In this document: piece after piece, positions 1 through 64,000 of the stretch | Layout of the letters: each line of letters opens with the position of its first letter | Position numbering within the stretch: position 1 is the first letter of the stretch | Assembly (NCBI RefSeq): GCF_963921235.1 | Contig: NC_086097.1 | Span: forward strand, 45,820,001-45,884,000 | From: Mobula hypostoma | Lineage: Eukaryota | Direction of reading: 5' to 3' | DNA length: 64,000 bases | Notes under the pieces: generated by a model | Told to the model about the DNA's origin: nothing | Database searches by the model: none | Seen by the model: only the letters and a program-made list of their open reading frames with translations | Made by a program: the position numbers and the translations under genes

Positions 1-1300
1 CCAAACCTCTTCTGCAACCTCTCCAAAGCATTGACATCCTTCCTATAATGAGACGACCAGAACTGAATGCAGTACTGCAGATGAGGCCTAACTAGAGTTT
101 TATAAGCTGCAATTTAACTTCCTGACTCTTGAATTCAATTCCTTGACGAATTAACACAAGCATAGCATGTGCTATCAATCCATGTAACCTTTGCACATCA
201 ACACTGTATGGTTCTTGCTATTGCCAATGTACTGTAGAAAGTTGTAAACTCAGTCAGCTCTGTCATAGGCACCAGCTTCCCCAGCATTGTGTACACCTTC
301 AAAAGGTGATGCCTCTAAAAGGTGGCATCCACTAATAAGGGCCCCCCTCACCCACGACAGGTCCCCTTCCCATCAAGAGGAGGTACAGGAGCCTGAAGAC
401 ACACACTCAACATTTCAGGAACAGCTTCTTCCCCTCCACCATCAGATTTCTCAATGGACAATGAACCCATGAAAACTACCTCACTATTTTATTTCTCTCT
501 TTGCACTACCTGTTTAATTTATTTTTTTATATATATACTCATTGTAATTTATAGTTTTTTTATTATTTTGTATTACAATGTATTGCTGCCACAAAACAAC
601 AAATTTCTGCTTCTTTACATTTGATATCCCAAAATGCAACACTTCACATTTGGCTAGGTTAAGCTCCATCTGCCATTTCAAAGCTGGTATCTGCAACTAA
701 TGTATATTCAGCTGTTTCATTTGCCACCAACCTTCGTATCGCCTGCAGACATACTAACCTGCACATCTCCATTTTCATCCAGGTTACTTACATATATCAC
801 AAACAGCAGAGGCCCCAGCACAGAGCCTTCTGGAACACAACACATTGCAGACCACCAGCCAGGATAAGTCCGTCTCATTGACCGCTACCCTCCTTGACTT
901 ACGGAGAAGTCAATTCTGAACCCTAATGGCAATCTAACAGAGCAGCCCATGCATCTTAATCTTCTGGATGAGCCTCACATGAGGAGCCTTGTCAATTCTG
1001 AACTAAAATCCATGCAGATGAAATCTACAACTCTATCTTCATCAATTACTTTCATGACCTCCTCGAGAAACTCAGACAAGACAGTAGAATATGACTCCCT
1101 AATTGGCCCATAGTTCTCAGAATGCTCATATCTGTAGGAATCCCCTCCAGTAACTTCCCTACCACTGGTAAGAGACTCACCAGTTTATAATTTCCATATT
1201 TATGTTGAATAATGGAACAATGTTAGTAACTCACTGGTCCTCCAGGAACTGGTCAAGGCCCCAGCAATCTCATCTGTTGCCTTTCTCCAAACCTCTTCCA
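1..1300 (-). mobile_element. Degenerate CR1 LINE ORF2 fragments, interrupted by a + strand LINE 3' end (~190-600)
   Basis: Reverse strand gives CR1 RT motifs (WQMELNLAKCEVLHFG; remnant of the YCVQFWSP region at ~30-100). Boundaries approximate. Confidence 0.7.
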
Positions 1301-2575
1301 TCTTTCTACCTAAGTCACTGGTGGCAATATGCACCAATCTCCTATCATTATTGCTTAGCCGGACTTTAGCCTGCCCTCTCGTTCCTCAGAGCCAGCCAGA
1401 GTGTCACTGACCTGGCTGCTACTGCTGTGTCGATAGGACACTCCCCCTGTGCCGCCCAGCAGTGTCGAAAGGGACATACTTTTTGCTGAGGGGAATTGCC
1501 ATAGGGGGACCCTGCACTGACTCCCTACTGCCCTTACACTTCCTAGTGGTCACTCATCTATCTGAAGCCTGTATCCTGGGTGTGACCATTGCAGCCTCAT
1601 CCATCAAGCCCTCAACTTCCCAGATTATCAAGTAACACCAGATCAGGGATACATCCCTCTGTCAGTTACATCTACAGGAAACACTGCTTCATGAAGCCAA
1701 CATCCATTAGCAAAGGTCCTCACCATCTGGGCTGTACCATTTTCTCACAGTTACCATTGAGCAGGATGCAGAGACTCAGCTAGGCATGAGGTTCTTAGCC
1801 CGAAACATTAACTCTTTATTCCTCTCCATAGGTGAGGCCGAATGTGCTCCTCTGGCATTTTGTGTGTGTTACTCTGAGTAAAAGCTTCTTCCCTTCAACC
1901 ATTCAATTCTTGAACCAACCAGCACAAATCCAATCACTACAATGCTATGACCACTTTGATCACTTTGCACTAAAATTGGACTTCATGTTTTTTTTTGTTC
2001 TGATTGTGTTTTTCAAGTATCATCTATGTTTATGCTTTCCTTCTGAATACTGCTTCTATGATCCTTTGTGCCTGTGGTGCTGCAGCAAGTAAGTTTTTCA
2101 TTGCACCTGTGCAAGCACGTACTTGTGTGTTTGACAATGAACTCAGCTTTGCCTGTGACTTTGACTTTGACTGATCCCCAGAGTGTTAAAGAGGCTCAGC
2201 CACTGAATTTATTCAGGAAGGAAGTTGACAGAGGTATGGATATTAAGGGAATCATGGAATTTGGGTGTTGAAGGAAAGGATCAGACATGGTTATATCAAA
2301 TGGTGGAACAGGTGTGAGGGGCTGTGTGATCTGCTCATACTTTTATAATCGTGTTGCTGTTTGGCTGAAAAAAACTGGGTGCAGGACGGCCCTCTGCAGA
2401 TCTTGGTCAATTCAATGAAGTATGCGCATGTTTCTTTTAAAACAGTTTTTACATGCATAAAGGGTGGAGTAGTGCAGGATGGTTACTCACCATATAATAC
2501 TTTCACAATATTTATGAAAACAATTCGACATGATTTTAGAATCTTACTCGTTCATTGAACATTGCAGCAAAATTA

Positions 2576-4085
2576 ATAGTCATAGTCATAGTCATACTAT
2601 ATTAATCCTGGGGGAAATTGGTTTTTGTTACAGTTGCTCCATAAATAATAACTAGTAATAGAACCATAAATAGTTAAATAGTAATATGTAAGTTATGCCA
2701 GGAAATAAGTCCAGGACCAGCCTATTGGCTCAGGGTGTCTGACCCTCCAAGGGAGGAGTTGTAAAGTTTGATGGCCACAGGCAGGAATGACTTCCTATGA
2801 CGCTCTGTGCTGCATCTCGGTGGAATGATTCTCTGGCTGAATGTACTCCTGTGCCCACCCAGTACATTATGTAGTGGATGGGAGACATTGACCAGGATGG
2901 CATGCAACTTAGACAGCATCCTCTTTTCAGACACCACCGTGAGAGAGTCCAGTTCCATCCCCACAACATCACTGGCCTTACGAATGAGTTTGTTGATTCT
3001 GTTGGTGTCTGCTACTCTCAGCCTGCTGCCCCAGCACACAACAGCAAACATGATAGCACTCCCACCACAGACTCGTAGAACATCCTCAGCATCGTCCGGC
3101 AGATGTTAAAGGACCTCAGTCTCCTCAGGAAATAGAGACGGCTCTGGCCCTTCTTGTAGACAGCCTCAGTGTTCTTTGACCAGTCCAGTTTATTGTCAAT
3201 TTGTATCCCCAGGTACTTGTAATCCTCCACCATGTCCACACTGACCCCCTGGATGGTAACAGGGGTCACCGGTACCTTAGCTCTCCTCAGGTCTACCACC
3301 AGCTCCTTAGTCTTTTTCACATTAAGCTGCAGATAATTCTGCTCACATCATGTGACAAAGTTTCCTACCGTAGCCCTGTACTCAGCCTCATCTCCCTTGC
3401 TGATGCATCCAACTATGGCAGAGTCATTCGAAAACTTCTGAAGATGACAAGACTCTGTGCAGTAGTTGAAGTCCGAGGTGTAAATGGTGAAGAGAAAGGG
3501 AGACAAGACAGTCCCTTGTGGAGCCCCAGTGCTGCTGATCACTCTGTCGGACACACAGTGTTGCAAGCACACGTACTGTGGTCTGCCAGTCAGGTAAACA
3601 AGAATCCATGACACCAGGGAAGCATCCACCTGCATCGCTGTCAGCTTCTCCCCCAGCAGAGCAGGGCGGATGGTGTTGAATGCGCTGGAGAAGTCAAAAA
3701 ACATGACCCTCACAGTGCTCACTGGCTTGTCCAGGTGGGCGTAGACATGGTTCAGCAGGTAGACGATGGCATCCTCAACTCCTAGTCGGGGCTGGTAGGC
3801 GAACTGAAGGGGATCTAAGTGTGGCCTGACCATAGGCCGGAGCAGCTCCAGAACAAGTCTCTCCAGGGTCTTCATGATGTGGGAGGTCAATGCCACTGGT
3901 CTGTAGTCATTGAGGCCGCTGGGGCACGGCATCTTCGGCACAGGAACGCGGCAGGACGTCTTCCACAGTACAGGAACCCTCCGGAGCCTCAGGCTCAGGT
4001 TGAATACATGGTGAAGTACTCCACATAGCTGAGGGGCACAGGCTTTGAGCACCCTGGTACTGACACCATCCAGTCCTGCAGCTGG
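2576..4085 (-). mobile_element. Rex1/Babar-like LINE, 5'-truncated, with (TATGAC)n tail
   Basis: ORFs 3348-4205, 3018-3320 and 2722-3051 give RT motifs (NDYRPVALTS, LQFAY, FFDFSSAFNTI, GAPQGTVLSPFLF, YKYLG). The 3' tail reads catagt repeats at 2576-2597. Confidence 0.9.
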
Positions 4086-4351
4086 ATGCCGGATAAAAAG
4101 AACGTAATAAATTCTGGTGAAAAATGCAGACATGTGGCAAATTTTATTCAAGAATTCTGAAATGATGTATTTGGACGTTAAAAATGGGATTTTCCAATAT
4201 GTCATGGATGCAGACTGAGGCAGGATTTAAAAAGGAGTTTTCAAAATGTTGGGTGGTGTGGGTGCTGGTGGAGGATGAAATCCTAAAAAGGAATGGACAG
4301 ATCAGAAGGCGGGGGGTGGGGGTATAAAAATACAAAGACAGATAGATTTGA

Positions 4352-4473
4352 GGGCCTTGGCCCGAAACGTCGACTGTACCTCTTCCTAGAGATGCTGCCT
4401 GGCCTGCTGCGTTCACCAGTAACTTTGATGTGTGTTGCTTGAATTTCCAGCATCTGCAGAATTCCTCGTGTTT
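4352..4473 (+). mobile_element. Penelope-like element 3' terminal fragment with partial hammerhead motif
   Basis: Same sequence as the terminus at 29411-29532. Flanked by a 14-bp direct repeat acagat(a)g/aatttga at 4338-4351 and 4474-4487 (1 mismatch). Confidence 0.8.
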
Positions 4474-7318
4474 ACAGATAAATTTGATTGGTGTTTCACA
4501 TTGAGGAACAGGAGAAGCAGAGGAAGCAAATCTCTCTCTTGTGGGGCACAGGAAAATAAAGTCTGGGGAACTCCGTGGAAAGCAGCATGAGCTACATGGT
4601 GCCGGTAATTATCACATTCAAGATGATAGAATCTGTCCACCTTGTCTTGCACTCAATTTGGAGCTGATTGCTGTGCAATTATCACCAAGCATTCCTGCTT
4701 CTATCCTTATGTTGTAGGGAGGCCTTTGATAAAAGCAGATAATAACTGGGGCCAGGTAGCATTGCTAAGGAATTACAGCACCATTGCAGGCTTAGGCTGT
4801 TAAAATAAATATTTTGGATCAATTCCATTGAAGTAGAGACAAAGTACAAAAGTGAATAAGTTAATCGTTTATAAATTACTGATTTGCCCCTAGCTGACGT
4901 ATGTGTTTAATTTTGAGTATGGTATTTAGTTAACAGGAATATCTAAGGTTCACTTTCACATATCCTGTATTTTACATATCTAAAGGTAATTATTTCCTTT
5001 TCTGGGGAGACCAGATAGTATTCAGCTGCAGACTTTATTATCTTCAGAGGCCCAAAGCAATTAGGCTGTCTGACACAAATATAGGCACCAGTAGATTGGA
5101 AGGTAGGGGGATATAGACCTGCCATCTTCTTGAGAAATAAACAGATGCCTTCTCATGTGTCCCCTGGCTGCACCTCTGCAATCTTATTTCTCTGTGTGTA
5201 AGTAAACGTCAGGAGTGATGAACTACTCTGGAAATTTCCGCCAACTCTTTCTCAAAAGATAAAATTACTAAGGGTCATGTGACAATAGTGTGTGCTAGCA
5301 TGAAAGCTGTCAAATTCCTCTGTATTCACAACTACCGTTTGCAAGTGGAGAGAGACGTGAAAGCACAGAGGAACATCTGGAGAAATTTCTGAAACGCAAG
5401 TTCGCCGCTGTTGTTACTGTGCGATTGAGAATCTTCCGGAGGGAAGGCCTCAAAATCCCCTTGATCTTTTGAAGTCTGTATCAGGGGGTGGGGGGGGGGA
5501 GGAATAGTGTGTTAATGATATTGTTGTGCGAAGATTAAAGTACGCACCCCGGTGAATGAGTAATTAGTAATCAGTGTGTGAAATGTGAGGAATAAAACAA
5601 TGTGTGAATATGAGGAAAGATGTTTGGGTGACCATTTAAGTGCCAGGCCAAATTGGAAACGTCAGGTCCAGGCTGAATCGAGACAGCGGGATTCAGGCCC
5701 CAGAGTGAAGTGAAGCGACTGAGCCTGATGACTGGACAACAATTTACGCACTGCGACAGACGGGAAAGGTTAGGGTGTCAGGGCCTGAGGTGAGGGACAG
5801 GCCGGTTTGTTCTGCTCTGCACTGAACAGAGGGTCTGTGGACGGACTCTCTTTCATGGAATTCAATTTGAAACGCTATTTTCTTGCTCCTATTGTTTGCC
5901 TGGTTTGTTTCCCCCCCCCCCACCCCCTGCACATTAGGTGTTTGACAGTCTTATTTTTAATGAGTTCTTTTGGGTTTCTTTGTTTTGTGGCTGCCTTTAA
6001 GGAGACGAACCTCAAAGTTGTTTGATGTATACATACTTTGATAATAAATGTACTTTGAACCTTCAGCAAAGAACACTGTAGAGACTGTAGAGGGATACAT
6101 TGTGCTTTGTGCAATTAGAGATGGTGGATATGAGAACGGAGACTAGAATGCTTTGAGGTCTGCAATCAAACAAGGGCAGTGCAGCCTGTACAACGAAATT
6201 GCTTTAATGAGGTCTCAGCACTGATTTCACGTTTTTGGGAGTAAACTAATTTCTGGGCCAACATGATGGATTGCCTTTAAGTCTGAAAGTAATCTAAGGT
6301 TGCATAGGTATCTCTAACTACTGCCTTTCTATTTTCTTATCTTAGGTTCCCCATGTATTTATTCTTTAGTTTGTATCCTTTTGAAAATGATATAGGAATT
6401 TTACTTGCCAGTGAATCAAAAGAAGTAAGAACAAACACCTAAATTTTCCACCATTAAAAATATAGTAAAATGTATTTCTTGTTCCAGATAACAACGGTCT
6501 GATATTTTTCAGTTTAATTACTCTGTTGATTATTTTAATTTGATCTACTTTGTTGTTGTGAGTCATAGCTTCGGAACCTATGACTTACTAAATTCCAAGG
6601 TTTTTACTGAAGTTTGAGCATTTAGTTTCGGGTTTTGCGGAAGTTTTTAAAATTGTGTTCCTGGAATACCTAACTGAAAACAAAGGCATATGAACGCAAC
6701 GTGCTAGAAATACTCATTATATTAGGTACAACCTATGGAGAATGAAAGGGAATATCACTTCAACACAACGAACCTTCATCAGAACTGGAACGATGGGAAA
6801 ATTAGCCGTTTTAAAATTGCACTAAGTGGAAGAAGTGGAGAAAACAGAGAAGATGCCTGTGACTGAGTGGAATTGAAGGTTCTTTCAGCTGTCCAAGTTG
6901 CTATGGTTGGTCAGTAGGAAAGGTCAGGTAGACCAACCTGAATTTGCAATCAATGCAAACAAAATGCTGGAGGAACTCAGTGGGTTAGGCAGCATTGATG
7001 GAGGAAAATGAACATCAATGAGACCATTTAACAGAACTGAGACTATTTATCAGAACTGAAAAAGAAAGAAGCAGAAGCCATAAGACATAGGAGCAGAATT
7101 AGGCTATTCGGCCCACCGAGTCTATCATGGCTGAGCCTGGATCCCATTCAACCCCATACACCTGCCTTCTCACCATATCCTGTGGTGCCCTGACCGATCA
7201 GGAAATGATCAACTTCCACCTTAAGTATAAGCAATGGACTTGGCCTCCACCGCAGTCTGTGGCCGAGCATTCCACAGATTTACCACTCTCTGGCCAAAAC
7301 AATTCCTCCTTCAGAAAT

Positions 7319-8197
7319 TCATCTTCAGAAGTTTTCGGATGACTCTGCCATAATTGGATGCATCAGCAAGGGAGATGAGGCTGAGTACAGGGCTACGGTA
7401 GGAAACTTTGTCACATGGTGTGAGCAGAATTATCTGCAGCTTAATATGAAAAAGACTAAGGAGCTGGTGGTAGACCTGAGGAGAGCTAAGGTACCGGTGA
7501 CCCCTGTTTCCATCCAGGGGGTCAGTGTGGACATGGTGAAGGATTACAAATACCTGGGGACACAAATTGACAATAAACTGGACTGGTCAAAGAGCACTGA
7601 GGCTGTCTACAAGAAGAGTCAGAGCTGTCTCTATTTCCTGAGGAGACAGAGGTCCTTTAACATCTGCCGGATGATGCTGAGGATGTTCTACGAGTCTGTG
7701 GTGGCCAGTGCTATCATGTTTGCTGTTGTGTGCTGGGGCAGCAGGCTGAGGGTAGCAGACACCAACAGAATCAACAAACTCATTCATAAGGCCAGTGATG
7801 TTGTGGGGATGGAACTGGACTCTCTCACGGTGGTGTCTGAAAAGAGGATGCTGTCTAAGTTACATGCCATCTTGGTCAATGTCTCCCATCCACTACATAA
7901 TGTACTGGGTGGGCACAGGAGTACATTCAGCCAGAGACTCATCACACCGAGATGCAACACAGAGCGTCATGGGAAGTCATTCCTGCCTGTAGCCATCAAA
8001 CTTTACAACTCCTCCCTTGGAGGGTCAGATACCCCGAACCAATAGGCTGGTCCTGGACTTATTTCATAATTTACTGGCATAATTTACATATTACTATTTA
8101 ACTATTTATGGTTCTATTACTATTTATTATTTATGGTGCAACTGTAATGAAAACCAATTTCCCCGGGGATCAATAATGTATGACTATGACTATGACT
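7319..8197 (+). mobile_element. Rex1/Babar-like LINE 3' fragment nested in a minus-strand CR1
   Basis: ORF 7446-8045 is near-identical to the copy at 2576-3447; (tatgac)n tail. Flanks 7080-7310 and 8198-8630 join into a continuous CR1 3' region. Confidence 0.9.
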
Positions 8198-8699
8198 TAT
8201 CTCTGTTCTAAAGAGTCACCCCTCAATTTTGAGGCTGTGCCCTCTAGTTCTGGATACTCCCACCATAGGAAACATCCTCTTCACATCCACCCTATCCAGT
8301 CCTTTCAACATTCGGTAGGTTTCAATGAAATCCCCCTATATTCTTCTAAATTCCAATGAGTACAGGCCCAAAGCTGCCAAACACTCCTTATATGTTAACT
8401 CCTTCATTCTCGATATCATCCTCTTGAACCTCCTCTGGACTCTCTCCAATGACAACACATCCTTTCCGAGATATGGGGCCCAAAACTGTTGACAATACTC
8501 AATGTTTTTATATTCTATTCCCCTTGAAATAAATTCCAACTTTGCATTTGCCTTTTTACCACAGACTCGACCTGTAAATTTATATTCTAGGAGTCTTGCA
8601 TGAGGACTCCTAAGTTCCTTTGCACCTCTGATTTGGTATCTGCAGTTTTTCACTCGTGGGTTACTTCAACTACAAAATATATTCTTCAAACGCTGAAAA

Positions 8700-9580
8700 T
8701 AATTTCATCTTTGAGAAAATGAATCAAAGTATTGAGTACAGAAGATGAGATGTTATGTTGAAGTGGTATAACACATTGCTGAGGCCTAATCTGAAGTAAT
8801 GTGTGCAGTTTTGGTCACCTACAGCACAATGGCATCAGCGCCCGACTCTGGAGTGAAGGCTCCCAAGTTCGAATCCAAGTCGGGCCACCCCCCAGCATGC
8901 TTTCCATCCGTGCCATGTTGAGCATCGAGCTAGCCACTCTCGTAAAAAAAAAAGGGTCAAGTCAGGAACGTTCATATCGTAACCCGGTTAATCCAAAAGG
9001 AGACCAATCCTGACACTACGCGCCAGACAAGAATGGCCGACTGTCTGGTGCGACACGCTAGGAAACCTACGTACAGGGAGATGGAAATAAGGTTGAAAGA
9101 GTACAGAGAAAATTTACAAGGATATTGTCGAGTCTGGTGAACCTGTGTTATATGGAAAGGTTGAATAGGTTAAGACTTTATTCCTTAGAATGTAGAAGAT
9201 TGAGAGGAGATTTGATAGAGGTATACAATATTATGAGGGTTATAGATATGGTAAATGTAAGCAGCCTTTTTCCACTGAGGTTAGATGGGACTACAACTTG
9301 AGGTCAAGGGTTAAGGGAGAAAGGTGAAGAGTTTAAGGGGAATATGAGGGGAAACTTCTTCAATAAGAGGGTCGTGAGAGGGTGGAATGAGCTGCCAGCA
9401 CAAGTGGTGCATGCCAGCTTGATTTCAATGTTTAAGAGAAGTTTGGATAGGTACATGGATGGTAGGGATATGGAGGGCCATGGTCCAGGTGCAAGTCAAT
9501 GAAAGTAGGCTGTTTAAATGGTTTGGCACAGACTAGATGGGCTGAAGGGTCCTGTTTCTGTGTTGTACCTTTCTATATCT
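8700..9580 (+). mobile_element. CR1 LINE 3' fragment interrupted by a SINE
   Basis: CR1 ORF2 C-terminal motifs (VQFWSP, ERVQRKFTR, RRLRGDLIEVY) and a CR1-type 3' UTR. Confidence 0.85.
8823..9064 (+). mobile_element. tRNA-derived SINE
   Basis: tRNA-like head with A-box-like TGGCATCAGCG and B-box GTTCGAATCC. 6-bp TSD acctac at 8817-8822 and 9065-9070; removing the insert restores the CR1 sequence. Confidence 0.75.
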
Positions 9581-9599
9581 CTAAGGTTGTTAGAAGAGC

Positions 9600-10450
9600 A
9601 TTCTGCAAATTGAACATGGAACAGTACAACACAGTACAGATTCCTTGGCCCATGATGGTGTGCCAACCTTTTAACTAGCTCCAAGACCAATCTCACTCTT
9701 TTATCCTACAGAGCCCTCCACTTTCCTTTAACCCATGTGCCTATAGAAGAGTCTCATAAATGTCCCTAATGTATCTGCCTCAAGCATCATGCCTGTCAGC
9801 TCATTCCAAGCAGCTGCCACTCTGTGTAAATAAAATACTTCTGACATCCTCCTGGTACTTCATCGCCTTCAAATTATGCCCCCTCATATCAGACATTTCT
9901 TCCTCATGAAAAGGCCTCTGGCTGTCCTCTCTATCCATATCTCTTATCATCTTGTTCACCTCTGACAAGTCATCTCTCATCCTCCTTTGCTCCAAAGAGA
10001 ATAGTCCTCGATCACTCAACCTACCCTCATAAGGCCTACACTCTACTCTTGGTAGCATTCTGGTAAATCTTCTCTGCACCCTCTCTAAAGTTTCCACATC
10101 TTTCCTATAATGAGGTGACCAGAACTGAACATAATACTCCAAGTATGGTCTAACCAGAATTTTATGGAGCTGCAATATTACATCGCAGCTCTCGAACTCA
10201 ATCCCCCGGCTATTAAAAGCCAACTACCCATGCACCTCCTTAACAAACCTGTCAAACTGCATGGCAACTTTGAGGGATCTGTGTACGGGGACACCAAATC
10301 CGTCTGTTCCTCTAGACTGCTAAGAATCCTACCATTAGCCTAATACTCTGCCTTCAAGTTCAGTCTTTCAAATTGTATCACTTCACACTTTTCCAGATTG
10401 AACCACATCTGTCACTTCTCAGCCCAGCTCTGCATCCTATCAATGTACTT
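9600..10450 (-). mobile_element. CR1 LINE 3' fragment
   Basis: ORF 9801-10223: LVRPYLEYYVQFWSPHYRKDVETLERVQRRFTRMLP. Confidence 0.88.
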
Positions 10451-11149
10451 TGCGCTATCTGACTATTCCCTTTGCCTACCCTGACAGACACCCAGCTACC
10501 TGCCTCCCAACTCTGAGGAGTGACTAACTCTTATAACTCCTGTCATTCGCCAAATGAGCCGAAGGTCACCCAGCTCCAACTCCAGTTCCCTTACACAATC
10601 TGTGAGCAGCTGTATCCATATCTCAATTCAATTTGTAGCTTAGATGTTAAATCTTGCTGCTTAAGGTGTAGAGGTGTAGAAAATGCAAAGCACCATTATG
10701 GGCACATTATAGGTCATTGGAGGTTTTGGAGATTTGAGACCTTGTTAGGGCACGTCAGACTAGTGGAGCACTGGTCAGAGGTCTCAGCATATTGGAGTGT
10801 CAGGCAGCTGAGTTTTTGGGACAGTAGTAATCAGGGAGCCACGTATACATGGCTTGGGTCAAGACTTGGGCAAATGGGAAAATCAGGTGGATGAGATAGG
10901 TGAGTGAGCAGGCAGGTACCATGATTTTAGGCCAGAAAGACCTTGAAGGATATAAAGTAACCATCGGTCACAATTTGATGGGTTTGTCATCCTATGTATT
11001 TAGGAATGAGCAATGGATTATTTTTGGGACAACGTCATCCAATTTTTCCTGTAGTGTAATGATATGAATCAATGCACATCTGATACAGTTGTCACATTAG
11101 GTGAGAAAATGTGAGTCACATTGGGGAGTGCCTGATTTGGAATGATGCA

Positions 11150-12060
11150 AAACTATTGAGAATTAGTCATCATTGTGTTTCATTTATTATTGTCAAATGT
11201 ACTGAGTTACGGTGAAAAACTTAACTTACATATTGTTCGTACTGATCAATTAATTACAATAGTATGTTGAGGTTGTACATGGTAAACAACAGTTGAATAC
11301 AGTTTAAGGTGTTACAATTATGAAGTGCACTGCAGGTAGACAATGAGATACAAGGTCATAGTGAGGTAAATTAAGGTCAAAAGTCCATGATATAATACAA
11401 GGGAAATGTTCAATAGTCTTATCGTAATGATATTTCAGCCTGATGGGACATTTTTTCAGGCATTCCTACCCCTGCGGGATGGGAGGGGTCAGAGGAGAGA
11501 ATGTCTGGGGCGGGTGGGGTCTTTGATTATGTTGCGAGAAGTGTGGACAGAGTCCAAGGAGGGAAGGCTAGTCTCAGTGATGTGCAGAGCAGCTGCCTTC
11601 CCAAGCCATGACGCATCCAGACAGAATAGTGCATCAGTAAAAATTGGAGAGGATTGAAGGGGACATACCAAATTTTCTTATCCTCCTGAGGAAGTAGAGG
11701 CAAGCAGTAAGCTTTCTCGGCTGTGGTGTCAATGCGGTTGGATCAGAACAGGTTATCAGTGATGTTCGCTCCTAGGAACTTAAGTCTCTCAACCCTCTCA
11801 GCTTCAGAAATGTTGATGTAAACAGGAGCATGTGCACTGCCCCCCACCCTGAAGTCAATAACCACTCTTTTGTTTTGCTGACGTTGAGGGAAAGGTTGTT
11901 GCCATGACACCATTGTCACTAGGCTCTCTATCCCCTTCCTGTATTCCAACTCATTGTTATGTAAAATACAAACCAAATAATGGTATTATTTGCAAATAAG
12001 TAGGTGGAATTAGAGCAGAATCTGGCCAAGCAATCTTGAGTGTTAATGAAATATAGCATG
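11150..12060 (-). mobile_element. Degenerate Rex1/L2-like LINE 3' fragment
   Basis: ORF 11743-11976: VVIDFR...VERLKFLG, RT thumb-region motifs. Confidence 0.7.
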
Positions 12061-12349
12061 TATGAACAGAGTATGTAATGCTAAGCTGAACAAAGCAACG
12101 ACTTCTAGATTATCTGTTATATCAAAGTTCAAAGTAAAATTATTATCAGAGTACATATATGTCACCATATGCTACCCTGAGATTCATTTTCTTGCAGGCA
12201 TTCACAGTAGGTACAAAGAAACATAAAAAAGTCGATGAAAATATGCACAAATGAAGATAGACAAACAACCAACATGCAAAAGAAGACAAAAGAAGAAATA
12301 CAAAAATATAACAATCATGTACCTTTTCTGCTGAATTGGTGGGCAAGCA

Positions 12350-15300
12350 CTGGAAAATTCAAAAAAGATATAGCCAGCATTCAAAGTAGCCCATCAACAC
12401 CAAACGCTACGACTGCTGCAGGTGTTTCTCAGAGTAGCAGTCCACTTTCAACTGAGACCACTCAAGCTGTTAGGAGAAGAAAGATGCGCAAAATTGGTCA
12501 TTAGGAGTAAACACATTTATAGTGAGTGTATATTATCAAGTAATGGATCTCAAGACTGACGTGACAACACACATGGACAAACTTCATCAACAACTTATAG
12601 CACAATATCCCTTCACGCAAGCAAATGCACAACGAACGGCAGATCAATGTATAGTGCTAATAAAAAAATAACAATCCCTATAGACACGTTGAACCAAATA
12701 AAACATGAAGTTGCACAAGAGCTAGAAAGAAACCAACCTAAAGACCACAATAATACTATACAAGAAAGTAATGAAGATGCCATTCTTGAACACTGATGAA
12801 AACGGAATTACTTCAACAACTGCTCCACAACCTGAAAGTAACAAGACAGATGTAAAGCCTCCACAGAATTTTGATGACAAAGCTGATCTTACAGATAAAA
12901 ATTTTCCTAGCATTTAATATCACACTAACAGAATACATGGGAACTAACCCAACAAAAAGACCTTACATGCCAAAAAAAAGCATGTCATCAAAATTTGTAA
13001 AAATTGTTAATACTCTCAACAACATTTAGGAAAACTTGAAACATTTGAAGAGCTACACAAAGTAACATACTGTGCCACATTAACAGCAATACAGTGTAAT
13101 GGCTCCAAAATAGAGGCACTCATTAATGGAAATTCAAAACTGAGGAATGAAATCAGAACACCAAAATGGCAGAAGAGATTAAGAAACAAAATTGTAACCA
13201 ACAGCAGAAATAACCTGCCTAATGAACTATAAAATGGATAACACAATCAAGAAAGTTAAGAGGAAAGCAAAGGAAATACTGAGGAAATATAACATCTGAT
13301 CAACCTAACAAAAGCATTGTAGAATTTATAGATACACTATAACAAAAACTTGGTGCATACAAAGCCAGTTCAAATAGATACATGAAATGCACAAAATAAA
13401 GAAAACAGAATTATCAGTTCAGGAACAATGAAGAAGGTGTATAGAGGACATCGAAACTAAATTTGACACATCAAAATGTCACCTAGCACAGAATTACCAA
13501 CAAACAAAGTGATAATAAACTTGTGGTTTAATATCTGGTCAAACAGGTGATGCACAATCAAGAAGCAAGCTGGATTGGGGAGGAAAAAGAACACACACAC
13601 AATTGAAGGCATGCCTTAAGTTGCAATGGATATGCCAGAAGTGGTTATAAAGAATAACCACAACTGGAAAATACTGGCAGTGATAACATCCATAATTAAT
13701 GATCTAAAAAATTTACTTGTCTTCATCCATATCTTTAATACATATCAACAACTTCCTTAAAACTCTTGAAAAAGTGCACAATTTTTTGACAGAAAGTGAA
13801 AGAATAAATCACAAATGACCCATCCAAATATTGTCCTATTACTTGTTTACATCATGCGTTTCACAACTAATCACCACTCACTTAGATAACCACAATATAC
13901 TTACAGAAGAGCAGAAAGGATGCCGTAATGATATGAAAGGATGTAAGGAACAACTGACAATAGATGATGTAATTCTAAATCAAGTCTGGCGGGAAACTTA
14001 AATTTTTAATGTTTTATTGACTACCAAAAAGCATGTGATTCTGTTCCTCACATGGTTAATAGAAGCTCTTAATATATATAAACTACATTCACTAGTTGTG
14101 AAATTCCTACAACATCTGGCATGTACTATAATCACCCTATCTACTAACAATCAAAAAAGAACAACCACCGTTATCAAAATAAACTGAGGCATTTTCCAAG
14201 GCAACTCTCAAAGGCCACTATGGTCTAACTTTAAACTTGCTGTCTAATTCACTGAAGTGGATCAAAACACAGCAGCAAATCAGCGACAACCAAATGAATT
14301 ATAACTTGTTACCATATCTAATCATGGACAATTTGAAATTCCATGCTCCCTCATGAGTAAGGTTAAAGCAATTAATTCAAATAGTAGAACTATTTTCTGA
14401 AGATATAAACATGAACTGTGGACTAGATACGTGCAGAACATTAAACATAAAAAGGTGCAATAGAGCTAGTAGAATACAAAATAGAACAGCAGGATACAAT
14501 GCAACCGATCGATGAATATGAAACATATATCTGGGATATCAACAAGGAAAGAAAAGAGATCATAGCGTGATAAAGGGAAAACTTTCGACAGAATTTACTT
14601 CAAGGCTTAAGAAAAGCTGCCGAACAGAGCTCAGTAGTAAAAGTATAACAAAGGCATAAGCACTTTTGCTATACCCACATTAATGTATTCTTTTGGCATA
14701 ACATCTTAGTCTGAAACAGATCTGGAAAATATACAAGGAAAAATAAGAACTGAAATAATAAATTTTGGGAAACACTATGTGTGTTCCAACACACTTAGAT
14801 TAACACTACCTAGGTCACAGGGAGGAAGAGGGGTAATAGATATCAAAAATATACACAACACTCTGACAAAACTTCTATGGATATATTTTCATCAATGAAA
14901 GAAGGTTTCAGCACTCACTAAATGAAATGAAAGCACAACCCAGAAAAAATGAAGAGGTTATCACTATAGAAAAAAAGCTAACCAATGGAAGACAATGACA
15001 CTCCATAGAAGACACCTTCATGATCTGAGCAGACTAGGTGTTGACAAGAAAGCGTCAAATACCTGGCTCAGAGTTGGAGACCTCTTCCTTGGAACAGGGG
15101 GGGTTCCTTGTGGCTATACAGGATCAGATGGTTAACATAAAAAATTGTCAAAAATGCATAATAAAAGTCAAATTCAAGACAATAAATGCAAAAAATGCCA
15201 AGAGAAAACAGAAAAAATCCGACATATTACAGGATCTCGCAGTTTAACTCAATCTGATTTCTTACACAGGCACAATCAAGTGGCAAAAATCATTCACCAA

Positions 15301-15400
15301 AATCTTGTTTTAAAATACAAACTTGGAAAAGACACTTTACCCTACTATAAATACAAGCCTGATCCAGTTTTAGAGTCACAGTCCTACAAGTTATATTACA
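12350..15400 (+). mobile_element. Decayed R4/Dong-clade non-LTR retrotransposon (restriction-like endonuclease type)
   Basis: A-rich coding strand with many stops and frameshifts. EQKGCRNDMKGCKEQLTID at ~13908-13965, IDYQKAxDSVPH at ~14016, GIFQG at ~14189, GGRG at ~14821, and CKKC-x4-E-x3-HI zinc knuckle followed by RHNQVAKIIHQNL at 15187-15306. Confidence 0.8.
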
Positions 15401-15809
15401 AAAAGATGCCAGCGAGGACTGTAAATACAATTATTTCCCTGAGTGTGAGTGGATGAAAGACCTTTTATGAAAGTTATGAGAATGAATTCACGTGAAACAA
15501 AACAGTAAGTCCAGGGGTTTCTACCAATAGTTACATTGTTCTCATTTTCAGTTTTATGTAGCAGCTTTCACTTTATCCTAATCAAATCAGTATTTATGTT
15601 TTACTTTGCTAACAGGAATATTCTTAGCATTGTAATGTCTTCATAGTTGATGGATCCAATTCTGTCTTATCTTTGAATACAGTATATGCCGTATCATTCA
15701 TCACTGTCCATCTTATGATTATCTAAACTGGACACCATAATGAAAATTGGCTCACTTTCCATTAAGGAAATGGTACACAGTTCCTGAGCATAGAAGAAAT
15801 TGAATACTT

Positions 15810-16800
15810 TTAGCTGTGTGTATGAAAATAAATAGAACAATCAATGTAAATACACTCAGATCGGCGTGAGTTAATCAGTTTGATGGCCTGGTGGAAGAAG
15901 CTGTCCCGGAGCCTGTTAGTCCTGGCTTTTATGTTTCGGTACCATTTCCCGGATGGTAGCAGCTGGAATAGACTGTGGTTGGGGTGACTCGAGTCCTCAA
16001 TGATCCTTCGGGCCCTTTTTTCACATCTGTCTTTGTAAATGTCCTGAATCATGGGGAGTTCACAACTACAGATGTGCTGGGCTGTCTGCACCACTCTCTG
16101 CAGAATCCTGTGATTAAGTGAGGTACAGTTCCCTATTCTTAATATGCAACGGTGGTGGAAGCGGATACAATAGGGTCTTTTAAGAGACTTTTGGATAAGT
16201 ACATGGACCTTCGATCACTCATACCAACAATAAGAGAAAGACAACTCAGATTCCTAGGACACATCATGCAGAAGATGAACTAGAAAAACTCATACTCTCT
16301 GGAAAGATTGAGGGGAGCAAACCAAGAGGAAGACCTCGGCTTATGTACATCAAAAGCATAGCCAGGTGGCTACACGTCGAGGAAATGGAAGTCATTCAAA
16401 AAACGAAGGATAGATCTATATGGAAAACCATGGTCACCAAAGTCCGCATCGGATATGGTACTTAAACAGACAGACAGTTCCCATACCAGGCAGTGATGCA
16501 GCCAGTCAGGATGTCTCAATTGTGCCCCTGTAAAAAGTTCTTAGGATTGGGGGGCCCATACCTAACTTCCTCAACCGACTGAGGTGAAAAAGGCGCTGTT
16601 GTGCCTTTTTCACCACACAGCTGGTGTGTACAGACCACGTGAGGTCCTGGGTGATGTAGATGCCGAGGAACTTAAAACTATTTACCCTCTCAACCCCAGA
16701 TTCATTGATGTCAATAGGGGTTAGCCCATCTCCATTCCTCCTGTAATCCACAACCAGCTCCTTTGTTTTTGCGACATTGAGGGAGAGGTTGTTTTTACTT
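15810..16800 (-). mobile_element. Rex1-like LINE 3' fragment carrying a nested insertion
   Basis: ORFs 16506-16751 (VNSFKFLG...KKAQQRLFHL) and 15810-16094 (HPNHSLFQLLPSGK) are consecutive parts of one RT C-terminus. Confidence 0.85.
16134..16473 (+). mobile_element. RTE-clade LINE 3' end preceded by a short CR1 fragment, within one TSD
   Basis: Reads RERQLRFLGHIM...LEKLILSGKIEGSKPRGRPR (RTE C-terminus); (ACAG)n tail; direct repeat acagttccc at 16125-16133 and 16474-16482. Confidence 0.78.
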
Positions 16801-17646
16801 TAGATTTCACTTTAGGTGAATTATGTACTGCAACAGTTGCATTATTTAAGAATTGCAATATGTTATTAACTAAAGTGTTACTTAATTACTACTAGTGATA
16901 CAGACTATTCACCCAATGAGTAAAATTTTAATAAGTTTAATATATTCAGTCAATCTACAGGCTACATACAGCTTCCAGACAAAGTGGGATTAAATGATAA
17001 TAAAGCAAAATAGGTAGTTTAGAAAAGACATGATTCTCAGCATTGGATCTTGGGGCAGATATAATTCAGTCCCCTGATTAACATTATGCCCTTTATCAAT
17101 TTTTATTCATACTTTTCATATTGTTTTTATTTTACTGTTGTTATGGTAAAATTACAAAGCCTAGCAAGGCTTGTGAAACAGAGGGGTAGAATCGTTTGAC
17201 ACATAGGATTATTTTAGAATAGAGCCTGAACTGCTGGTAAATATAAAACTGAGTTGCTCCTGTACCATTCCCACTTGCAGAGTATAATTACAAAATGATG
17301 AGTTTACATATAGTTTCAATTATAAATGTGGGTATAAGAATTTAGAATAAGGGAAAATAAGCGAAAATATCGCAAAAAAATGAGACACTTTGAAATAGTG
17401 ATACAAGTATTTTGAACATACATTTCAGCTTTTATCTAAATAATGAAATATTATATATCATTCTCAACTCTGTTCATGTGTAATGTATCAAACTGCATTG
17501 CACACACTGATTTCCTGCAAGTCACAGAATCGAAGAATCACAGGATGGCTACAGAAAGAAAGCAGGCCTTTCTGCTTGTCAGCTTTATGCCAACTCATTC
17601 TTGGAGCAATTTTACTGTTCTTTCACAAAGTTCTACATATTATTTC

Positions 17647-18308
17647 TGTAATGCTCAGTTACATTGGCTCGTGTATGTCTAGGGGAAATCCCACCCAGCA
17701 CCTGCCTCAGCGCTTCCCACGGAGTCGGTTGCTGCACCACTGTCGCCCGAATCATTCCCAAACATCAATCATCAGCCAGCACACCCAGTACGTTTTACCA
17801 AGTACACTTTATAGATATTACTAAGTCTATGACATTAATATAAATTCGATACAGAGAGGGAAGTAATGAAAAAAAAGGCGCCAAGACTTATCAAAGTCCA
17901 AGTTCTTCGTGCACAACCGTTGGAGCTCAATCAATTCATGACGACCACCCAGATCCTGTCTACTCACGGCTCGGGACCACCCGGAGTGATCGACTGGAGA
18001 CTTTCTGCACGTCCACCGTCCTCCCCGTCTCTCCTCCGACTCCCCGCCAAAAACCCCATCCACCGTCCTCCTCGTCTCTCCTCTGACTCCCCGTCTCTCC
18101 TCCGACTCCCCATCAAAAACCCGTCCCCACTCATATGATCCAGCATTATCATCCGAAAACAAAACGATACATGAACGCCCACTGGCTAATAGCACCCTGC
18201 TATCTGTATTAACCCAAGCAAATGTCTAGTTAGAGACTTTCTCAGCATTTAACATAACAAAGAAGCCATTTTAAATTTAACATGCAAAAAAAAGAACGAC
18301 CCCGTACA
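17647..18308. mobile_element. Probable solo LTR (Gypsy/ERV-like)
   Basis: TGTA...TACA termini; 4-bp TSD tttc at 17643-17646 and 18309-18312; CpG-rich 662-bp island in AT-rich DNA; internal duplication of ccccgtctctcctccgactcccc. Confidence 0.65.
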
Positions 18309-19039
18309 TTTCTTTTTAGATATCTAATTTCCTTTTGAATGCTACAGTCAAGCCTGTCTCCATTGTTTATCCTGCATTCTTGACCCCCTCCACCAATCTG
18401 AACTCAGCTACTCTAATGAGTACCACTTTCAGATCTCCTCATAACTTCTTCTGTTCCAAGAACAATCTCAGCTTCTCTTGTTAATCTCCTTAACTAATGC
18501 CTCTCTTCCCTGGAATCATTTCAGTAAGTTTGTGACCTTACCAATGTTTCATAAAGGGGTTCGCCCTGACTTCCTTGTTCTTCGATGCATCTCTTAATGA
18601 AGCCCAGGATTCCATGTGCCTTATGAACCATTCTCCAGGGCAAACCCACCACTTTCAAAGAACTGTGAACATATATCCTGGTTCTAACAAAGGCTCTTTA
18701 ACCTGAAAGGTAATTGACTGTGTCTCTTCCCATATGTTTGCATTTCAGATTTCTGCCATTTTCATACATCCCAGATCTCTCTATTGTTGTACTCCTGTTG
18801 GGATTCAGTTTATACTGTCTTTTTCTGATTTCCATTACATACTGTAACACTTTATTTTTCTCAGCATTAGATTTCATCTGTAATTTATCCAGGAGTCCGG
18901 CAACCTATTGCTGGCCACTCACTTCCCATTTCTATGTCGTCTGCAGTTCCAGTTTCTGCGTGGATTGTACACCCAACTCCAAATCATTAATATTACAGTG
19001 TTAAGAAAAACAATGTTTTTTGTATGATCCCCTGTGAGA

Positions 19040-20580
19040 CAGCACTGCAAACTCCCCTCCATTATTTATTTCCTGTCACTGAACCTATTTTATAAACATG
19101 ATGTTTCTGCCCCTTTTATTCCATTTCATGACTAATAGCACATTTTTAGCCACATCTTGGAAGTTAAAAACACATTGTACTTCCCTCATCACCCTCTCCT
19201 TTGGTGAACAAACTCCTGTTCCTTGGTCTAAATACACCATTTTGCAACTAGGTGTTGGACTTCCTAATGAGCAGACCTCAGATAAGCAGGTTGTACAATC
19301 GCTCCTCCCTCCCCATCTTCTTGAACACGGGTGCCCCCCAGGGCTGTGTGGCGAGCCCACTGCTGTACACTCTGCTCACACATGACTGCACAGGCAAACA
19401 CCTGAGTAATCACATTGTCAAGTTCGCAGATGGCTCAGCAGTGGTGCGGCTCATCACCAGCAACGATGAGACTTCCTACAGAGAGGAGGTGGAAGAGCTC
19501 GAGGCCTGGTGCCAGGCAAATAACCTCTTCCTCAATGTCAACAAGACAAAGGAGATAGTTATTGATTTCAGGAGAATTCGCACCACTCGCACCCCTCTTT
19601 ACATCGGTGGGACAGCAGTGGAAATGGGCATTGTGCTAGCAAGCCCATCCCGAAAAAACCCAGAGCTTCAGAAATGGCAACAGAATCTCCAAGGATCTCA
19701 TCCCTGGGAGAGGAAGGATCTGACGCCAGGTAGATGGGCTACACACCTGAGGACAATTTAAAAGACTGGCTCAGGACAGAGGACTGCTGTTGGCGGCCTT
19801 GCCCCAGAAGGGGTAATGAGCTGAACAAGAAGATGACTGCAATGAAAACCGCAAGCAGTTTCAAACTCCTGGTAGTCAACCTCTCATGGTCTCACAACAC
19901 ATTCTGCACAATCAAGAAAGCTCAGCACTGCTTTCTGAGGAGGGCAAAAGGACCTAGACTACGCACAAGAATACACATAACCCCACACAGATGCTCAGTA
20001 CAGAGCATCCTAACATGTTGCTTCAGTGCGTGGTACGGAAACTGAACCGCAGTGGACGGGAAGGCTTTACAAAGGGTCGTCAAAACTGCCCAGCGCATCA
20101 CCAGCACCAGGGACGTATGTACAGAAGGGTTCTGGAGAAAGGCCAGTAATGTCATGATGGATCCCACCCACCCTGCTCATGGTTTGTTTGTCCCAATCCC
20201 ACCAGGGAGGAGACCACATAGCTTCCACGCCAGGTCCACCAGACTCAACGTTACTTTCTTTAAGCCATAAGGCTGATCAACACCTCCATCCACTACTAAC
20301 CCACCCCTCCACATCCACAACCACCACTGCTTTATCATTTTCTGTCAGTCACCTCATGTACAGGTATAGATACTCCTGTGCCTAGCACCACTTCATGTAT
20401 ATATAATCAATCTATGTATATAAAATACCTTATGCATTTATATTTATTGTTTTTTTATTATTGTGTTCTCTATCAGTGTGATTTTTATATGCTGCATTGG
20501 ATCTGGAGTAATAACTATTTTGTTCTGCTTTATACTTGTGTACAGGAAATGGCAATAACAATCTTGAATCCTGAATTTTA
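19040..20580 (+). mobile_element. Rex1-like LINE fragment with a ~200-bp internal insertion (~19625-19830)
   Basis: ORF 19252-19761: NTGAPQGCVASPLLY, VKFADG, LNVNKTKEIVIDFR. RT homology resumes near 19850 (SSFKLL). Confidence 0.8.
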
Positions 20581-20589
20581 CTTTGTCAA

Positions 20590-21130
20590 GAAAACATGCT
20601 TATCAGTTGAACATTATTTGCCTTTAAATAATCCATACAGGTTTCTTTAAGTAATCTACACTTATCCAAGTGACTGCTAATTCTGTAAATGATTAATGTT
20701 TCTAGAACCTTCTTCACCATGGAATTTAAACTGACAGGTCTGTAGTTAACTGGTTTATATCTGCTTCCGTTCTTCAACAAAGGCTGAAGGTTTGCAGTTT
20801 TTCTGTCCCCAGGTACCACCCTGAATCTATAGGTGTTTGAAAAATTATGGCCAGCACTTCTGCAGTATCCTTCTATACTTTTCCCAGCATCCCTACCAGG
20901 TGACTTATCCACTCGAAATACAACCAGCCTTTCTAACATTCTCTTTATTAATTTCAGCCCACCCAGAATCTCAGCTACATCTTCTTTTGCTGATCTCTGG
21001 TACCTTATTTTTCTTGGTGAAGGCTGATGCCTTCCTTGATGAAGGTAGTCATTTTGTCCCTCTGCCTCTAAAAATTAATTTTTCGGCCACTGATAATTCT
21101 CTTCCTACAACCCTTTTTCTGTTTACTTGC
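20590..21130 (-). mobile_element. CR1 LINE ORF2 fragment
   Basis: ORF 20586-20939: DKSPG...NYRPVSL. Confidence 0.75.
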
Positions 21131-21829
21131 CTATAGAATCTTTTTGGATTCCTCTTTATATTTGCAGCCAATCTTCTCTCATTCCCTTTCCTTACATTCT
21201 GTCTGAACTGGAATCTGTTACATGCTCCTTTATCTGTTCTATTTTACTCCGGCTTCAACTTTCCGGCCCTTCTCTCTCATAGAAATGCACCTAAATTGCA
21301 ACAAAACTGTAAGATATTAGATCATAAAACATTACCACCTTAAATGCCTCCTACTAACCACTTACATTTTTATCTTATGATTTAGTCATTTACGTAAACA
21401 ACTTTGAGAAGTCCCAGGGAATCTCCATTTTAACACCAATGATCTTTCTATGAACTTTTATGCTTGTGACAAATACCAGTTTCCTGTATATTATGAAGCC
21501 ACCTTACAAAGGCAAGATTAAAATGAAAAAAGAGATTCTGTATTTCGGTACCAAGCATGATTATCAGGAAATAGCCGCGAGAAATAATACAATCAGAAAC
21601 TTAAAAGGAAATAAAAATTAAACAGCGAAGACTTTTAACGTATTAATTATACTATTTGAGATTCTTGTTATATGTTTAGAAAAGAGGTAGCTCAAGTGAA
21701 TGGGAAATATCATCTTTTAGATGCCAGCATGAACAGCTTAAAGTAGACTTGGAGGATAAGATGTTGGATTTATAGTGGTTGTTAACTCCAAACTTACTCA
21801 CGAGAAAGTGGGACAAAAATAAATGTTTT

Positions 21830-22890
21830 TTTTACAAAGTTCCTCATAGTAGTCTGGTCCAGAAGACAAAATGAGTTGAAAATTGGGTCCAAAATGAAAG
21901 TCAGAGGGTGTTTTTCATGACCTGTTTGTAGTATATATTATTGAGTTGGATGAAAATACAGGACTATTTAGTGTTAGCAGATTACATGACAATTGGTGGA
22001 ATTGTAGAGGGTGACGATAGCACAATTTCAATTGAGGACAGTGAGGATAGATCAATTGGAAACTTGGATGAAGAAAAGGCAGAGGTAGTTCAGTCCTGCC
22101 AAGTGTGAGGTGATGCATTTTGGGAGGTCAAATGCAAGAGAAAAGTGTATAGTAAATGACAGGATCTTAGAAGCATTGATGTACAGAGAATTTTGGGACG
22201 CATGTACAAAATTCCTGAAAATGGCAATGCAGATGGCTAGGGTGGTGAAGAAAGTGAACGCCGTGCTTATCTTCGCTAGTTAGAGTGTCAACTATATGAG
22301 AAGTCATGTTGCAGGTGCATAAAACTTTAGTTAGGCCACATTTGGAGAACGGCCTACAGTTCTGGTCCCCACACGATGGAAAAGATTAGAGGTTTTGGAA
22401 AGGGTTCAGAAGTGCTTCACCAGAGTCCTGCCTGGATTGGAGCTAGGAGAGGTTAGATAAACTTAAACTTTTCCCCCTGGTGCTTTGGAGCATGAGTTGA
22501 CCTGATATGTGTATAAATTATGGAAAGCATAGGTATAGTCAATTGTTGGTCTTTTTTTTCTTCAGTGAAAATGTCAAATATTAGGGGTTATAGTTTCAGG
22601 GTAGTGGTGGTGGGGGGTTGGAACTTGGGGGGGGGAATTTAATGAAAATATTCAAAGCAAGTTTTATACACAGTGTAGTTGATGCCTGGAATGTGCTGCC
22701 AGGTGCATTCCAGGGAGATGGTAGAAACAGATACAATAGAAAGAGGCATTTACATAAGCACCATGAACAGGCAAGGGATAGATGGACTAGGACAGTGAGC
22801 AGGCAATTGGTATTAGTCTTTACAGTCAGCACAGATATGATGGCTATAGGGCAATAGGCTGTGATGTACTTTTCTATGTTTCTACTTTGA
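21830..22890 (+). mobile_element. Old CR1 LINE 3' fragment
   Basis: Decayed KCEVMHFG, LVRPHLE and ERVQK motifs; VVDAWNVLP in ORF 22618-22857. Confidence 0.75.
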
Positions 22891-24079
22891 TTTTTTTTGA
22901 TACTCATTTTCATTCACATAGGCAAAAAAAGGTTCAGAGGGTCTTCAATAATAAGTTGATTTTTTTTGTCAGCTATACTTGTATCCTTAAAATGTTAACC
23001 TACGAAGAGATTTGTATTCTCTACCTATATATCAAATGCAGATACATATTTTAGGATCTAAGACAACATAAGTATAAACTGCTTTGTTTGCTGCACTCGA
23101 CAGGGTAATGCCGTTTCCCTGTAACGACACTTGAGACTATGTTTAATTGCTTCCTCCATTGCAACCAACTGGATGATGTTCTGGTGCAGCCTAATGGTGA
23201 ACTAAGAGTTTGTAGAGCTGTCCAATAAAAAGTATCAATGCGATTTTATCCTTACAGATCTTAACCATCACACTGCGAATTTCTTTCTTCGATCTCCGAT
23301 GTATACAACTATAAATACATTGAGTTTACTAGCAGATATGATGTAACCAAATATTTGCATTGCAATATTTAAACCGTCATGCATTGCGTGTTTTCACAAA
23401 GGAAAAATGAAGCAATGGAAAAGATATGTTTATAAAATGTTTAAATGCTTATTATGTTTTTAATAAGTTGAGCCATGATTGTATAATGGTTATTTAATGA
23501 ACTATGTTTGGACTCCGCCGTTGAACTCTTTAAATCATGGACGGAGAATTTTCCCATTACCAGTAGACTCAGTCTTGTTCATATGGGTAATTTTATGTAG
23601 AGGTATAACAGTCTGATTGTAATCATTTCAAGTGTTATCAAAGATCAACAACTTTAGCCCTCGTGAAACACAGCTTCTGCTACGGAATTATTTTTGAAAA
23701 GATGGCAAGAACCGTTAGTATCTTGCAATCATCAAATAATTTGATCTATATTTAAATCTAATTACGTAGGAAGAGTTGAATAAAAGTTAGGACATGTTTT
23801 CAAATAAAGGCAATTCCTCTATTCCAGCCACCTTCAGTTTTTGAGTAAATAGTCCTCCGCAAAAATAAATAGTTCCAAAGAACATAAAATAAGCTCTTCA
23901 AAAATGAGAAATGTTAATTTTATTTTCCGGTTTGTTTTCCAAAATAATTACCTTTATTAGTTGACCGCACTGATATGTTAGATAAAAGTGCATTCCGAAA
24001 ATAAAGTTAAAGTGATGAGAATGTAATCGTAGGCACCAGTGCTAGCGTAGTGATTAAAGACCACGTACAGTGTAAAGTC

Positions 24080-24398
24080 AACCTAACTTACGACGGGAAA
24101 TGCAACCGCTCTTCTGATGGACACGGATGTTCGCCAATGGGGCGAGGGGTTCGGCGGTTTGCCCAATGGGAGCGGGGCGAGTGGGCGGGGCGGCGGCGCG
24201 ATCAGGTTGGGGTGTGCGGCAGTGTGGCCGATGCGCTGGGAGGCTGAGTTCGGGTCTGCCGCCACCTCCGCTGCTACCCGCTCGTAGGAGGCGCTGACAT
24301 AGCCCGGGCGGGCGCAAACTTTCACGCAACAAAGTGTCTCGGCGCAACAAAAGGGCGCATCGCGGCTGCAAGGCAGCGCTGGCCGCACAGCACCGACA
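24080..24398 (+). promoter_or_regulatory. CpG-island promoter and 5' UTR of RCOR1 with two CCAAT boxes and GC boxes
   Basis: Abrupt GC/CpG-rich segment in AT-rich surroundings, directly upstream of the ATG. CCAAT at 24134-24138 and 24163-24167; GGGCGG at 24183-24188 within gggcggggcgg. No TATA box evident. TSS not determinable from sequence. Confidence 0.8.
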
Positions 24399-24540
24399 AT
24401 GCCAACCATGATAGAGAAAGGGCCCGAGGTCTCGGGCAAGAGAAGAGGAAGGAATGGGGCTAAAAGTTTTGCGGGGGGAGCCGCGACCAATGGCAATAAC
24501 TCCTGGGAAGAGGCGAGCAGCGGTTCCGATGACGAGCACG
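24399..24540 (+). CDS. RCOR1: REST corepressor 1 (CoREST), coding exon 1
   Basis: Translates to MPTMIEKGPEVSGKRRGRNGAKSFAGGAATNGNNSWEEASSGSDDEH plus 1 nt. This matches the vertebrate RCOR1 N-terminus as I recall it (MPAMVEKGPEVSGKRRGRN...NSWEEGSSGSSSDEEH). GT donor at 24541, phase 1. Too short for the ORF track. Confidence 0.96.
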
Positions 24541-24655
24541 GTACTGGAGCCTTTCAGTAGCCTGGAACTGACTTATTGTTGGTTTAATTTCAATGCACTG
24601 ACACCGCTCTCTTCATTTCTTTTAATGAGGTATTTATTTTAACTACTTGTTACAG

Positions 24656-24712
24656 GTGGAGGAATGCGAGTTGGTTCGCAATATCAAGCAGTTGTCCCTG
24701 AATACGATCCCG
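24656..24712 (+). CDS. RCOR1: RCOR1 coding exon 2 (start of ELM2 domain)
   Basis: ttacag acceptor; reads (G)GGMRVGSQYQAVVPEYDP, the ELM2 signature MRVGxQYQAxVP; gtgagt donor at 24713; 57 nt, phase 1-1, in frame with exon 1. Confidence 0.97.
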
Positions 24713-26729
24713 GTGAGTTTTTTTTTGTTCTTTAATTCCGGCTTTTACATGTGTTGAAATAGCCTAAAACTCATCATCATTATCAACTCTCTCTCTTCCC
24801 CCCCCCCCACTTCTGTGTTTAATAGGTTAAGTTGAAATAGGGATCAGTGAAGGAGAGGGTAGGTGCGCGGGGGAGGGGGAGATTGGTCGGGTTCCTTTCT
24901 AGGTCACCGTGCGGAGTTAGTAAAGATGATAGAAAAGTATAAAACAGCAATTATAATAAAGCGAGAATAGATAAATAACTCACCCCCCCCCCCCCCTACT
25001 GTTCGCCCCGAGAATAGCAGCAATAGAAGCGTGTGCTGCGGGCGTGCTTTGACTTAAATCATCATTTCCTACCCCACCCTGGATAAAACTGAAATACTGT
25101 ACCAATCTTACTCGTATGTTCAAAAGTTTATAATTTAAAAGATCTTCATGCGTAATATTTCGCTATTTAGGTTATGCAATTTATCAAACTCTCTCCTCGT
25201 TTCAGGTGCGGTTACTTTCACATTCGGTGTGAATGAACCTGTTAAATATATTTGGTCTTTTAAGAAATACGATTTTATTTTCAGATTTGGGGTTGTTATA
25301 TCGTTCAATATCGGGTCGACAATGCGATTTTATTTCTAAATAAACTAAAGTGTATGTTGAAATCTGCATCATTTAACATTGGGCGCATGTGCAAGAAATA
25401 AAGCAAGAAGCCACTGCAAACGATGCTAAAGGTGTTTGCTATTGAACGTGCAAGACCGATTGTAATTAAAAGTTTATAAATGGGTGATCTTAGTTCCTTT
25501 TAAACGCGGTGCGCTGTTTTGGCTTGTAGGCCTTGTGTGTTAAGTATTCAGTGGGAAGCCTACCGCAAAATCTTTCAATTCAACAAGAAGTTGTTTAATG
25601 CAAATATTTCTGGTAGCTTTTTTCATTGGCAAGCAAGTTTGCAGTTTTCTCATAGTGGAGAAATTGGTTTATTACTTAAGATATGAGTATTCCAGAAGTT
25701 TGTTTAGAAAGTTGCTTCTTGGTCAATTATATTTTTATGCAAGGAAAATGATTATAAACCATATGATCTTAATTTATTTTTGTCACTTTGTGATGTAGGG
25801 TTTTTTTTAGTCACAATATGCTTTTTTTGCTAAATTGGGTGTATTTAAAATCAGAATTTTTCAAAAATGGTTTGAAATTTTTTGGAGGTTTTTGTTATTT
25901 TGAGAGAGGTTGTAATGTTATAGTTGTTGAAAACACTTAATTTACAATAAGCATTGCATAGTAATTTTATTAAAAACTGAGAAATGCATTGCATTGGAAT
26001 GTTTCTGTATGCCATTGGTGCTGGCTGGTTGGTCAAGGGTTTTTAATTAAACTGCTGGAAGGTGGACTGAATGAACTTGGGGAGGATCTGTAACTGACTA
26101 GAAGCTGGTGAATGTGGGACTTTGAAGCTGTGGAGATGGTGAGTTACATGAGGGGATAAGGATTCGGAAAAAATGCAGTAGTTATTTGGGGATTTGAAAT
26201 TGGTGGCAATCAGTGAGGCTTAAGTCATGCTGAGTGGGCTTTTGTGTGAAGGTAGATTATAATTGGTAGCAGTTTGAATGAGAGGCAGAATGGGAAGATG
26301 GTGGGTATTCGATTAGTCCAATTTGGAAGAGAGAAAGGCACTAAGGGATTTAGTGACAAACATGCCAATATCAGAGATGCTACTGGATTAGAAATGGATA
26401 TTATTTGTGGCTAAAAATAAATGGATGCTGAAGGGGGGGGGGAGTCATTGCTTGTGTGTGGGAGGGGGAGTTGGGGGGGCTTTGTGGATCTGTCATTTTA
26501 ATTGTCACTCATTCTTTGGGGACTCTTCTGTTTTCGTGGATGTCTGTGAAGAATAAGAATTTTGGGATGTATATTGCATGCAATTCTCTGATATTAAATG
26601 GAACTATTGATGTTTTGAACACTGGTGTAATCTGATACAGTTGATGACAAGCATAGTTTATGGTTAGATTCTTGGAAGACTTGTGACATAAAAGGAACAT
26701 GAGAAGCCAGCATGCTTTTCAGTATTAGC

Positions 26730-26906
26730 AACCACAGAAAATGCTGGAGGAATTCAGCAGGTCAGGTAAATGAATAGAAGCATCCTGAAGAAGGGTCTCG
26801 GCCTGAAATGTTGACTATATTCATTTCCATAGATACTGCCTAGCCTGCTGAGTTCCTCTAGCATTTTGTGTATATTGCTTTGGATTCGTCTGCAGACTTC
26901 CTTGTG
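26730..26906 (+). mobile_element. Short fold-back Penelope terminal remnant with decayed hammerhead
   Basis: Inverted arm (aaaatgctggaggaattcagcagg versus cctgctgagttcctctagcatttt); ctgaagaagggtctcggcctgaaatgttgact at 26785; 14-bp TSD ttttca(g/a)tattagc at 26716-26729 and 26907-26920. Confidence 0.78.
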
Positions 26907-27835
26907 TTTTCAATATTAGCTTGATTTTCTTTCCTTTCCATATGCACTCCATATTACATGCTTTCTGTAAATGTCATACGTCATCGTGTGCTTCTGCACA
27001 AATCCTTATTGCTTATTTGTAGATCCTTTGTTAACGTGAGCATTTGTACAGATATTGCAGTTGTGGTTATTGAGAATTTGAGTAAAATCCACGTGTGCGC
27101 CAAATAGGGCTAAATATTCATCAGGTGTATATACCTGAAGTTCTGTGCACTTTGCTAATACTTTTCGGGTAGTAAAACAACCAACACATTTCATGGGTAT
27201 TTCTAAGCAGCATTTGACACCAAGCCACTCAAGGAGGTTATCAGGGAAATTAGTCAAAATTGGATTTTTAATGACATCGTAAATGAAATAAAGACCTGAT
27301 AATGGGCCAGGAAGCCGGTGGCACCAGGCACAAATGTTAAAACAATTACATTTAGATGAGTGATGAAGGGATATGAAAACAAATTCTAATTGCTTTTAGA
27401 GCTTGGCTGTTTTGGCTGTTTGATAGGACCCAATTGTAGTTTGAGATCTCAAAAATTTTTAAATGTCCAGCACTGATTGGGTTTGGATTGACTGTGATTA
27501 GGTCAGGTTCAGATTGTATTATAATTTTTCTATACTATAGTAGAGAAGTTGTTTGCTTTTGCTAAGTTCATTCATCACAACAGTTTGAACTTGGGACTGT
27601 TCTTGTTTGTATCTCTTGAATTGACTTTATTACTCGCATCCTTCTAAATATGCAATTTATAGTAATTTATAATAAATAGTATGTGCAACAGGACAGTGAA
27701 AATCACTTGTTACTGGTTGCATAAGTTGCTTGAAGAAAGTTAGGGAGCCAACTTGAATTTTGATACAAGTTAGTTGTATGTGATAGTTTCTAGCCTGTAA
27801 GAAGCAGGCCAAGCAGCATCTGTAGGAAGAGGCGC

Positions 27836-27871
27836 AGTCGACGTTTCAGGCCGAGACCCTTCGTCAGGACT
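27836..27871 (-). ncRNA. Minimal type I hammerhead ribozyme motif (Penelope terminus)
   Basis: Reverse complement reads agtc-CTGACGA-agg-gtctcgg-cct-GAAA-c-GTC-gact. Confidence 0.8.
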
Positions 27872-28162
27872 AACTGAAGGAAGAGTGAGTAAGGGATTTG
27901 AAAGCTGGAGGGGGAGGGGGAGATGCAAAATGATAGGAGAAGACAGGAGAGGGAGGGATAGAGCCGAGAGCTGGACAGGTGATAGGCAAAAGGGGATATG
28001 AGAGGATCATGGGACAGGAGGTCCGGGAAGAAAGACGGGGGGGGTGACCCAGAGGATGGGCAAGAGGTATATTCAGAGGGACAGAGGGAGAAAAAGGAGA
28101 GTGAGAGAAAGAATGTGTGCATAAAAATGAGTAACAGATGGGGTACGAGGGGGAGGTGGGGC

Positions 28163-29017
28163 CTAGCGGAAGTTAGAGAAGTCAATGTTCATGCCATCAG
28201 GTTGGAGGCTACCCAGACGGAATATAAGGTGTTGTTCCTCCAACCTGAGTGTGGCTTCATCTTTACAGTAGAGGAGGCCGTGGATAGACATGTCAGAATG
28301 GGAATGGGATGTGGAATTAAAATGTGTGGCCACTGGGAGATCCTGCTTTCTCTGGCGGACAGAGCGTAGATGTTCAGCAAAGCGGTCTCCCAGTCTGCGT
28401 CGGGTCTCACCAATATATAAAAGGCCACATCGGGAGCACCGGACGCAGTATATCACCCCAGTCGACTCACAGGTGAAGTGTTGCCTCACCTGGAAGGACT
28501 GTTTGGGGCCCTGAATGGTGGTAAGGGAGGAAGTGTAAGGGCATGTGTAGCACTTGTTCCGCTTACACGGATAAGTGCCAGGAGGGAGATCAGTGGGGAG
28601 GGATGGGGGGGACGAATGGACAAGGGAGTTGTGTAGGGAGCGATCCCTGTGGAATGCAGAGAGAGTGGGGGAGGGAAAGATGTGCTTAATGGTGGGATCC
28701 CGTTGGAGGTGGCGGAAGTTACGGAGAATAATATGTTGGACCCGGAGGCTGGTGGGGTGGTAGGTGAGGACCAGGGGAACCGTATTCCTAGTGGGGTGGT
28801 GGGAGGATGGAGTGAGAGCAGATGTACGTGAAATGGGGGAGATGCGTTTAAGAGCAGAGTTGATAGTGGAGGAAGGGAAGCCCCTTTCTTTAAAAAATGA
28901 AGACATCGCCTTCGTCCTAGAATGAAAAGCCTCATCCTGAGAGCAGATGTGGCGGAGACGGAGGAATTGTGAGAAGGGGATGGCGTTTTTGCAAGAGACA
29001 GGGTGAGAAGAGGAATA
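28163..29017 (-). CDS. Penelope ORF C-terminal part: RT thumb region, Cys-rich linker, GIY-YIG endonuclease (5'-truncated)
   Basis: ORF 28163-28906 extends upstream in frame (YSSSHPVSCKNAIPFSQFLRLRHICS). Motifs PLVLTYHP, CKRNKCYTC, VIYCVRCSRCGLLYIGETRRRLGDRFAEH, EQHLIFRLGSLQPDGMN. No stops; RT core absent. Confidence 0.88.
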   Translation of the reverse strand, partial: YSSSHPVSCKNAIPFSQFLRLRHICSQDEAFHSRTKAMSSFFKERGFPSSTINSALKRISPISRTSALTPSSHHPTRNTVPLVLTYHPTSLRVQHIILRNFRHLQRDPTIKHIFPSPTLSAFHRDRSLHNSLVHSSPPSLPTDLPPGTYPCKRNKCYTCPYTSSLTTIQGPKQSFQVRQHFTCESTGVIYCVRCSRCGLLYIGETRRRLGDRFAEHLRSVRQRKQDLPVATHFNSTSHSHSDMSIHGLLYCKDEATLRLEEQHLIFRLGSLQPDGMNIDFSNFR

Positions 29018-29399
29018 GACTCAGGTTGGAGGGACAACACCTTATATTCCGTCTGGGTAGCCTCCAACCTGATGGCATGAACATTGACTTCTCTAACTTC
29101 CGCTAGGCCCCACCTCCCCCTCGTACCCCATCTGTTACTCATTTTTATGCACACATTCTTTCTCTCACTCTCCTTTTTCTCCCTCTGTCCCTCTGAATAT
29201 ACCTCTTGCCCATCCTCTGGGTCATCCCTCCCCCGTCTTTCTTCCCGGACCTCCTGTCCCATGATCCTCTCGTATCCCCTTTTGCCTATCACCTGTCCAG
29301 CTCTCGGCTCTATCCCTCCCCCTCCTGTCTTCTCCTATCATTTTGCATCTCCCCCTCCCCCTCCAGCTTTCAAATCCCTTACTCACTCTTCCTTCAGTT

Positions 29400-29435
29400 A
29401 GTCCTGACGAAGGGTCTCGGCCTGAAACGTCGACT
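29400..29435 (+). ncRNA. Minimal type I hammerhead ribozyme motif (Penelope terminus)
   Basis: Stem I agtc/gact; core CTGACGA at 29404-29410; stem II agg/cct with 7-nt loop; GAAA at 29424-29427; palindromic ACGT helix III; GUC triplet with predicted cut after 29431. Confidence 0.82.
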
Positions 29436-30080
29436 GCGCCTCTTCCTACAGATGCTGCTTGGCCTGCTGCGTTCACCAGCAACTTTGATGTGTGTTGCTT
29501 GAATTTCCAGCATCTGCAGAATTCCTGTTGTTTTTCTAGCCTGTAAGAGTTGGCTAAGAATTATGAGCTATTTAGTAGAACCAAGAATAGAATTTATTTT
29601 ACATTTAAATCTTCCTATAGGAAATTTTTTTGATTCTGTTTGGATTGAATTTTCCGAATTCGTTGTAGTATGACTCTCACTGTAATACAGTGACCTGGAA
29701 TACATTTTGGGTTTTAGGACCTAATTATGGTACCCTCATTAGTTATTGTAGGCCTTTGTTTTGTACATCTGGTAAATAAATGTGCAGCCAAATTTTGGAA
29801 ATCTTCAGATTCAGTAGATGTTACAAGTTTGAAATATTGCTTGAAATATAACTGCAGATAGAATAAATACCATTTTTTCCCCACTGAAGCAAACCCCTTC
29901 ATGTAACAATTTCACCTGCAATTAATTAATTGGTTGTAATGTGGCATTGTTAATTAAAAATATCTAAATTTTGAAAGACCACATTTAAACCTCTAAATGC
30001 TCAGTGAAACGTTTCGGAATGTAGCAGAGTTAAAATTACAAATATACGTTTGAGAGGATATCTAAATGTTTTTCATAGTA

Positions 30081-30196
30081 CAGGTCGACCTTCACTAATC
30101 TGACTACCTGTAATCCAGTTCCTTTGATAGTCCAGCACTGATTATGCTTAACGTGATCCTTCTGTAATTCGGCATTTTCACTAATCCGGCACTCCC
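30081..30196. mobile_element. Truncated Tc1/pogo(Tigger)-like MITE
   Basis: TA followed by caggtcgaccttcactaatc; reverse complement of most of the complete copy at 38456-38608. Confidence 0.75.
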
Positions 30197-31209
30197 GATT
30201 ATCCCTGGAAGAATAATATGTATCAAGGGATCTAAATTATTGCCATTGTTTGTTTTGTTTGTGTTTTAAGCCATGTGAAATTATGATAGAGATTACCATA
30301 ATGTTGGTTTTATTGCAAGTCTAATTTCAGTAATATAGTTACATGCTTCTGAGGACATTTGGCTAATAGGAAGCAAAGGGCATGTAGATTAATGGAAGAC
30401 TCTAGAAATGACTGCAAGATTTCTCCTTAACTAGCTATAGAAGTGTTTTGTTTTAAGCTATCTATTTCAAGTAATTTAGAAAATTTAATTTGAGGTTTAT
30501 TTTTAAAGTGGAATCAGATTTTCAGACAACTTTTAAGTTCATCTAGTTTTTAAGTATTTACAGTCTGATGAAACGAGATCTTGAAAGGTAAATGACAAGT
30601 CATGTTGATGTATCTGTTCGGAGATAAGTTGAAATTAGAGTAATATCTAAAATAGTAATAGAAGTATATATGAAATACCTGCTCTTCTGTCGCCTGAGGC
30701 AAGTGTAGGTGCTGTGGAAAGAATGCATTAAGGAGAAATTGGGTGCGGCTCCAGGAATGAAGGGTAAATGGAAAAAGCTTTGTTTATCTTCCAGAGATGG
30801 AAAGAATTGGAGTGTAAAAGGGGCATGTTGTATATTATTTGTGTTCATTTCCTTTACTGCCAAAATATAAAGTTGGTTAAATACTAAAGTTTATAGTTTT
30901 TAAGTTGGGTCATAAAATAGGATAGAAATGTTTGCATGTGACTGGTTGAGTCTGGATTGAGAGAGCAATGCATTAAGTTGAGCAATTTAGTTTGTTCTTT
31001 AAGAAAAATGGAACTAAAAGAACATTGCTATTTGGGGAAAAAAGTAACATTAAAATGATCTTAAAATTTAGCTTCTGATTTGGATTTACAGAGATTAATT
31101 TGGGCAAAGGAGAATAGTCTATTTTGTTTGAGAATAAGGTATTTTGGCTTTCACTGTTAGGTAAGAAACGCAGCTTTCCAACTTGTAGTGGATCATAAAT
31201 TTCAGCATG

Positions 31210-33725
31210 CTAAGCAGTCGCATCTTCAAGACTTATCCAGGCGGCTATCCCCACATGCTTCAAATTAGCCACTGTCATCGCTGTACCAAGAAACTCTACA
31301 TCTTCAGAACTAAATGACTACCGCCCGATGGCACTGGCACCAATCATCATGAAGTGCTTTGAATGACTGATAATGGCTCATATCACAAACTTAATTCCTG
31401 CCTCATTAGACACTCACCAATATGCTTACAGACAGAACCGCTTTATGACAGATGCCGTAGCATCTGTCATGCACCTGGCCCTGACACACCTAGAAAACAA
31501 GGACACTTGTGTCAGAATGTTGTTTCTGGATTTCAATTCGGCATTCAGCACTCAGCACTATTGTCCCACAGATCTTGGTGAGCCTACTCCTCACTCTAAA
31601 TACACCACTTTGCAACTGGGTGTTTGCAGTGCCCATTGCTGTACACTTTGCTCACACATGACTGCGTGGCCAAACACATCAATCATCACATCTTCTGATG
31701 ACACAACCGTGGTGGGGCTTATCACCAATAATGATGAGATGGCGTACAGAGATAAGGTGGAAGAGTTGCAGGCCTGATTCATGGTAAATAATCTCAAGAT
31801 CACCACATCTATATACTACTAAAACTCTCATGCTCTGTCTGTCTGTCTGTTTGTGACCTCCAATTAATGCAAACGGTGCATTACAGCGTCACTTTTTTTT
31901 GGCTGAATCGAATTAAAATGCGCTAACTTACAGAATGCAGGCAAAGTTCAGGGTTATATATTCGTATAAAATTGCTCATTCGCAAAAATCAACAGTCTCC
32001 CTTTGACCTGAGAGCCGATCCGTCATCATGGAAATTGGGACGCGATAGCCGGATGCATGAGCACGGCCAGCCTCAGCAGTGACACCTACTGGAGCAAAAG
32101 GGCAAGGCAGCTGTATTTCGAGGGGTCACATTCTGCTAATCACCATCAGCATGTGCAGGATTGGGACAGATCTAACTGCCACCCATCAATAAGAGATAAT
32201 TAAATCTTATTGTAATGATGTACTTTGAGACACCCATAAAACCCTTTGCTGCAGTCAAAGGACAGCGGTGACTATATCACGTCCATTTAGAAGAGCGCCA
32301 ACCACATCATCAAGAATAATCAGCATCCTTTGGTGTAACTGCTTCGTATCTTCTATCCAGCATTAGGGTAAAAAAAAATGGTCAGCCTAATTATGCTGCG
32401 TGGAAAGGGAAGGGGGACATTATGGTCAAGAGGTGACGCCAAACGTCATTGGGAAGTGGCAAGGAGAGGGAGAGAACAAGAATCAGATGAGGCCAGGGCC
32501 GCACGACTCCAGGATCAAAGAGTCAGGACAAAAAAAGTGAGAGAAGAAGAGACAGAGAAGGAGAGGCATGCACGTCTCCAGGATCAGAGACAAACAACAA
32601 ACAGCAGAAGAGATGAAGAGATGGGGTTGAAAGGACTGCACGTCTCCAGATTGACAATGAGAGGCACAAGGGTGGCAGATAAACCAGAAATGATGCCATC
32701 AAAAGTGTCCTTTGTTAAATAAGGAGCAGCCATATTTGCTTTGCTATGCATCGTTCTTCTTTAATAAACTGAGGTTTTCTACTTCAGTTTCCAAGCAAAG
32801 CGATACCAATAGCATTCAGGAAAATTTAATGTTCATTCTGGTCACATCAGACTGCACTACCCTTCTCTGAAAGGATGCCCCAACGGGTCACCCCGTTGTC
32901 TAGTTTCATTCGAAGTTTCACTGTTGATGTTGCCTTGCAGACATTTTGTTACCCAGCAAGCTAACAAGCCATCGGCAAGCCACTCATCAACAGCATCCTC
33001 AACCCGAGCTACAAACCTCTATATCAACAAGACAAAAGGAGATGGTTATCAACATCAGGAGAACTTGCACCACTCACACCCCCTTCTTACATTGGTGCAC
33101 ATCACACCCAAGCTCTCATGGTCCCAGAACACATCCAACATAGTCCAGAATGTTCACTAGCTATTTGTTTGGGGAGGCTGCAGAGAGCTGGACTTCGCAC
33201 TTCCATACTCGCATAATTCTACAGACGCATAGCTGCATCCCTGCTTGGTACAGAAACTGCCCTACGTTGGGCAGGAAGGCTCGACAATGGGTAGTCAAAA
33301 CTGCCCGAAGCATCGAAACCATCTGCCATCAAACACTGAAAGGTTCTAGAAAAGAGCCAGTAATATGAAGGATCTCACCAACCCTGTTCCCACTCCCGTC
33401 AGGGAGGAGATTGAGTCACATCTACACCAGGACCATCAGACTCAAAAACAGTGTCCCCAAGTAGTAATGGTGATCTGTACTTCCACTCACTAAACCCACT
33501 GCTATTTTATTATTTCCTATCTGTCACCTTATCTACAGCCTAGTGAAACTTTATGGACTTGCAATCAATCTTTGTATATAAGCTATCTTTTGTATTTACA
33601 TTGTGTTTTTAATTATTATTGTTTTTTTTCTTTAGTTTTTTTTGTGCTGCATTGGGTCCAGGGTAACAACTATTTTGTTCTTCTTTACACTTGTGTGCAG
33701 GAAATGACATTAAACAATCTGAATC
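31210..33725 (+). mobile_element. Degenerate Rex1-like LINE interrupted by a Helitron
   Basis: ORF 31373-31777 (QYAYRQNR, MLFLDFNSAF, DDTTVVGLI). RT homology resumes at ~33015 (INKTK) and continues to a 3' tail near 33720. Confidence 0.78.
31808..32903 (+). mobile_element. Non-autonomous Helitron with both termini intact
   Basis: 5' A|TCTATATACTAC; 3' hairpin caacggg-tcac-cccgttg (32881-32898) then CTAG|T; A|T target and no TSD. Internal ORF 32378-32722 has repeats ARAARLQDQR / ERHARLQDQR. Confidence 0.9.
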
Positions 33726-35469
33726 AGTAGATTCTTGTTCCCATTTCTGATTGTACAGCATCAACTTTACCTGGTGGCAGTAATTGTTACCTCAAGTGAT
33801 TCAGTCATAAGTTCAAGCCCAAATCCATGAACCTTTACTGAGCTAATATAAGTTTATTACTGAGAAAGTTTTTTTTTCTATGGTGCAGTCATTCTCAGTT
33901 GAGATGTTAAGATGAAGCTTTGTTATTTAAATTTAAAAACCTCATTCAAAATGGTCTTCAGATGTTTAACCTCAATGTTTCAGAAGTAACTGTTCATTTA
34001 TCCCACTACTATAGAGTCTTAGCAAAAATTAGCTGTACATTGCACATTGATTAATTAGACATAAAGAGTAATTAAACTTGCTGCATAATCGTGTGAGAAT
34101 AAAAAATGGTGCTAGTTAAATCCAGGTTTATTTTTTGTTTTCGTAATGTTTTCTAGGAGCAGCAGCTTCTTCAGAGTCATTAACAAGTATAACAACGTGG
34201 CAAAGATGGTATTCAGTATTCTAAAGTTGAAGTTTTTTTTTAAAAACGAAGAATTTGATATTTTAAGTGTGTGGAATCTTGTAGGTGATTTTTTTTTTCT
34301 GCCACTGCAGGTAGGAATTATTTTTTTACTTTGTTCACTTAGCTACACATGGTAAAATGTGGTTGTCCATTATGGCAGCAATTTAGTTCTTTAGGATTTG
34401 AATACTTGCCTCTGGGTGCAGTGGTAATCCTCCACATTCCAAAGACATACTGGTTAGGGTTAATAAGTTGTAGGCATGCATTGTTGTTGCTGGAAGGTAT
34501 AGAACTTGCAGGCTGTCCCCAGAATATCCTTGGAAAGTGTGTTATTTGCATCAACAACCAACATTTCACTATATGTTTCAATGTACAAATAAAGCTGATA
34601 TTTTCTACTAGTTTAAGAGATCAACATATGATTGTGTGTACCATAGTTAACCAAGATCTGAAACTGGCTGTTGCAAAAATCAAAGTGGTGGTGGGAGGAA
34701 TATAGTTTTTTTTAAGTCCTGAAAATACCAAGTCATTCAGATTTGCAGAGATCATATGTAAATGCTCAAGGAGATTATTTAACTGTCATTGATTCAGTAT
34801 CAGCGGCATCAATATTAGATCACGGCTACTTGAGCTGCTACAATTTTGTTAAAACCAATGTAGTAATGATTTCATCTAATACTTCACACTGCATTAAACC
34901 CTTCTGATTGGCTTAAATAGTCGCTCATTTTATGGGTTGTGTAACTAACATATCACTGTAACAATTTTTGAATCCTTCATGGTCATATTATTTTCAGTTA
35001 AAAGTCCTTCTGTAGTATCAGGAGTATTCCCATCAGTGTGCATCTTTGCAGTCGCTTTTGTCTCTATTGCCCAATCTGACCTTTGCCCAAATGCTCTGGG
35101 CTATGACCGATGCAGACTGATTTCTAATTCAATTCAATCTTACATTCTTGCTAGCCTTGTCCCACTTTCTGATCTCTTAGCTTTATTCCTATCCTCAACA
35201 CTGTTTGATCTAATAACCCTATGCCTGCCTTTTTACTTTACTACTTTGCCAATTTAACAGTATCTAATAAAGATCCTACTGTCAGAATTTTGACCGCTTC
35301 CGATCTGTATTGTGAACTGTGGCACAAAAGATTTAGGGAGAATTTGCTTCTAAAACTCTTTAAGAGGAACTTTTTCTTTCAGGAAGAAATTTTCAGTTTT
35401 ATAATCGCACCTTTGGTCTTGCTGTTGTAGTCTTTAATAATGTGGATTGAAGCATCAGTGTGCAATGCA

Positions 35470-38350
35470 CTGGACAGAATAAGGTTGATGATCTTGTAGC
35501 ACATTTAGAGATTGTCAGGTATGACGTTGGGCATCACTGAGACGTAGTTGAAAGAAGATGATTGTTGGGAGCTTTATCCAAGGACATACTTGTACCGAAA
35601 GGACAGGCAGGTAGGCAGATGGGGTGGGGTGGCTCCGTTTGTTTAAAAAAACATGAAATCAAATCCTTAGAACAGTGACTTAGGATTGGAAAATGTAGAA
35701 TTATTATGGGTACTGTTAAGAAACTGTAAGGGTAAAAATTAGTGGGAAATTAGAGGATTGAGGAGCTTTTTAAAAACCAACAGAAGGCATCTAAAAAGCC
35801 ATAAAGAGAGAAAAGATGGAATATGAAGGTAAGCTAGCCAAAAATATCAGAAGGGGTACCAAAAGTTTTTTCAGATATATAAAGAGTAAGAGAGGCCATT
35901 GTGAATATTAGACCACTAGAAAATGATGCTGGAGAGGTAGTAATGGGGGACAAAGAAATGGTAGATGAACTTAAGTATTTTGTGTTAGTCTTCACTGTGG
36001 AAGACACCAGCAGTATGCTGGAAGTTTGAATGTGCCAGACGAATAGACAATAGGTGCAGGAGTAGGCCATTTGGCTCTTCGAGCGAGCACCGACATTCAC
36101 TATGATCATGGCTGATCATCCACAATCAGTACCCTGTTCCTGCCTTCTCCCCATATCCCTTCACTCTGCTAACTTTAAGAGCTCTATCTAACTCTTTCGT
36201 GAAAGAATCCAGAGAATTGGCCTCCACTGCCTTCTTAGGCAGAGCATTCCACAGATCCACAACTCTCTGTGTGAAAAAGTTTTTCCTCAACTCTGTTCTA
36301 AATGGTCTACCCCTTATTCTTAAACTGTGGCCTCTGATTCTGGACTCCCCCAACATTGGGAATATGTTTCCTGCCTCTAGCGTGTCCAATCCCATAATAA
36401 TTTTGTATGTTTCAATCAGATCCCCTCTCATCCTTCTGAAGTCTAGTGTATACAAGCCCAGTCGCTCCAACCTTTCAACATATGACATTCCCAATTAACC
36501 CACTGAACCTACTCTGCACTCCCTCCATAGCAAGAATGTCTTTCCTCAAATTTGGAGACCAAAACTGCACACAATACTCCAGGTGGGGTCTCACCAGGGC
36601 CTTGTACAACTGCAGAAGGACCTCTTTGCTCCTATACTCAACTCCCCTTGTTATGAAGGCCAACATGCCATTAGCTTTCTTCACTGTCTGCTGTACCTGT
36701 ATGCTTGTTTTCAGTGACTGATGAACAAGGACACCCAGATCTCGTTGTACTTCCCCTTTTCTGCTCCCTGACTAAGTGAGTGTAATTGCTATTAATAATG
36801 AGAAGGTGCTTGGGAAGCTGAAAGGTCTGAAGGTAGATAAGTCACCTGGACCAGATAGACTATACTCCTGGATTCTGGAAGAGGTAACTGAAGAGATTGT
36901 GGAGGCACTTGTAATGATCTTTTAAGAATCGCTAGATTCTGGAATGGTTTCAGAGGACCGGAAAATTGCAAATGTCACTCCACTCTTTGGGAAAGGAGGA
37001 GAAGAAAGGAAATTATGGGCCAATTAGCCTGAGTTTAGTGGTTGGGAACCTGATGGGAGTCCATTATTAAGTATGAGGTTTCAAGGTACTTGGAGGCACA
37101 TGATAGAGCAGACCAAAGTCAGTGTAGTTTCCGTAAGGGGAAATCTTGCCTGACAAATCTGTTGGAATTCTTTGAGGAAATAACAGGCAGGATAGACAAA
37201 GAGTCAGTGGATGTTGGTTACTTGGATTTTCAAAAGTCTCTTGAGGTGCGGCACGTGCAGCTGCATAACAAGATAAGGGCCCATGGTATTCCAGGAAAGA
37301 TATGAGCATGAATAGATTGCTGATTGGCAGGAGGCAAAGACTTGGAATAAAGGGAGCCTATTCTGGTTGACTACTGGTGACAAGTGGTGTTCCGCAGGGG
37401 TCAGTGCTGGGACCACTACTTTTCATGTTAAATGTTGATGAATTGGATGATGGAATTGATGTCTTTGTAACCAAGTTTGCAGACAATACAAAGATAGCTG
37501 GAGGGGCAGGTAGTGTTGAAGATGCAGGGAGCCTGCAAAAGGACTTGGACAGATTGGAAAAATAGACAAAGTAGCAGTTGGAAAACAGTGTCGGGAAGTG
37601 TACCGTCATGCACTTTGGTAGAAGGAGTAAAGGCATAGACTATCTAAATGGGGAAAAAATTTCAAAAATCAGAGGCGCAAAGGGACTTGGGATTCCTTGT
37701 ATAGGATTCCATAAAGTTTAATCTGTAGGTTGAGTTGGTGGTAAAGAAGGTAAGTACAATATTAACATTCATTTTGAGAGGACTAGAATATGAGCAAGGA
37801 TGTGATGCTGAGGCTTTATAATGCATTGGTCAGATTGCACTTGAGAGTATTGTAAGCAGTTTTGGGCCCCTTATACAAGGAAAGATGTGGCATTGAAGAG
37901 GGTACAGAGGAGATTCACAGGCATTATTTTGGGTATGAAAGGGTTAATGTATGAGGAGCGTTTGGCTCTTGGCCTATATTTGCTGGAGTTATCTCATTGA
38001 AGCCTGTCAAACATTGAAAGGCCTAGATAGTGGATGTGGGGAGTATGTTTCTTATAGTGGGTGACCAGAGGGTAAATCCTCAGAATAGAGGGACGTCTAT
38101 TTAGAATAGAGATGAGAATGAATTTCTTTAGATAGAAGGTGGTGAATCTGTGGAATTCGTTGCCATGGACGGCTGTGTAGGCCAGGTCATTGAATATATT
38201 TTTAGCAGAGGTTGATATATTCTTGTTTAGTTAAAGGGTACAGGGAAAAGGCAGGAGAATGGGCTTGAGGGATAATAAATCAGCCATGATGGAATGAATG
38301 CAGAGCATACTTGATGGGCCAAATGGCCTATTCTGCTTCTGTATCTTACG
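35470..38350 (+). mobile_element. Degenerate CR1 LINE ORF2 (EN-RT) hosting a nested opposite-strand CR1
   Basis: KGKSCLTNLLEFFEE (ORF 37090), SGVPQGSVLGPLLF and KFADNTK (ORF 37377), CR1 3' UTR near 38250-38350. Confidence 0.85.
36042..36762 (-). mobile_element. Younger CR1 LINE 3' fragment
   Basis: ORFs 36475-36684 and 36126-36494 are the CR1 ORF2 C-terminus; tail aatagacaatag at 36042. Confidence 0.88.
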
Positions 38351-38455
38351 GTATTGAAGCTGATCTTAATTATATGACAATATAATTGTTATTGTGAATT
38401 ATACGACAATAGTTCCTTCATTAATACTGTTCAAGGTTTTTCTTAAAAGCTAATA

Positions 38456-38608
38456 CAAGTCGACCTTCACTAATCCGGCACCATTGGGACCTGAGGAGTG
38501 CTGGATTAGTGAAAATACCAATTACAGAAGGATCACAATAAGCATAATCAGTGCCAGATTATCGAAGGAACCAGATTACAGGTAGTCGGATTAGTGAAGG
38601 TTGACCTG
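38456..38608. mobile_element. Complete 153-bp Tc1/pogo(Tigger)-like MITE
   Basis: ~22-bp TIRs caagtcgaccttcactaatccg and cggattagtgaaggttgacctg; TA on both sides (38454-38455, 38609-38610). Confidence 0.87.
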
Positions 38609-38744
38609 TATTTCACAATATGACCTAATATTTCCTTTGGTTATCTATCTTCAGTATTTCTTTTTTGTAAGACATGGAGGGTAAGTAACATTTTAATTAT
38701 GCATGGATTAATATATATTTACGCAAAGCACTGTCGAACAATAG

Positions 38745-39655
38745 AAAACATAAACACAACATCTGCAGATGCTGTAAACCTTGAGAAACACTCGGAATCC
38801 AGGAGGAACTTAGCAAATCAGGTAGCATCCATGGAGGGGAATAAACAGTTGATGCTTCAGGCTCAGACCCTTCATCATGACTGGAAAGGAATGGGGCAGA
38901 AGCCTGAATAAGAAGGTAGGGGAGGGGAAGAAGTGCGAGCTGCTAGGTGATGGGTGGAAACAGGTGAAAGGGAAGGTGGGGGATGGGGATGAAGTAAGCT
39001 GGGAGGGAATAAGTGGAAGAGGTGAAAGTCTGAAGAAGAAAGAATCTGATAGGTGAGGGCAATGGACCGTGGAATGGAAAGAGGAAGGGAACCAGAAGGT
39101 GTAAGAGGGTAGCCAGAATGGGAATGGAAAATGGGGGGGGGGGGTGGGGGAGAGAAATTATTGGAAGTTAGGTCATTGATGTTCATGCCATCAGGTTGGA
39201 GGCTATCCAGATGGTGTGAGGTGTTGCGCCTTCAACCTGAGCTTGGCCTTGTCAGGCCATGGCCTGACATGTCAGAATGAGAATGAAATGTTAATTTGAA
39301 ACTGGTAGCCACCGGGTGATGCTGCCTTTTGTGGTTGACATAGTGAAGATGCTCAACGTAGCTGCCCCCAGTTTGCATCAGGTCTGACTTATTTCAAGGA
39401 GGCTGTACTGGCAGCACCAGATACAATAAATAACCCTGGCAGACTTGCAAGTGAAGTGTTGCCTCACTTGGAAGAACTGTTTGGAGATTTTAATGGTGGT
39501 GAGAGAGGAGGTGTAGGGGCAGGTGTAGAACTTGTCACACTTGCAGGATGTGCCAGGAGGAAGATCAATGGGGGGGGCTAAGTGGATAAGGGATCACATA
39601 GAGAGCGATCCCTATGGAAAGCAGAAGTGGGGGGGGGGCGGGTAGAGGGAAAGAT
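38745..39655 (-). mobile_element. Old Penelope-like element (GIY-YIG remnant and terminus)
   Basis: Diverged homology to 27803-28680 (gatgttcatgccatcaggttggaggct; gtgaagtgttgcctcac); decayed hammerhead at ~38846-38882. Confidence 0.82.
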
Positions 39656-41384
39656 GGAGTCAGAAAATAGAATTCTTAACTAAAGTTTACTGCAACCAAA
39701 TCCTATTCTCGGCCTACCCTTAACAAAAAGGGTGTGTCTTTTTCCATGTACATTAGAGCGATGTCTTCTACTTTGTTTCTCATAGTTAAATTGTCGTATT
39801 ATTCTCAGTTTGTGCATCTTAGAGACTTCAGTGGTTGTATTATCTTGTCTGGAGGTAATGTAAATAGAAAGAGTTGAGAGATTTGGGGTATCACATGGGC
39901 CTAAGCTATTCACAACAGTAGCTATTTATTGTTGTGATAGGCCAATTTATTTGCTGAGGGTACAAAAGTAGGTGGGATTGTGACAATGGTTTAAAAAAAA
40001 GCTTTGAGTGAGGACATGACAAATGAAAAATGCAGTGGAAAAGGGTGAGGTCAACTACTTAACCACCCAAAACAGAAGTGCAAATTAATTTTTAAATTGT
40101 GATCAGGAAATAATGTTCAAAGGGACTTGGGTAATCTTTAAGGTGAGTCTGAAAGCCAACATTCAGGTCCAGAAAACATTCGGGAAGATAAATGACATGT
40201 TGACTGCAATTATAAATGGATTTGAGTACAGAACTAAAGAGATCTTAGTGAAACTGCAAATGAAGTATAGCTTTTGGTTTCCTTGCCCTTGTATAAACAA
40301 AAGATTATTTGCCCTAGGTAGTGTGTATTGAAAATTGGGCCCTGGGATGGTGAATTTGTTCTGAGTACATTAGGCATATTTTCTCCAGCATTCAGAAGAA
40401 ATAGAGGTGATCTCAGGAGGATTTCCTCCTGGATGAAGAACATAGAGCTAGAGGTCAGAGTCTCAGATAAAAGAATAGGTTATTTAAATGAGAGATCTTT
40501 TCACACAGTCTTGTGAATCTTTGGAAATCTAATTTAAGGGCTGTGGAGTCTTAGTAATTGAGTTCATTCAAAACATGAATGACAGAATGACCTGGAAAGT
40601 ACGAATGACCTGCTATTTCTTGTGGTTGTGTGGATTAAAGCACCATTAAAAGACTCCATAAATTTCTTGCAACATAATCTGTTATATTTAGGGTATTCTT
40701 CGGCAAAACTTTATTAGGATCTCCAATTTCTGTAGGCAAGTGATAGGTTTAGTAGAGGTGAAAGCAAAATGAGGCAGCGGATGGAAATAGCGAAGAAATC
40801 ATTCTTACCAGCTTTGATATATCTGGACAACACTGCATGTGTGAAAATATTGAGATTGTGATCAGTTTAATGGTATAATTATAGTTTTACCATTCTAAAG
40901 CTCTAAAATCTAGGTCAGGACCTGGAATTGCAATTCTGAAGAAGGAACCAGAGTAAATGCCTATGGTTGTATGATTTCAAAAGTAGCCGAGATGAAAACA
41001 TGAGAGACAAGGAATTAGAAATGTATGCTTAAAGACTGAGATGAGGTAGATGGTATGTGACATGATTAGTTTACAGCACAAACACCAACATAGATTATGT
41101 ATGATGAGGTCTATTAGTTCAGATGACTTTGAGCATAATGGTGAAAGTCAGTGGTGAAAGGAGTGATGCGCCTTTAACTTCCCACTGTTGCCTCTGTATA
41201 ATTTGGTCTCTACAGTTCGGGCCATTCTACGACACTCCAGAATGTATCAGAATTGTGACCCAAGATTGAAGACAGCAGTAGCATTGAACTGTTTAGAAAT
41301 GCCTATCAAGCAAATGTTATTTCTTTGGCAGAGGTGTAGACCAGATGTTAACAGTATCTTTTTGGTTTATCTATATACTGTGAC

Positions 41385-41751
41385 CCCTCAAAATCCCTCC
41401 CTCACCCTTCCCCCATCCCTGTTTCACTCTGCCCTCTTCCCCAGCTGCCTATCACTTCCCTCATGGTTCCGCCTCCTTCTACTACCCATTGTGCTTTCCT
41501 CATTCCTCCTTCACCTTTCCTGCCTATCCCCTCTCTGCCTTCCCTCCCCCACCTCTTTATCTTTCCCCTTACTGGTTTTTCACCTGGCAGCTACCAGCCT
41601 TTTCCTTCCCACCCTCCCCCCACCTCCTTTATAGGGCCTCTGCCTCCTCCCTCTTCAGTCTGATGAGGGTTCCGGCCTGAAACGTTGACTGATCATTTCC
41701 ACGGATGCTGCCCGACCTGCTGAGTTCCTCCAGCGTGTTGTGAGTGTTGCT
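41385..41751 (+). mobile_element. Penelope-like 3' terminus with hammerhead variant
   Basis: Pyrimidine-rich UTR, then cagtctgatgagggttccggcctgaaacgttgactg (41656-41691) and gatgctgcccgacctgctgagttcctccagc. Confidence 0.78.
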
Positions 41752-42596
41752 CTGCCACTCTTGTACCTCTCATTGTCATTCTGGAGACGTGCAGCCCTTT
41801 CATCCCCCGTCTCTTCATCTCTTCTGCTGTTTGTTGTTTGTCTCTGATCCTGGAGACGTGCATGCCTCTCCTCCTCTGTCTCTTCTCTCATCTTTTTTTG
41901 TCTTGACTCTCTGATCCTGGAGTTGTGCGGCCCTGGCCTCCTCCGATTCTTGTTCTCTCCCTCTCCTTGCCGCTTCCCGATTTGGCATCATCTCTTGACC
42001 ATAATGACCCCCTTCCCTTTCCACGCTGCATAATTCGGCAGACCATTTTTTTTTACCCTAATGCTGGATAGAAGATACAAAGCAGTAACACCAAAGGATG
42101 CTGATTATTCTTGATGATGTGGTTGGCGCTCTCCTAAATGGATGTGACAGTCACCACTGTCTTTTGACTGCAGAAAAGGGTTTTATGGGTGTCTCGAAGT
42201 ATGTCATTACAGTAAGATTTAATTATCTCATTGATGGGTGGCAGTTAGATCTGTCCCAATCCTGTACATGCTGATGGTGATTAGCAGAATGTGACCCCTT
42301 GAAATAGAGCTGCCTTGCCCTTTTGCTCCAGTAGGTGTCACTGCTGAGGCTGGTCGTGCGCATGCATCCGGCTATCGCGTCCCGATTTCCATGATGACGG
42401 ATCGGCTGTTGGGTGAAAGCCAGCCTGTTGATTTTTGGTGAATGAACAATTTTATACGAATATATAACTCTGAACTTTGCCTGCATTCTGCAAGTTAGCG
42501 CATTTGAATTTGACTTAGCCAAAACAAGTGCCGCTGTAATGCACCGTTTGCGCTAATTGGAGGTCACAGAGTATGAGAGTTTTAGTAGTATATAGA
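41752..42596 (-). mobile_element. Non-autonomous Helitron, 5' TC terminus intact, 3' end missing
   Basis: Reverse complement of 31808-~32680; ends gtagtatataga at 42596; ORFs 41815-42024 and 41655-41891 carry the same RLQDQR repeats. Confidence 0.88.
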
Positions 42597-44440
42597 TTGT
42601 AATGACATACTTTGAGACACCCATAAAACCCTTGCTGCAGTCAAAGGACAGCAGTGACTATATCACGTCCATTTAGGAGAGCGCCAACCACATTCTCAAG
42701 AATAATCAGCATCTTGGAGGCTTTGGTGTTACTGCTTCCTATCTTCTATCAAGGATTAGGGTAAGAATATATGGATAGCCTAATTATGCTGAGTGGAAAG
42801 AGAAGGGGGACATTATGGTCAAGAGATGACGCCAAACATCGTCGGGAAGCGGCGAGGAGAGGGAGAGAACAACAATCAGATGAGGCCAGGGCCGCACGAC
42901 TCAAGGATCAAAGAGTCAGGACAAAAAAGATGAGACAGAGGAGGACAGGCATGCATGTCTCCAAAATGACAACAATAGGCACAGATGGAGGAGAGAACAA
43001 GAATCTGATCAGGCCAGGGCCACACGACTCCCAAGATCAGAGAGAAAGAACAAATGGTAAAAGGGATGAAGAGACAAAGGATGAAAGGGCTGCGTGTCTC
43101 CAGAATGACAAAAACAGGCAGAGGAGGAGAGAGGAAGAGCCAGAGGTGCTTGGTGGTAGGACAGCGCAATCACGATTCAAAATACCCCTCAAAGTCAATG
43201 AGGATGCCCTTTGTAACATAGATAAAAACACCAATACTGCAAATTTACTCCAAAATGCAAAGCTCATTGTCTGGGATGAGTGCCCCATGATTAGGAGGGA
43301 GAGCTTTGAAGCCGTGGACCACACTCTTCGTGACGTATGCGGCAAGAATGAGGCCTTCGGGGGTATTTTAACCATTTGCTGTGGCGATTTCCGTCTGCTT
43401 CTAGCAGTTGTGAAATGCAGAAATGATGCTGATGTGGAGAATTCATTAAAAAATCCTACTTATGGAGAAGCTTCATCAAGTTTCAATTGAAGAGAAACGT
43501 GATTGAGTGAGGGAGAAGGAGGATATTCTCAGTTCTTATTGGATGTTGGAGAAGACAAGATTGAGAAAAATGAAAACAATGAAATCAAATTACCTGAAGA
43601 TATGATTCTGCCAGCAACAACTATGGAAGAATGCATTGATTTCATTTACCCGACATTCTACAATCCTGCAGAACTCTTCTCGAGGAATTCTATCATGGTT
43701 CCTCTTAATGAAAATGAAGTATGATGCGAAAAATAAACTTCACATGCATTAGACACTTCCTTGGAATCATGAAAGAATACTGCTCCTTCAATGCCGTAAG
43801 TGAAGGAGCGAACACCACTTATTTTCCTACAGAATTCCTTGATTTGGTCAAACTCTCTGGATTGCCACCGCAGGAACTGGAATTGAAGAGGGGATCTCCC
43901 ATCATTTCAATGAGGAACTTGGATCCACCAAGGCTTTGCAATGGAACGTGAATGATGGTGGAAGAACTGCACAACAATCTCATCGTAGCAAAGATAAACA
44001 TTGGTACATTCAAAAAATAATTTTGTCATTATCCCAAGAATTACTCTCAATTTATCAGAAGGGGAAAATGTCCCTCCTCAGCGGAGCCAGTTCCCGATAC
44101 AGTCATGCTTTGTTACGACTATACATTCGGCTCAAGGCCAAACCATGGAGAATGTTAATTTATTTGGAGAAATCAGTATTCCCGCATGGTCAGCTGTATG
44201 TGGCTTTAAGCCGGGGAAAAAGAAATGAAAATGTTAGAGTATTCCTGAAGGGTGGCAGATCAACCAGAAATGTGGTCATAAAAAGTGTCCTTCGTTAAAT
44301 GAGGGGGAGCATTATTTGTCTTGCTAGGTGTCTTTCTTCTTTAATACAGTGAGTTCTTCTTTAATTTCCAAAGCACATCACATCACACTGTACTCCCTTT
44401 CTCTGAAAAGGTGCCCCCAACGGGTCACCCGGTTGTCTAG
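42597..44440 (+). mobile_element. Helitron deletion derivative with decayed PIF1-family helicase and intact 3' end
   Basis: GGRTAQSRFKIPL, LIVWDECPM, FGG...GDFR, FPTEFL, GLPPQELELK, MRNLDPPRLCNGT, FPIQ...TTIHSAQGQT and HGQLYVALSR across frameshifted ORFs 42771-44298. 3' hairpin then CTAG|T at 44437-44441. Confidence 0.92.
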
Positions 44441-46199
44441 TGTTTGTTAAAAATATTTTTCAAGTCAGAGTTTCTGTGTTAATTCTACAAAGAGTGAAGC
44501 TGGATTTATAATAGTGGAGTGGATGTTGTAATTACTTGTGACTGCTAATTACTAATTTTACAAATCTGTCATTGGTGAGTTCTTGATTTAAAAATATTTA
44601 CAGCTTAAATAATTTGTCCATGATATTTTTTTAAACTAGTATACCACTCACAAAAGCTATATTTTTCTAGTTATTTTACTGTTCTAAAATGATATGCAAA
44701 GTTTCTTCTTCCTTTCTCAATGGCAATCACCACATGTACTTTCATGTACATTTACTAAAAATGTATGTTAAAATATTAATAGTTTTTAATGCTGATCTTG
44801 CTTTTTGCTGGCATCCAAAGGTAAATTCACTTATCTGCCATATAAAGAATGAAGTATGCTATCCATGTGTCCTGTGTCTAATTTGGCTTGATGGCATAAG
44901 ACATAGGAGCAGAATTGGGCCATTTGGCTCACCCAGTCTGCTCCGCCATTTCATCATTACATTCTTCAAAGATGCCGAATTATTTTTCAAACCTTTACCA
45001 TGACTAAAATGTATCTTGCCTATTTAATATGTAAAGTCTTTATTTTATAATGTGAAAGTTAGTGCTTAATTTAAAACTTGGGTTTATGCAAAGTAAAAAT
45101 GCACAGAATTTGAGACAGTCTTGTGTCAAAGTTTTATAATTGGTTAAAGGTAGGCAATGTCAGTAGGATTAAGAGAAATGGAATTTGATAGGGGCATGAC
45201 AAGTAGTATTGTCCCGGAGCCTGCATGAATAGGATGAAGGAATGCCCAATGTGTGCATAGAATTTGCAGATAACAATAGTTAAAATAGTGAGAATTGTGA
45301 AATTGGAAATGGGAAGTTAAAAAGAGACAGATTTGATGAGCAAAGCAGTTAGAGAATTCAGTGTGGGAAGGGTGTCATTCATTTAGAACCCAAAAATCTT
45401 TCTGAATGAGAAGAGATTTGAAACCATGACAAAATAGAGATTTTGGTATCTCAAGACACATTTAAAATTTGGTTTCCAGTTACACAGACTTGAGAAATAT
45501 TAAAAGAAAGGTTCTAGGATGTTGCTCTTTACCTCGAGAGCAGAAATGCTCGAGGGAGGAAGTTGTGTTTGTGCAGATCTTTGGACACGCCCCATCTAGA
45601 ATACTGCGCTCAGTTTTAAGTACTGAACCTCTGGAAGTATGTTGACAAAATGTCTGAGTGTTCTACAAATTCATCAGGAGCTTACAACCTCAACAGAAAC
45701 ACTTTTAACCATTGATAGAAATCTCCCTTTAATATATTCTGTGCAATCTAATTGACATGTTCAAAAGGATAAATAGGTTTTGTTCATGTATGTAGTTTGC
45801 ACATAGTTGGCAAGGTCTGCATTTAACTCCAAATTGTCCTTGAAGATTTAGCATATCATTCATTGTTCCATCCCTTGGGTATGTTTGACCTTGTCAATTC
45901 TGTATGGCTTGATAGAGCAAGTATCCAGCATTTTTACATCCCTGCATAAAATATTTGAATGTATGTGATCCGTATTTGGAGTGCGTGTGATCGATAAGTT
46001 GTGCCCAATGACAGCATACAAAGATAATCCATTGGTCTTGGTGAGGAAACTTGCAGGGTCCCAAAGATATCAAATGATCTAAGGTGCTGGAACATTACGA
46101 ACTACAATTTGACCCCAAGTTGCAGTAGAAATTGTAAGAGCAAGGAAGAATTTGTTTTAAGGAATATTTTAAAAGGAAAAAGGTGAGGATGGAGCAAGT

Positions 46200-46640
46200 A
46201 CTGGAGTCAAACTGCAGATGCTGGATCTTGGAGCAAAAAAAAAACACAATTTTATTTGAGCAACTTAGCAGGATGAGTTGGAGTGGGGTGGTAAAATATT
46301 GATGAATCAGGTTGAAACCCTGCATCAGGACTGAGGGTGGAGAGGGAAGATGATTGGTATTAAGAAGAAAGGGAAATTGGGGAGATGGACCAGTAGGTAA
46401 CATATGGAGGGAGAAAGGTGAAGGATGATGGGCAGAAGGAGTAGATGGAGGAGGGGTGTTGAGCGATGGGCAGGTGAACAAGTGGGGGATAAAAAAGGAG
46501 CAACAAACAATCTGATGGAAGAACTCAACAGATTGAGCAGTAACTTAAGGCAGGAATGGAACCCCAGAGATGCCTCTTGACCAGCTGACTTCCTCCAGCA
46601 GATTGTTGATCTAGATTCCTGCATCTGCAGTTTGTCTCTG
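46200..46640. mobile_element. Old fold-back Penelope terminal remnant
   Basis: caaactgcagatgctgga at ~46208 versus tcctgcatctgcagtttg at ~46617; decayed hammerhead ccctgcatcaggactg on the minus strand. Confidence 0.6.
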
Positions 46641-47131
46641 GGGTGCAGATAATTGGAATCATTAAAGGAGAGTTGAAGGGCAGAGCTTGTATGGTGGGCG
46701 AAATATGTTTATAGTAGTCAATGGAACTGGGAGATGGTTGAAAATGGGTGTTGGTGGGGGGGGGGGAAGGTATTTATGAGGAAACAGAAAGAAAGGAATG
46801 ACACAATGTGAATTGAATCCAGGCTTCAAGATCCTGTGAGGTGCTAGGTGTACTAGCTGTAGCACTTTGTCTTTCACAAACCCAGGGAAGGGGAGACTTA
46901 GAGGCAGAGAACAGGTAACTGCTTTTACAGATGTGGTTGGTCTGTATAATGTATTACTGAATTCTGCTTTCATTTGCCAAAATTCCTCCCCATTCAGCAT
47001 GATCCTAGAATGCGAGGGTAAACGACTTAAGTAGGGTATCTGTTTAAATTCCTGTTTCCTCTACTTGATTTTGCAAGAACAAGTATAAGGAACTTGTGAT
47101 TTTAGTTACTAGGAATGAGGGCATCCTAACA

Positions 47132-47293
47132 CAAACAAGAGGAATTCTGCAGATGCTGGAAATTCAAGCAACACACATCAAAGTTGCTGGTGAATGCAGC
47201 AGGCCAGGCAGCATCTCTTCCTAGGTGCTGTACCTCTTACTAGAGATGCTGCCTGGCCTGCTGCGTTCACCAGCAGCTTTGATGTGTGTTGCT
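47132..47293. mobile_element. Minimal hairpin insertion made of two inverted Penelope termini
   Basis: Arms 47164-47218 and 47242-47296 with a ~23-nt loop; 16-bp direct repeat tgagggcatcctaaca at 47116-47131 and 47294-47309. Confidence 0.87.
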
Positions 47294-48159
47294 TGAGGGC
47301 ATCCTAACAGTTGCCTTTGTCTCTGGAGCCAAACTTTCCCTAACTTTATTGCTCTGAGCTTGTCTTGTCTCTTGATTTTATTCCTATAAATGTCGTGCCC
47401 ATTAGTTTTCATTCAGACTCTTTGTTAATAGTTCTTTTTCCCTCCAAAGTTCTCTTTCTCACTGAATGTAGTCCCTTCCATGTTTGTTTGTTTGTTTTTT
47501 TGTGAATCACACATTCAGATTTCTGCCTCTGCCAGAGATGGTTGACTATGCCGTTCTTCCCTACCTCACTGGTATGATCTGGATGAGTCACTCACACTTT
47601 CCTTTTTCTTTCTCATCTATTCAAGTTGGAGAACACTGAGAATGGCTTCTGACCCCACTGCATTTTGGTGTCACTCAAAAATCTATCCCTAACACCTCCT
47701 ATTTTCTATCCAGATTTAGCTAGTTAAAGCATCTTCAGAAAACATTTCAGTTCTGGCATGTTTTATTCAGGAAACTCAATGCCCCTTTTAGATTGATGTC
47801 TCAATGTGGTCAAACTTTATTGAACCTATGGGACTGGATGATTAGAAATTTTCTATAGCTATGCAGTTGTGACAAAGACAACCTATTCTTCCAATTGTGG
47901 CCTAGTTCTAGCTTTACGTATCCAAAGGTAGCAGAAATATTGCCTGTTTGGTTATTTATAATGGCACAAGTTGATTACAGCATTGAATGAGGTTTATTGA
48001 GTCTGTATTGGATTATGTAAGATCAATCAGTCTTTCTCCTTACAAATCCCATCCTTCCAGGTACTTGGTCAGTTTCTTTGCAATCAAATGGGACTCCACT
48101 ATGACTTCCCTTGAGTATATTCCAGGTAATATTAGTAAGTGCCAAAGGTTATTCCTCCA

Positions 48160-48410
48160 AGATGCAGCACAGAGCATCATGGGAAGCCATTCCTGCCTGT
48201 GGCCATCAAACTTTACAACTCCTCCCTTGGAGGGTCAGATACCCCGAACCAATAGGCTGGTCCTGGACTTATTTCATAATTTACTGGCATAATTTACATA
48301 TTACTATTTAACTATTTATGGTTCTATTACTATTTATTATTTAATGGTGCAACTGTAACGAAAACCAATTTCCCCTGGGATCAATAAAGTATGACTGACT
48401 ATGACTATGA
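48160..48410 (+). mobile_element. Rex1/Babar-like 3' end, same family as 7319-8197
   Basis: Near-identical to 7951-8197, with (tatgac)n tail. Confidence 0.88.
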
Positions 48411-48459
48411 TTATGGGGTGAAGGCAGGAGAATGGGGGTGAGGGGAATAAATCAGACAA

Positions 48460-50203
48460 TTTTGAACGAGATTGGAGACGACATCAGAGACGACATCAGA
48501 TGCACTCAACTCTGGCAGAGTCTGCAAGACATTACTTCCCACAAAGCGAAACCCAATAGTATGAATGGCAGCGGTGCTTCACTACCAGATGAACTCAATG
48601 CCTTCTATGCATGCTTTGATAGGGAGAACGCAACTATAGCTGTGAAGATCCCTGCTGCACCTGATGACCCTATGATCTCCGTCTCCAAGGCCAATGTCAG
48701 GCTGTCTAAAGAGAGTGAACCCTCGCAAGGCAGGAAGTCCTGATGGGGTACTTGGTAAGGCTCTGAAAACCTGTACCAACCAACTAGCGGAAGTATTCAA
48801 GGATATTTTCAGCCTCTCACTGCTACGGGCAGAAGTTCCCACTTGCTTCAAAAAGGCAACAATTATAACGGTGCCAAAGAAGAATAATGTGGACTGCCTT
48901 AAGCACTCACATCGACAGTGATGAAATGCTTTGAGAGGTTGGTCAGGACTGGACTGAACTCCTGCCTCAGCAAGGACCTGGACCCATTACAATTTGCCTG
49001 TCACCACAATAGGTCAACAGCAGACGCAATCTCAGTGGCTCTCCACATGGCTTTAGACCACCTAGACAACACAAACACCTACGCCAGGATGCTGTTCATC
49101 GACTATAGCTCATCATTTAGTACCATCGTTCCCACAATCCTGATTGAGAAGTTGCAGAACCTGGGTCTCTGTACCTCCCACTGCAATCCTTCTGATCCTC
49201 AACTTCTAAACTGGAAGATCAGTCAGTGCTGATTGGTGATAACATATTTTCCTCTCTAATGATCAACACTGGTGCACCTCAGGGGTGTGTGCTTAGCCCA
49301 CTGCTCTACTGTCTATATACACATGACTGTGTGGCTAGGCATAGCTCAAACACCATCTATAAATTTGCTGACGGTAGAATCTCAGGTGGTGACGAGAGGG
49401 CGTACAGGAGTGAGATATGCCAACTAGTGGAATGGTGCCGCAGCAACAACCTGGCACTCAATGTCAGTAAGGCGAAAGAGCTGATTGTGGACTTCAGGAA
49501 GGGTAAGATGAAGGAATACATACCAATCCTCAAAGAGAGATCAGAAGTGGGGAGAGTGAGCAGTTTCAAGTTCCTGGGTGTCAAGATCTCTGAGGACCTA
49601 ACCTGGTCCCAACATATAGATGTAGTTATAAGGAAAGCAAGACAGTGGCTATACTTCATTAGGAGTTTGAAGAGATTTGGCATGTCAACAAATACACTCA
49701 AAAACTTGTATAGATGTATCGTGGAGAGCATTCTGACAGGCTGCATCACTGTCTGGCATGGAGGGGCTACTGCACAGTACTGAAAGAAGCTGCAGAAGGT
49801 TGTAAATCTAGTCAGCTCCATCTTGGGCACTAGCCTACAAAGTACCCATGACATCTTCAGGGAGCGGTGTCTCAGAAAGGCCACGTCCATTATTAAGGAC
49901 CTCCAGCACCCAGGGCATGCCCTTTTCTCACTGTTACCATCAGGCAGGAGATACAGAAGCCTGAAGGCACACACTTAGTGATTCAGATTAGCTTCTTCCC
50001 CTCTGCCACCTGATTCCTAAATAAACTTTGAAGCTTTGGACACTACCTCACTTTTTTTTAATATACGTAATCGATTTACTTGTTTGTTTATTGTTATTAT
50101 GTTTTTTTTCTCCCTCTCTGCTAGATTATGTATTGCATTGAACTGCTGCTGCTAAGTTAACAAATTTCACGTCACATGCCAGTGATAATAAACCTGATTC
50201 TGA
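48460..50203 (+). mobile_element. Rex1-like LINE, 5'-truncated, frameshifted RT
   Basis: ORFs 48694, 48918 and 49226: [50 protein letters not shown]; tail aataaacctgattctga. Confidence 0.88.
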
Positions 50204-52161
50204 TCAACCATTATCAAGCTACACCTGCTAAATATCAGGCCTTTCAACATAACAGGAATTCTGGACACCTGAATTCTCTTTTCTTTCCAAGTATCAGCTG
50301 CAAAATAATTTGTAAAGTAATTCTTATTATGTATTTATCTCCAAGGGTTACCATTTATATCAATCAACCTTGGATTCCATTATGTAATGAAATTTCATTC
50401 ATTTTCTAGTCTGGCCTGTTGACTCAATCAGCTTAATAGTCATGAACTCCCAAAAGATTTGTAGGAAAATAATATTTGTAAGGATATGGAAAGAATCATA
50501 ATGATTGCATAATCCCAGATATGCTTACAGTTGTATTCAGATGGTTGTTCATGGGTTGCTTCTGTAAAAACAGCCAGTGCTAAATGGGTATCTATCTGTG
50601 CTGACCATGAATGCAAGGAATCAGGTGTCGAATGTTTTCCTGCATCTCCCATGATGACTCCATTATCTCACCAACAAGTTGCCCCAATTCTGACCTTTGC
50701 CAGCGTGGCAAACCAGGAATCCCTGAATATTTAGCAGTGATTTCAAGTATCTCACAAAGTTTAGATGATAAATGGAAACAGAAGGTCACCTTAAACTTCA
50801 TTGTGAGAGGCTAAGTGGCTTGCTTTCATCCCTTGTTAAAAATTATTTTTGAGGCAAAGCCCTGAGGGACAGAAGATTCAGCTGGAAAATATTTTATATC
50901 AGCTGTACTACATAAGCTTGACCTATTGTATAATTTCAATGTACAATCCTTCAGAGTGTACATCATTAAAACAATTGCAAGTGGAGTACCAAAATAATGA
51001 ACACCCTTGTCGGGTGAGTTGAATACACTTCTGTGCCTTCTGTTTTTTTGGGGGGGGGAGAAAAAGAGATGCTTTGAAACTCCTCTGGTAGTAGTCTTCC
51101 ATATTATGTTCAAATCTGATGTCCTGCCGGTGGGGAGAGGAGACAAGAATATTTGTGCATCTCAGGTGCTCGCTTCAATTTATTCCATGATCTTCACCAC
51201 CCAATCAACTTGGGTGTTGTGTCTTTTTGCCATTATAGCCAAAAAATAGTTTTAGAAGGGACTGTGGTTTGGATTATTTGCATTTTTAACCCAATTATAA
51301 GACATCTTGTTTTCCCTGATTGAGTGCCAGCAAGAGAAAGCTTTGCCCCCAGAAGGTGCTAATTACAATCAAGTGGAAATTCATGGGGATGTTCTTGCAT
51401 TTTCTGATATGCTCATCTGCGAAAGGCTCTGCTTTAGAAAGCAAAATAAAATTAAAAGCTTTCTGATGTTTTTATCAACCCGAGGTGACCAATTACTCAG
51501 TGGCCCAGATTTTCCAAGCAATTTTAGTAGCAGCTGGATTTCTGCTTCTTCTGACACATGGGGCAGGAAATTCTTTGTTTCTGGCAGTTTTTAAAGTACT
51601 CATGAGTATCTTCAGGCTGAGTGGCTTTGGTGGTCCAGTGCGCCCTTTTTACCTTCAAGTGGTGATAAATGCTCACAGTAAATGAAAATCAAAAGGTACA
51701 CTGCAGATGCTGGAAATCTGAGACAAAAACAGAAAACAAAAGGTCACAGACCTGAATGTTGGCTGTTTCTCTTTCCGCAGATGCTGTGTGACTGGCTATG
51801 TTTTCCAGCGTTCTCTGTTTTAATAAGTGTTAGCAGGTAGGGCTGTTCTATCTCAAATCCTTGACCTACACCACAAGAGGGCAGTAGGAGCATTAAACAC
51901 AGTTAACTCCCAAATTCTAACGGTGGTTGACATCTTGACTTGGAGCAGTATTATTCATTATTGCGCAACTGTCATTTGGTCAAGATTCTGCGCATCATAA
52001 TGGTGGGAGAATATTTTTCTTTGATTGTTGGGGATGGACCAGAAGTGCTGCCTTTTTTATGGTAGATATCCCTTGCATGAATAAAAGCAGAATATCTAGT
52101 TGTAATCATACAAATTTTTATTGGAGCATGCCGTACACAAAAAATTGCTGCTACATCTTTA

Positions 52162-55100
52162 ACGTTGGCACCAACGACATAGGCAGGAAGAGGGATGAGG
52201 TCCTGAAGTGTGAGTTTCGGGAACTAGGCAGAAGGCTGAAGAACAGGACCTCAAAGGTGGCGTTCTCAGGATTGCTGCCAGTGCTACGTGATAGTGATGG
52301 TAAGAATTGGAGGAGATGGCAGTTGAATGCGTGGCTGAGGAGTTGGTGCAGAGGACAAGGTGTTAGATTTTTGGATCATTGGGATCTCTTCTGGGGAAGG
52401 TGGGACCTGTGGATGGGTTTCACCTGAACTTGAGGGGGAGCAATATCCTTGCAGGTAGGTTTATTAGCATGATTCAGGGGGGTTTAAACTAATTTGCGAG
52501 GGGGATGGGACTCAGAGCGATACAGCAGTGGAAGACGAAGACGTGCATGGAGTAAAGCCAGATTTAACATATAGAGAGGCTTTGAAGAAAGAGAAGCAGA
52601 ATAAAGGGTGTAAAGATAGTAAGGTAGAAGGGTTAAAGTGCATGTACTTCAGTGCAAGAAGCATCAGGAACAAAGGTGATGAACTGAGAGCTTGGATACA
52701 TACATGGAATTATGATGTAGTGGCCATTACAGAGACTTAGCTGGCACCAGGGCAGGAATGGATTCTCAATATTCCTGGATTTCAGTGCTTTAAAAGGGAT
52801 AGAGAGGTGGGGGGGGGGGGCGAGGGGAGGAGGGGCGGCATTACTGGTCAGGGATACTATTACAGTTACAGAAAGGGTGGCTAATGTATCAGGATCCTCT
52901 TTTGAGTCAGTATGGGTGGAAGTCAGGAACAGGAAGGCAGCAGTTACTCTATTGGAAGTATTCTGTAGGCCCCCTGATAGCAACAGAGATACCGAGGGGC
53001 AGATTGGGAGGCAGATTTTGGAAAGGTACAAAAATAACAGGGTTGTTATCATGGGTGATAACTCCCCCAATATTGATTGGCACATGATTAGTTCCAAGGG
53101 TTTAGATGGGGCAGAGTTTGTTAAGTGTGTCCAGGACGGATTCCTGTCACAGTATGTTGACAGGCCGACTAGGGGGAATACCGTACTAGATCTATTATTA
53201 GATAACGAACTGGGTCAGATCACAGATCTCTCAGTGGGTGAGCATCTGGGGGACAGTGACCACCGCTCCCTGGCCTTTAGCATTGTCATGGAAAAGGATA
53301 GAATAAGAGAGGACAGGAAAATTTTTAATTGTGCTCAAATTATGAGGCTATAAGGCTAGAACTTACGGGTGTGAATTGGGATGATGTTTTTGCAGGGAAG
53401 TGTACTATGGATATGTGGTCGATGTTTAGAGATCTCTTGCAGGATGTTAGGGATAAATTTGTCCCGGTGAGGAAGATGAAAAATGGTAGGGTGAAGGAAC
53501 CATGGGTGGACAAGTGAGGTGGAAAATCTAGTCAGGTGGAAGAAGGCAGCATACATGAGGTTTAGGAAACAAGGATCAGATGGGTCTATTGAGGAATATA
53601 GGGAAGCAAGAAAGGAGCTTAAGAAGGGGCTGAGGAGAGCAAGAAGGGAGCATGAGAAGGCCTTGGCGAGTAGGGTAAAGGAAAACCCCAAGGCATTCTT
53701 CAGTTATGTGAAGAACAAAAGGATGACAGGAGTGAAGGTGGGACTGATTAGAGATAAAGGTGGGAAGATGTGCCTGGAGGCTGTGGAAGTGAGCGAGGTC
53801 CTCAATGAATACTTCTCTTCGGTATTCACCAATGAGAGGGAACTTGATGACGGTGAGGACAATATGAGTGAGGTTGATGTTCTGGAGCATGTTGATGTTA
53901 AGGGAGAAGAGGTGTTAGAGTTGTTAAAAATATATTAGGATGGATAAGTCCATGGGGCCTGACGGTATATTCCCCAGGCTGCTCCATGAGGCGAGGGAAG
54001 AGATTGCTGAGCCTCTGGCTAGGATCTTTATGTCCTTGTTGTCCACGGGAATAGTACCGGAGGATTAGAGGGAGGCGAATATTGTCCCCTTGTTCAAAAA
54101 AGGTAGTAGGGATAGTCCAGGTAATTATAGACCAGTGAGCCTTATGTCTGCGGTGGGAAAGTTGTTGGAAAAGATTCTTAGAGATAGGATCTATGGGTAT
54201 TTAGAGAAACATGGTCTGATCAGGGACAGTCAGAATGGCTTTATGAAGGGCGGATTGTGTCTAACAAGCCTGAAAGAGTTCTTTGAGGACGTGACCAGGC
54301 ATATAGATGAGGGTAGTGCAGTGGATGTGATCTATATGGATTTTAGTAAGGCATTTGACAAGGTTCCACACAGTAGGCTTATTCAGAAAGTCAGAAGGCA
54401 TGCGATCCAGGGAAGTTTGGCCAGGTGGATTCAGAATTGGTTTGCCTGCAGAAGGCAGAGGGTCATGGTGGAGGGAGTACATTCGGATTGGAGGCTTGTG
54501 ACTAGTGGTGTCCCACAATGATCTGTTCTGGGACCTCTACTTTTTGTGATTTTTATTAAAGACCTGGATATGGGGGTAGAAGGGTGGGTTGGCAAGTTTG
54601 CAGATGACACAAAGGTTGGTGGTGTTGTGGATAGTGTAGAGGATTGTCGAAGATTGCAGAGAGACATTGATAGGATGCAGAAGTGGGCTGAGAAGTGGCA
54701 GATGGAGATCAACCCGGAGTAGTGTGAGGTGGTACACTTTGGAAGGACAAACTCCAAGGCAGAATACAGAGTACAAAGTAAATGGCAGGATACTTGGTAG
54801 TGTGGAGGAGCAGAGGGATCTGGGGGTACATGTTGACAGATCCCTGAAAGTTGCCTCACAGGTAGATAGGGTAGTTAAGAAAGCTTATGGGATGTTAGCT
54901 TTCATAAGTCGAGGGATAGAGTTTAAGAGTGGCAAGGTAATGATGCAGCTCTATGAAAATCTGATTAGGCCACACTTGGAGTACTGTGTCCATTTCCGGT
55001 TGCCTCACTATAGGAAGGATGTGGAAGCATTGGAAAGGGTACAGAGGAGATTTACCAGGATGCTGCCTGGTTTAGAAAGTATGGATTATGATCAGAGATT

Positions 55101-55495
55101 AAGGGAGCTAGGGCTTTACTCTCTGGAGAGAAGGAGGATGAGAGGAGACATGATAGAGGTATACAAGATATTAAGAGGAATAGATAGAGTAGACAGCCAG
55201 CGCCTCTTCCCCTGGGCACCACTGCTCAATATAAGAGGACATGGCTTTAAGGTAAGGGGTGTGAAGCTCAAGGGGGATATTAGAGGAAGGTTTTTTACTC
55301 AGAGAGTAGTTGGTGGCTGGAATGCACTGCCTGAGTCAGTGGTGGAGGCAGATACACTAGTGAAATTTAAGAGACTACTAGACAGGTATATGGATGAATT
55401 TAAGGTGGGGGGTTATATGGGAGGCAGGGTTTGAGGGTTGGCACAACACTGTGGGCCGAAGGGTCTGTTCTGTGCTGTACTATTCAATGTTCTAT
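52162..55495 (+). mobile_element. Long CR1 LINE: ORF1 C-terminus (SGNH esterase-like) and complete but disrupted ORF2 (APE endonuclease + RT)
   Basis: VGTNDIG...SGLLPV (ORF1); ARSIRNK...DVVAITET, GDSDH (APE); NYRPVSL, MDFSKAFDKVPH, GVPQ, KFADD, RPHLEYC (RT); CR1 3' UTR. Several stops and frameshifts. Confidence 0.93.
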
Positions 55496-56105
55496 TGTGT
55501 GTATTTCAACATTGTTCATTGTGTGTAAAGGGTTTTGTAACATCCTGGGGGGGCCAAGGACCCTTTGAATGTGTGAACAGGAGAAAATTAAATCCAGGAG
55601 TTGTGCACATTCAAAATGATGAACGAATATGTGATTACATTTAAGTGAACAAATTACCCCATTCTGTCATTGTTCCCTTGTTTTCTTGCTGGCTACCAAA
55701 ACCCACCCCCACTTCATCTCAATTTAAAGTTTTAAGTACCTTGTTGCAATGGTAGAACTGGTTTTTCTTCTACCAAAAAAAAAGTGACCCAATGACATCT
55801 TCCAGGGGAGAATCCTCATTAATCCCATTCAGCTTCTTTGTTTTCCTACACAACTGCATCTTGCTCTATCAAAATGTCTGTCAGAAATAGGAGTACCTGC
55901 GGATGAAAAAATGTGATTACATAGAAAACATAAAACTTGGTATGGTTAGCATCCAAATTTAGGATTGGATATGGGTTGCTGAATAAAAGGCACTGTGCCA
56001 CCTAGTATTTTTATAGTTACTAAAATCGTTTGTACTTGTAAATACTGAAAGTAGGTGCATGTCATAAATATCAAATAAATTGTTTTTTTATTCTTTCACA
56101 CACAG

Positions 56106-56186
56106 AAGTTGCAAAGCAATGTCAAGAAAGGGATAACCTTGGAATGCTGGTCTGGTCACCTAATCAGAATGTCTCTGAGTCTAAAT
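56106..56186 (+). CDS. RCOR1: RCOR1 coding exon 3 (ELM2 domain)
   Basis: Pyrimidine tract and cacag acceptor; reads (E)VAKQCQERDNLGMLVWSPNQNVSESK (human QERDNLGMLVWSPNQNLSEAK); gtaagt donor at 56187; 81 nt, phase 1-1. Confidence 0.97.
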
Positions 56187-56359
56187 GTAAGTTCTTCTTA
56201 AATTTGTATTTCAGTATTCATTTTAATTAAAAAAAAACTCTTACTTTGAATACAAGTTCATATGAATGTTTCCCAATTTTCCAAGAATTGTTCGCTGAGA
56301 CTTTGGATATATGCCCATTGCTAATGGAGAATTTATTTGGAGAAATATGATGTAGAATT

Positions 56360-56600
56360 GGGCACTATGGTAGTGTAGCAGTTAACTTGCTGGTATTTCG
56401 TATTGGAGTTTGGGTTTCGGTTCTGGCCCCATCTGTGGAATGTGTGGGTTTTCCCTGGGTGTTGCAGTTTTCTCCCACTGTCCAAAGGTGTACCGGGTAG
56501 GTTAATTGGGCATTGTAAATTGTCCCGTGATTAGCTTAGGGTTAATCAGGGTTGTTGGTGATTGCTGGGGGCAGCATGGCTCGTATCGCTAAATAAATCC
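56360..56600 (+). mobile_element. Degenerate SINE (tRNA-head type)
   Basis: ggtagtgtagcagtt head; gtgtgggttttccctgggtg...tttctcccactgtccaaag core typical of fish and shark SINEs; taaataaa tail. Confidence 0.6.
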
Positions 56601-57599
56601 ACAAGTGTACAGGCTGCTTTAAATTTGTTTGCTAACATGCCAGTAAACTAACTGCTGGTTGCCATATGCAATTTTGAAATAAAACCATGGGGATTTTGTC
56701 CTTCACGTAAGACTGCAAAGGCACATGCATTGCAGTCTGAGCCAGTGTCCTTTTTTAATGGGCGTATATCTTTGCTGAGCTCTTGATGACTTTATTTGTG
56801 TGCTAACACTTGGAAGAGTAATATCCTTCTGTGTTTTAAAGAAATGTACCAAATTTAGAGCCAGAATAATTGGAACCAGAACTACTTGCTCATGAATGTC
56901 AGAAAATTGTTTATTTAAAATTGCAGTAGTTACGATAATCTTGAGGTCTGTTCATCATTGGCAAAGAGTTGTAGAACTTAATCAGTATACTATGAAAGAT
57001 GTGGAGCCCTTTGTAGGTTATTGGGAAAAGCTACTTTGCTTATCATTCTTGACTAGAATCATCTGAAATAATTATTCTTCTACTCATACACAAAATAAAT
57101 ACTAGAAGTACTTAGGCCAGCCAGATTCTGTGGGAAAATAGAGAATTGGCGTTGCAAAATAACCCTTCAGTAATGTTCTGTTTATCACTCCACTGTATTA
57201 ACTGTTTCTCAGGATCATGTACAGTGAAATAAATTAGCTGGACATGAGAAATCAGAGCAGGAGTAGGCCAACAAGTCTTCCCAGCTACTCTACCATTCAT
57301 CAAGATGAAGGTGTTGCTACTCATTTCTGGACTAACTGGTGTACCCCTTATTCAGAAACTGAATCCTAGTTATGGATTTCTCGTGTCCAAGTTTACACGC
57401 GTTTAAAAGTAGAAATAAAATACCTCCATGTTAAATTTCATTGGCACTGCAACTTTCCTGTTTCAAAATTAATTGTAATTAATTCTCTGTCTTTTAATGA
57501 AGCACTGCTTTTCTGTCCAAGAAAAAGAATTTGCTCCCTTTCTGTGCCTCTATTCTTTTTCTCCTCTTGGGCTCATTTCCAATATTTTTCATCTAAAGT

Positions 57600-58900
57600 T
57601 TTGCTTGCTTCAGTGACACTCCCAACCCTTGCCTCCATCTGGATCTAATCTTGCTAATCAGCTCTCACCATTCCACCTGGCACTGGCACTTCCTTACAGG
57701 TTTCGCCATCGGCAGTTCACTCTCACTTTACACAGATCTATCATCAGTATTGCCTTGTCTTGTGTATTCAGTGCCCTCAATATGGCCTCGACATCAAGCC
57801 AGCCACTTTGCTGAGCACCTGAGCTTTGTCCACAATGGTCATTTTGAGCTCCCAGTTGCATGCATTTCACCTCCCATCCCCATTCCCACATTGATTTGTT
57901 TGTCCTTGGCTTCTTCCTCTGCCACAGTGAGGCCACAGAGGAGAGGAACTACTCTGTACGGGTAGTCTTCAATCAACTAGTATAAATATTTAAAAATTTT
58001 CGGATAACTACACCAGATCCTTCTTTGCCAGTCTTCTTACACACTCTTCTTTTTGCCCTCTCCTCTACACCATTCTCTTTCCCCTTCCCCACATGGCTCC
58101 AACTCTCTAACCCTCATTTGTGGCCTCATTGTGGCAGTGGAAGAGTCAAGAACAGCCCATGCCATTGTGGGAATGGGGAGGGGAGATAAAATGGTTTGCA
58201 ACTGGGAGATCAAGATGGCCATTGCGGAGGAAGCTGCCTATTGTCCATACACTTTACCCATTTGATCTCCCATTGCTCCGGTTTTTTGTCCATCCCTTAT
58301 CTGGTTCCACTCGCCACCTTCCGTATCAGATTCCATCATGTGCAGCTCTTTGTATCTACTAATCTCCATCCAGCTTCTATCACTACCTCCTCTTCTCCTT
58401 TCGAACAGAGTTGCGGAAAAACTTTTTCACCCAGAGAGTGGTGGATGTATGGAAGTCTCTGGATGCTTTCAAGAAAGAGATGGATAGAGCTCTTAAAGAT
58501 AGCGGAATCAAAGGATATGGGGACAAGGCAGGAACTGGATACTGATTGTGGATGATCAGCCATGATCACAGTGAATGGCGGTGCTGGCTCGAAGGGCCGA
58601 ATGGCCTACTCCTGCACCTATTGTCTATTGCCCCATCTGGCTTCATCTGCCCATTAACCTCTCCTCAGCTGTATACCTGTTGCTTGCCAGCTCTTGCCCC
58701 CAGCTAGACTTCTTTTTGTGCTGATGAAGCTTGCCAATAACCAAGGGGTCTGTGGACCTCAGGCTGGGAGCCCATGCCCTAGTCTCTCTATAGTGGCCAT
58801 CTCGTCTTAGCACACTATCCAGCTACAGGGTTTTGTCCCAGCATTTCAGCCATCATTTTGCATCCACAGATTCTGCCTAACCTGCTGAATTCTGCCAGTG
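57600..58900 (+). mobile_element. Cluster of decayed Penelope fragments with a nested CR1 3' end (58400-58630)
   Basis: GIY-YIG remnants (FAEHL in ORF 57651); 58400-58630 matches the CR1 terminus at 36042-36290. Confidence 0.65.
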
Positions 58901-59294
58901 GCTTGCTTTTTTTTTAAACTCATCATTTTCATTATGCCCTCCTTGATCTCTGGTGCTCAGTGTCTATAATGATCTTTCACTTGCCTCACTGTCTTCCAGC
59001 TTTGCTAAAATTTTTATTGTCTCCCACACACATTTTAAACTACTGCAGTCTCTTGCCCCCGAGGATGCTCTTATTGGTATATTTACTGTGACTAAATGAC
59101 AAAGCTGGGGTTAACCTTGCCTCGCCATAGCAGGCCCGGTGGGTCTACTGGTTGTGTGTTGTCTGTACACACAACACTACTTCTGATCCTGCTTTTGATC
59201 ACCTGACCAGAATTTGTCAGCCCAATGTAGAATTTTGTCAAGAACGTTTCTCTGAAATTCTTTGGTGTTTTTACGGAATGTTTTTGGTTTAGGG

Positions 59295-59374
59295 CAGGGG
59301 TTCCTAACCCAGGGTCCATGCACCTCTTGCTTAATGGTATTGGTCCATGGTATAAAGAAGGTTCGGAACCTCTG
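59295..59374. mobile_element. 80-bp hAT (Charlie-like) MITE
   Basis: TIRs caggggttcctaacc and ggttcggaacctctg; perfect 8-bp TSD gtttaggg at 59287-59294 and 59375-59382. Confidence 0.85.
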
Positions 59375-59785
59375 GTTTAGGGTCATTCTGACATATAGGC
59401 TGGTTCTGGCCTTACTTCCATCTGGCATAGTTTGCATTTGTTGTTTGATTGTTTGTGGTTTTTGTATTGCTATATTTACGCTCTATTCTTGGTTGGTGCG
59501 GCTGTAGCGAAACCTAATTTCCCTCGGGATCAATAAAATATATCTATCTATCTATAATCCATCTGCCTTCCATTCTAATTGCTGAATACATTGCAATGCC
59601 AGAAAGCTGCAAGTCGTGAAAGGAAAAACATTTCAAGTGCAGTCAGATAAAATTGCAAAAATCTTCCATTACTACTGTAGAGGCAATTAATCTACAAATT
59701 TAAAGCTATTCTATAATGCAGAGCAGACATGATTCAACTTTTCCTAATTGACACCTGTGCATTCTGATTAAAACAAGTTTTCAAA

Positions 59786-60028
59786 ATAGTCATAGTCATA
59801 CTTTATTGATCCTGGGGGAAATTGGTTTTTGTTACAGTTGCACCATAAATAATAAATAGTAATAGAAATAGTAATAGAATAGTAATAGAAAAATAGTAAT
59901 AAATAGTTAAATAGTAATATGTAAATTATGCCAGTAAATTATGAAGTAAGTCCAGGATCAGCCTATCAGCTCAGCGTGTCTGACCCTGCAAGGGAGGAGT
60001 TGTAAAGTTTGATGACCACAGGCAGGAA
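59786..60028 (-). mobile_element. Rex1/Babar-like 3' end with expanded (AATAGT/AATAGA) repeat
   Basis: Matches 2576-2787; local tandem expansion at ~59855-59915. Confidence 0.85.
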
Positions 60029-60967
60029 AATGCAAATAAAAGTAAATTATTTATATTTTGTCAAAATGAAACTTTGATCCCCCTGTAAAGGCGATCTTTG
60101 GCACTTCATTGTTTATATAAACTTACTCTATCAAGCCACCAGATATTGCAATGGCAATGCAATATTTTACCATTTAATATATAAATCCTTTGATTATAAT
60201 TAATCTCACATCTTTACCCTGGTTGCAAAGTAATTCTGTGCTGTCTAGTGTAGCAGCAGCAGAAAGAAACTGTTTCACTACATTTCGGTGTATATTTTGT
60301 GTTTTAGGCATAATCAATCAGTTGTGCTCATTTGCTGATTGTGTAGAAATCTATCAACTTTTTTTAAATTTCAAATAATTGACTACTTTTGTCAGTTGAG
60401 AAACTTGTGGTCAGACTCAATTACAGCAGATGGCAAAATATTAGCCATATAAGATAAATGCTGGAATCTGGTGCAAAAACCAAACTGCCAGAGGAGCTCA
60501 GCATCTCAAGCAGCATTTTGGGAATGAAACGGACAGTTGCATTTTGGGTTGTGACCCTTCATTTGCTCTGGAAAAATAGAGGAGAGTTGGCCAGTATAAA
60601 GAGGTGAAGGGAAAGATGCACCATGAGCTGGCAGGGTGATCAGTGGATCTAGGTGAGGGGAAGAGAGGATATAGCAACAGAAGCTAGGAGATGATAAGTG
60701 AAGGCTACAAAGGGTTGCATACGATGGGAAGAGGAAGGACATTTGAGAATCGTTGGAGTGTGTGTGGGTGAAAGGGGGAAAAAGAACCAGGTGATAAAAG
60801 CCTGGGGAGGTGGAGTGGGCATAGGAGGATCTAGGTAGATCAGGAGGAGAGAGAAGGGACAGAGAAAGAGCAAGTTACCTGAAACTGGAGAATTTATTAT
60901 CCAACCAACATACACAAAAAATGCTGGTGAATGCAGCAGGCCAGGCAGCATCTCTAGGAAGAGGTAC

Positions 60968-61003
60968 AGTCGACGTTTCAGGCCGAGACCCTTCGTCAGG
61001 ACT
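60968..61003 (-). ncRNA. Minimal hammerhead ribozyme motif
   Basis: Identical to 27836-27871. Confidence 0.8.
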
Positions 61004-61506
61004 AACTGAAAGAAGAGACAGTAAGAGATTTGAGAGGGGGAGGGGGAGATCAGAAATGATAGGAGAAGACGGGGGGAGGGATAGAGCTATGAGCTGGACA
61101 ATTGATTGGCAAAAGGGATATGAGAGGATCATGGAACGGACGGGAGGCCTAGGGAGAAAGAAAAGGGGAGGGGGGAAGCCCAGAGGATGAGCAAGGAGTA
61201 TACTGAGAGGGACAGAGGGAGAAAAAGGAGAGAGAGAGAGAGAAAATTAATAATAATAAATAACGGATGGGGTACGAAGGAGAGGTGAGGTAACAGAAGA
61301 ACGGAACTTAGAGAAGTCAATGTTCATGCCTCTGTCCCTCTCACTATACTCCTTGCCCATCCTCTGGGCTCCCCCCCCCACTTCTCTCTCCCTAGGCCTC
61401 CTGTCCCATGATCCTCTCATATCCCTTTTGCCAATCAACTTTCCAGCTCTTAGCTCTATCCCTCACCCTCCTGTCTTCTATCAGGAAGCTATCTGTTCTT
61501 TCAATT

Positions 61507-61542
61507 AGTCCTGATGAAGGGTCTCGGCCCGAAACGTCGACT
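61507..61542 (+). ncRNA. Minimal hammerhead ribozyme motif
   Basis: agtc-CTGATGA-a-ggg-tctcgg-ccc-GAAA-c-GTC-gact; predicted cut after 61538. Confidence 0.8.
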
Positions 61543-63199
61543 GTACCTCTTCCTATCGATGCTGCCTGGCCTGCTGCATTCACCAGCATTTTTTTATGTG
61601 TGTTGCTTGAATTTCTAGCATTTGCAGACTTCCTCGTGTTTGCGAATTTATTGTCCATGCAGTCGGTTTGTAAACGGCCCATGTCGTATATGAGATCCTA
61701 TTCTTATTAGGTGTGTTTAGACTCACCCTGACAGTGGAGAAGATTGAAGAGAGATAGATGAGTGTGGGAATTGAGAGGGAAATTGAAATGGATAGTATCT
61801 GAAAGCTCCAAAAGGCCATGGCAGAAAGAGTGTAGGTGCTTAGCAAAGCAGTTGACTAGTCTTTGCTTGGGCTTGCTAATGCACAGAAGGCCACATTAGG
61901 AGTACCGAATACAATAAACAAGTTTGGAAGCAATGCAGATAGCTCTGTACCTCATCTGGAAGGGTTGTTTAGGCCCTGGATGGTGGTGAGGGAGGAGTTA
62001 TCGGGAAAGATGTCACGTAACCTAGAGTTGCATTGGAAGTGTCAGGGGAGTGGTAAGTGGGAAAGGATGGGCGAACCAGCATGCTAGAGTTGCCCCTGTG
62101 CAGGAAGGTGTGAGATCATATTGTGAGTGGAGGAAATTTTGATGTAATGTGCTGAATGCATTGACCGGTGGGGTGAAAGGTGAGGACTAAGGCAACTCTA
62201 TTGTTCCCTCCATGAGGAGGTGGGGTCAAGGCAGAAAAGTGGGGAATAGAGATGTAAATCAACTATAGTGTGCATTTTCAGGAAAAGGATTTCATTTTGG
62301 ATACCCTGGTTCAATTTAATATCAGAGAATGTATACAGTATACAACCTGAAATTGTTATTCTTCGCAGACACCCTCGAAACAGAAGAAAAACATTAGAAC
62401 AGCAAAGTCTCCCCCTTCCCCTCCCACGCGCTACCAGCAGCAAAGCATCAACCATCGCCACTCATCCACCCCACTACTTCCAGCAAGAAGCATCAGTGCC
62501 CACCAGCCACCAGGCAAGCAAAAGCAAAGCCCCCAAGAAGACCATGATCTGCAGTCCAACAGAAACATCAGTCACCAAACAGTTCAACATGCCACAGGCA
62601 CTCTCTTACTAACAAGGGAGAGAGAAGTGTCACCCCTTGCACAGCGAGAGCGAAGATAAACAGATCGCTGTTTTGATGTTACAGTCTGATGTGACATTTA
62701 TTCGAACTCTCCCTACTCTAGAACCAGCAGACTTGCCCCCCCATCCCCATCGAGAGAGAGAGACAGAGGTTGCTCAAGTGCAGAGGCCTCTGACAGCCGT
62801 ACCCACAGTCTCGATGTTGCAATCTCCTGTGACGCTTCAGTTGGCGACACTGGCAAGGAATCGAGTCAATGAGTGCCACCTGAGGCTGCACCCCAAAAGT
62901 GCATGTCTTTAAGTCTGCTCCTGGAGATACTGAAAATGGCCAGTTGGTGAGCTCTGGGTCCAGGAATGTACCACCATGAGTACAGCTGTAGATCACTGAC
63001 TCAGACATGACCCTAGTCGCCTTGAAAAGGAAAAAAGAGGAATTTAAGCTGATTCACAGATAAGCTTGAAGTTGTCGCTCTCCGGTGTCATCTTAGTTCC
63101 TTCCCTCTTCTAGCCCTCAACTTGAGAAAGGATAGTGAAGAAAAAAATGACAGGAGGAGGTATAATCTAGTCCCTGGAGTTGTCGGATTTGAAGCAAAT

Positions 63200-63780
63200 A
63201 TCTGTGTTAGGTCCAGTGATAATTTTTTGAAGGGAAGGCGGTGGATGTTGTCTACGTGGATTTTTAGTAAGTCATTTGACAAGATCCCACATGGGAGGTT
63301 GATCAGGAAGGTTCATTCGCCTGGCATTCAGGATGAGGTAGTAAATTGGATTAGACATTGGCTTTGTGGGAGAAGCCAGAGAGTGGTAGTAGATGACTGG
63401 AGGCCTTTGGCCAATAGTGTGCCACATTGATTGGTGCTGTTGCTGTTTTGTCACCTATGTCAACAATCTGAATGATAACATGGTTAACTGGATTAGCAAA
63501 TTTGTGGGTGAAATAGACAGCAAGGAAGACTATCAAACTTGCGGGATCCGGATCAGCTGGAAAAATGGGCTGAAATATGTCAGATGGAATTTAACGCAGA
63601 CAAGTGCAGGATGATGTGCTTCAGTAGGGCCAACCAGGGTAGTGAGGAAGTAGTGACAGTAATGTACTTTGTTGGTCATAGTGGTCTTGCACAGTGAACG
63701 GTAGAGCACTGAGAAATGTGGTAAAATGAAGGGATTTGGTTATACAGGTCCATAATTCGTTGAAAGTGATTGCAGAGGTA
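63200..63780 (+). mobile_element. CR1 RT fragment
   Basis: FSKSFDKIPHGRLIRKV...NWIRHWL...QRVVV in ORF 63122. Confidence 0.8.
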
Positions 63781-64000
63781 GGGAGACTTCCGGTAGAGCT
63801 CATGGAGTGAAGTCGTGCTCTTGACTCGCTCCATTACCTCTGAGCTTTATCCTATGATCAGTTACATTTAAGCTAACTTTTAAGGCACCAACTTTTACAA
63901 TACCTTGCAGCGGATTGCTATTATATATTTGGATGTTTTTAAGGTCCGCTATGTCTAAGAACGGGAAAGACGGCAAACCTCCGGTTAGACCGAAAGTAAC
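63781..64000 (+). mobile_element. Probable 5' end of an L1/Tx1-type LINE (5' UTR and ORF1 start at 63951), running out of the window
   Basis: CR1 homology stops abruptly. New sequence begins gggagacttccggt...catgg, resembling fish L1 5' ends as I recall them; CpGs retained; open frame MSKNGKDGKPPVRPKV to the window end. Confidence 0.5.

Follow-up and report, generated by a model that had tools for sequence, protein, structure and literature searches.

Within the 64-kb window, by which we mean the whole stretch of DNA that was analysed, a 1.7-kb insert is a fairly young, dead fragment of a Penelope-like element (PLE) located in an intron of a CoREST-family gene. Judging by the best named hits, the DNA probably comes from an elasmobranch, a shark or ray. 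Two exons of this host gene lie upstream of the insert:

24399..24540, plus strand: first coding exon, RCOR1-like, with boundaries from ATG and GT and in frame with the next exon
24656..24712, plus strand: second coding exon, in which the ELM2 domain starts; it matches a REST corepressor 1 chain at E=6.1e-6 and Pfam ELM2 at 25.2 bits, which exceeds the cut-off

Pfam returned no match for the first coding exon (24399-24540), and the host exons also match REST corepressor 3 at E=2.8e-4. The insertion is found 3075 nt downstream of the donor of the second exon; with RCOR1-like exons and an ELM2 domain upstream, the location in an intron of a chromatin regulator, which had been claimed in an earlier sequence-only reading of this DNA, was confirmed. 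A short-motif scan did not locate exon 3 of the host gene, and because no later exon was located, we infer rather than observe that this intron is 'intron 2' of the RCOR1-like gene. The insertion itself is composed of the following parts:

27787..27802, no strand: left copy of the target site duplication (TSD), 16 bp, exact match to 29533-29548
27803..29018, minus strand: long half without tail, 1216 nt, a 5'-truncated PLE fragment with the end of the ORF and the 3' UTR/pLTR; family contigs extend beyond 29018 into more ORF
27803..28250, minus strand: left inverted arm (448 nt), on whose 3' side the last 64 nt of the family sequence are missing
28163..29018, minus strand: C-terminal third of the PLE polyprotein, with the post-RT region, a Cx4Cx2C linker and a GIY-YIG endonuclease with CCHH residues
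28251..29018, minus strand: spacer, 768 nt, the ORF portion confined to the long half
29018..29019, no strand: inversion junction, head-to-head and blunt; loose ends at 29018 and 29019 give the family continuation on either side
29019..29532, plus strand: short half with tail, 514 nt, with the final ORF codons, the 3' UTR/pLTR and the tail
29021..29072, plus strand: hairpin with a 12-bp stem, the element's own, starting 2 nt inside the inversion junction (fold z=-2.47)
29469..29532, plus strand: 3' tail on this side only, 64 nt long compared with about 34 nt in neighbouring copies; the family 3' end at 29533 is given by 288 loose ends of run X1 that leave the aligned stretch there
29533..29548, no strand: right TSD copy, 16 bp, exact match to 27787-27802; the match of an organism C contig begins at 29533

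The 16-nt direct repeat is exact and directly adjoins both ends of the insertion, and the best chance repeat among 400 random pairs of 50-nt zones from the 64-kb window, with up to one mismatch allowed, was no longer than 12 nt. The inverted arms (27803-28250, 448 nt, and 29019-29468, 450 nt) are 98.67% identical over 450 alignment columns; they differ by three to four substitutions and by two additional bases within a C-tract, that is at five to six positions in all. The perfect 16-bp TSD, the near-identical arms with their coordinates and the 768-bp spacer (28251-29018) described in the sequence-only reading are thus all present. Absent from that reading is the extension of the right arm by 64 element bases (29469-29532) which are missing from the left arm. 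The insertion consists of two fragments of one element, joined head-to-head with their 3' ends facing outward, and the content of the two halves is mutually exclusive in that the long half lacks the 64-nt tail and the short half lacks the 768-nt spacer. Judged against the family continuation at 29018 and 29019, the inversion junction shows neither shared nor added bases. A contig joint between 28251 and 29019 on 'opposite strands' was rejected as junction evidence, as it reflects that the element itself continues from one side of the stretch's edge to the other. Template editing as the source of two A>G differences in the right arm (sense strand) was also dropped, the number being two and the changes common transitions.

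The open frame on the minus strand (28163-29020) comprises 285 aa from stop to stop, in agreement with the uninterrupted frame of about 285 codons reported before. It has no start codon at its 5' end and its first codon straddles the inversion junction; like the missing RT core, these features are not mentioned in the sequence-only reading. The Pfam match to GIY-YIG (E=1.4e-4, 22.5 bits) falls just under the cut-off of 22.6. Among 1372 candidate proteins, 18 longer relatives were found, the best of which is a zebra shark protein (62%), and seven of the 18 carry the RVT_1 accession. An alignment of the fragment with six of these 18 relatives (seven rows) identifies it as the C-terminal third of an RT-endonuclease polyprotein of 800-900 aa: the YIDD motif of the reverse transcriptase, present in five of the six aligned relatives, is located upstream of the fragment, the RT core is absent from the focal copy in this alignment, and family contigs run on in register beyond the truncation point. 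Y190, C194, C197, Y201-G203-E204-T205, H216, H232, E261 and N277 are invariant in all seven rows, and so are the first two cysteines of the Cx4Cx2C linker ahead of the GIY-YIG domain. The claim of a Penelope-type insertion with a GIY-YIG frame is upheld. A complete RT-EN ORF behind an upstream pLTR promoter was not found at the locus, which holds 284 element codons of a protein of 800-900 aa. The focal copy is unable to transpose on its own, and an open frame of 850 nt is what would be expected of a young fragment.

The linker motif and the host group, rather than a tree, suggest that the element is of the Neptune type. A Cx2-5CxxC linker before the C-terminal endonuclease marks the clades Neptune and Nematis (PMC8557442; this paper and the others cited here are represented by excerpts), and Neptune and Poseidon are the PLE clades reported from vertebrates (bioRxiv 10.64898/2026.07.22.740005). 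With Neptune-clade PLEs the focal copy has in common the Cx4Cx2C linker upstream of the C-terminal GIY-YIG domain and the CCHH residues, although Nematis possesses the same linker, which is therefore not exclusive to Neptune (PMC8557442). The copy statistics are based on the 64-kb window together with the contigs of public sequencing runs. In run X1, 212,039 contigs (which is not a copy number) aligned to a 2550-nt stretch, and 47,359 of these reached at least 99%; the unique flank was represented by single contigs at a depth of about 7. These contig counts show a very large family with young members.

The inverted geometry had been regarded as something special in the sequence-only reading. 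According to the literature, there are PLE copies flanked by inverted pLTRs and 9-10-bp TSDs with an optional tail on one pLTR, the head-to-head orientation being the commonest inverted arrangement (PMC3846280), and the same inverted layout is given for PLEs generally (PMC8557442; PMC8969392). The window contains further TSD-flanked copies:

26716-26920: head-to-head copy, TSD of 14 nt with one mismatch, tail on one side only
47116-47309: head-to-head copy, TSD of 16 nt, exact, tail on one side only
60890-61657: head-to-head copy, TSD of 14 nt with one mismatch, tail on one side only
4338-4487: non-inverted fragment, TSD of 14 nt with one mismatch

Three other candidate zones in the window had no convincing TSD. 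For the 47-kb and 61-kb copies, the short end falls at about position 29499, corresponding to a tail of about 34 nt, which is inside the published range; the short end of the focal copy is at 29468, 31 nt further inside, with a tail of 64 nt. Mutually exclusive halves are found in three of the four TSD-flanked inverted copies of the window (the focal copy included), the exception being the copy at 26.7 kb, whose tailed half includes all of the sequence of the other half. With a published PLE layout and three more TSD-flanked copies in the window, a special status of the geometry is not supported, and the focal insertion belongs to an already known kind of insertion. Endonuclease-positive PLE insertions share with it the head-to-head ends, the one-sided tail, the TSD round the whole unit, the 5' truncation and the hammerhead in the terminal repeat (PMC3846280, PMC8557442). 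The focal copy differs in its TSD of 16 bp compared to 8-10 bp in the rotifer examples of the same two papers and in its tail of 64 nt compared to 30-40 nt in published PLE insertions; unlike published PLE copies, it also lacks a direct pLTR-ORF-pLTR tandem and contains only the last third of the ORF.

A relative, organism C, bears on the age of the copy. Its 636-nt contig matches from 29533, the first base of the TSD, and is preceded by 119 unlike letters; because element sequence would have aligned further, the site appears to be empty in organism C. The flank differs from that of organism C in 18 of 517 and 25 of 614 letters, as in a relative diverged by about 4%, and from that of organism B in 17 of 638 letters. 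For organism B (run X5), the region beside the insertion (29611-30035) is hardly covered; the contigs of run X1, which show presence, not absence, include no empty allele. The divergence between the arms is at most 4 of 448 positions, or 0.9% (95% interval 0.24-2.3%). The recent activity proposed in the sequence-only reading is therefore upheld insofar as the copy appears young in its lineage, younger than the split from organism C. However, with five to six differences between the arms, a very recent insertion is not indicated unless the templates were unlike each other, and no absolute age follows from the divergence because the arms need not have begun identical. Retained CpGs had also been taken as a sign of recency, and the observed/expected ratio is indeed higher in the frame (0.55) than window-wide (0.32) or in an old copy at 39 kb (0.15); yet CpG retention is a weak sign of youth that adds little, because the local flanks also reach 0.43-0.44.

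Each arm contains a candidate ribozyme:

27836..27871, minus strand: minimal type I hammerhead motif, antisense to the host transcript, mirror of 29400-29435, from the motif scan
29399..29436, plus strand: minimal type I hammerhead motif in host-transcript sense (core scan 29400-29435), from sequence, motif scan and folding

In the plus-strand motif, numbered by analogy with PMC4209133, helix I (4-5 bp) is formed by 29399-29403 and 29432-29436, the core starts at 29404, helix II (3-4 bp, closed by G.U or A-U) extends over 29412-29423, helix III is a palindrome of 4 nt without a loop, and the cut is predicted after 29431. The G10.1-C11.1 pair is absent in both arms, position 11.1 being U (29423). 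The copy at 61511 has C at this position. Rfam yielded no hit at the gathering score in the 64-kb window and, for 27700-29650 at E<=10, three unrelated chance hits and no hammerhead; because of this, the hammerhead identity is one of motif level, and at this level the claim of one hammerhead per strand, 29400-29435 (plus) and 27836-27871 (minus), holds. The minimal type I hammerheads of metazoan PLEs have in common with the focal motif the core boxes, a helix I of 4-5 bp, an additional base before helix II and palindromic positions 15.2-16.2 without loop 3; their conserved G10.1-C11.1 is replaced by G.U or A-U in the focal motif, and their opposite-strand pairs are 100-700 bp apart compared to about 1.5 kb here (PMC4209133). 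Since it lacks helix III, the focal motif is of the dimer-dependent type. A single minimal motif showed no detectable cleavage in the example tested in vitro and dimers or trimers cut little (PMC4209133), only one of nine tested Xenopus retrozyme dimers cut (bioRxiv 10.64898/2026.07.22.740005), and the hammerhead of an Anolis PLE needed protein to cut and was not required for insertion (PMC11167929). Downstream of the exon, other same-strand motifs are found at 26785, 41660 and 61511; helix I pairing is broken in the first two, and the closest intact same-strand partner (61511) is 32 kb off.

In the predicted fold of the plus-strand RNA of the whole insertion (-1235 kcal/mol), 447 of the 450 right-arm bases pair with the left arm, the hammerhead included. 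A duplex in read-through transcripts that sequesters the ribozyme, as had been suggested, is thus predicted to form, but the motif would already be closed by a local hairpin: with the left arm removed, the core is paired with bases upstream of it, which holds helix I at a probability of 0.001-0.003 in three folds in native context. In a bare 43-mer, helices I and II form (probability of helix I 0.92-1.0), with the core still partly mispaired. The models thereby leave little predicted ribozyme activity for the antisense arm to switch off, and for a minimal dimer-dependent motif with no nearby intact partner and a helix I probability of about 0.001 outside the antisense duplex, the idea that the geometry neutralises the ribozyme finds no support. 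We regard the hammerheads as passengers of the 3' repeat and the RNA duplex in the host pre-mRNA as a by-product with no sign of a selected function. Long intronic inverted repeats, for example inverted Alu pairs, are a substrate as double-stranded RNA, and by analogy ADAR editing of the duplex to some degree is plausible. Run X10, whose RNA nature is a guess, does not cover the unique right flank; A>G and T>C places number 12 and 15 in X10 and 13 and 14 in the DNA run X1, counts that are dominated in both runs by other copies of the family and are thus uninformative.

With a probability of about 0.9, we consider the insert a copy that was dead on arrival, 5'-truncated in both halves and derived from a Neptune-type PLE of very high copy number; it shows the standard layout and is located in an intron of the RCOR1-like gene. 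It probably, though with considerably less confidence, originated from two target-primed cDNAs, one per nick, that were joined at their truncated ends. The GIY-YIG endonuclease of the element would cut both target strands 16 nt apart, and both free 3' ends would serve as primers for reverse transcription of sense element RNA, starting internally at the family 3' end in one case and 64 nt further inside in the other. The two cDNAs would stop after 514 and 1216 nt and then join blunt, end to end; because the arms overlap, either two separate RNA copies or a pair of repeats within a tandem transcript would have served as templates. Twin priming of L1 generates an inversion inside the TSD with non-overlapping halves and one 3' end. 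The focal halves, by contrast, have an overlap of 448 nt, and both terminate close to the 3' end of the element. For the Poseidon PLE of Anolis, purified protein was described to cut and extend both target strands in vitro, two internal RNA start sites delimit and thereby explain the one-sided tail, and the hammerhead is not needed for insertion (PMC11167929). Poseidon is, however, a different clade from the focal Neptune-type copy, and the excerpted paper does not address the inverted layout, which is the question here. A literature search, which left out most subscription journals, found no paper stating double priming for PLEs, none on PLEs in elasmobranchs and no PLE paper on A-to-I editing or ADAR at inverted repeats.

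Alternatively, the inversion of the same element might be due to self-priming, either as a snap-back at a palindrome or with an antisense template. Palindromes at inverted junctions are on record, and antisense-template self-priming has been proposed for head-to-head Penelope copies of rotifers (PMC3846280); the hairpin 2 nt inside the focal junction is not dismissible as chance, and the junction of the 47-kb copy is complex, with a few shared letters. Yet snap-back of the long half cannot yield the 64-nt tail, and snap-back of the short half cannot account for the 768-nt spacer. The final 10 bases of the long half show no pairing with the sequence adjoining the arm, and a turn at the hairpin would produce a loop of about 28 nt instead of 768. 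This origin is therefore unlikely, and 'fold-back', the term used in the sequence-only reading, is not supported as a mechanism: a literal fold-back is at odds with the structure because each half holds sequence missing from the other, and the junction lacks snap-back pairing. That the inversion is an artefact of assembly or library preparation is hardly credible. Among the contigs listed, none bridges the inversion junction (at the right junction, the contig of run X1 reaches 22 letters into the element, short of the 31-letter threshold), and PLE repeats are known to cause assembly trouble (PMC8557442); however, the arms differ at five to six positions, the exact TSD adjoins both ends with its first base marked independently by the organism C contig, and three other insertions in the window have the same layout with a one-sided tail, each between a different TSD. 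It is also very improbable that the inverted geometry was retained as an off-switch sparing the RCOR1-like pre-mRNA or as regulatory double-stranded RNA. Such a role would be consistent with the strength of the predicted duplex, in which the hammerhead is paired to its antisense copy, with the order of the arms, the antisense arm preceding the sense arm in host-strand transcription, and with the ability of a PLE hammerhead to cut with the help of the element's protein (PMC11167929). Against it stand the missing monomer helix III, the lack of cleavage by a single motif and weakness of dimers noted above, the broken or distant same-strand partners, the local hairpin closing the core, a geometry that is the family default and a site that appears empty in a relative about 4% diverged.

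Taken by itself, the locus is of little weight, as it is one among very many insertions and has no coding capacity for transposition. If introns were enriched for inverted over direct copies, this would represent a new host filter on ribozyme-bearing elements, although nothing at the focal locus shows this. In the most far-reaching version, PLE hammerheads would cleave host pre-mRNA in the presence of PLE protein, and introns would therefore preferentially keep head-to-head copies, in which the antisense arm covers the motif. Such retention would amount to a safety filter acting across the genome and would provide ADAR in elasmobranchs with plenty of intronic double-stranded RNA, with the RCOR1-like intron as one case among several; we consider this a long shot. 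The value of the insertion is that of a clean specimen for how PLEs make head-to-head copies. Because its halves are mutually exclusive and its junction is blunt, it fits priming from both target strands, and its 64-nt tail may mark a third start site.

Besides the focal copy, a Neptune-type Penelope-like element (PLE) insertion with its two halves head-to-head, the window contains three further head-to-head copies flanked by target-site duplications (TSDs), which belong to the family of the focal PLE or to a related one.

Head-to-head PLE copies with TSDs
26716-26920, one-sided tail, 177 nt between TSDs
47116-47309, one-sided tail, 162 nt between TSDs
60890-61657, one-sided tail, 740 nt between TSDs

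The junction of the copy at 47116-47309 is complex, with short repeated pieces. The short end of the focal copy, i.e. the 3' end of its tail-less half (27803), lies 31 nt deeper within the element than the short ends at 47293 and 60904, and TGCT precedes both the focal short end and the one at 47293. The focal short end may represent a third RT start site, or else it may reflect trimming during repair.

Long inverted repeats are common in the window. An inverted pair larger than the focal arms (2578-3447 and 7319-8197; ~870 nt, 91-96% identity, 3.9 kb apart) consists of LINE-type RT fragments. Another inverted repeat of ~450 nt (41758-43126 and 42765-44295) overlaps part of a PIF1-like helicase (Pfam E=2.9e-29). 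This may be a decayed Helitron-type element, to which a stretch at 32372-32719 may be related.

Other PLE remnants include a non-inverted 122-nt 3' fragment within a LINE (4338-4487; 14-nt TSD), which starts within hammerhead helix II, and two short, old ORF fragments at 57803-58235 oriented tail-to-tail, the reverse of the usual layout. An old head-to-head pair at 51684-51825, for which no clear TSD was found, is composed of adjoining, non-overlapping parts of the PLE element end, an arrangement as single-template twin priming would give.

What the first reader, a model, noticed from the sequence alone, without database searches (positions are those of the whole stretch)
29400..29435. Minimal, probably dimer-dependent hammerhead ribozyme in the sense strand of RCOR1 intron 2
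Seen: a 36-nt motif with all hammerhead core residues: stem I (agtc/gact), CUGACGA, a 3-bp stem II, GAAA and a GUC cleavage triplet. Helix III is reduced to the loopless palindrome ACGU. Established: Penelope-like elements carry minimal type I hammerheads, and those with a palindromic helix III are thought to fold as dimers. Inference: this copy is transcribed within the RCOR1 pre-mRNA and could cut it after 29431 only if paired with a second sense copy. The ORF track misses it, reading it as the spurious peptide SPDEGSRPETST.
Basis: partly seen in the sequence, partly recalled or inferred. Interest (0 to 1): 0.75.

Follow-up and report, generated by a model that had tools for sequence, protein, structure and literature searches.

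The report
Penelope hammerhead locked by own mirror
This is an intact copy of the tiny self-cutting RNA motif already known from Penelope-type jumping genes, one of more than 50,000 in this genome, left by a recent insertion in an RCOR1 intron, and it is predicted to be locked by the insertion's own mirror-image arm, so it likely does not cut the host RNA.

Summary
The motif is real: 29400-29435 has every hammerhead core base and a loopless ACGU helix III, on the sense strand of RCOR1 intron 2 (24713-56105). It is the pseudo-LTR ribozyme of a young, 5'-truncated, head-to-head Penelope-like insertion (27803-29532, 16-bp target duplication, Neptune-type linker, GIY-YIG). A related organism's contig shows the empty site. 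The genome holds 50,694 exact matches to the motif, 36,060 identical over 34 nt, including copies flanking intact 1043-codon ORFs. Stem II is better read as 4 bp after an unpaired A, with G10.1-U11.1 instead of the usual G-C. Across copies the core decays like non-core positions and no compensatory changes were seen. Published minimal hammerheads are inactive alone and weak as dimers. Verdict: new member of a known kind, most likely inert for RCOR1. The scan has reported this family many times on other DNA.

The parts
29400..29435 (+). Minimal type I hammerhead motif (stem I 29400-03/29432-35; core 29404-10; unpaired A29411; stem II 29412-15/29420-23 with G10.1-U11.1; GAAA 29424-27; helix III ACGU 29427-30; predicted cut after 29431)
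   Evidence: sequence; folds; pair counts
29019..29532 (+). Right arm of the insertion: end of the endonuclease ORF, pyrimidine-rich 3' region, hammerhead and tail (pseudo-LTR), 96-98% identical to pLTRs beside intact ORFs elsewhere
29469..29532 (+). 64-nt tail present on the right arm only
   Evidence: left arm stops at the equivalent of 29468
27803..29018 (-). Left arm: 5'-truncated element on the minus strand (end of RT region, C-x4-C-x2-C linker, GIY-YIG endonuclease, 3' region, hammerhead)
   Evidence: ORF 28163-29020; Pfam GIY-YIG E=1.4e-4, 22.5 bits against a cut-off of 22.6
27803..28250 (-). Part of the left arm complementary to 29019-29468 (98.7%); predicted to form a 450-bp duplex in the RCOR1 pre-mRNA
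27836..27871 (-). Identical hammerhead copy on the minus strand; in the RCOR1 transcript it is the exact antisense of 29400-29435
27787..27802 (+). Target-site duplication, left copy (16 bp)
   Evidence: one copy only in a related organism's contig
29533..29548 (+). Target-site duplication, right copy (16 bp)
24713..56105 (+). Host intron: RCOR1 intron 2
   Evidence: exon ends and reading frame; identity of later exons

Best explanation
The motif is the pseudo-LTR hammerhead of a recently inserted, 5'-truncated Penelope-like retrotransposon, and in the RCOR1 pre-mRNA it is predicted to be paired to the insertion's own inverted arm, so it likely does not fold or cut. Shown: the insertion's ends, the 16-bp duplication, the two head-to-head arms, the endonuclease fragment, the copy number, full-length sister elements with two sense hammerheads 3.5 kb apart around one RT-endonuclease frame, and the empty site in a relative. 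Inferred from published work: in the full-length element the two copies would dimerise through ACGU (possibly helped by the element's protein) to process the element's RNA. Predicted by folding: during RCOR1 transcription the left arm appears first; the right arm would zip onto it from 29019 onward and all 36 ribozyme bases would sit in a 450-bp duplex until the intron is spliced out and degraded. Not shown: any cleavage, or its absence, in cells.
For: 16-bp TSD and junctions. Arms 98.7% complementary. Whole-region fold pairs 447 of 450 arm positions and all 36 ribozyme bases; 36-nt duplex -76.3 kcal/mol against -9.5 for an active-like dimer and -28.3 for the best inactive dimer. 50,694 exact matches, 0 in the reversed control; 36,060 identical over 34 nt. 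In 3 of 8 long-ORF loci fetched, two identical sense hammerheads flank the ORF; 2 of the 8 hold an unbroken 1043-codon frame with RT and GIY-YIG hits. One 636-nt contig of another organism runs from the left flank to the right flank with a single copy of the duplication. Copies decay neutrally: non-CpG core against non-core mismatches 64/416 vs 137/884 in 52 old copies and 8/472 vs 31/1003 in 59 young copies, p=1.0 and 0.16. Published: single minimal motifs showed no cleavage and dimers only low cleavage (PMC4209133); an anole Penelope hammerhead cut only when the element's protein was added and no RNA-seq reads ended at its site (PMC11167929).
Against: The fold is an equilibrium prediction; RNA-binding proteins, editing or fast splicing could keep the arms apart. 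The motif is undamaged and identical to that of intact elements, and other sense copies with an intact core exist in the same transcript. G5 mutants are rarer genome-wide (203) than mutants of stem II G10.2 (550), which could reflect selection in source elements, though sequence context differs. No raw RNA reads were available to look for ends at 29431/29432.
Confidence: 0.87

Rival explanations
1. One reading: the copy pairs with a second sense copy (in the same pre-mRNA or in trans from any of thousands of transcribed copies), forms a dimeric hammerhead and cuts RCOR1 intron 2 after 29431, lowering or tuning RCOR1 output.
For: Intact core and palindromic ACGU; a nested dimer structure can be drawn with only standard pairs; 6 sense copies with an intact core in the RCOR1 unit; the best partner (61507-61542) has G10.1-C11.1 and gives -12.1 kcal/mol.
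Against: The antisense arm binds far more strongly (-76.3). The nearest sense copy (26781-26816) has a weak stem I and no palindrome (-2.4). The best partner is 32 kb downstream in intron 3 and has its own antisense arm. This copy has G-U at 10.1-11.1. Dimers of such motifs cleave weakly (PMC4209133). Empty site in a relative.
Confidence: 0.05
2. The ribozyme is silent, but the insertion affects RCOR1 as a long double-stranded RNA (A-to-I editing, nuclear retention, slowed splicing) or through AG-ended pyrimidine tracts beside the motif acting as cryptic acceptors. This is compatible with the best explanation.
For: 450-bp near-perfect duplex predicted; pyrimidine tracts ending in AG at 29397, 29401 and 29451.
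Against: Deep intronic position, 3 kb from exon 2 and 26 kb from exon 3; the same duplex would hide those acceptors; no expression data were obtained.
Confidence: 0.07
3. The motif is a chance look-alike with no ribozyme history.
For: No Rfam hit; the isolated 36-mer folds no better than shuffles (z=-0.37) and mispairs its core; no compensatory changes among copies.
Against: 44 descriptor hits against 0-1 in controls; position in the pLTR, unpaired base after A9 and palindromic 15.2-16.2 all match the published class (PMC4209133); subfamily-level changes inside the motif fall at N7, the stem II loop and 11.1 (C/U), not at core bases.
Confidence: 0.01

Closest known systems
Minimal hammerheads (min-HHR) in pLTRs of metazoan Penelope-like elements, incl. 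fish Xena, Poseidon, Neptune (Cervera and De la Pena 2014, PMC4209133; parts 1-2 of 4 of the text read)
   Same: Type I, conserved core only, short helix I, unpaired base between A9 and 10.1, palindromic 15.2-16.2, in the pLTR, mostly dispersed as truncated copies, some as pairs on opposite strands.
   Different: G10.1-U11.1 instead of G-C in this copy and in most young copies (36,060 against 5,457); helix II 4 bp rather than the 7-8 bp given for Schistosoma; very uniform and about ten times more numerous than the 4,000-9,000 reported for coelacanth and Xenopus.
Endonuclease-bearing Penelope-like elements, Neptune-type (Craig et al. 2021, PMC8557442; Arkhipova et al. 2013, PMC3846280; passages read)
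   Same: Single ORF with RT and C-terminal GIY-YIG, CX2-5CxxC linker, 5' truncation, head-to-head inverted arm, one-sided tail, target-site duplication.
   Different: Tail 64 nt (30-40 described); duplication 16 bp (8-10 in the rotifer examples). No RT tree was built.
Poseidon element PAc of the green anole (Frangieh et al. 2024, PMC11167929; parts 1-2 of 4 read)
   Same: pLTR hammerhead, tail at the 3' end of inserted copies.
   Different: Different clade; there the ORF starts inside the ribozyme, here the first in-frame ATG of the intact frame lies beyond the tail. Protein-assisted cleavage was shown there and is untested here.
Domesticated intronic self-cleaving ribozymes: RECK-type hammerheads (review PMC6155905, passages) and the CPEB3 ribozyme (PMC10919898, search listing only)
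   Same: A ribozyme motif in the sense strand of a host intron.
   Different: Those are conserved across species and complete as monomers; this one is a young repeat copy, absent at the same site in a relative, without helix III and paired to an antisense arm.
Non-LTR retrozymes (Li et al. 2026, 10.64898/2026.07.22.740005; part 1 of 5 and passages read)
   Same: Type I hammerhead derived from Penelope pLTRs; reported in one cartilaginous fish.
   Different: Those are direct tandem repeats; this locus is an inverted pair that keeps part of the ORF.

Membership tests
Minimal type I hammerhead of metazoan PLEs | Core CUGANGA ... GAAA ... UH | tested here: met
   CUGACGA 29404-10, GAAA 29424-27, UC 29430-31
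Minimal type I hammerhead of metazoan PLEs | Helix I closing the motif (4-5 bp) and a helix II | tested here: met
   AGUC/GACU (plus a possible U-G at 29399-29436); GGGU/GCCU
Minimal type I hammerhead of metazoan PLEs | Helix III absent or minimal, with palindromic 15.2-16.2 | tested here: met
   ACGU; Watson-Crick 15.2/16.2 in 38 of 44 descriptor hits
Minimal type I hammerhead of metazoan PLEs | Unpaired base between A9 and 10.1 | tested here: met
   A29411; A in 58 of 59 young and 49 of 52 old copies
Minimal type I hammerhead of metazoan PLEs | G10.1-C11.1 pair (a reported tendency, not part of the published descriptor) | tested here: not met
   This copy has G-U; G-C in 5,457 sister copies and in 31 of 52 old copies. 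Filed as a G-U variant on the descriptor features above.
Minimal type I hammerhead of metazoan PLEs | Located in the pLTR of a PLE | tested here: met
   Same sequence on both sides of intact RT-GIY-YIG frames in L191 and L192
Minimal type I hammerhead of metazoan PLEs | Compensatory changes in stems among families | tested here: inconclusive
   One family only in the sample; one-sided compatible changes (G-C/G-U at 10.1-11.1, C-G/U-G at the fifth pair of stem I); double changes in at most 2 of 111 copies per pair, as CpG decay would give
Minimal type I hammerhead of metazoan PLEs | Self-cleavage as a dimer | not testable with these tools
   Needs an in vitro assay
EN+ Penelope-like element, Neptune-type | One ORF with RT and C-terminal GIY-YIG endonuclease | tested here: met
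   1043-codon frames, RVT_1 E about 3e-5 and GIY-YIG E 4e-4 to 1e-3, both under Pfam's cut-offs; the window keeps the last 285 codons
EN+ Penelope-like element, Neptune-type | CX2-5CxxC linker between RT and EN (Neptune and Nematis) | tested here: met
   CKRNKCYTC in the window ORF; definition in PMC8557442
EN+ Penelope-like element, Neptune-type | pLTRs, inverted 5'-truncated arm, one-sided tail, target duplication | tested here: met
EN+ Penelope-like element, Neptune-type | RT phylogeny placing it in Neptune rather than Nematis | not tested
   No reference RT set was at hand
Domesticated intronic ribozyme (RECK/CPEB3-like) | Conserved at the orthologous site across species | tested here: not met
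   Empty site in one related organism's contig; one organism only
Non-LTR retrozyme | At least two direct tandem units, each with a hammerhead | tested here: not met
   The two copies at this locus are inverted

The most novel reading that the evidence does not exclude
This Penelope family reached over 50,000 intact hammerheads because it is self-muffling in host introns: the expanding subfamily carries a weakened G10.1-U11.1 ribozyme, and head-to-head insertion puts the ribozyme on both arms so that, whichever strand the host transcribes, the sense copy is locked by its antisense. Unlocked sense copies would then be able to cut nascent host RNAs when the element's protein or a partner RNA is abundant, and would be purged from introns. 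Seen here: 36,060 G-U against 5,457 G-C exact copies; an antisense copy lies within 1.5 kb of 6 of 26 and within 2 kb of 8 of 19 intact copies. The purge itself was not tested.
Probability: 0.08. Interest if true: 0.6.

Novelty: new member of a known kind. Interest (0 to 1): 0.12.

Why it matters
As a single locus it matters little: it is one of tens of thousands of copies of a described motif, and the local structure argues against any cut in RCOR1 RNA. Its use is as material: a very uniform, recently active family with intact ORFs and natural G-C/G-U variants is a good system to test what Penelope hammerheads do, which is still open. If unlocked intronic copies did cut host transcripts, that would be a genome-wide cost of a transposon not yet described; nothing here shows it.

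Tried and rejected
Rfam scan of 27000-32000 at E<=10: five weak unrelated hits, no hammerhead. Monomer folding: no better than shuffles, core mispaired. Sequencing runs: no RNA holder listed; 13 runs, all contigs, RNA status a guess, so read ends at 29431/29432, strand and editing could not be examined; contigs of two runs cover unique intron flank without differences, which is no evidence on expression. Core-versus-flank test at subfamily-diagnostic sites: 0 of 11 core against 8 of 62 flank positions, p=0.6, too little power. Genome-wide single-mutant counts (G5 203, G10.2 550) are not context-matched and were not taken as proof of selection. The fold-back count returned 0 because of a pattern error and was redone; there 26 of the 30 first loci passed the stricter pattern, and the two members of a pair count separately. 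In one search, 155 of 177 tail hits were kept, 59 as young spanning copies, 52 of the other 96 were kept as old copies (tail identity under 90%, non-core positions at least 60% alike), a filter that favours non-core identity; the high upstream divergence of old copies is confounded by 5' truncation. Lunse et al. 2016 on dimer cleavage was not held; it is cited only through a review. A search for the effect of G10.1-C11.1 changes gave no rate for G-U, so 'weakened' is recalled, not sourced. A search joining Penelope, hammerhead and shark/ray terms listed no paper on this family (12 of 20 listed). An intronic sense/antisense bias test was not possible without gene annotation. Supplements were not read; those of PMC4209133 and of the 2026 preprint may already list a shark or ray family like this one.

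Full report
Observation. Window 29400-29435 reads AGTC CTGACGA A GGGT CTCG GCCT GAAA CGTC GACT. All hammerhead core bases are present, helix III is the loopless palindrome ACGU and the predicted cut is after C29431. Exons 1-3 of an RCOR gene lie on the + strand at 24399-24540, 24656-24712 and 56106-56186 with GT-AG ends and one open frame; later exons lie beyond the window and two of them match REST corepressor 1 best, with RCOR3 a little lower. The motif is therefore sense in intron 2. It is not chance: a minimal descriptor finds 44 motifs in 1.364 Mb of this genome, all of one family, against 0 reversed and 0-1 per shuffle. Rfam does not report it. Stem II is better read as four pairs after an unpaired A, the layout described for this class; the first pair is then G10.1-U11.1, not the usual G-C.

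What it belongs to. The motif lies in a 1730-bp insertion, 27803-29532, flanked by a perfect 16-bp duplication. The insertion has two arms joined head to head at 29018/29019. The left arm, on the minus strand, keeps the last 285 codons of an ORF with a C-x4-C-x2-C linker and a GIY-YIG endonuclease, then the 3' region with an identical hammerhead at 27871-27836. The right arm repeats the last 450 bases in the other direction at 98.7% identity and adds a 64-nt tail. Inverted 5'-truncated arms, a one-sided tail and a target duplication are the described form of Penelope-like insertions, and the linker marks the Neptune or Nematis clades. A search with 100 residues of the ORF gave 64,043 candidates, 150 scored, at 95-100% identity. 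Of 8 long-frame loci fetched, 2 hold an unbroken 1043-codon frame with RT and GIY-YIG hits, and 3 have two sense hammerheads, identical to the focal one, about 3.5 kb apart around the frame. That is the arrangement in which a dimer could form in cis. That the host is a shark or ray is a recalled resemblance, not tested.

Copy number and age. The genome holds 50,694 exact matches to a 31-nt pattern of the motif, equal on both strands, none in the reversed control; 36,060 are identical to the focal copy over 34 nt and 5,457 carry G10.1-C11.1. In run X13, from another organism, a 636-nt contig at depth 5.5 maps with bases 1-135 to 27668-27802 and, taken as the same record from its equal length and depth, with bases 120-636 to 29533-30041: the two flanks meet over one copy of the duplication. 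The site is empty in an organism whose flanks differ by about 4-5%, so the insertion is young and not a conserved host feature (one organism only).

Selection on the motif. Among 59 young copies spanning the motif, chosen by flank and tail only, frequent variants fall at N7 and 11.1 inside the motif and at 8 of 62 flank positions, at none of 11 core positions (p=0.6). Non-CpG core bases are not significantly better kept than non-core ribozyme bases in young (8/472 vs 31/1003, p=0.16) or old copies (64/416 vs 137/884, p=1.0), and no compensatory pairs stand out. The 36-nt block as a whole is kept between old and young subfamilies while the spacer behind it varies more (205/676). This fits selection in the replicating element and neutral decay after insertion, but the sample cannot prove the first part. 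G5 mutants (203) are rarer than G10.2 mutants (550); contexts differ, so this is only a hint.

How it most likely behaves in RCOR1 RNA. The left arm is transcribed first and is the antisense of the right arm. Folding 27750-29600 pairs 447 of 450 right-arm positions with it, including all 36 ribozyme bases; that 36-bp duplex alone is -76.3 kcal/mol, against -6.0 for the monomer hammerhead fold, -9.5 for an active-like dimer and -28.3 for the best, inactive dimer. A second sense copy is available in principle: the RCOR1 unit holds 6 sense and 3 antisense copies with an intact core. But the nearest is decayed, and the best partner (61507-61542) is 32 kb away and has its own antisense arm, as does 97676; two (41659, 83287) have none within 4 kb. 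Published behaviour points the same way: a Schistosoma minimal motif did not cut alone and cut weakly as dimer or trimer; an anole Penelope hammerhead cut only with the element's protein, was not needed for insertion in vitro and left no read ends in RNA-seq; a review gives very low rates even for dimers. These are predictions and analogies; no cleavage data for this family were obtained, and no raw RNA reads were available.

Comparison and novelty. It works like, and on the descriptor features is a member of, the minimal hammerheads of metazoan Penelope-like elements (PMC4209133), as a G-U variant. It is not a tandem retrozyme and not a domesticated intronic ribozyme of the RECK type. A literature search listed no paper on this particular family (12 of 20 listed), but one cartilaginous fish is in the 2026 retrozyme survey, and supplements were not seen. 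Earlier notes of this scan describe the same family many times in this and other genomes; they were read after the analysis above was in place and agree with it. The one bolder reading left open is family-wide: fold-back insertion and the G-U pair may muffle intronic copies (antisense copy within 1.5 kb for 6 of 26 and within 2 kb for 8 of 19 intact copies), with unlocked copies selected against. That needs annotation and was not tested.

Verdict. Observation confirmed; interpretation partly supported; new member of a known kind; interest 0.12.

Noticed in passing
window 60899-61641: A second head-to-head insertion of the same family in RCOR1 intron 3; its sense hammerhead (61507-61542) has the canonical G10.1-C11.1 pair but also has an antisense arm 0.5 kb upstream.
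   Followed up: partly
L047 (G000:C1:46047318-46048224, minus strand): Three pseudo-LTR units in direct tandem about 440 bp apart, two with intact hammerheads: a retrozyme-like array where a cis dimer could form.
   Followed up: no
window 41655-41690 and L032 (extended position 83287): Two sense hammerhead copies with an intact core in RCOR1 introns that have no antisense arm within 4 kb; both have damaged stems.
   Followed up: partly
window 47133-47296: A 164-bp fold-back made of two pseudo-LTR tails that lacks the hammerhead.
   Followed up: no
window 29385-29401 and 29440-29451: Pyrimidine tracts ending in AG just before and just after the motif resemble 3' splice sites; in Drosophila Penelope an intron ends at helix I (PMC4209133). 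The downstream AG is kept in old subfamilies.
   Followed up: no
window 29398-29400 equivalent, in other copies: Several contigs and genomic copies begin at the 5' edge of the motif rather than at the cut site (loose ends; rows).
   Followed up: no
window 26781-26910 and 4351-4473: Older or truncated pseudo-LTR remnants of the same family.
   Followed up: partly
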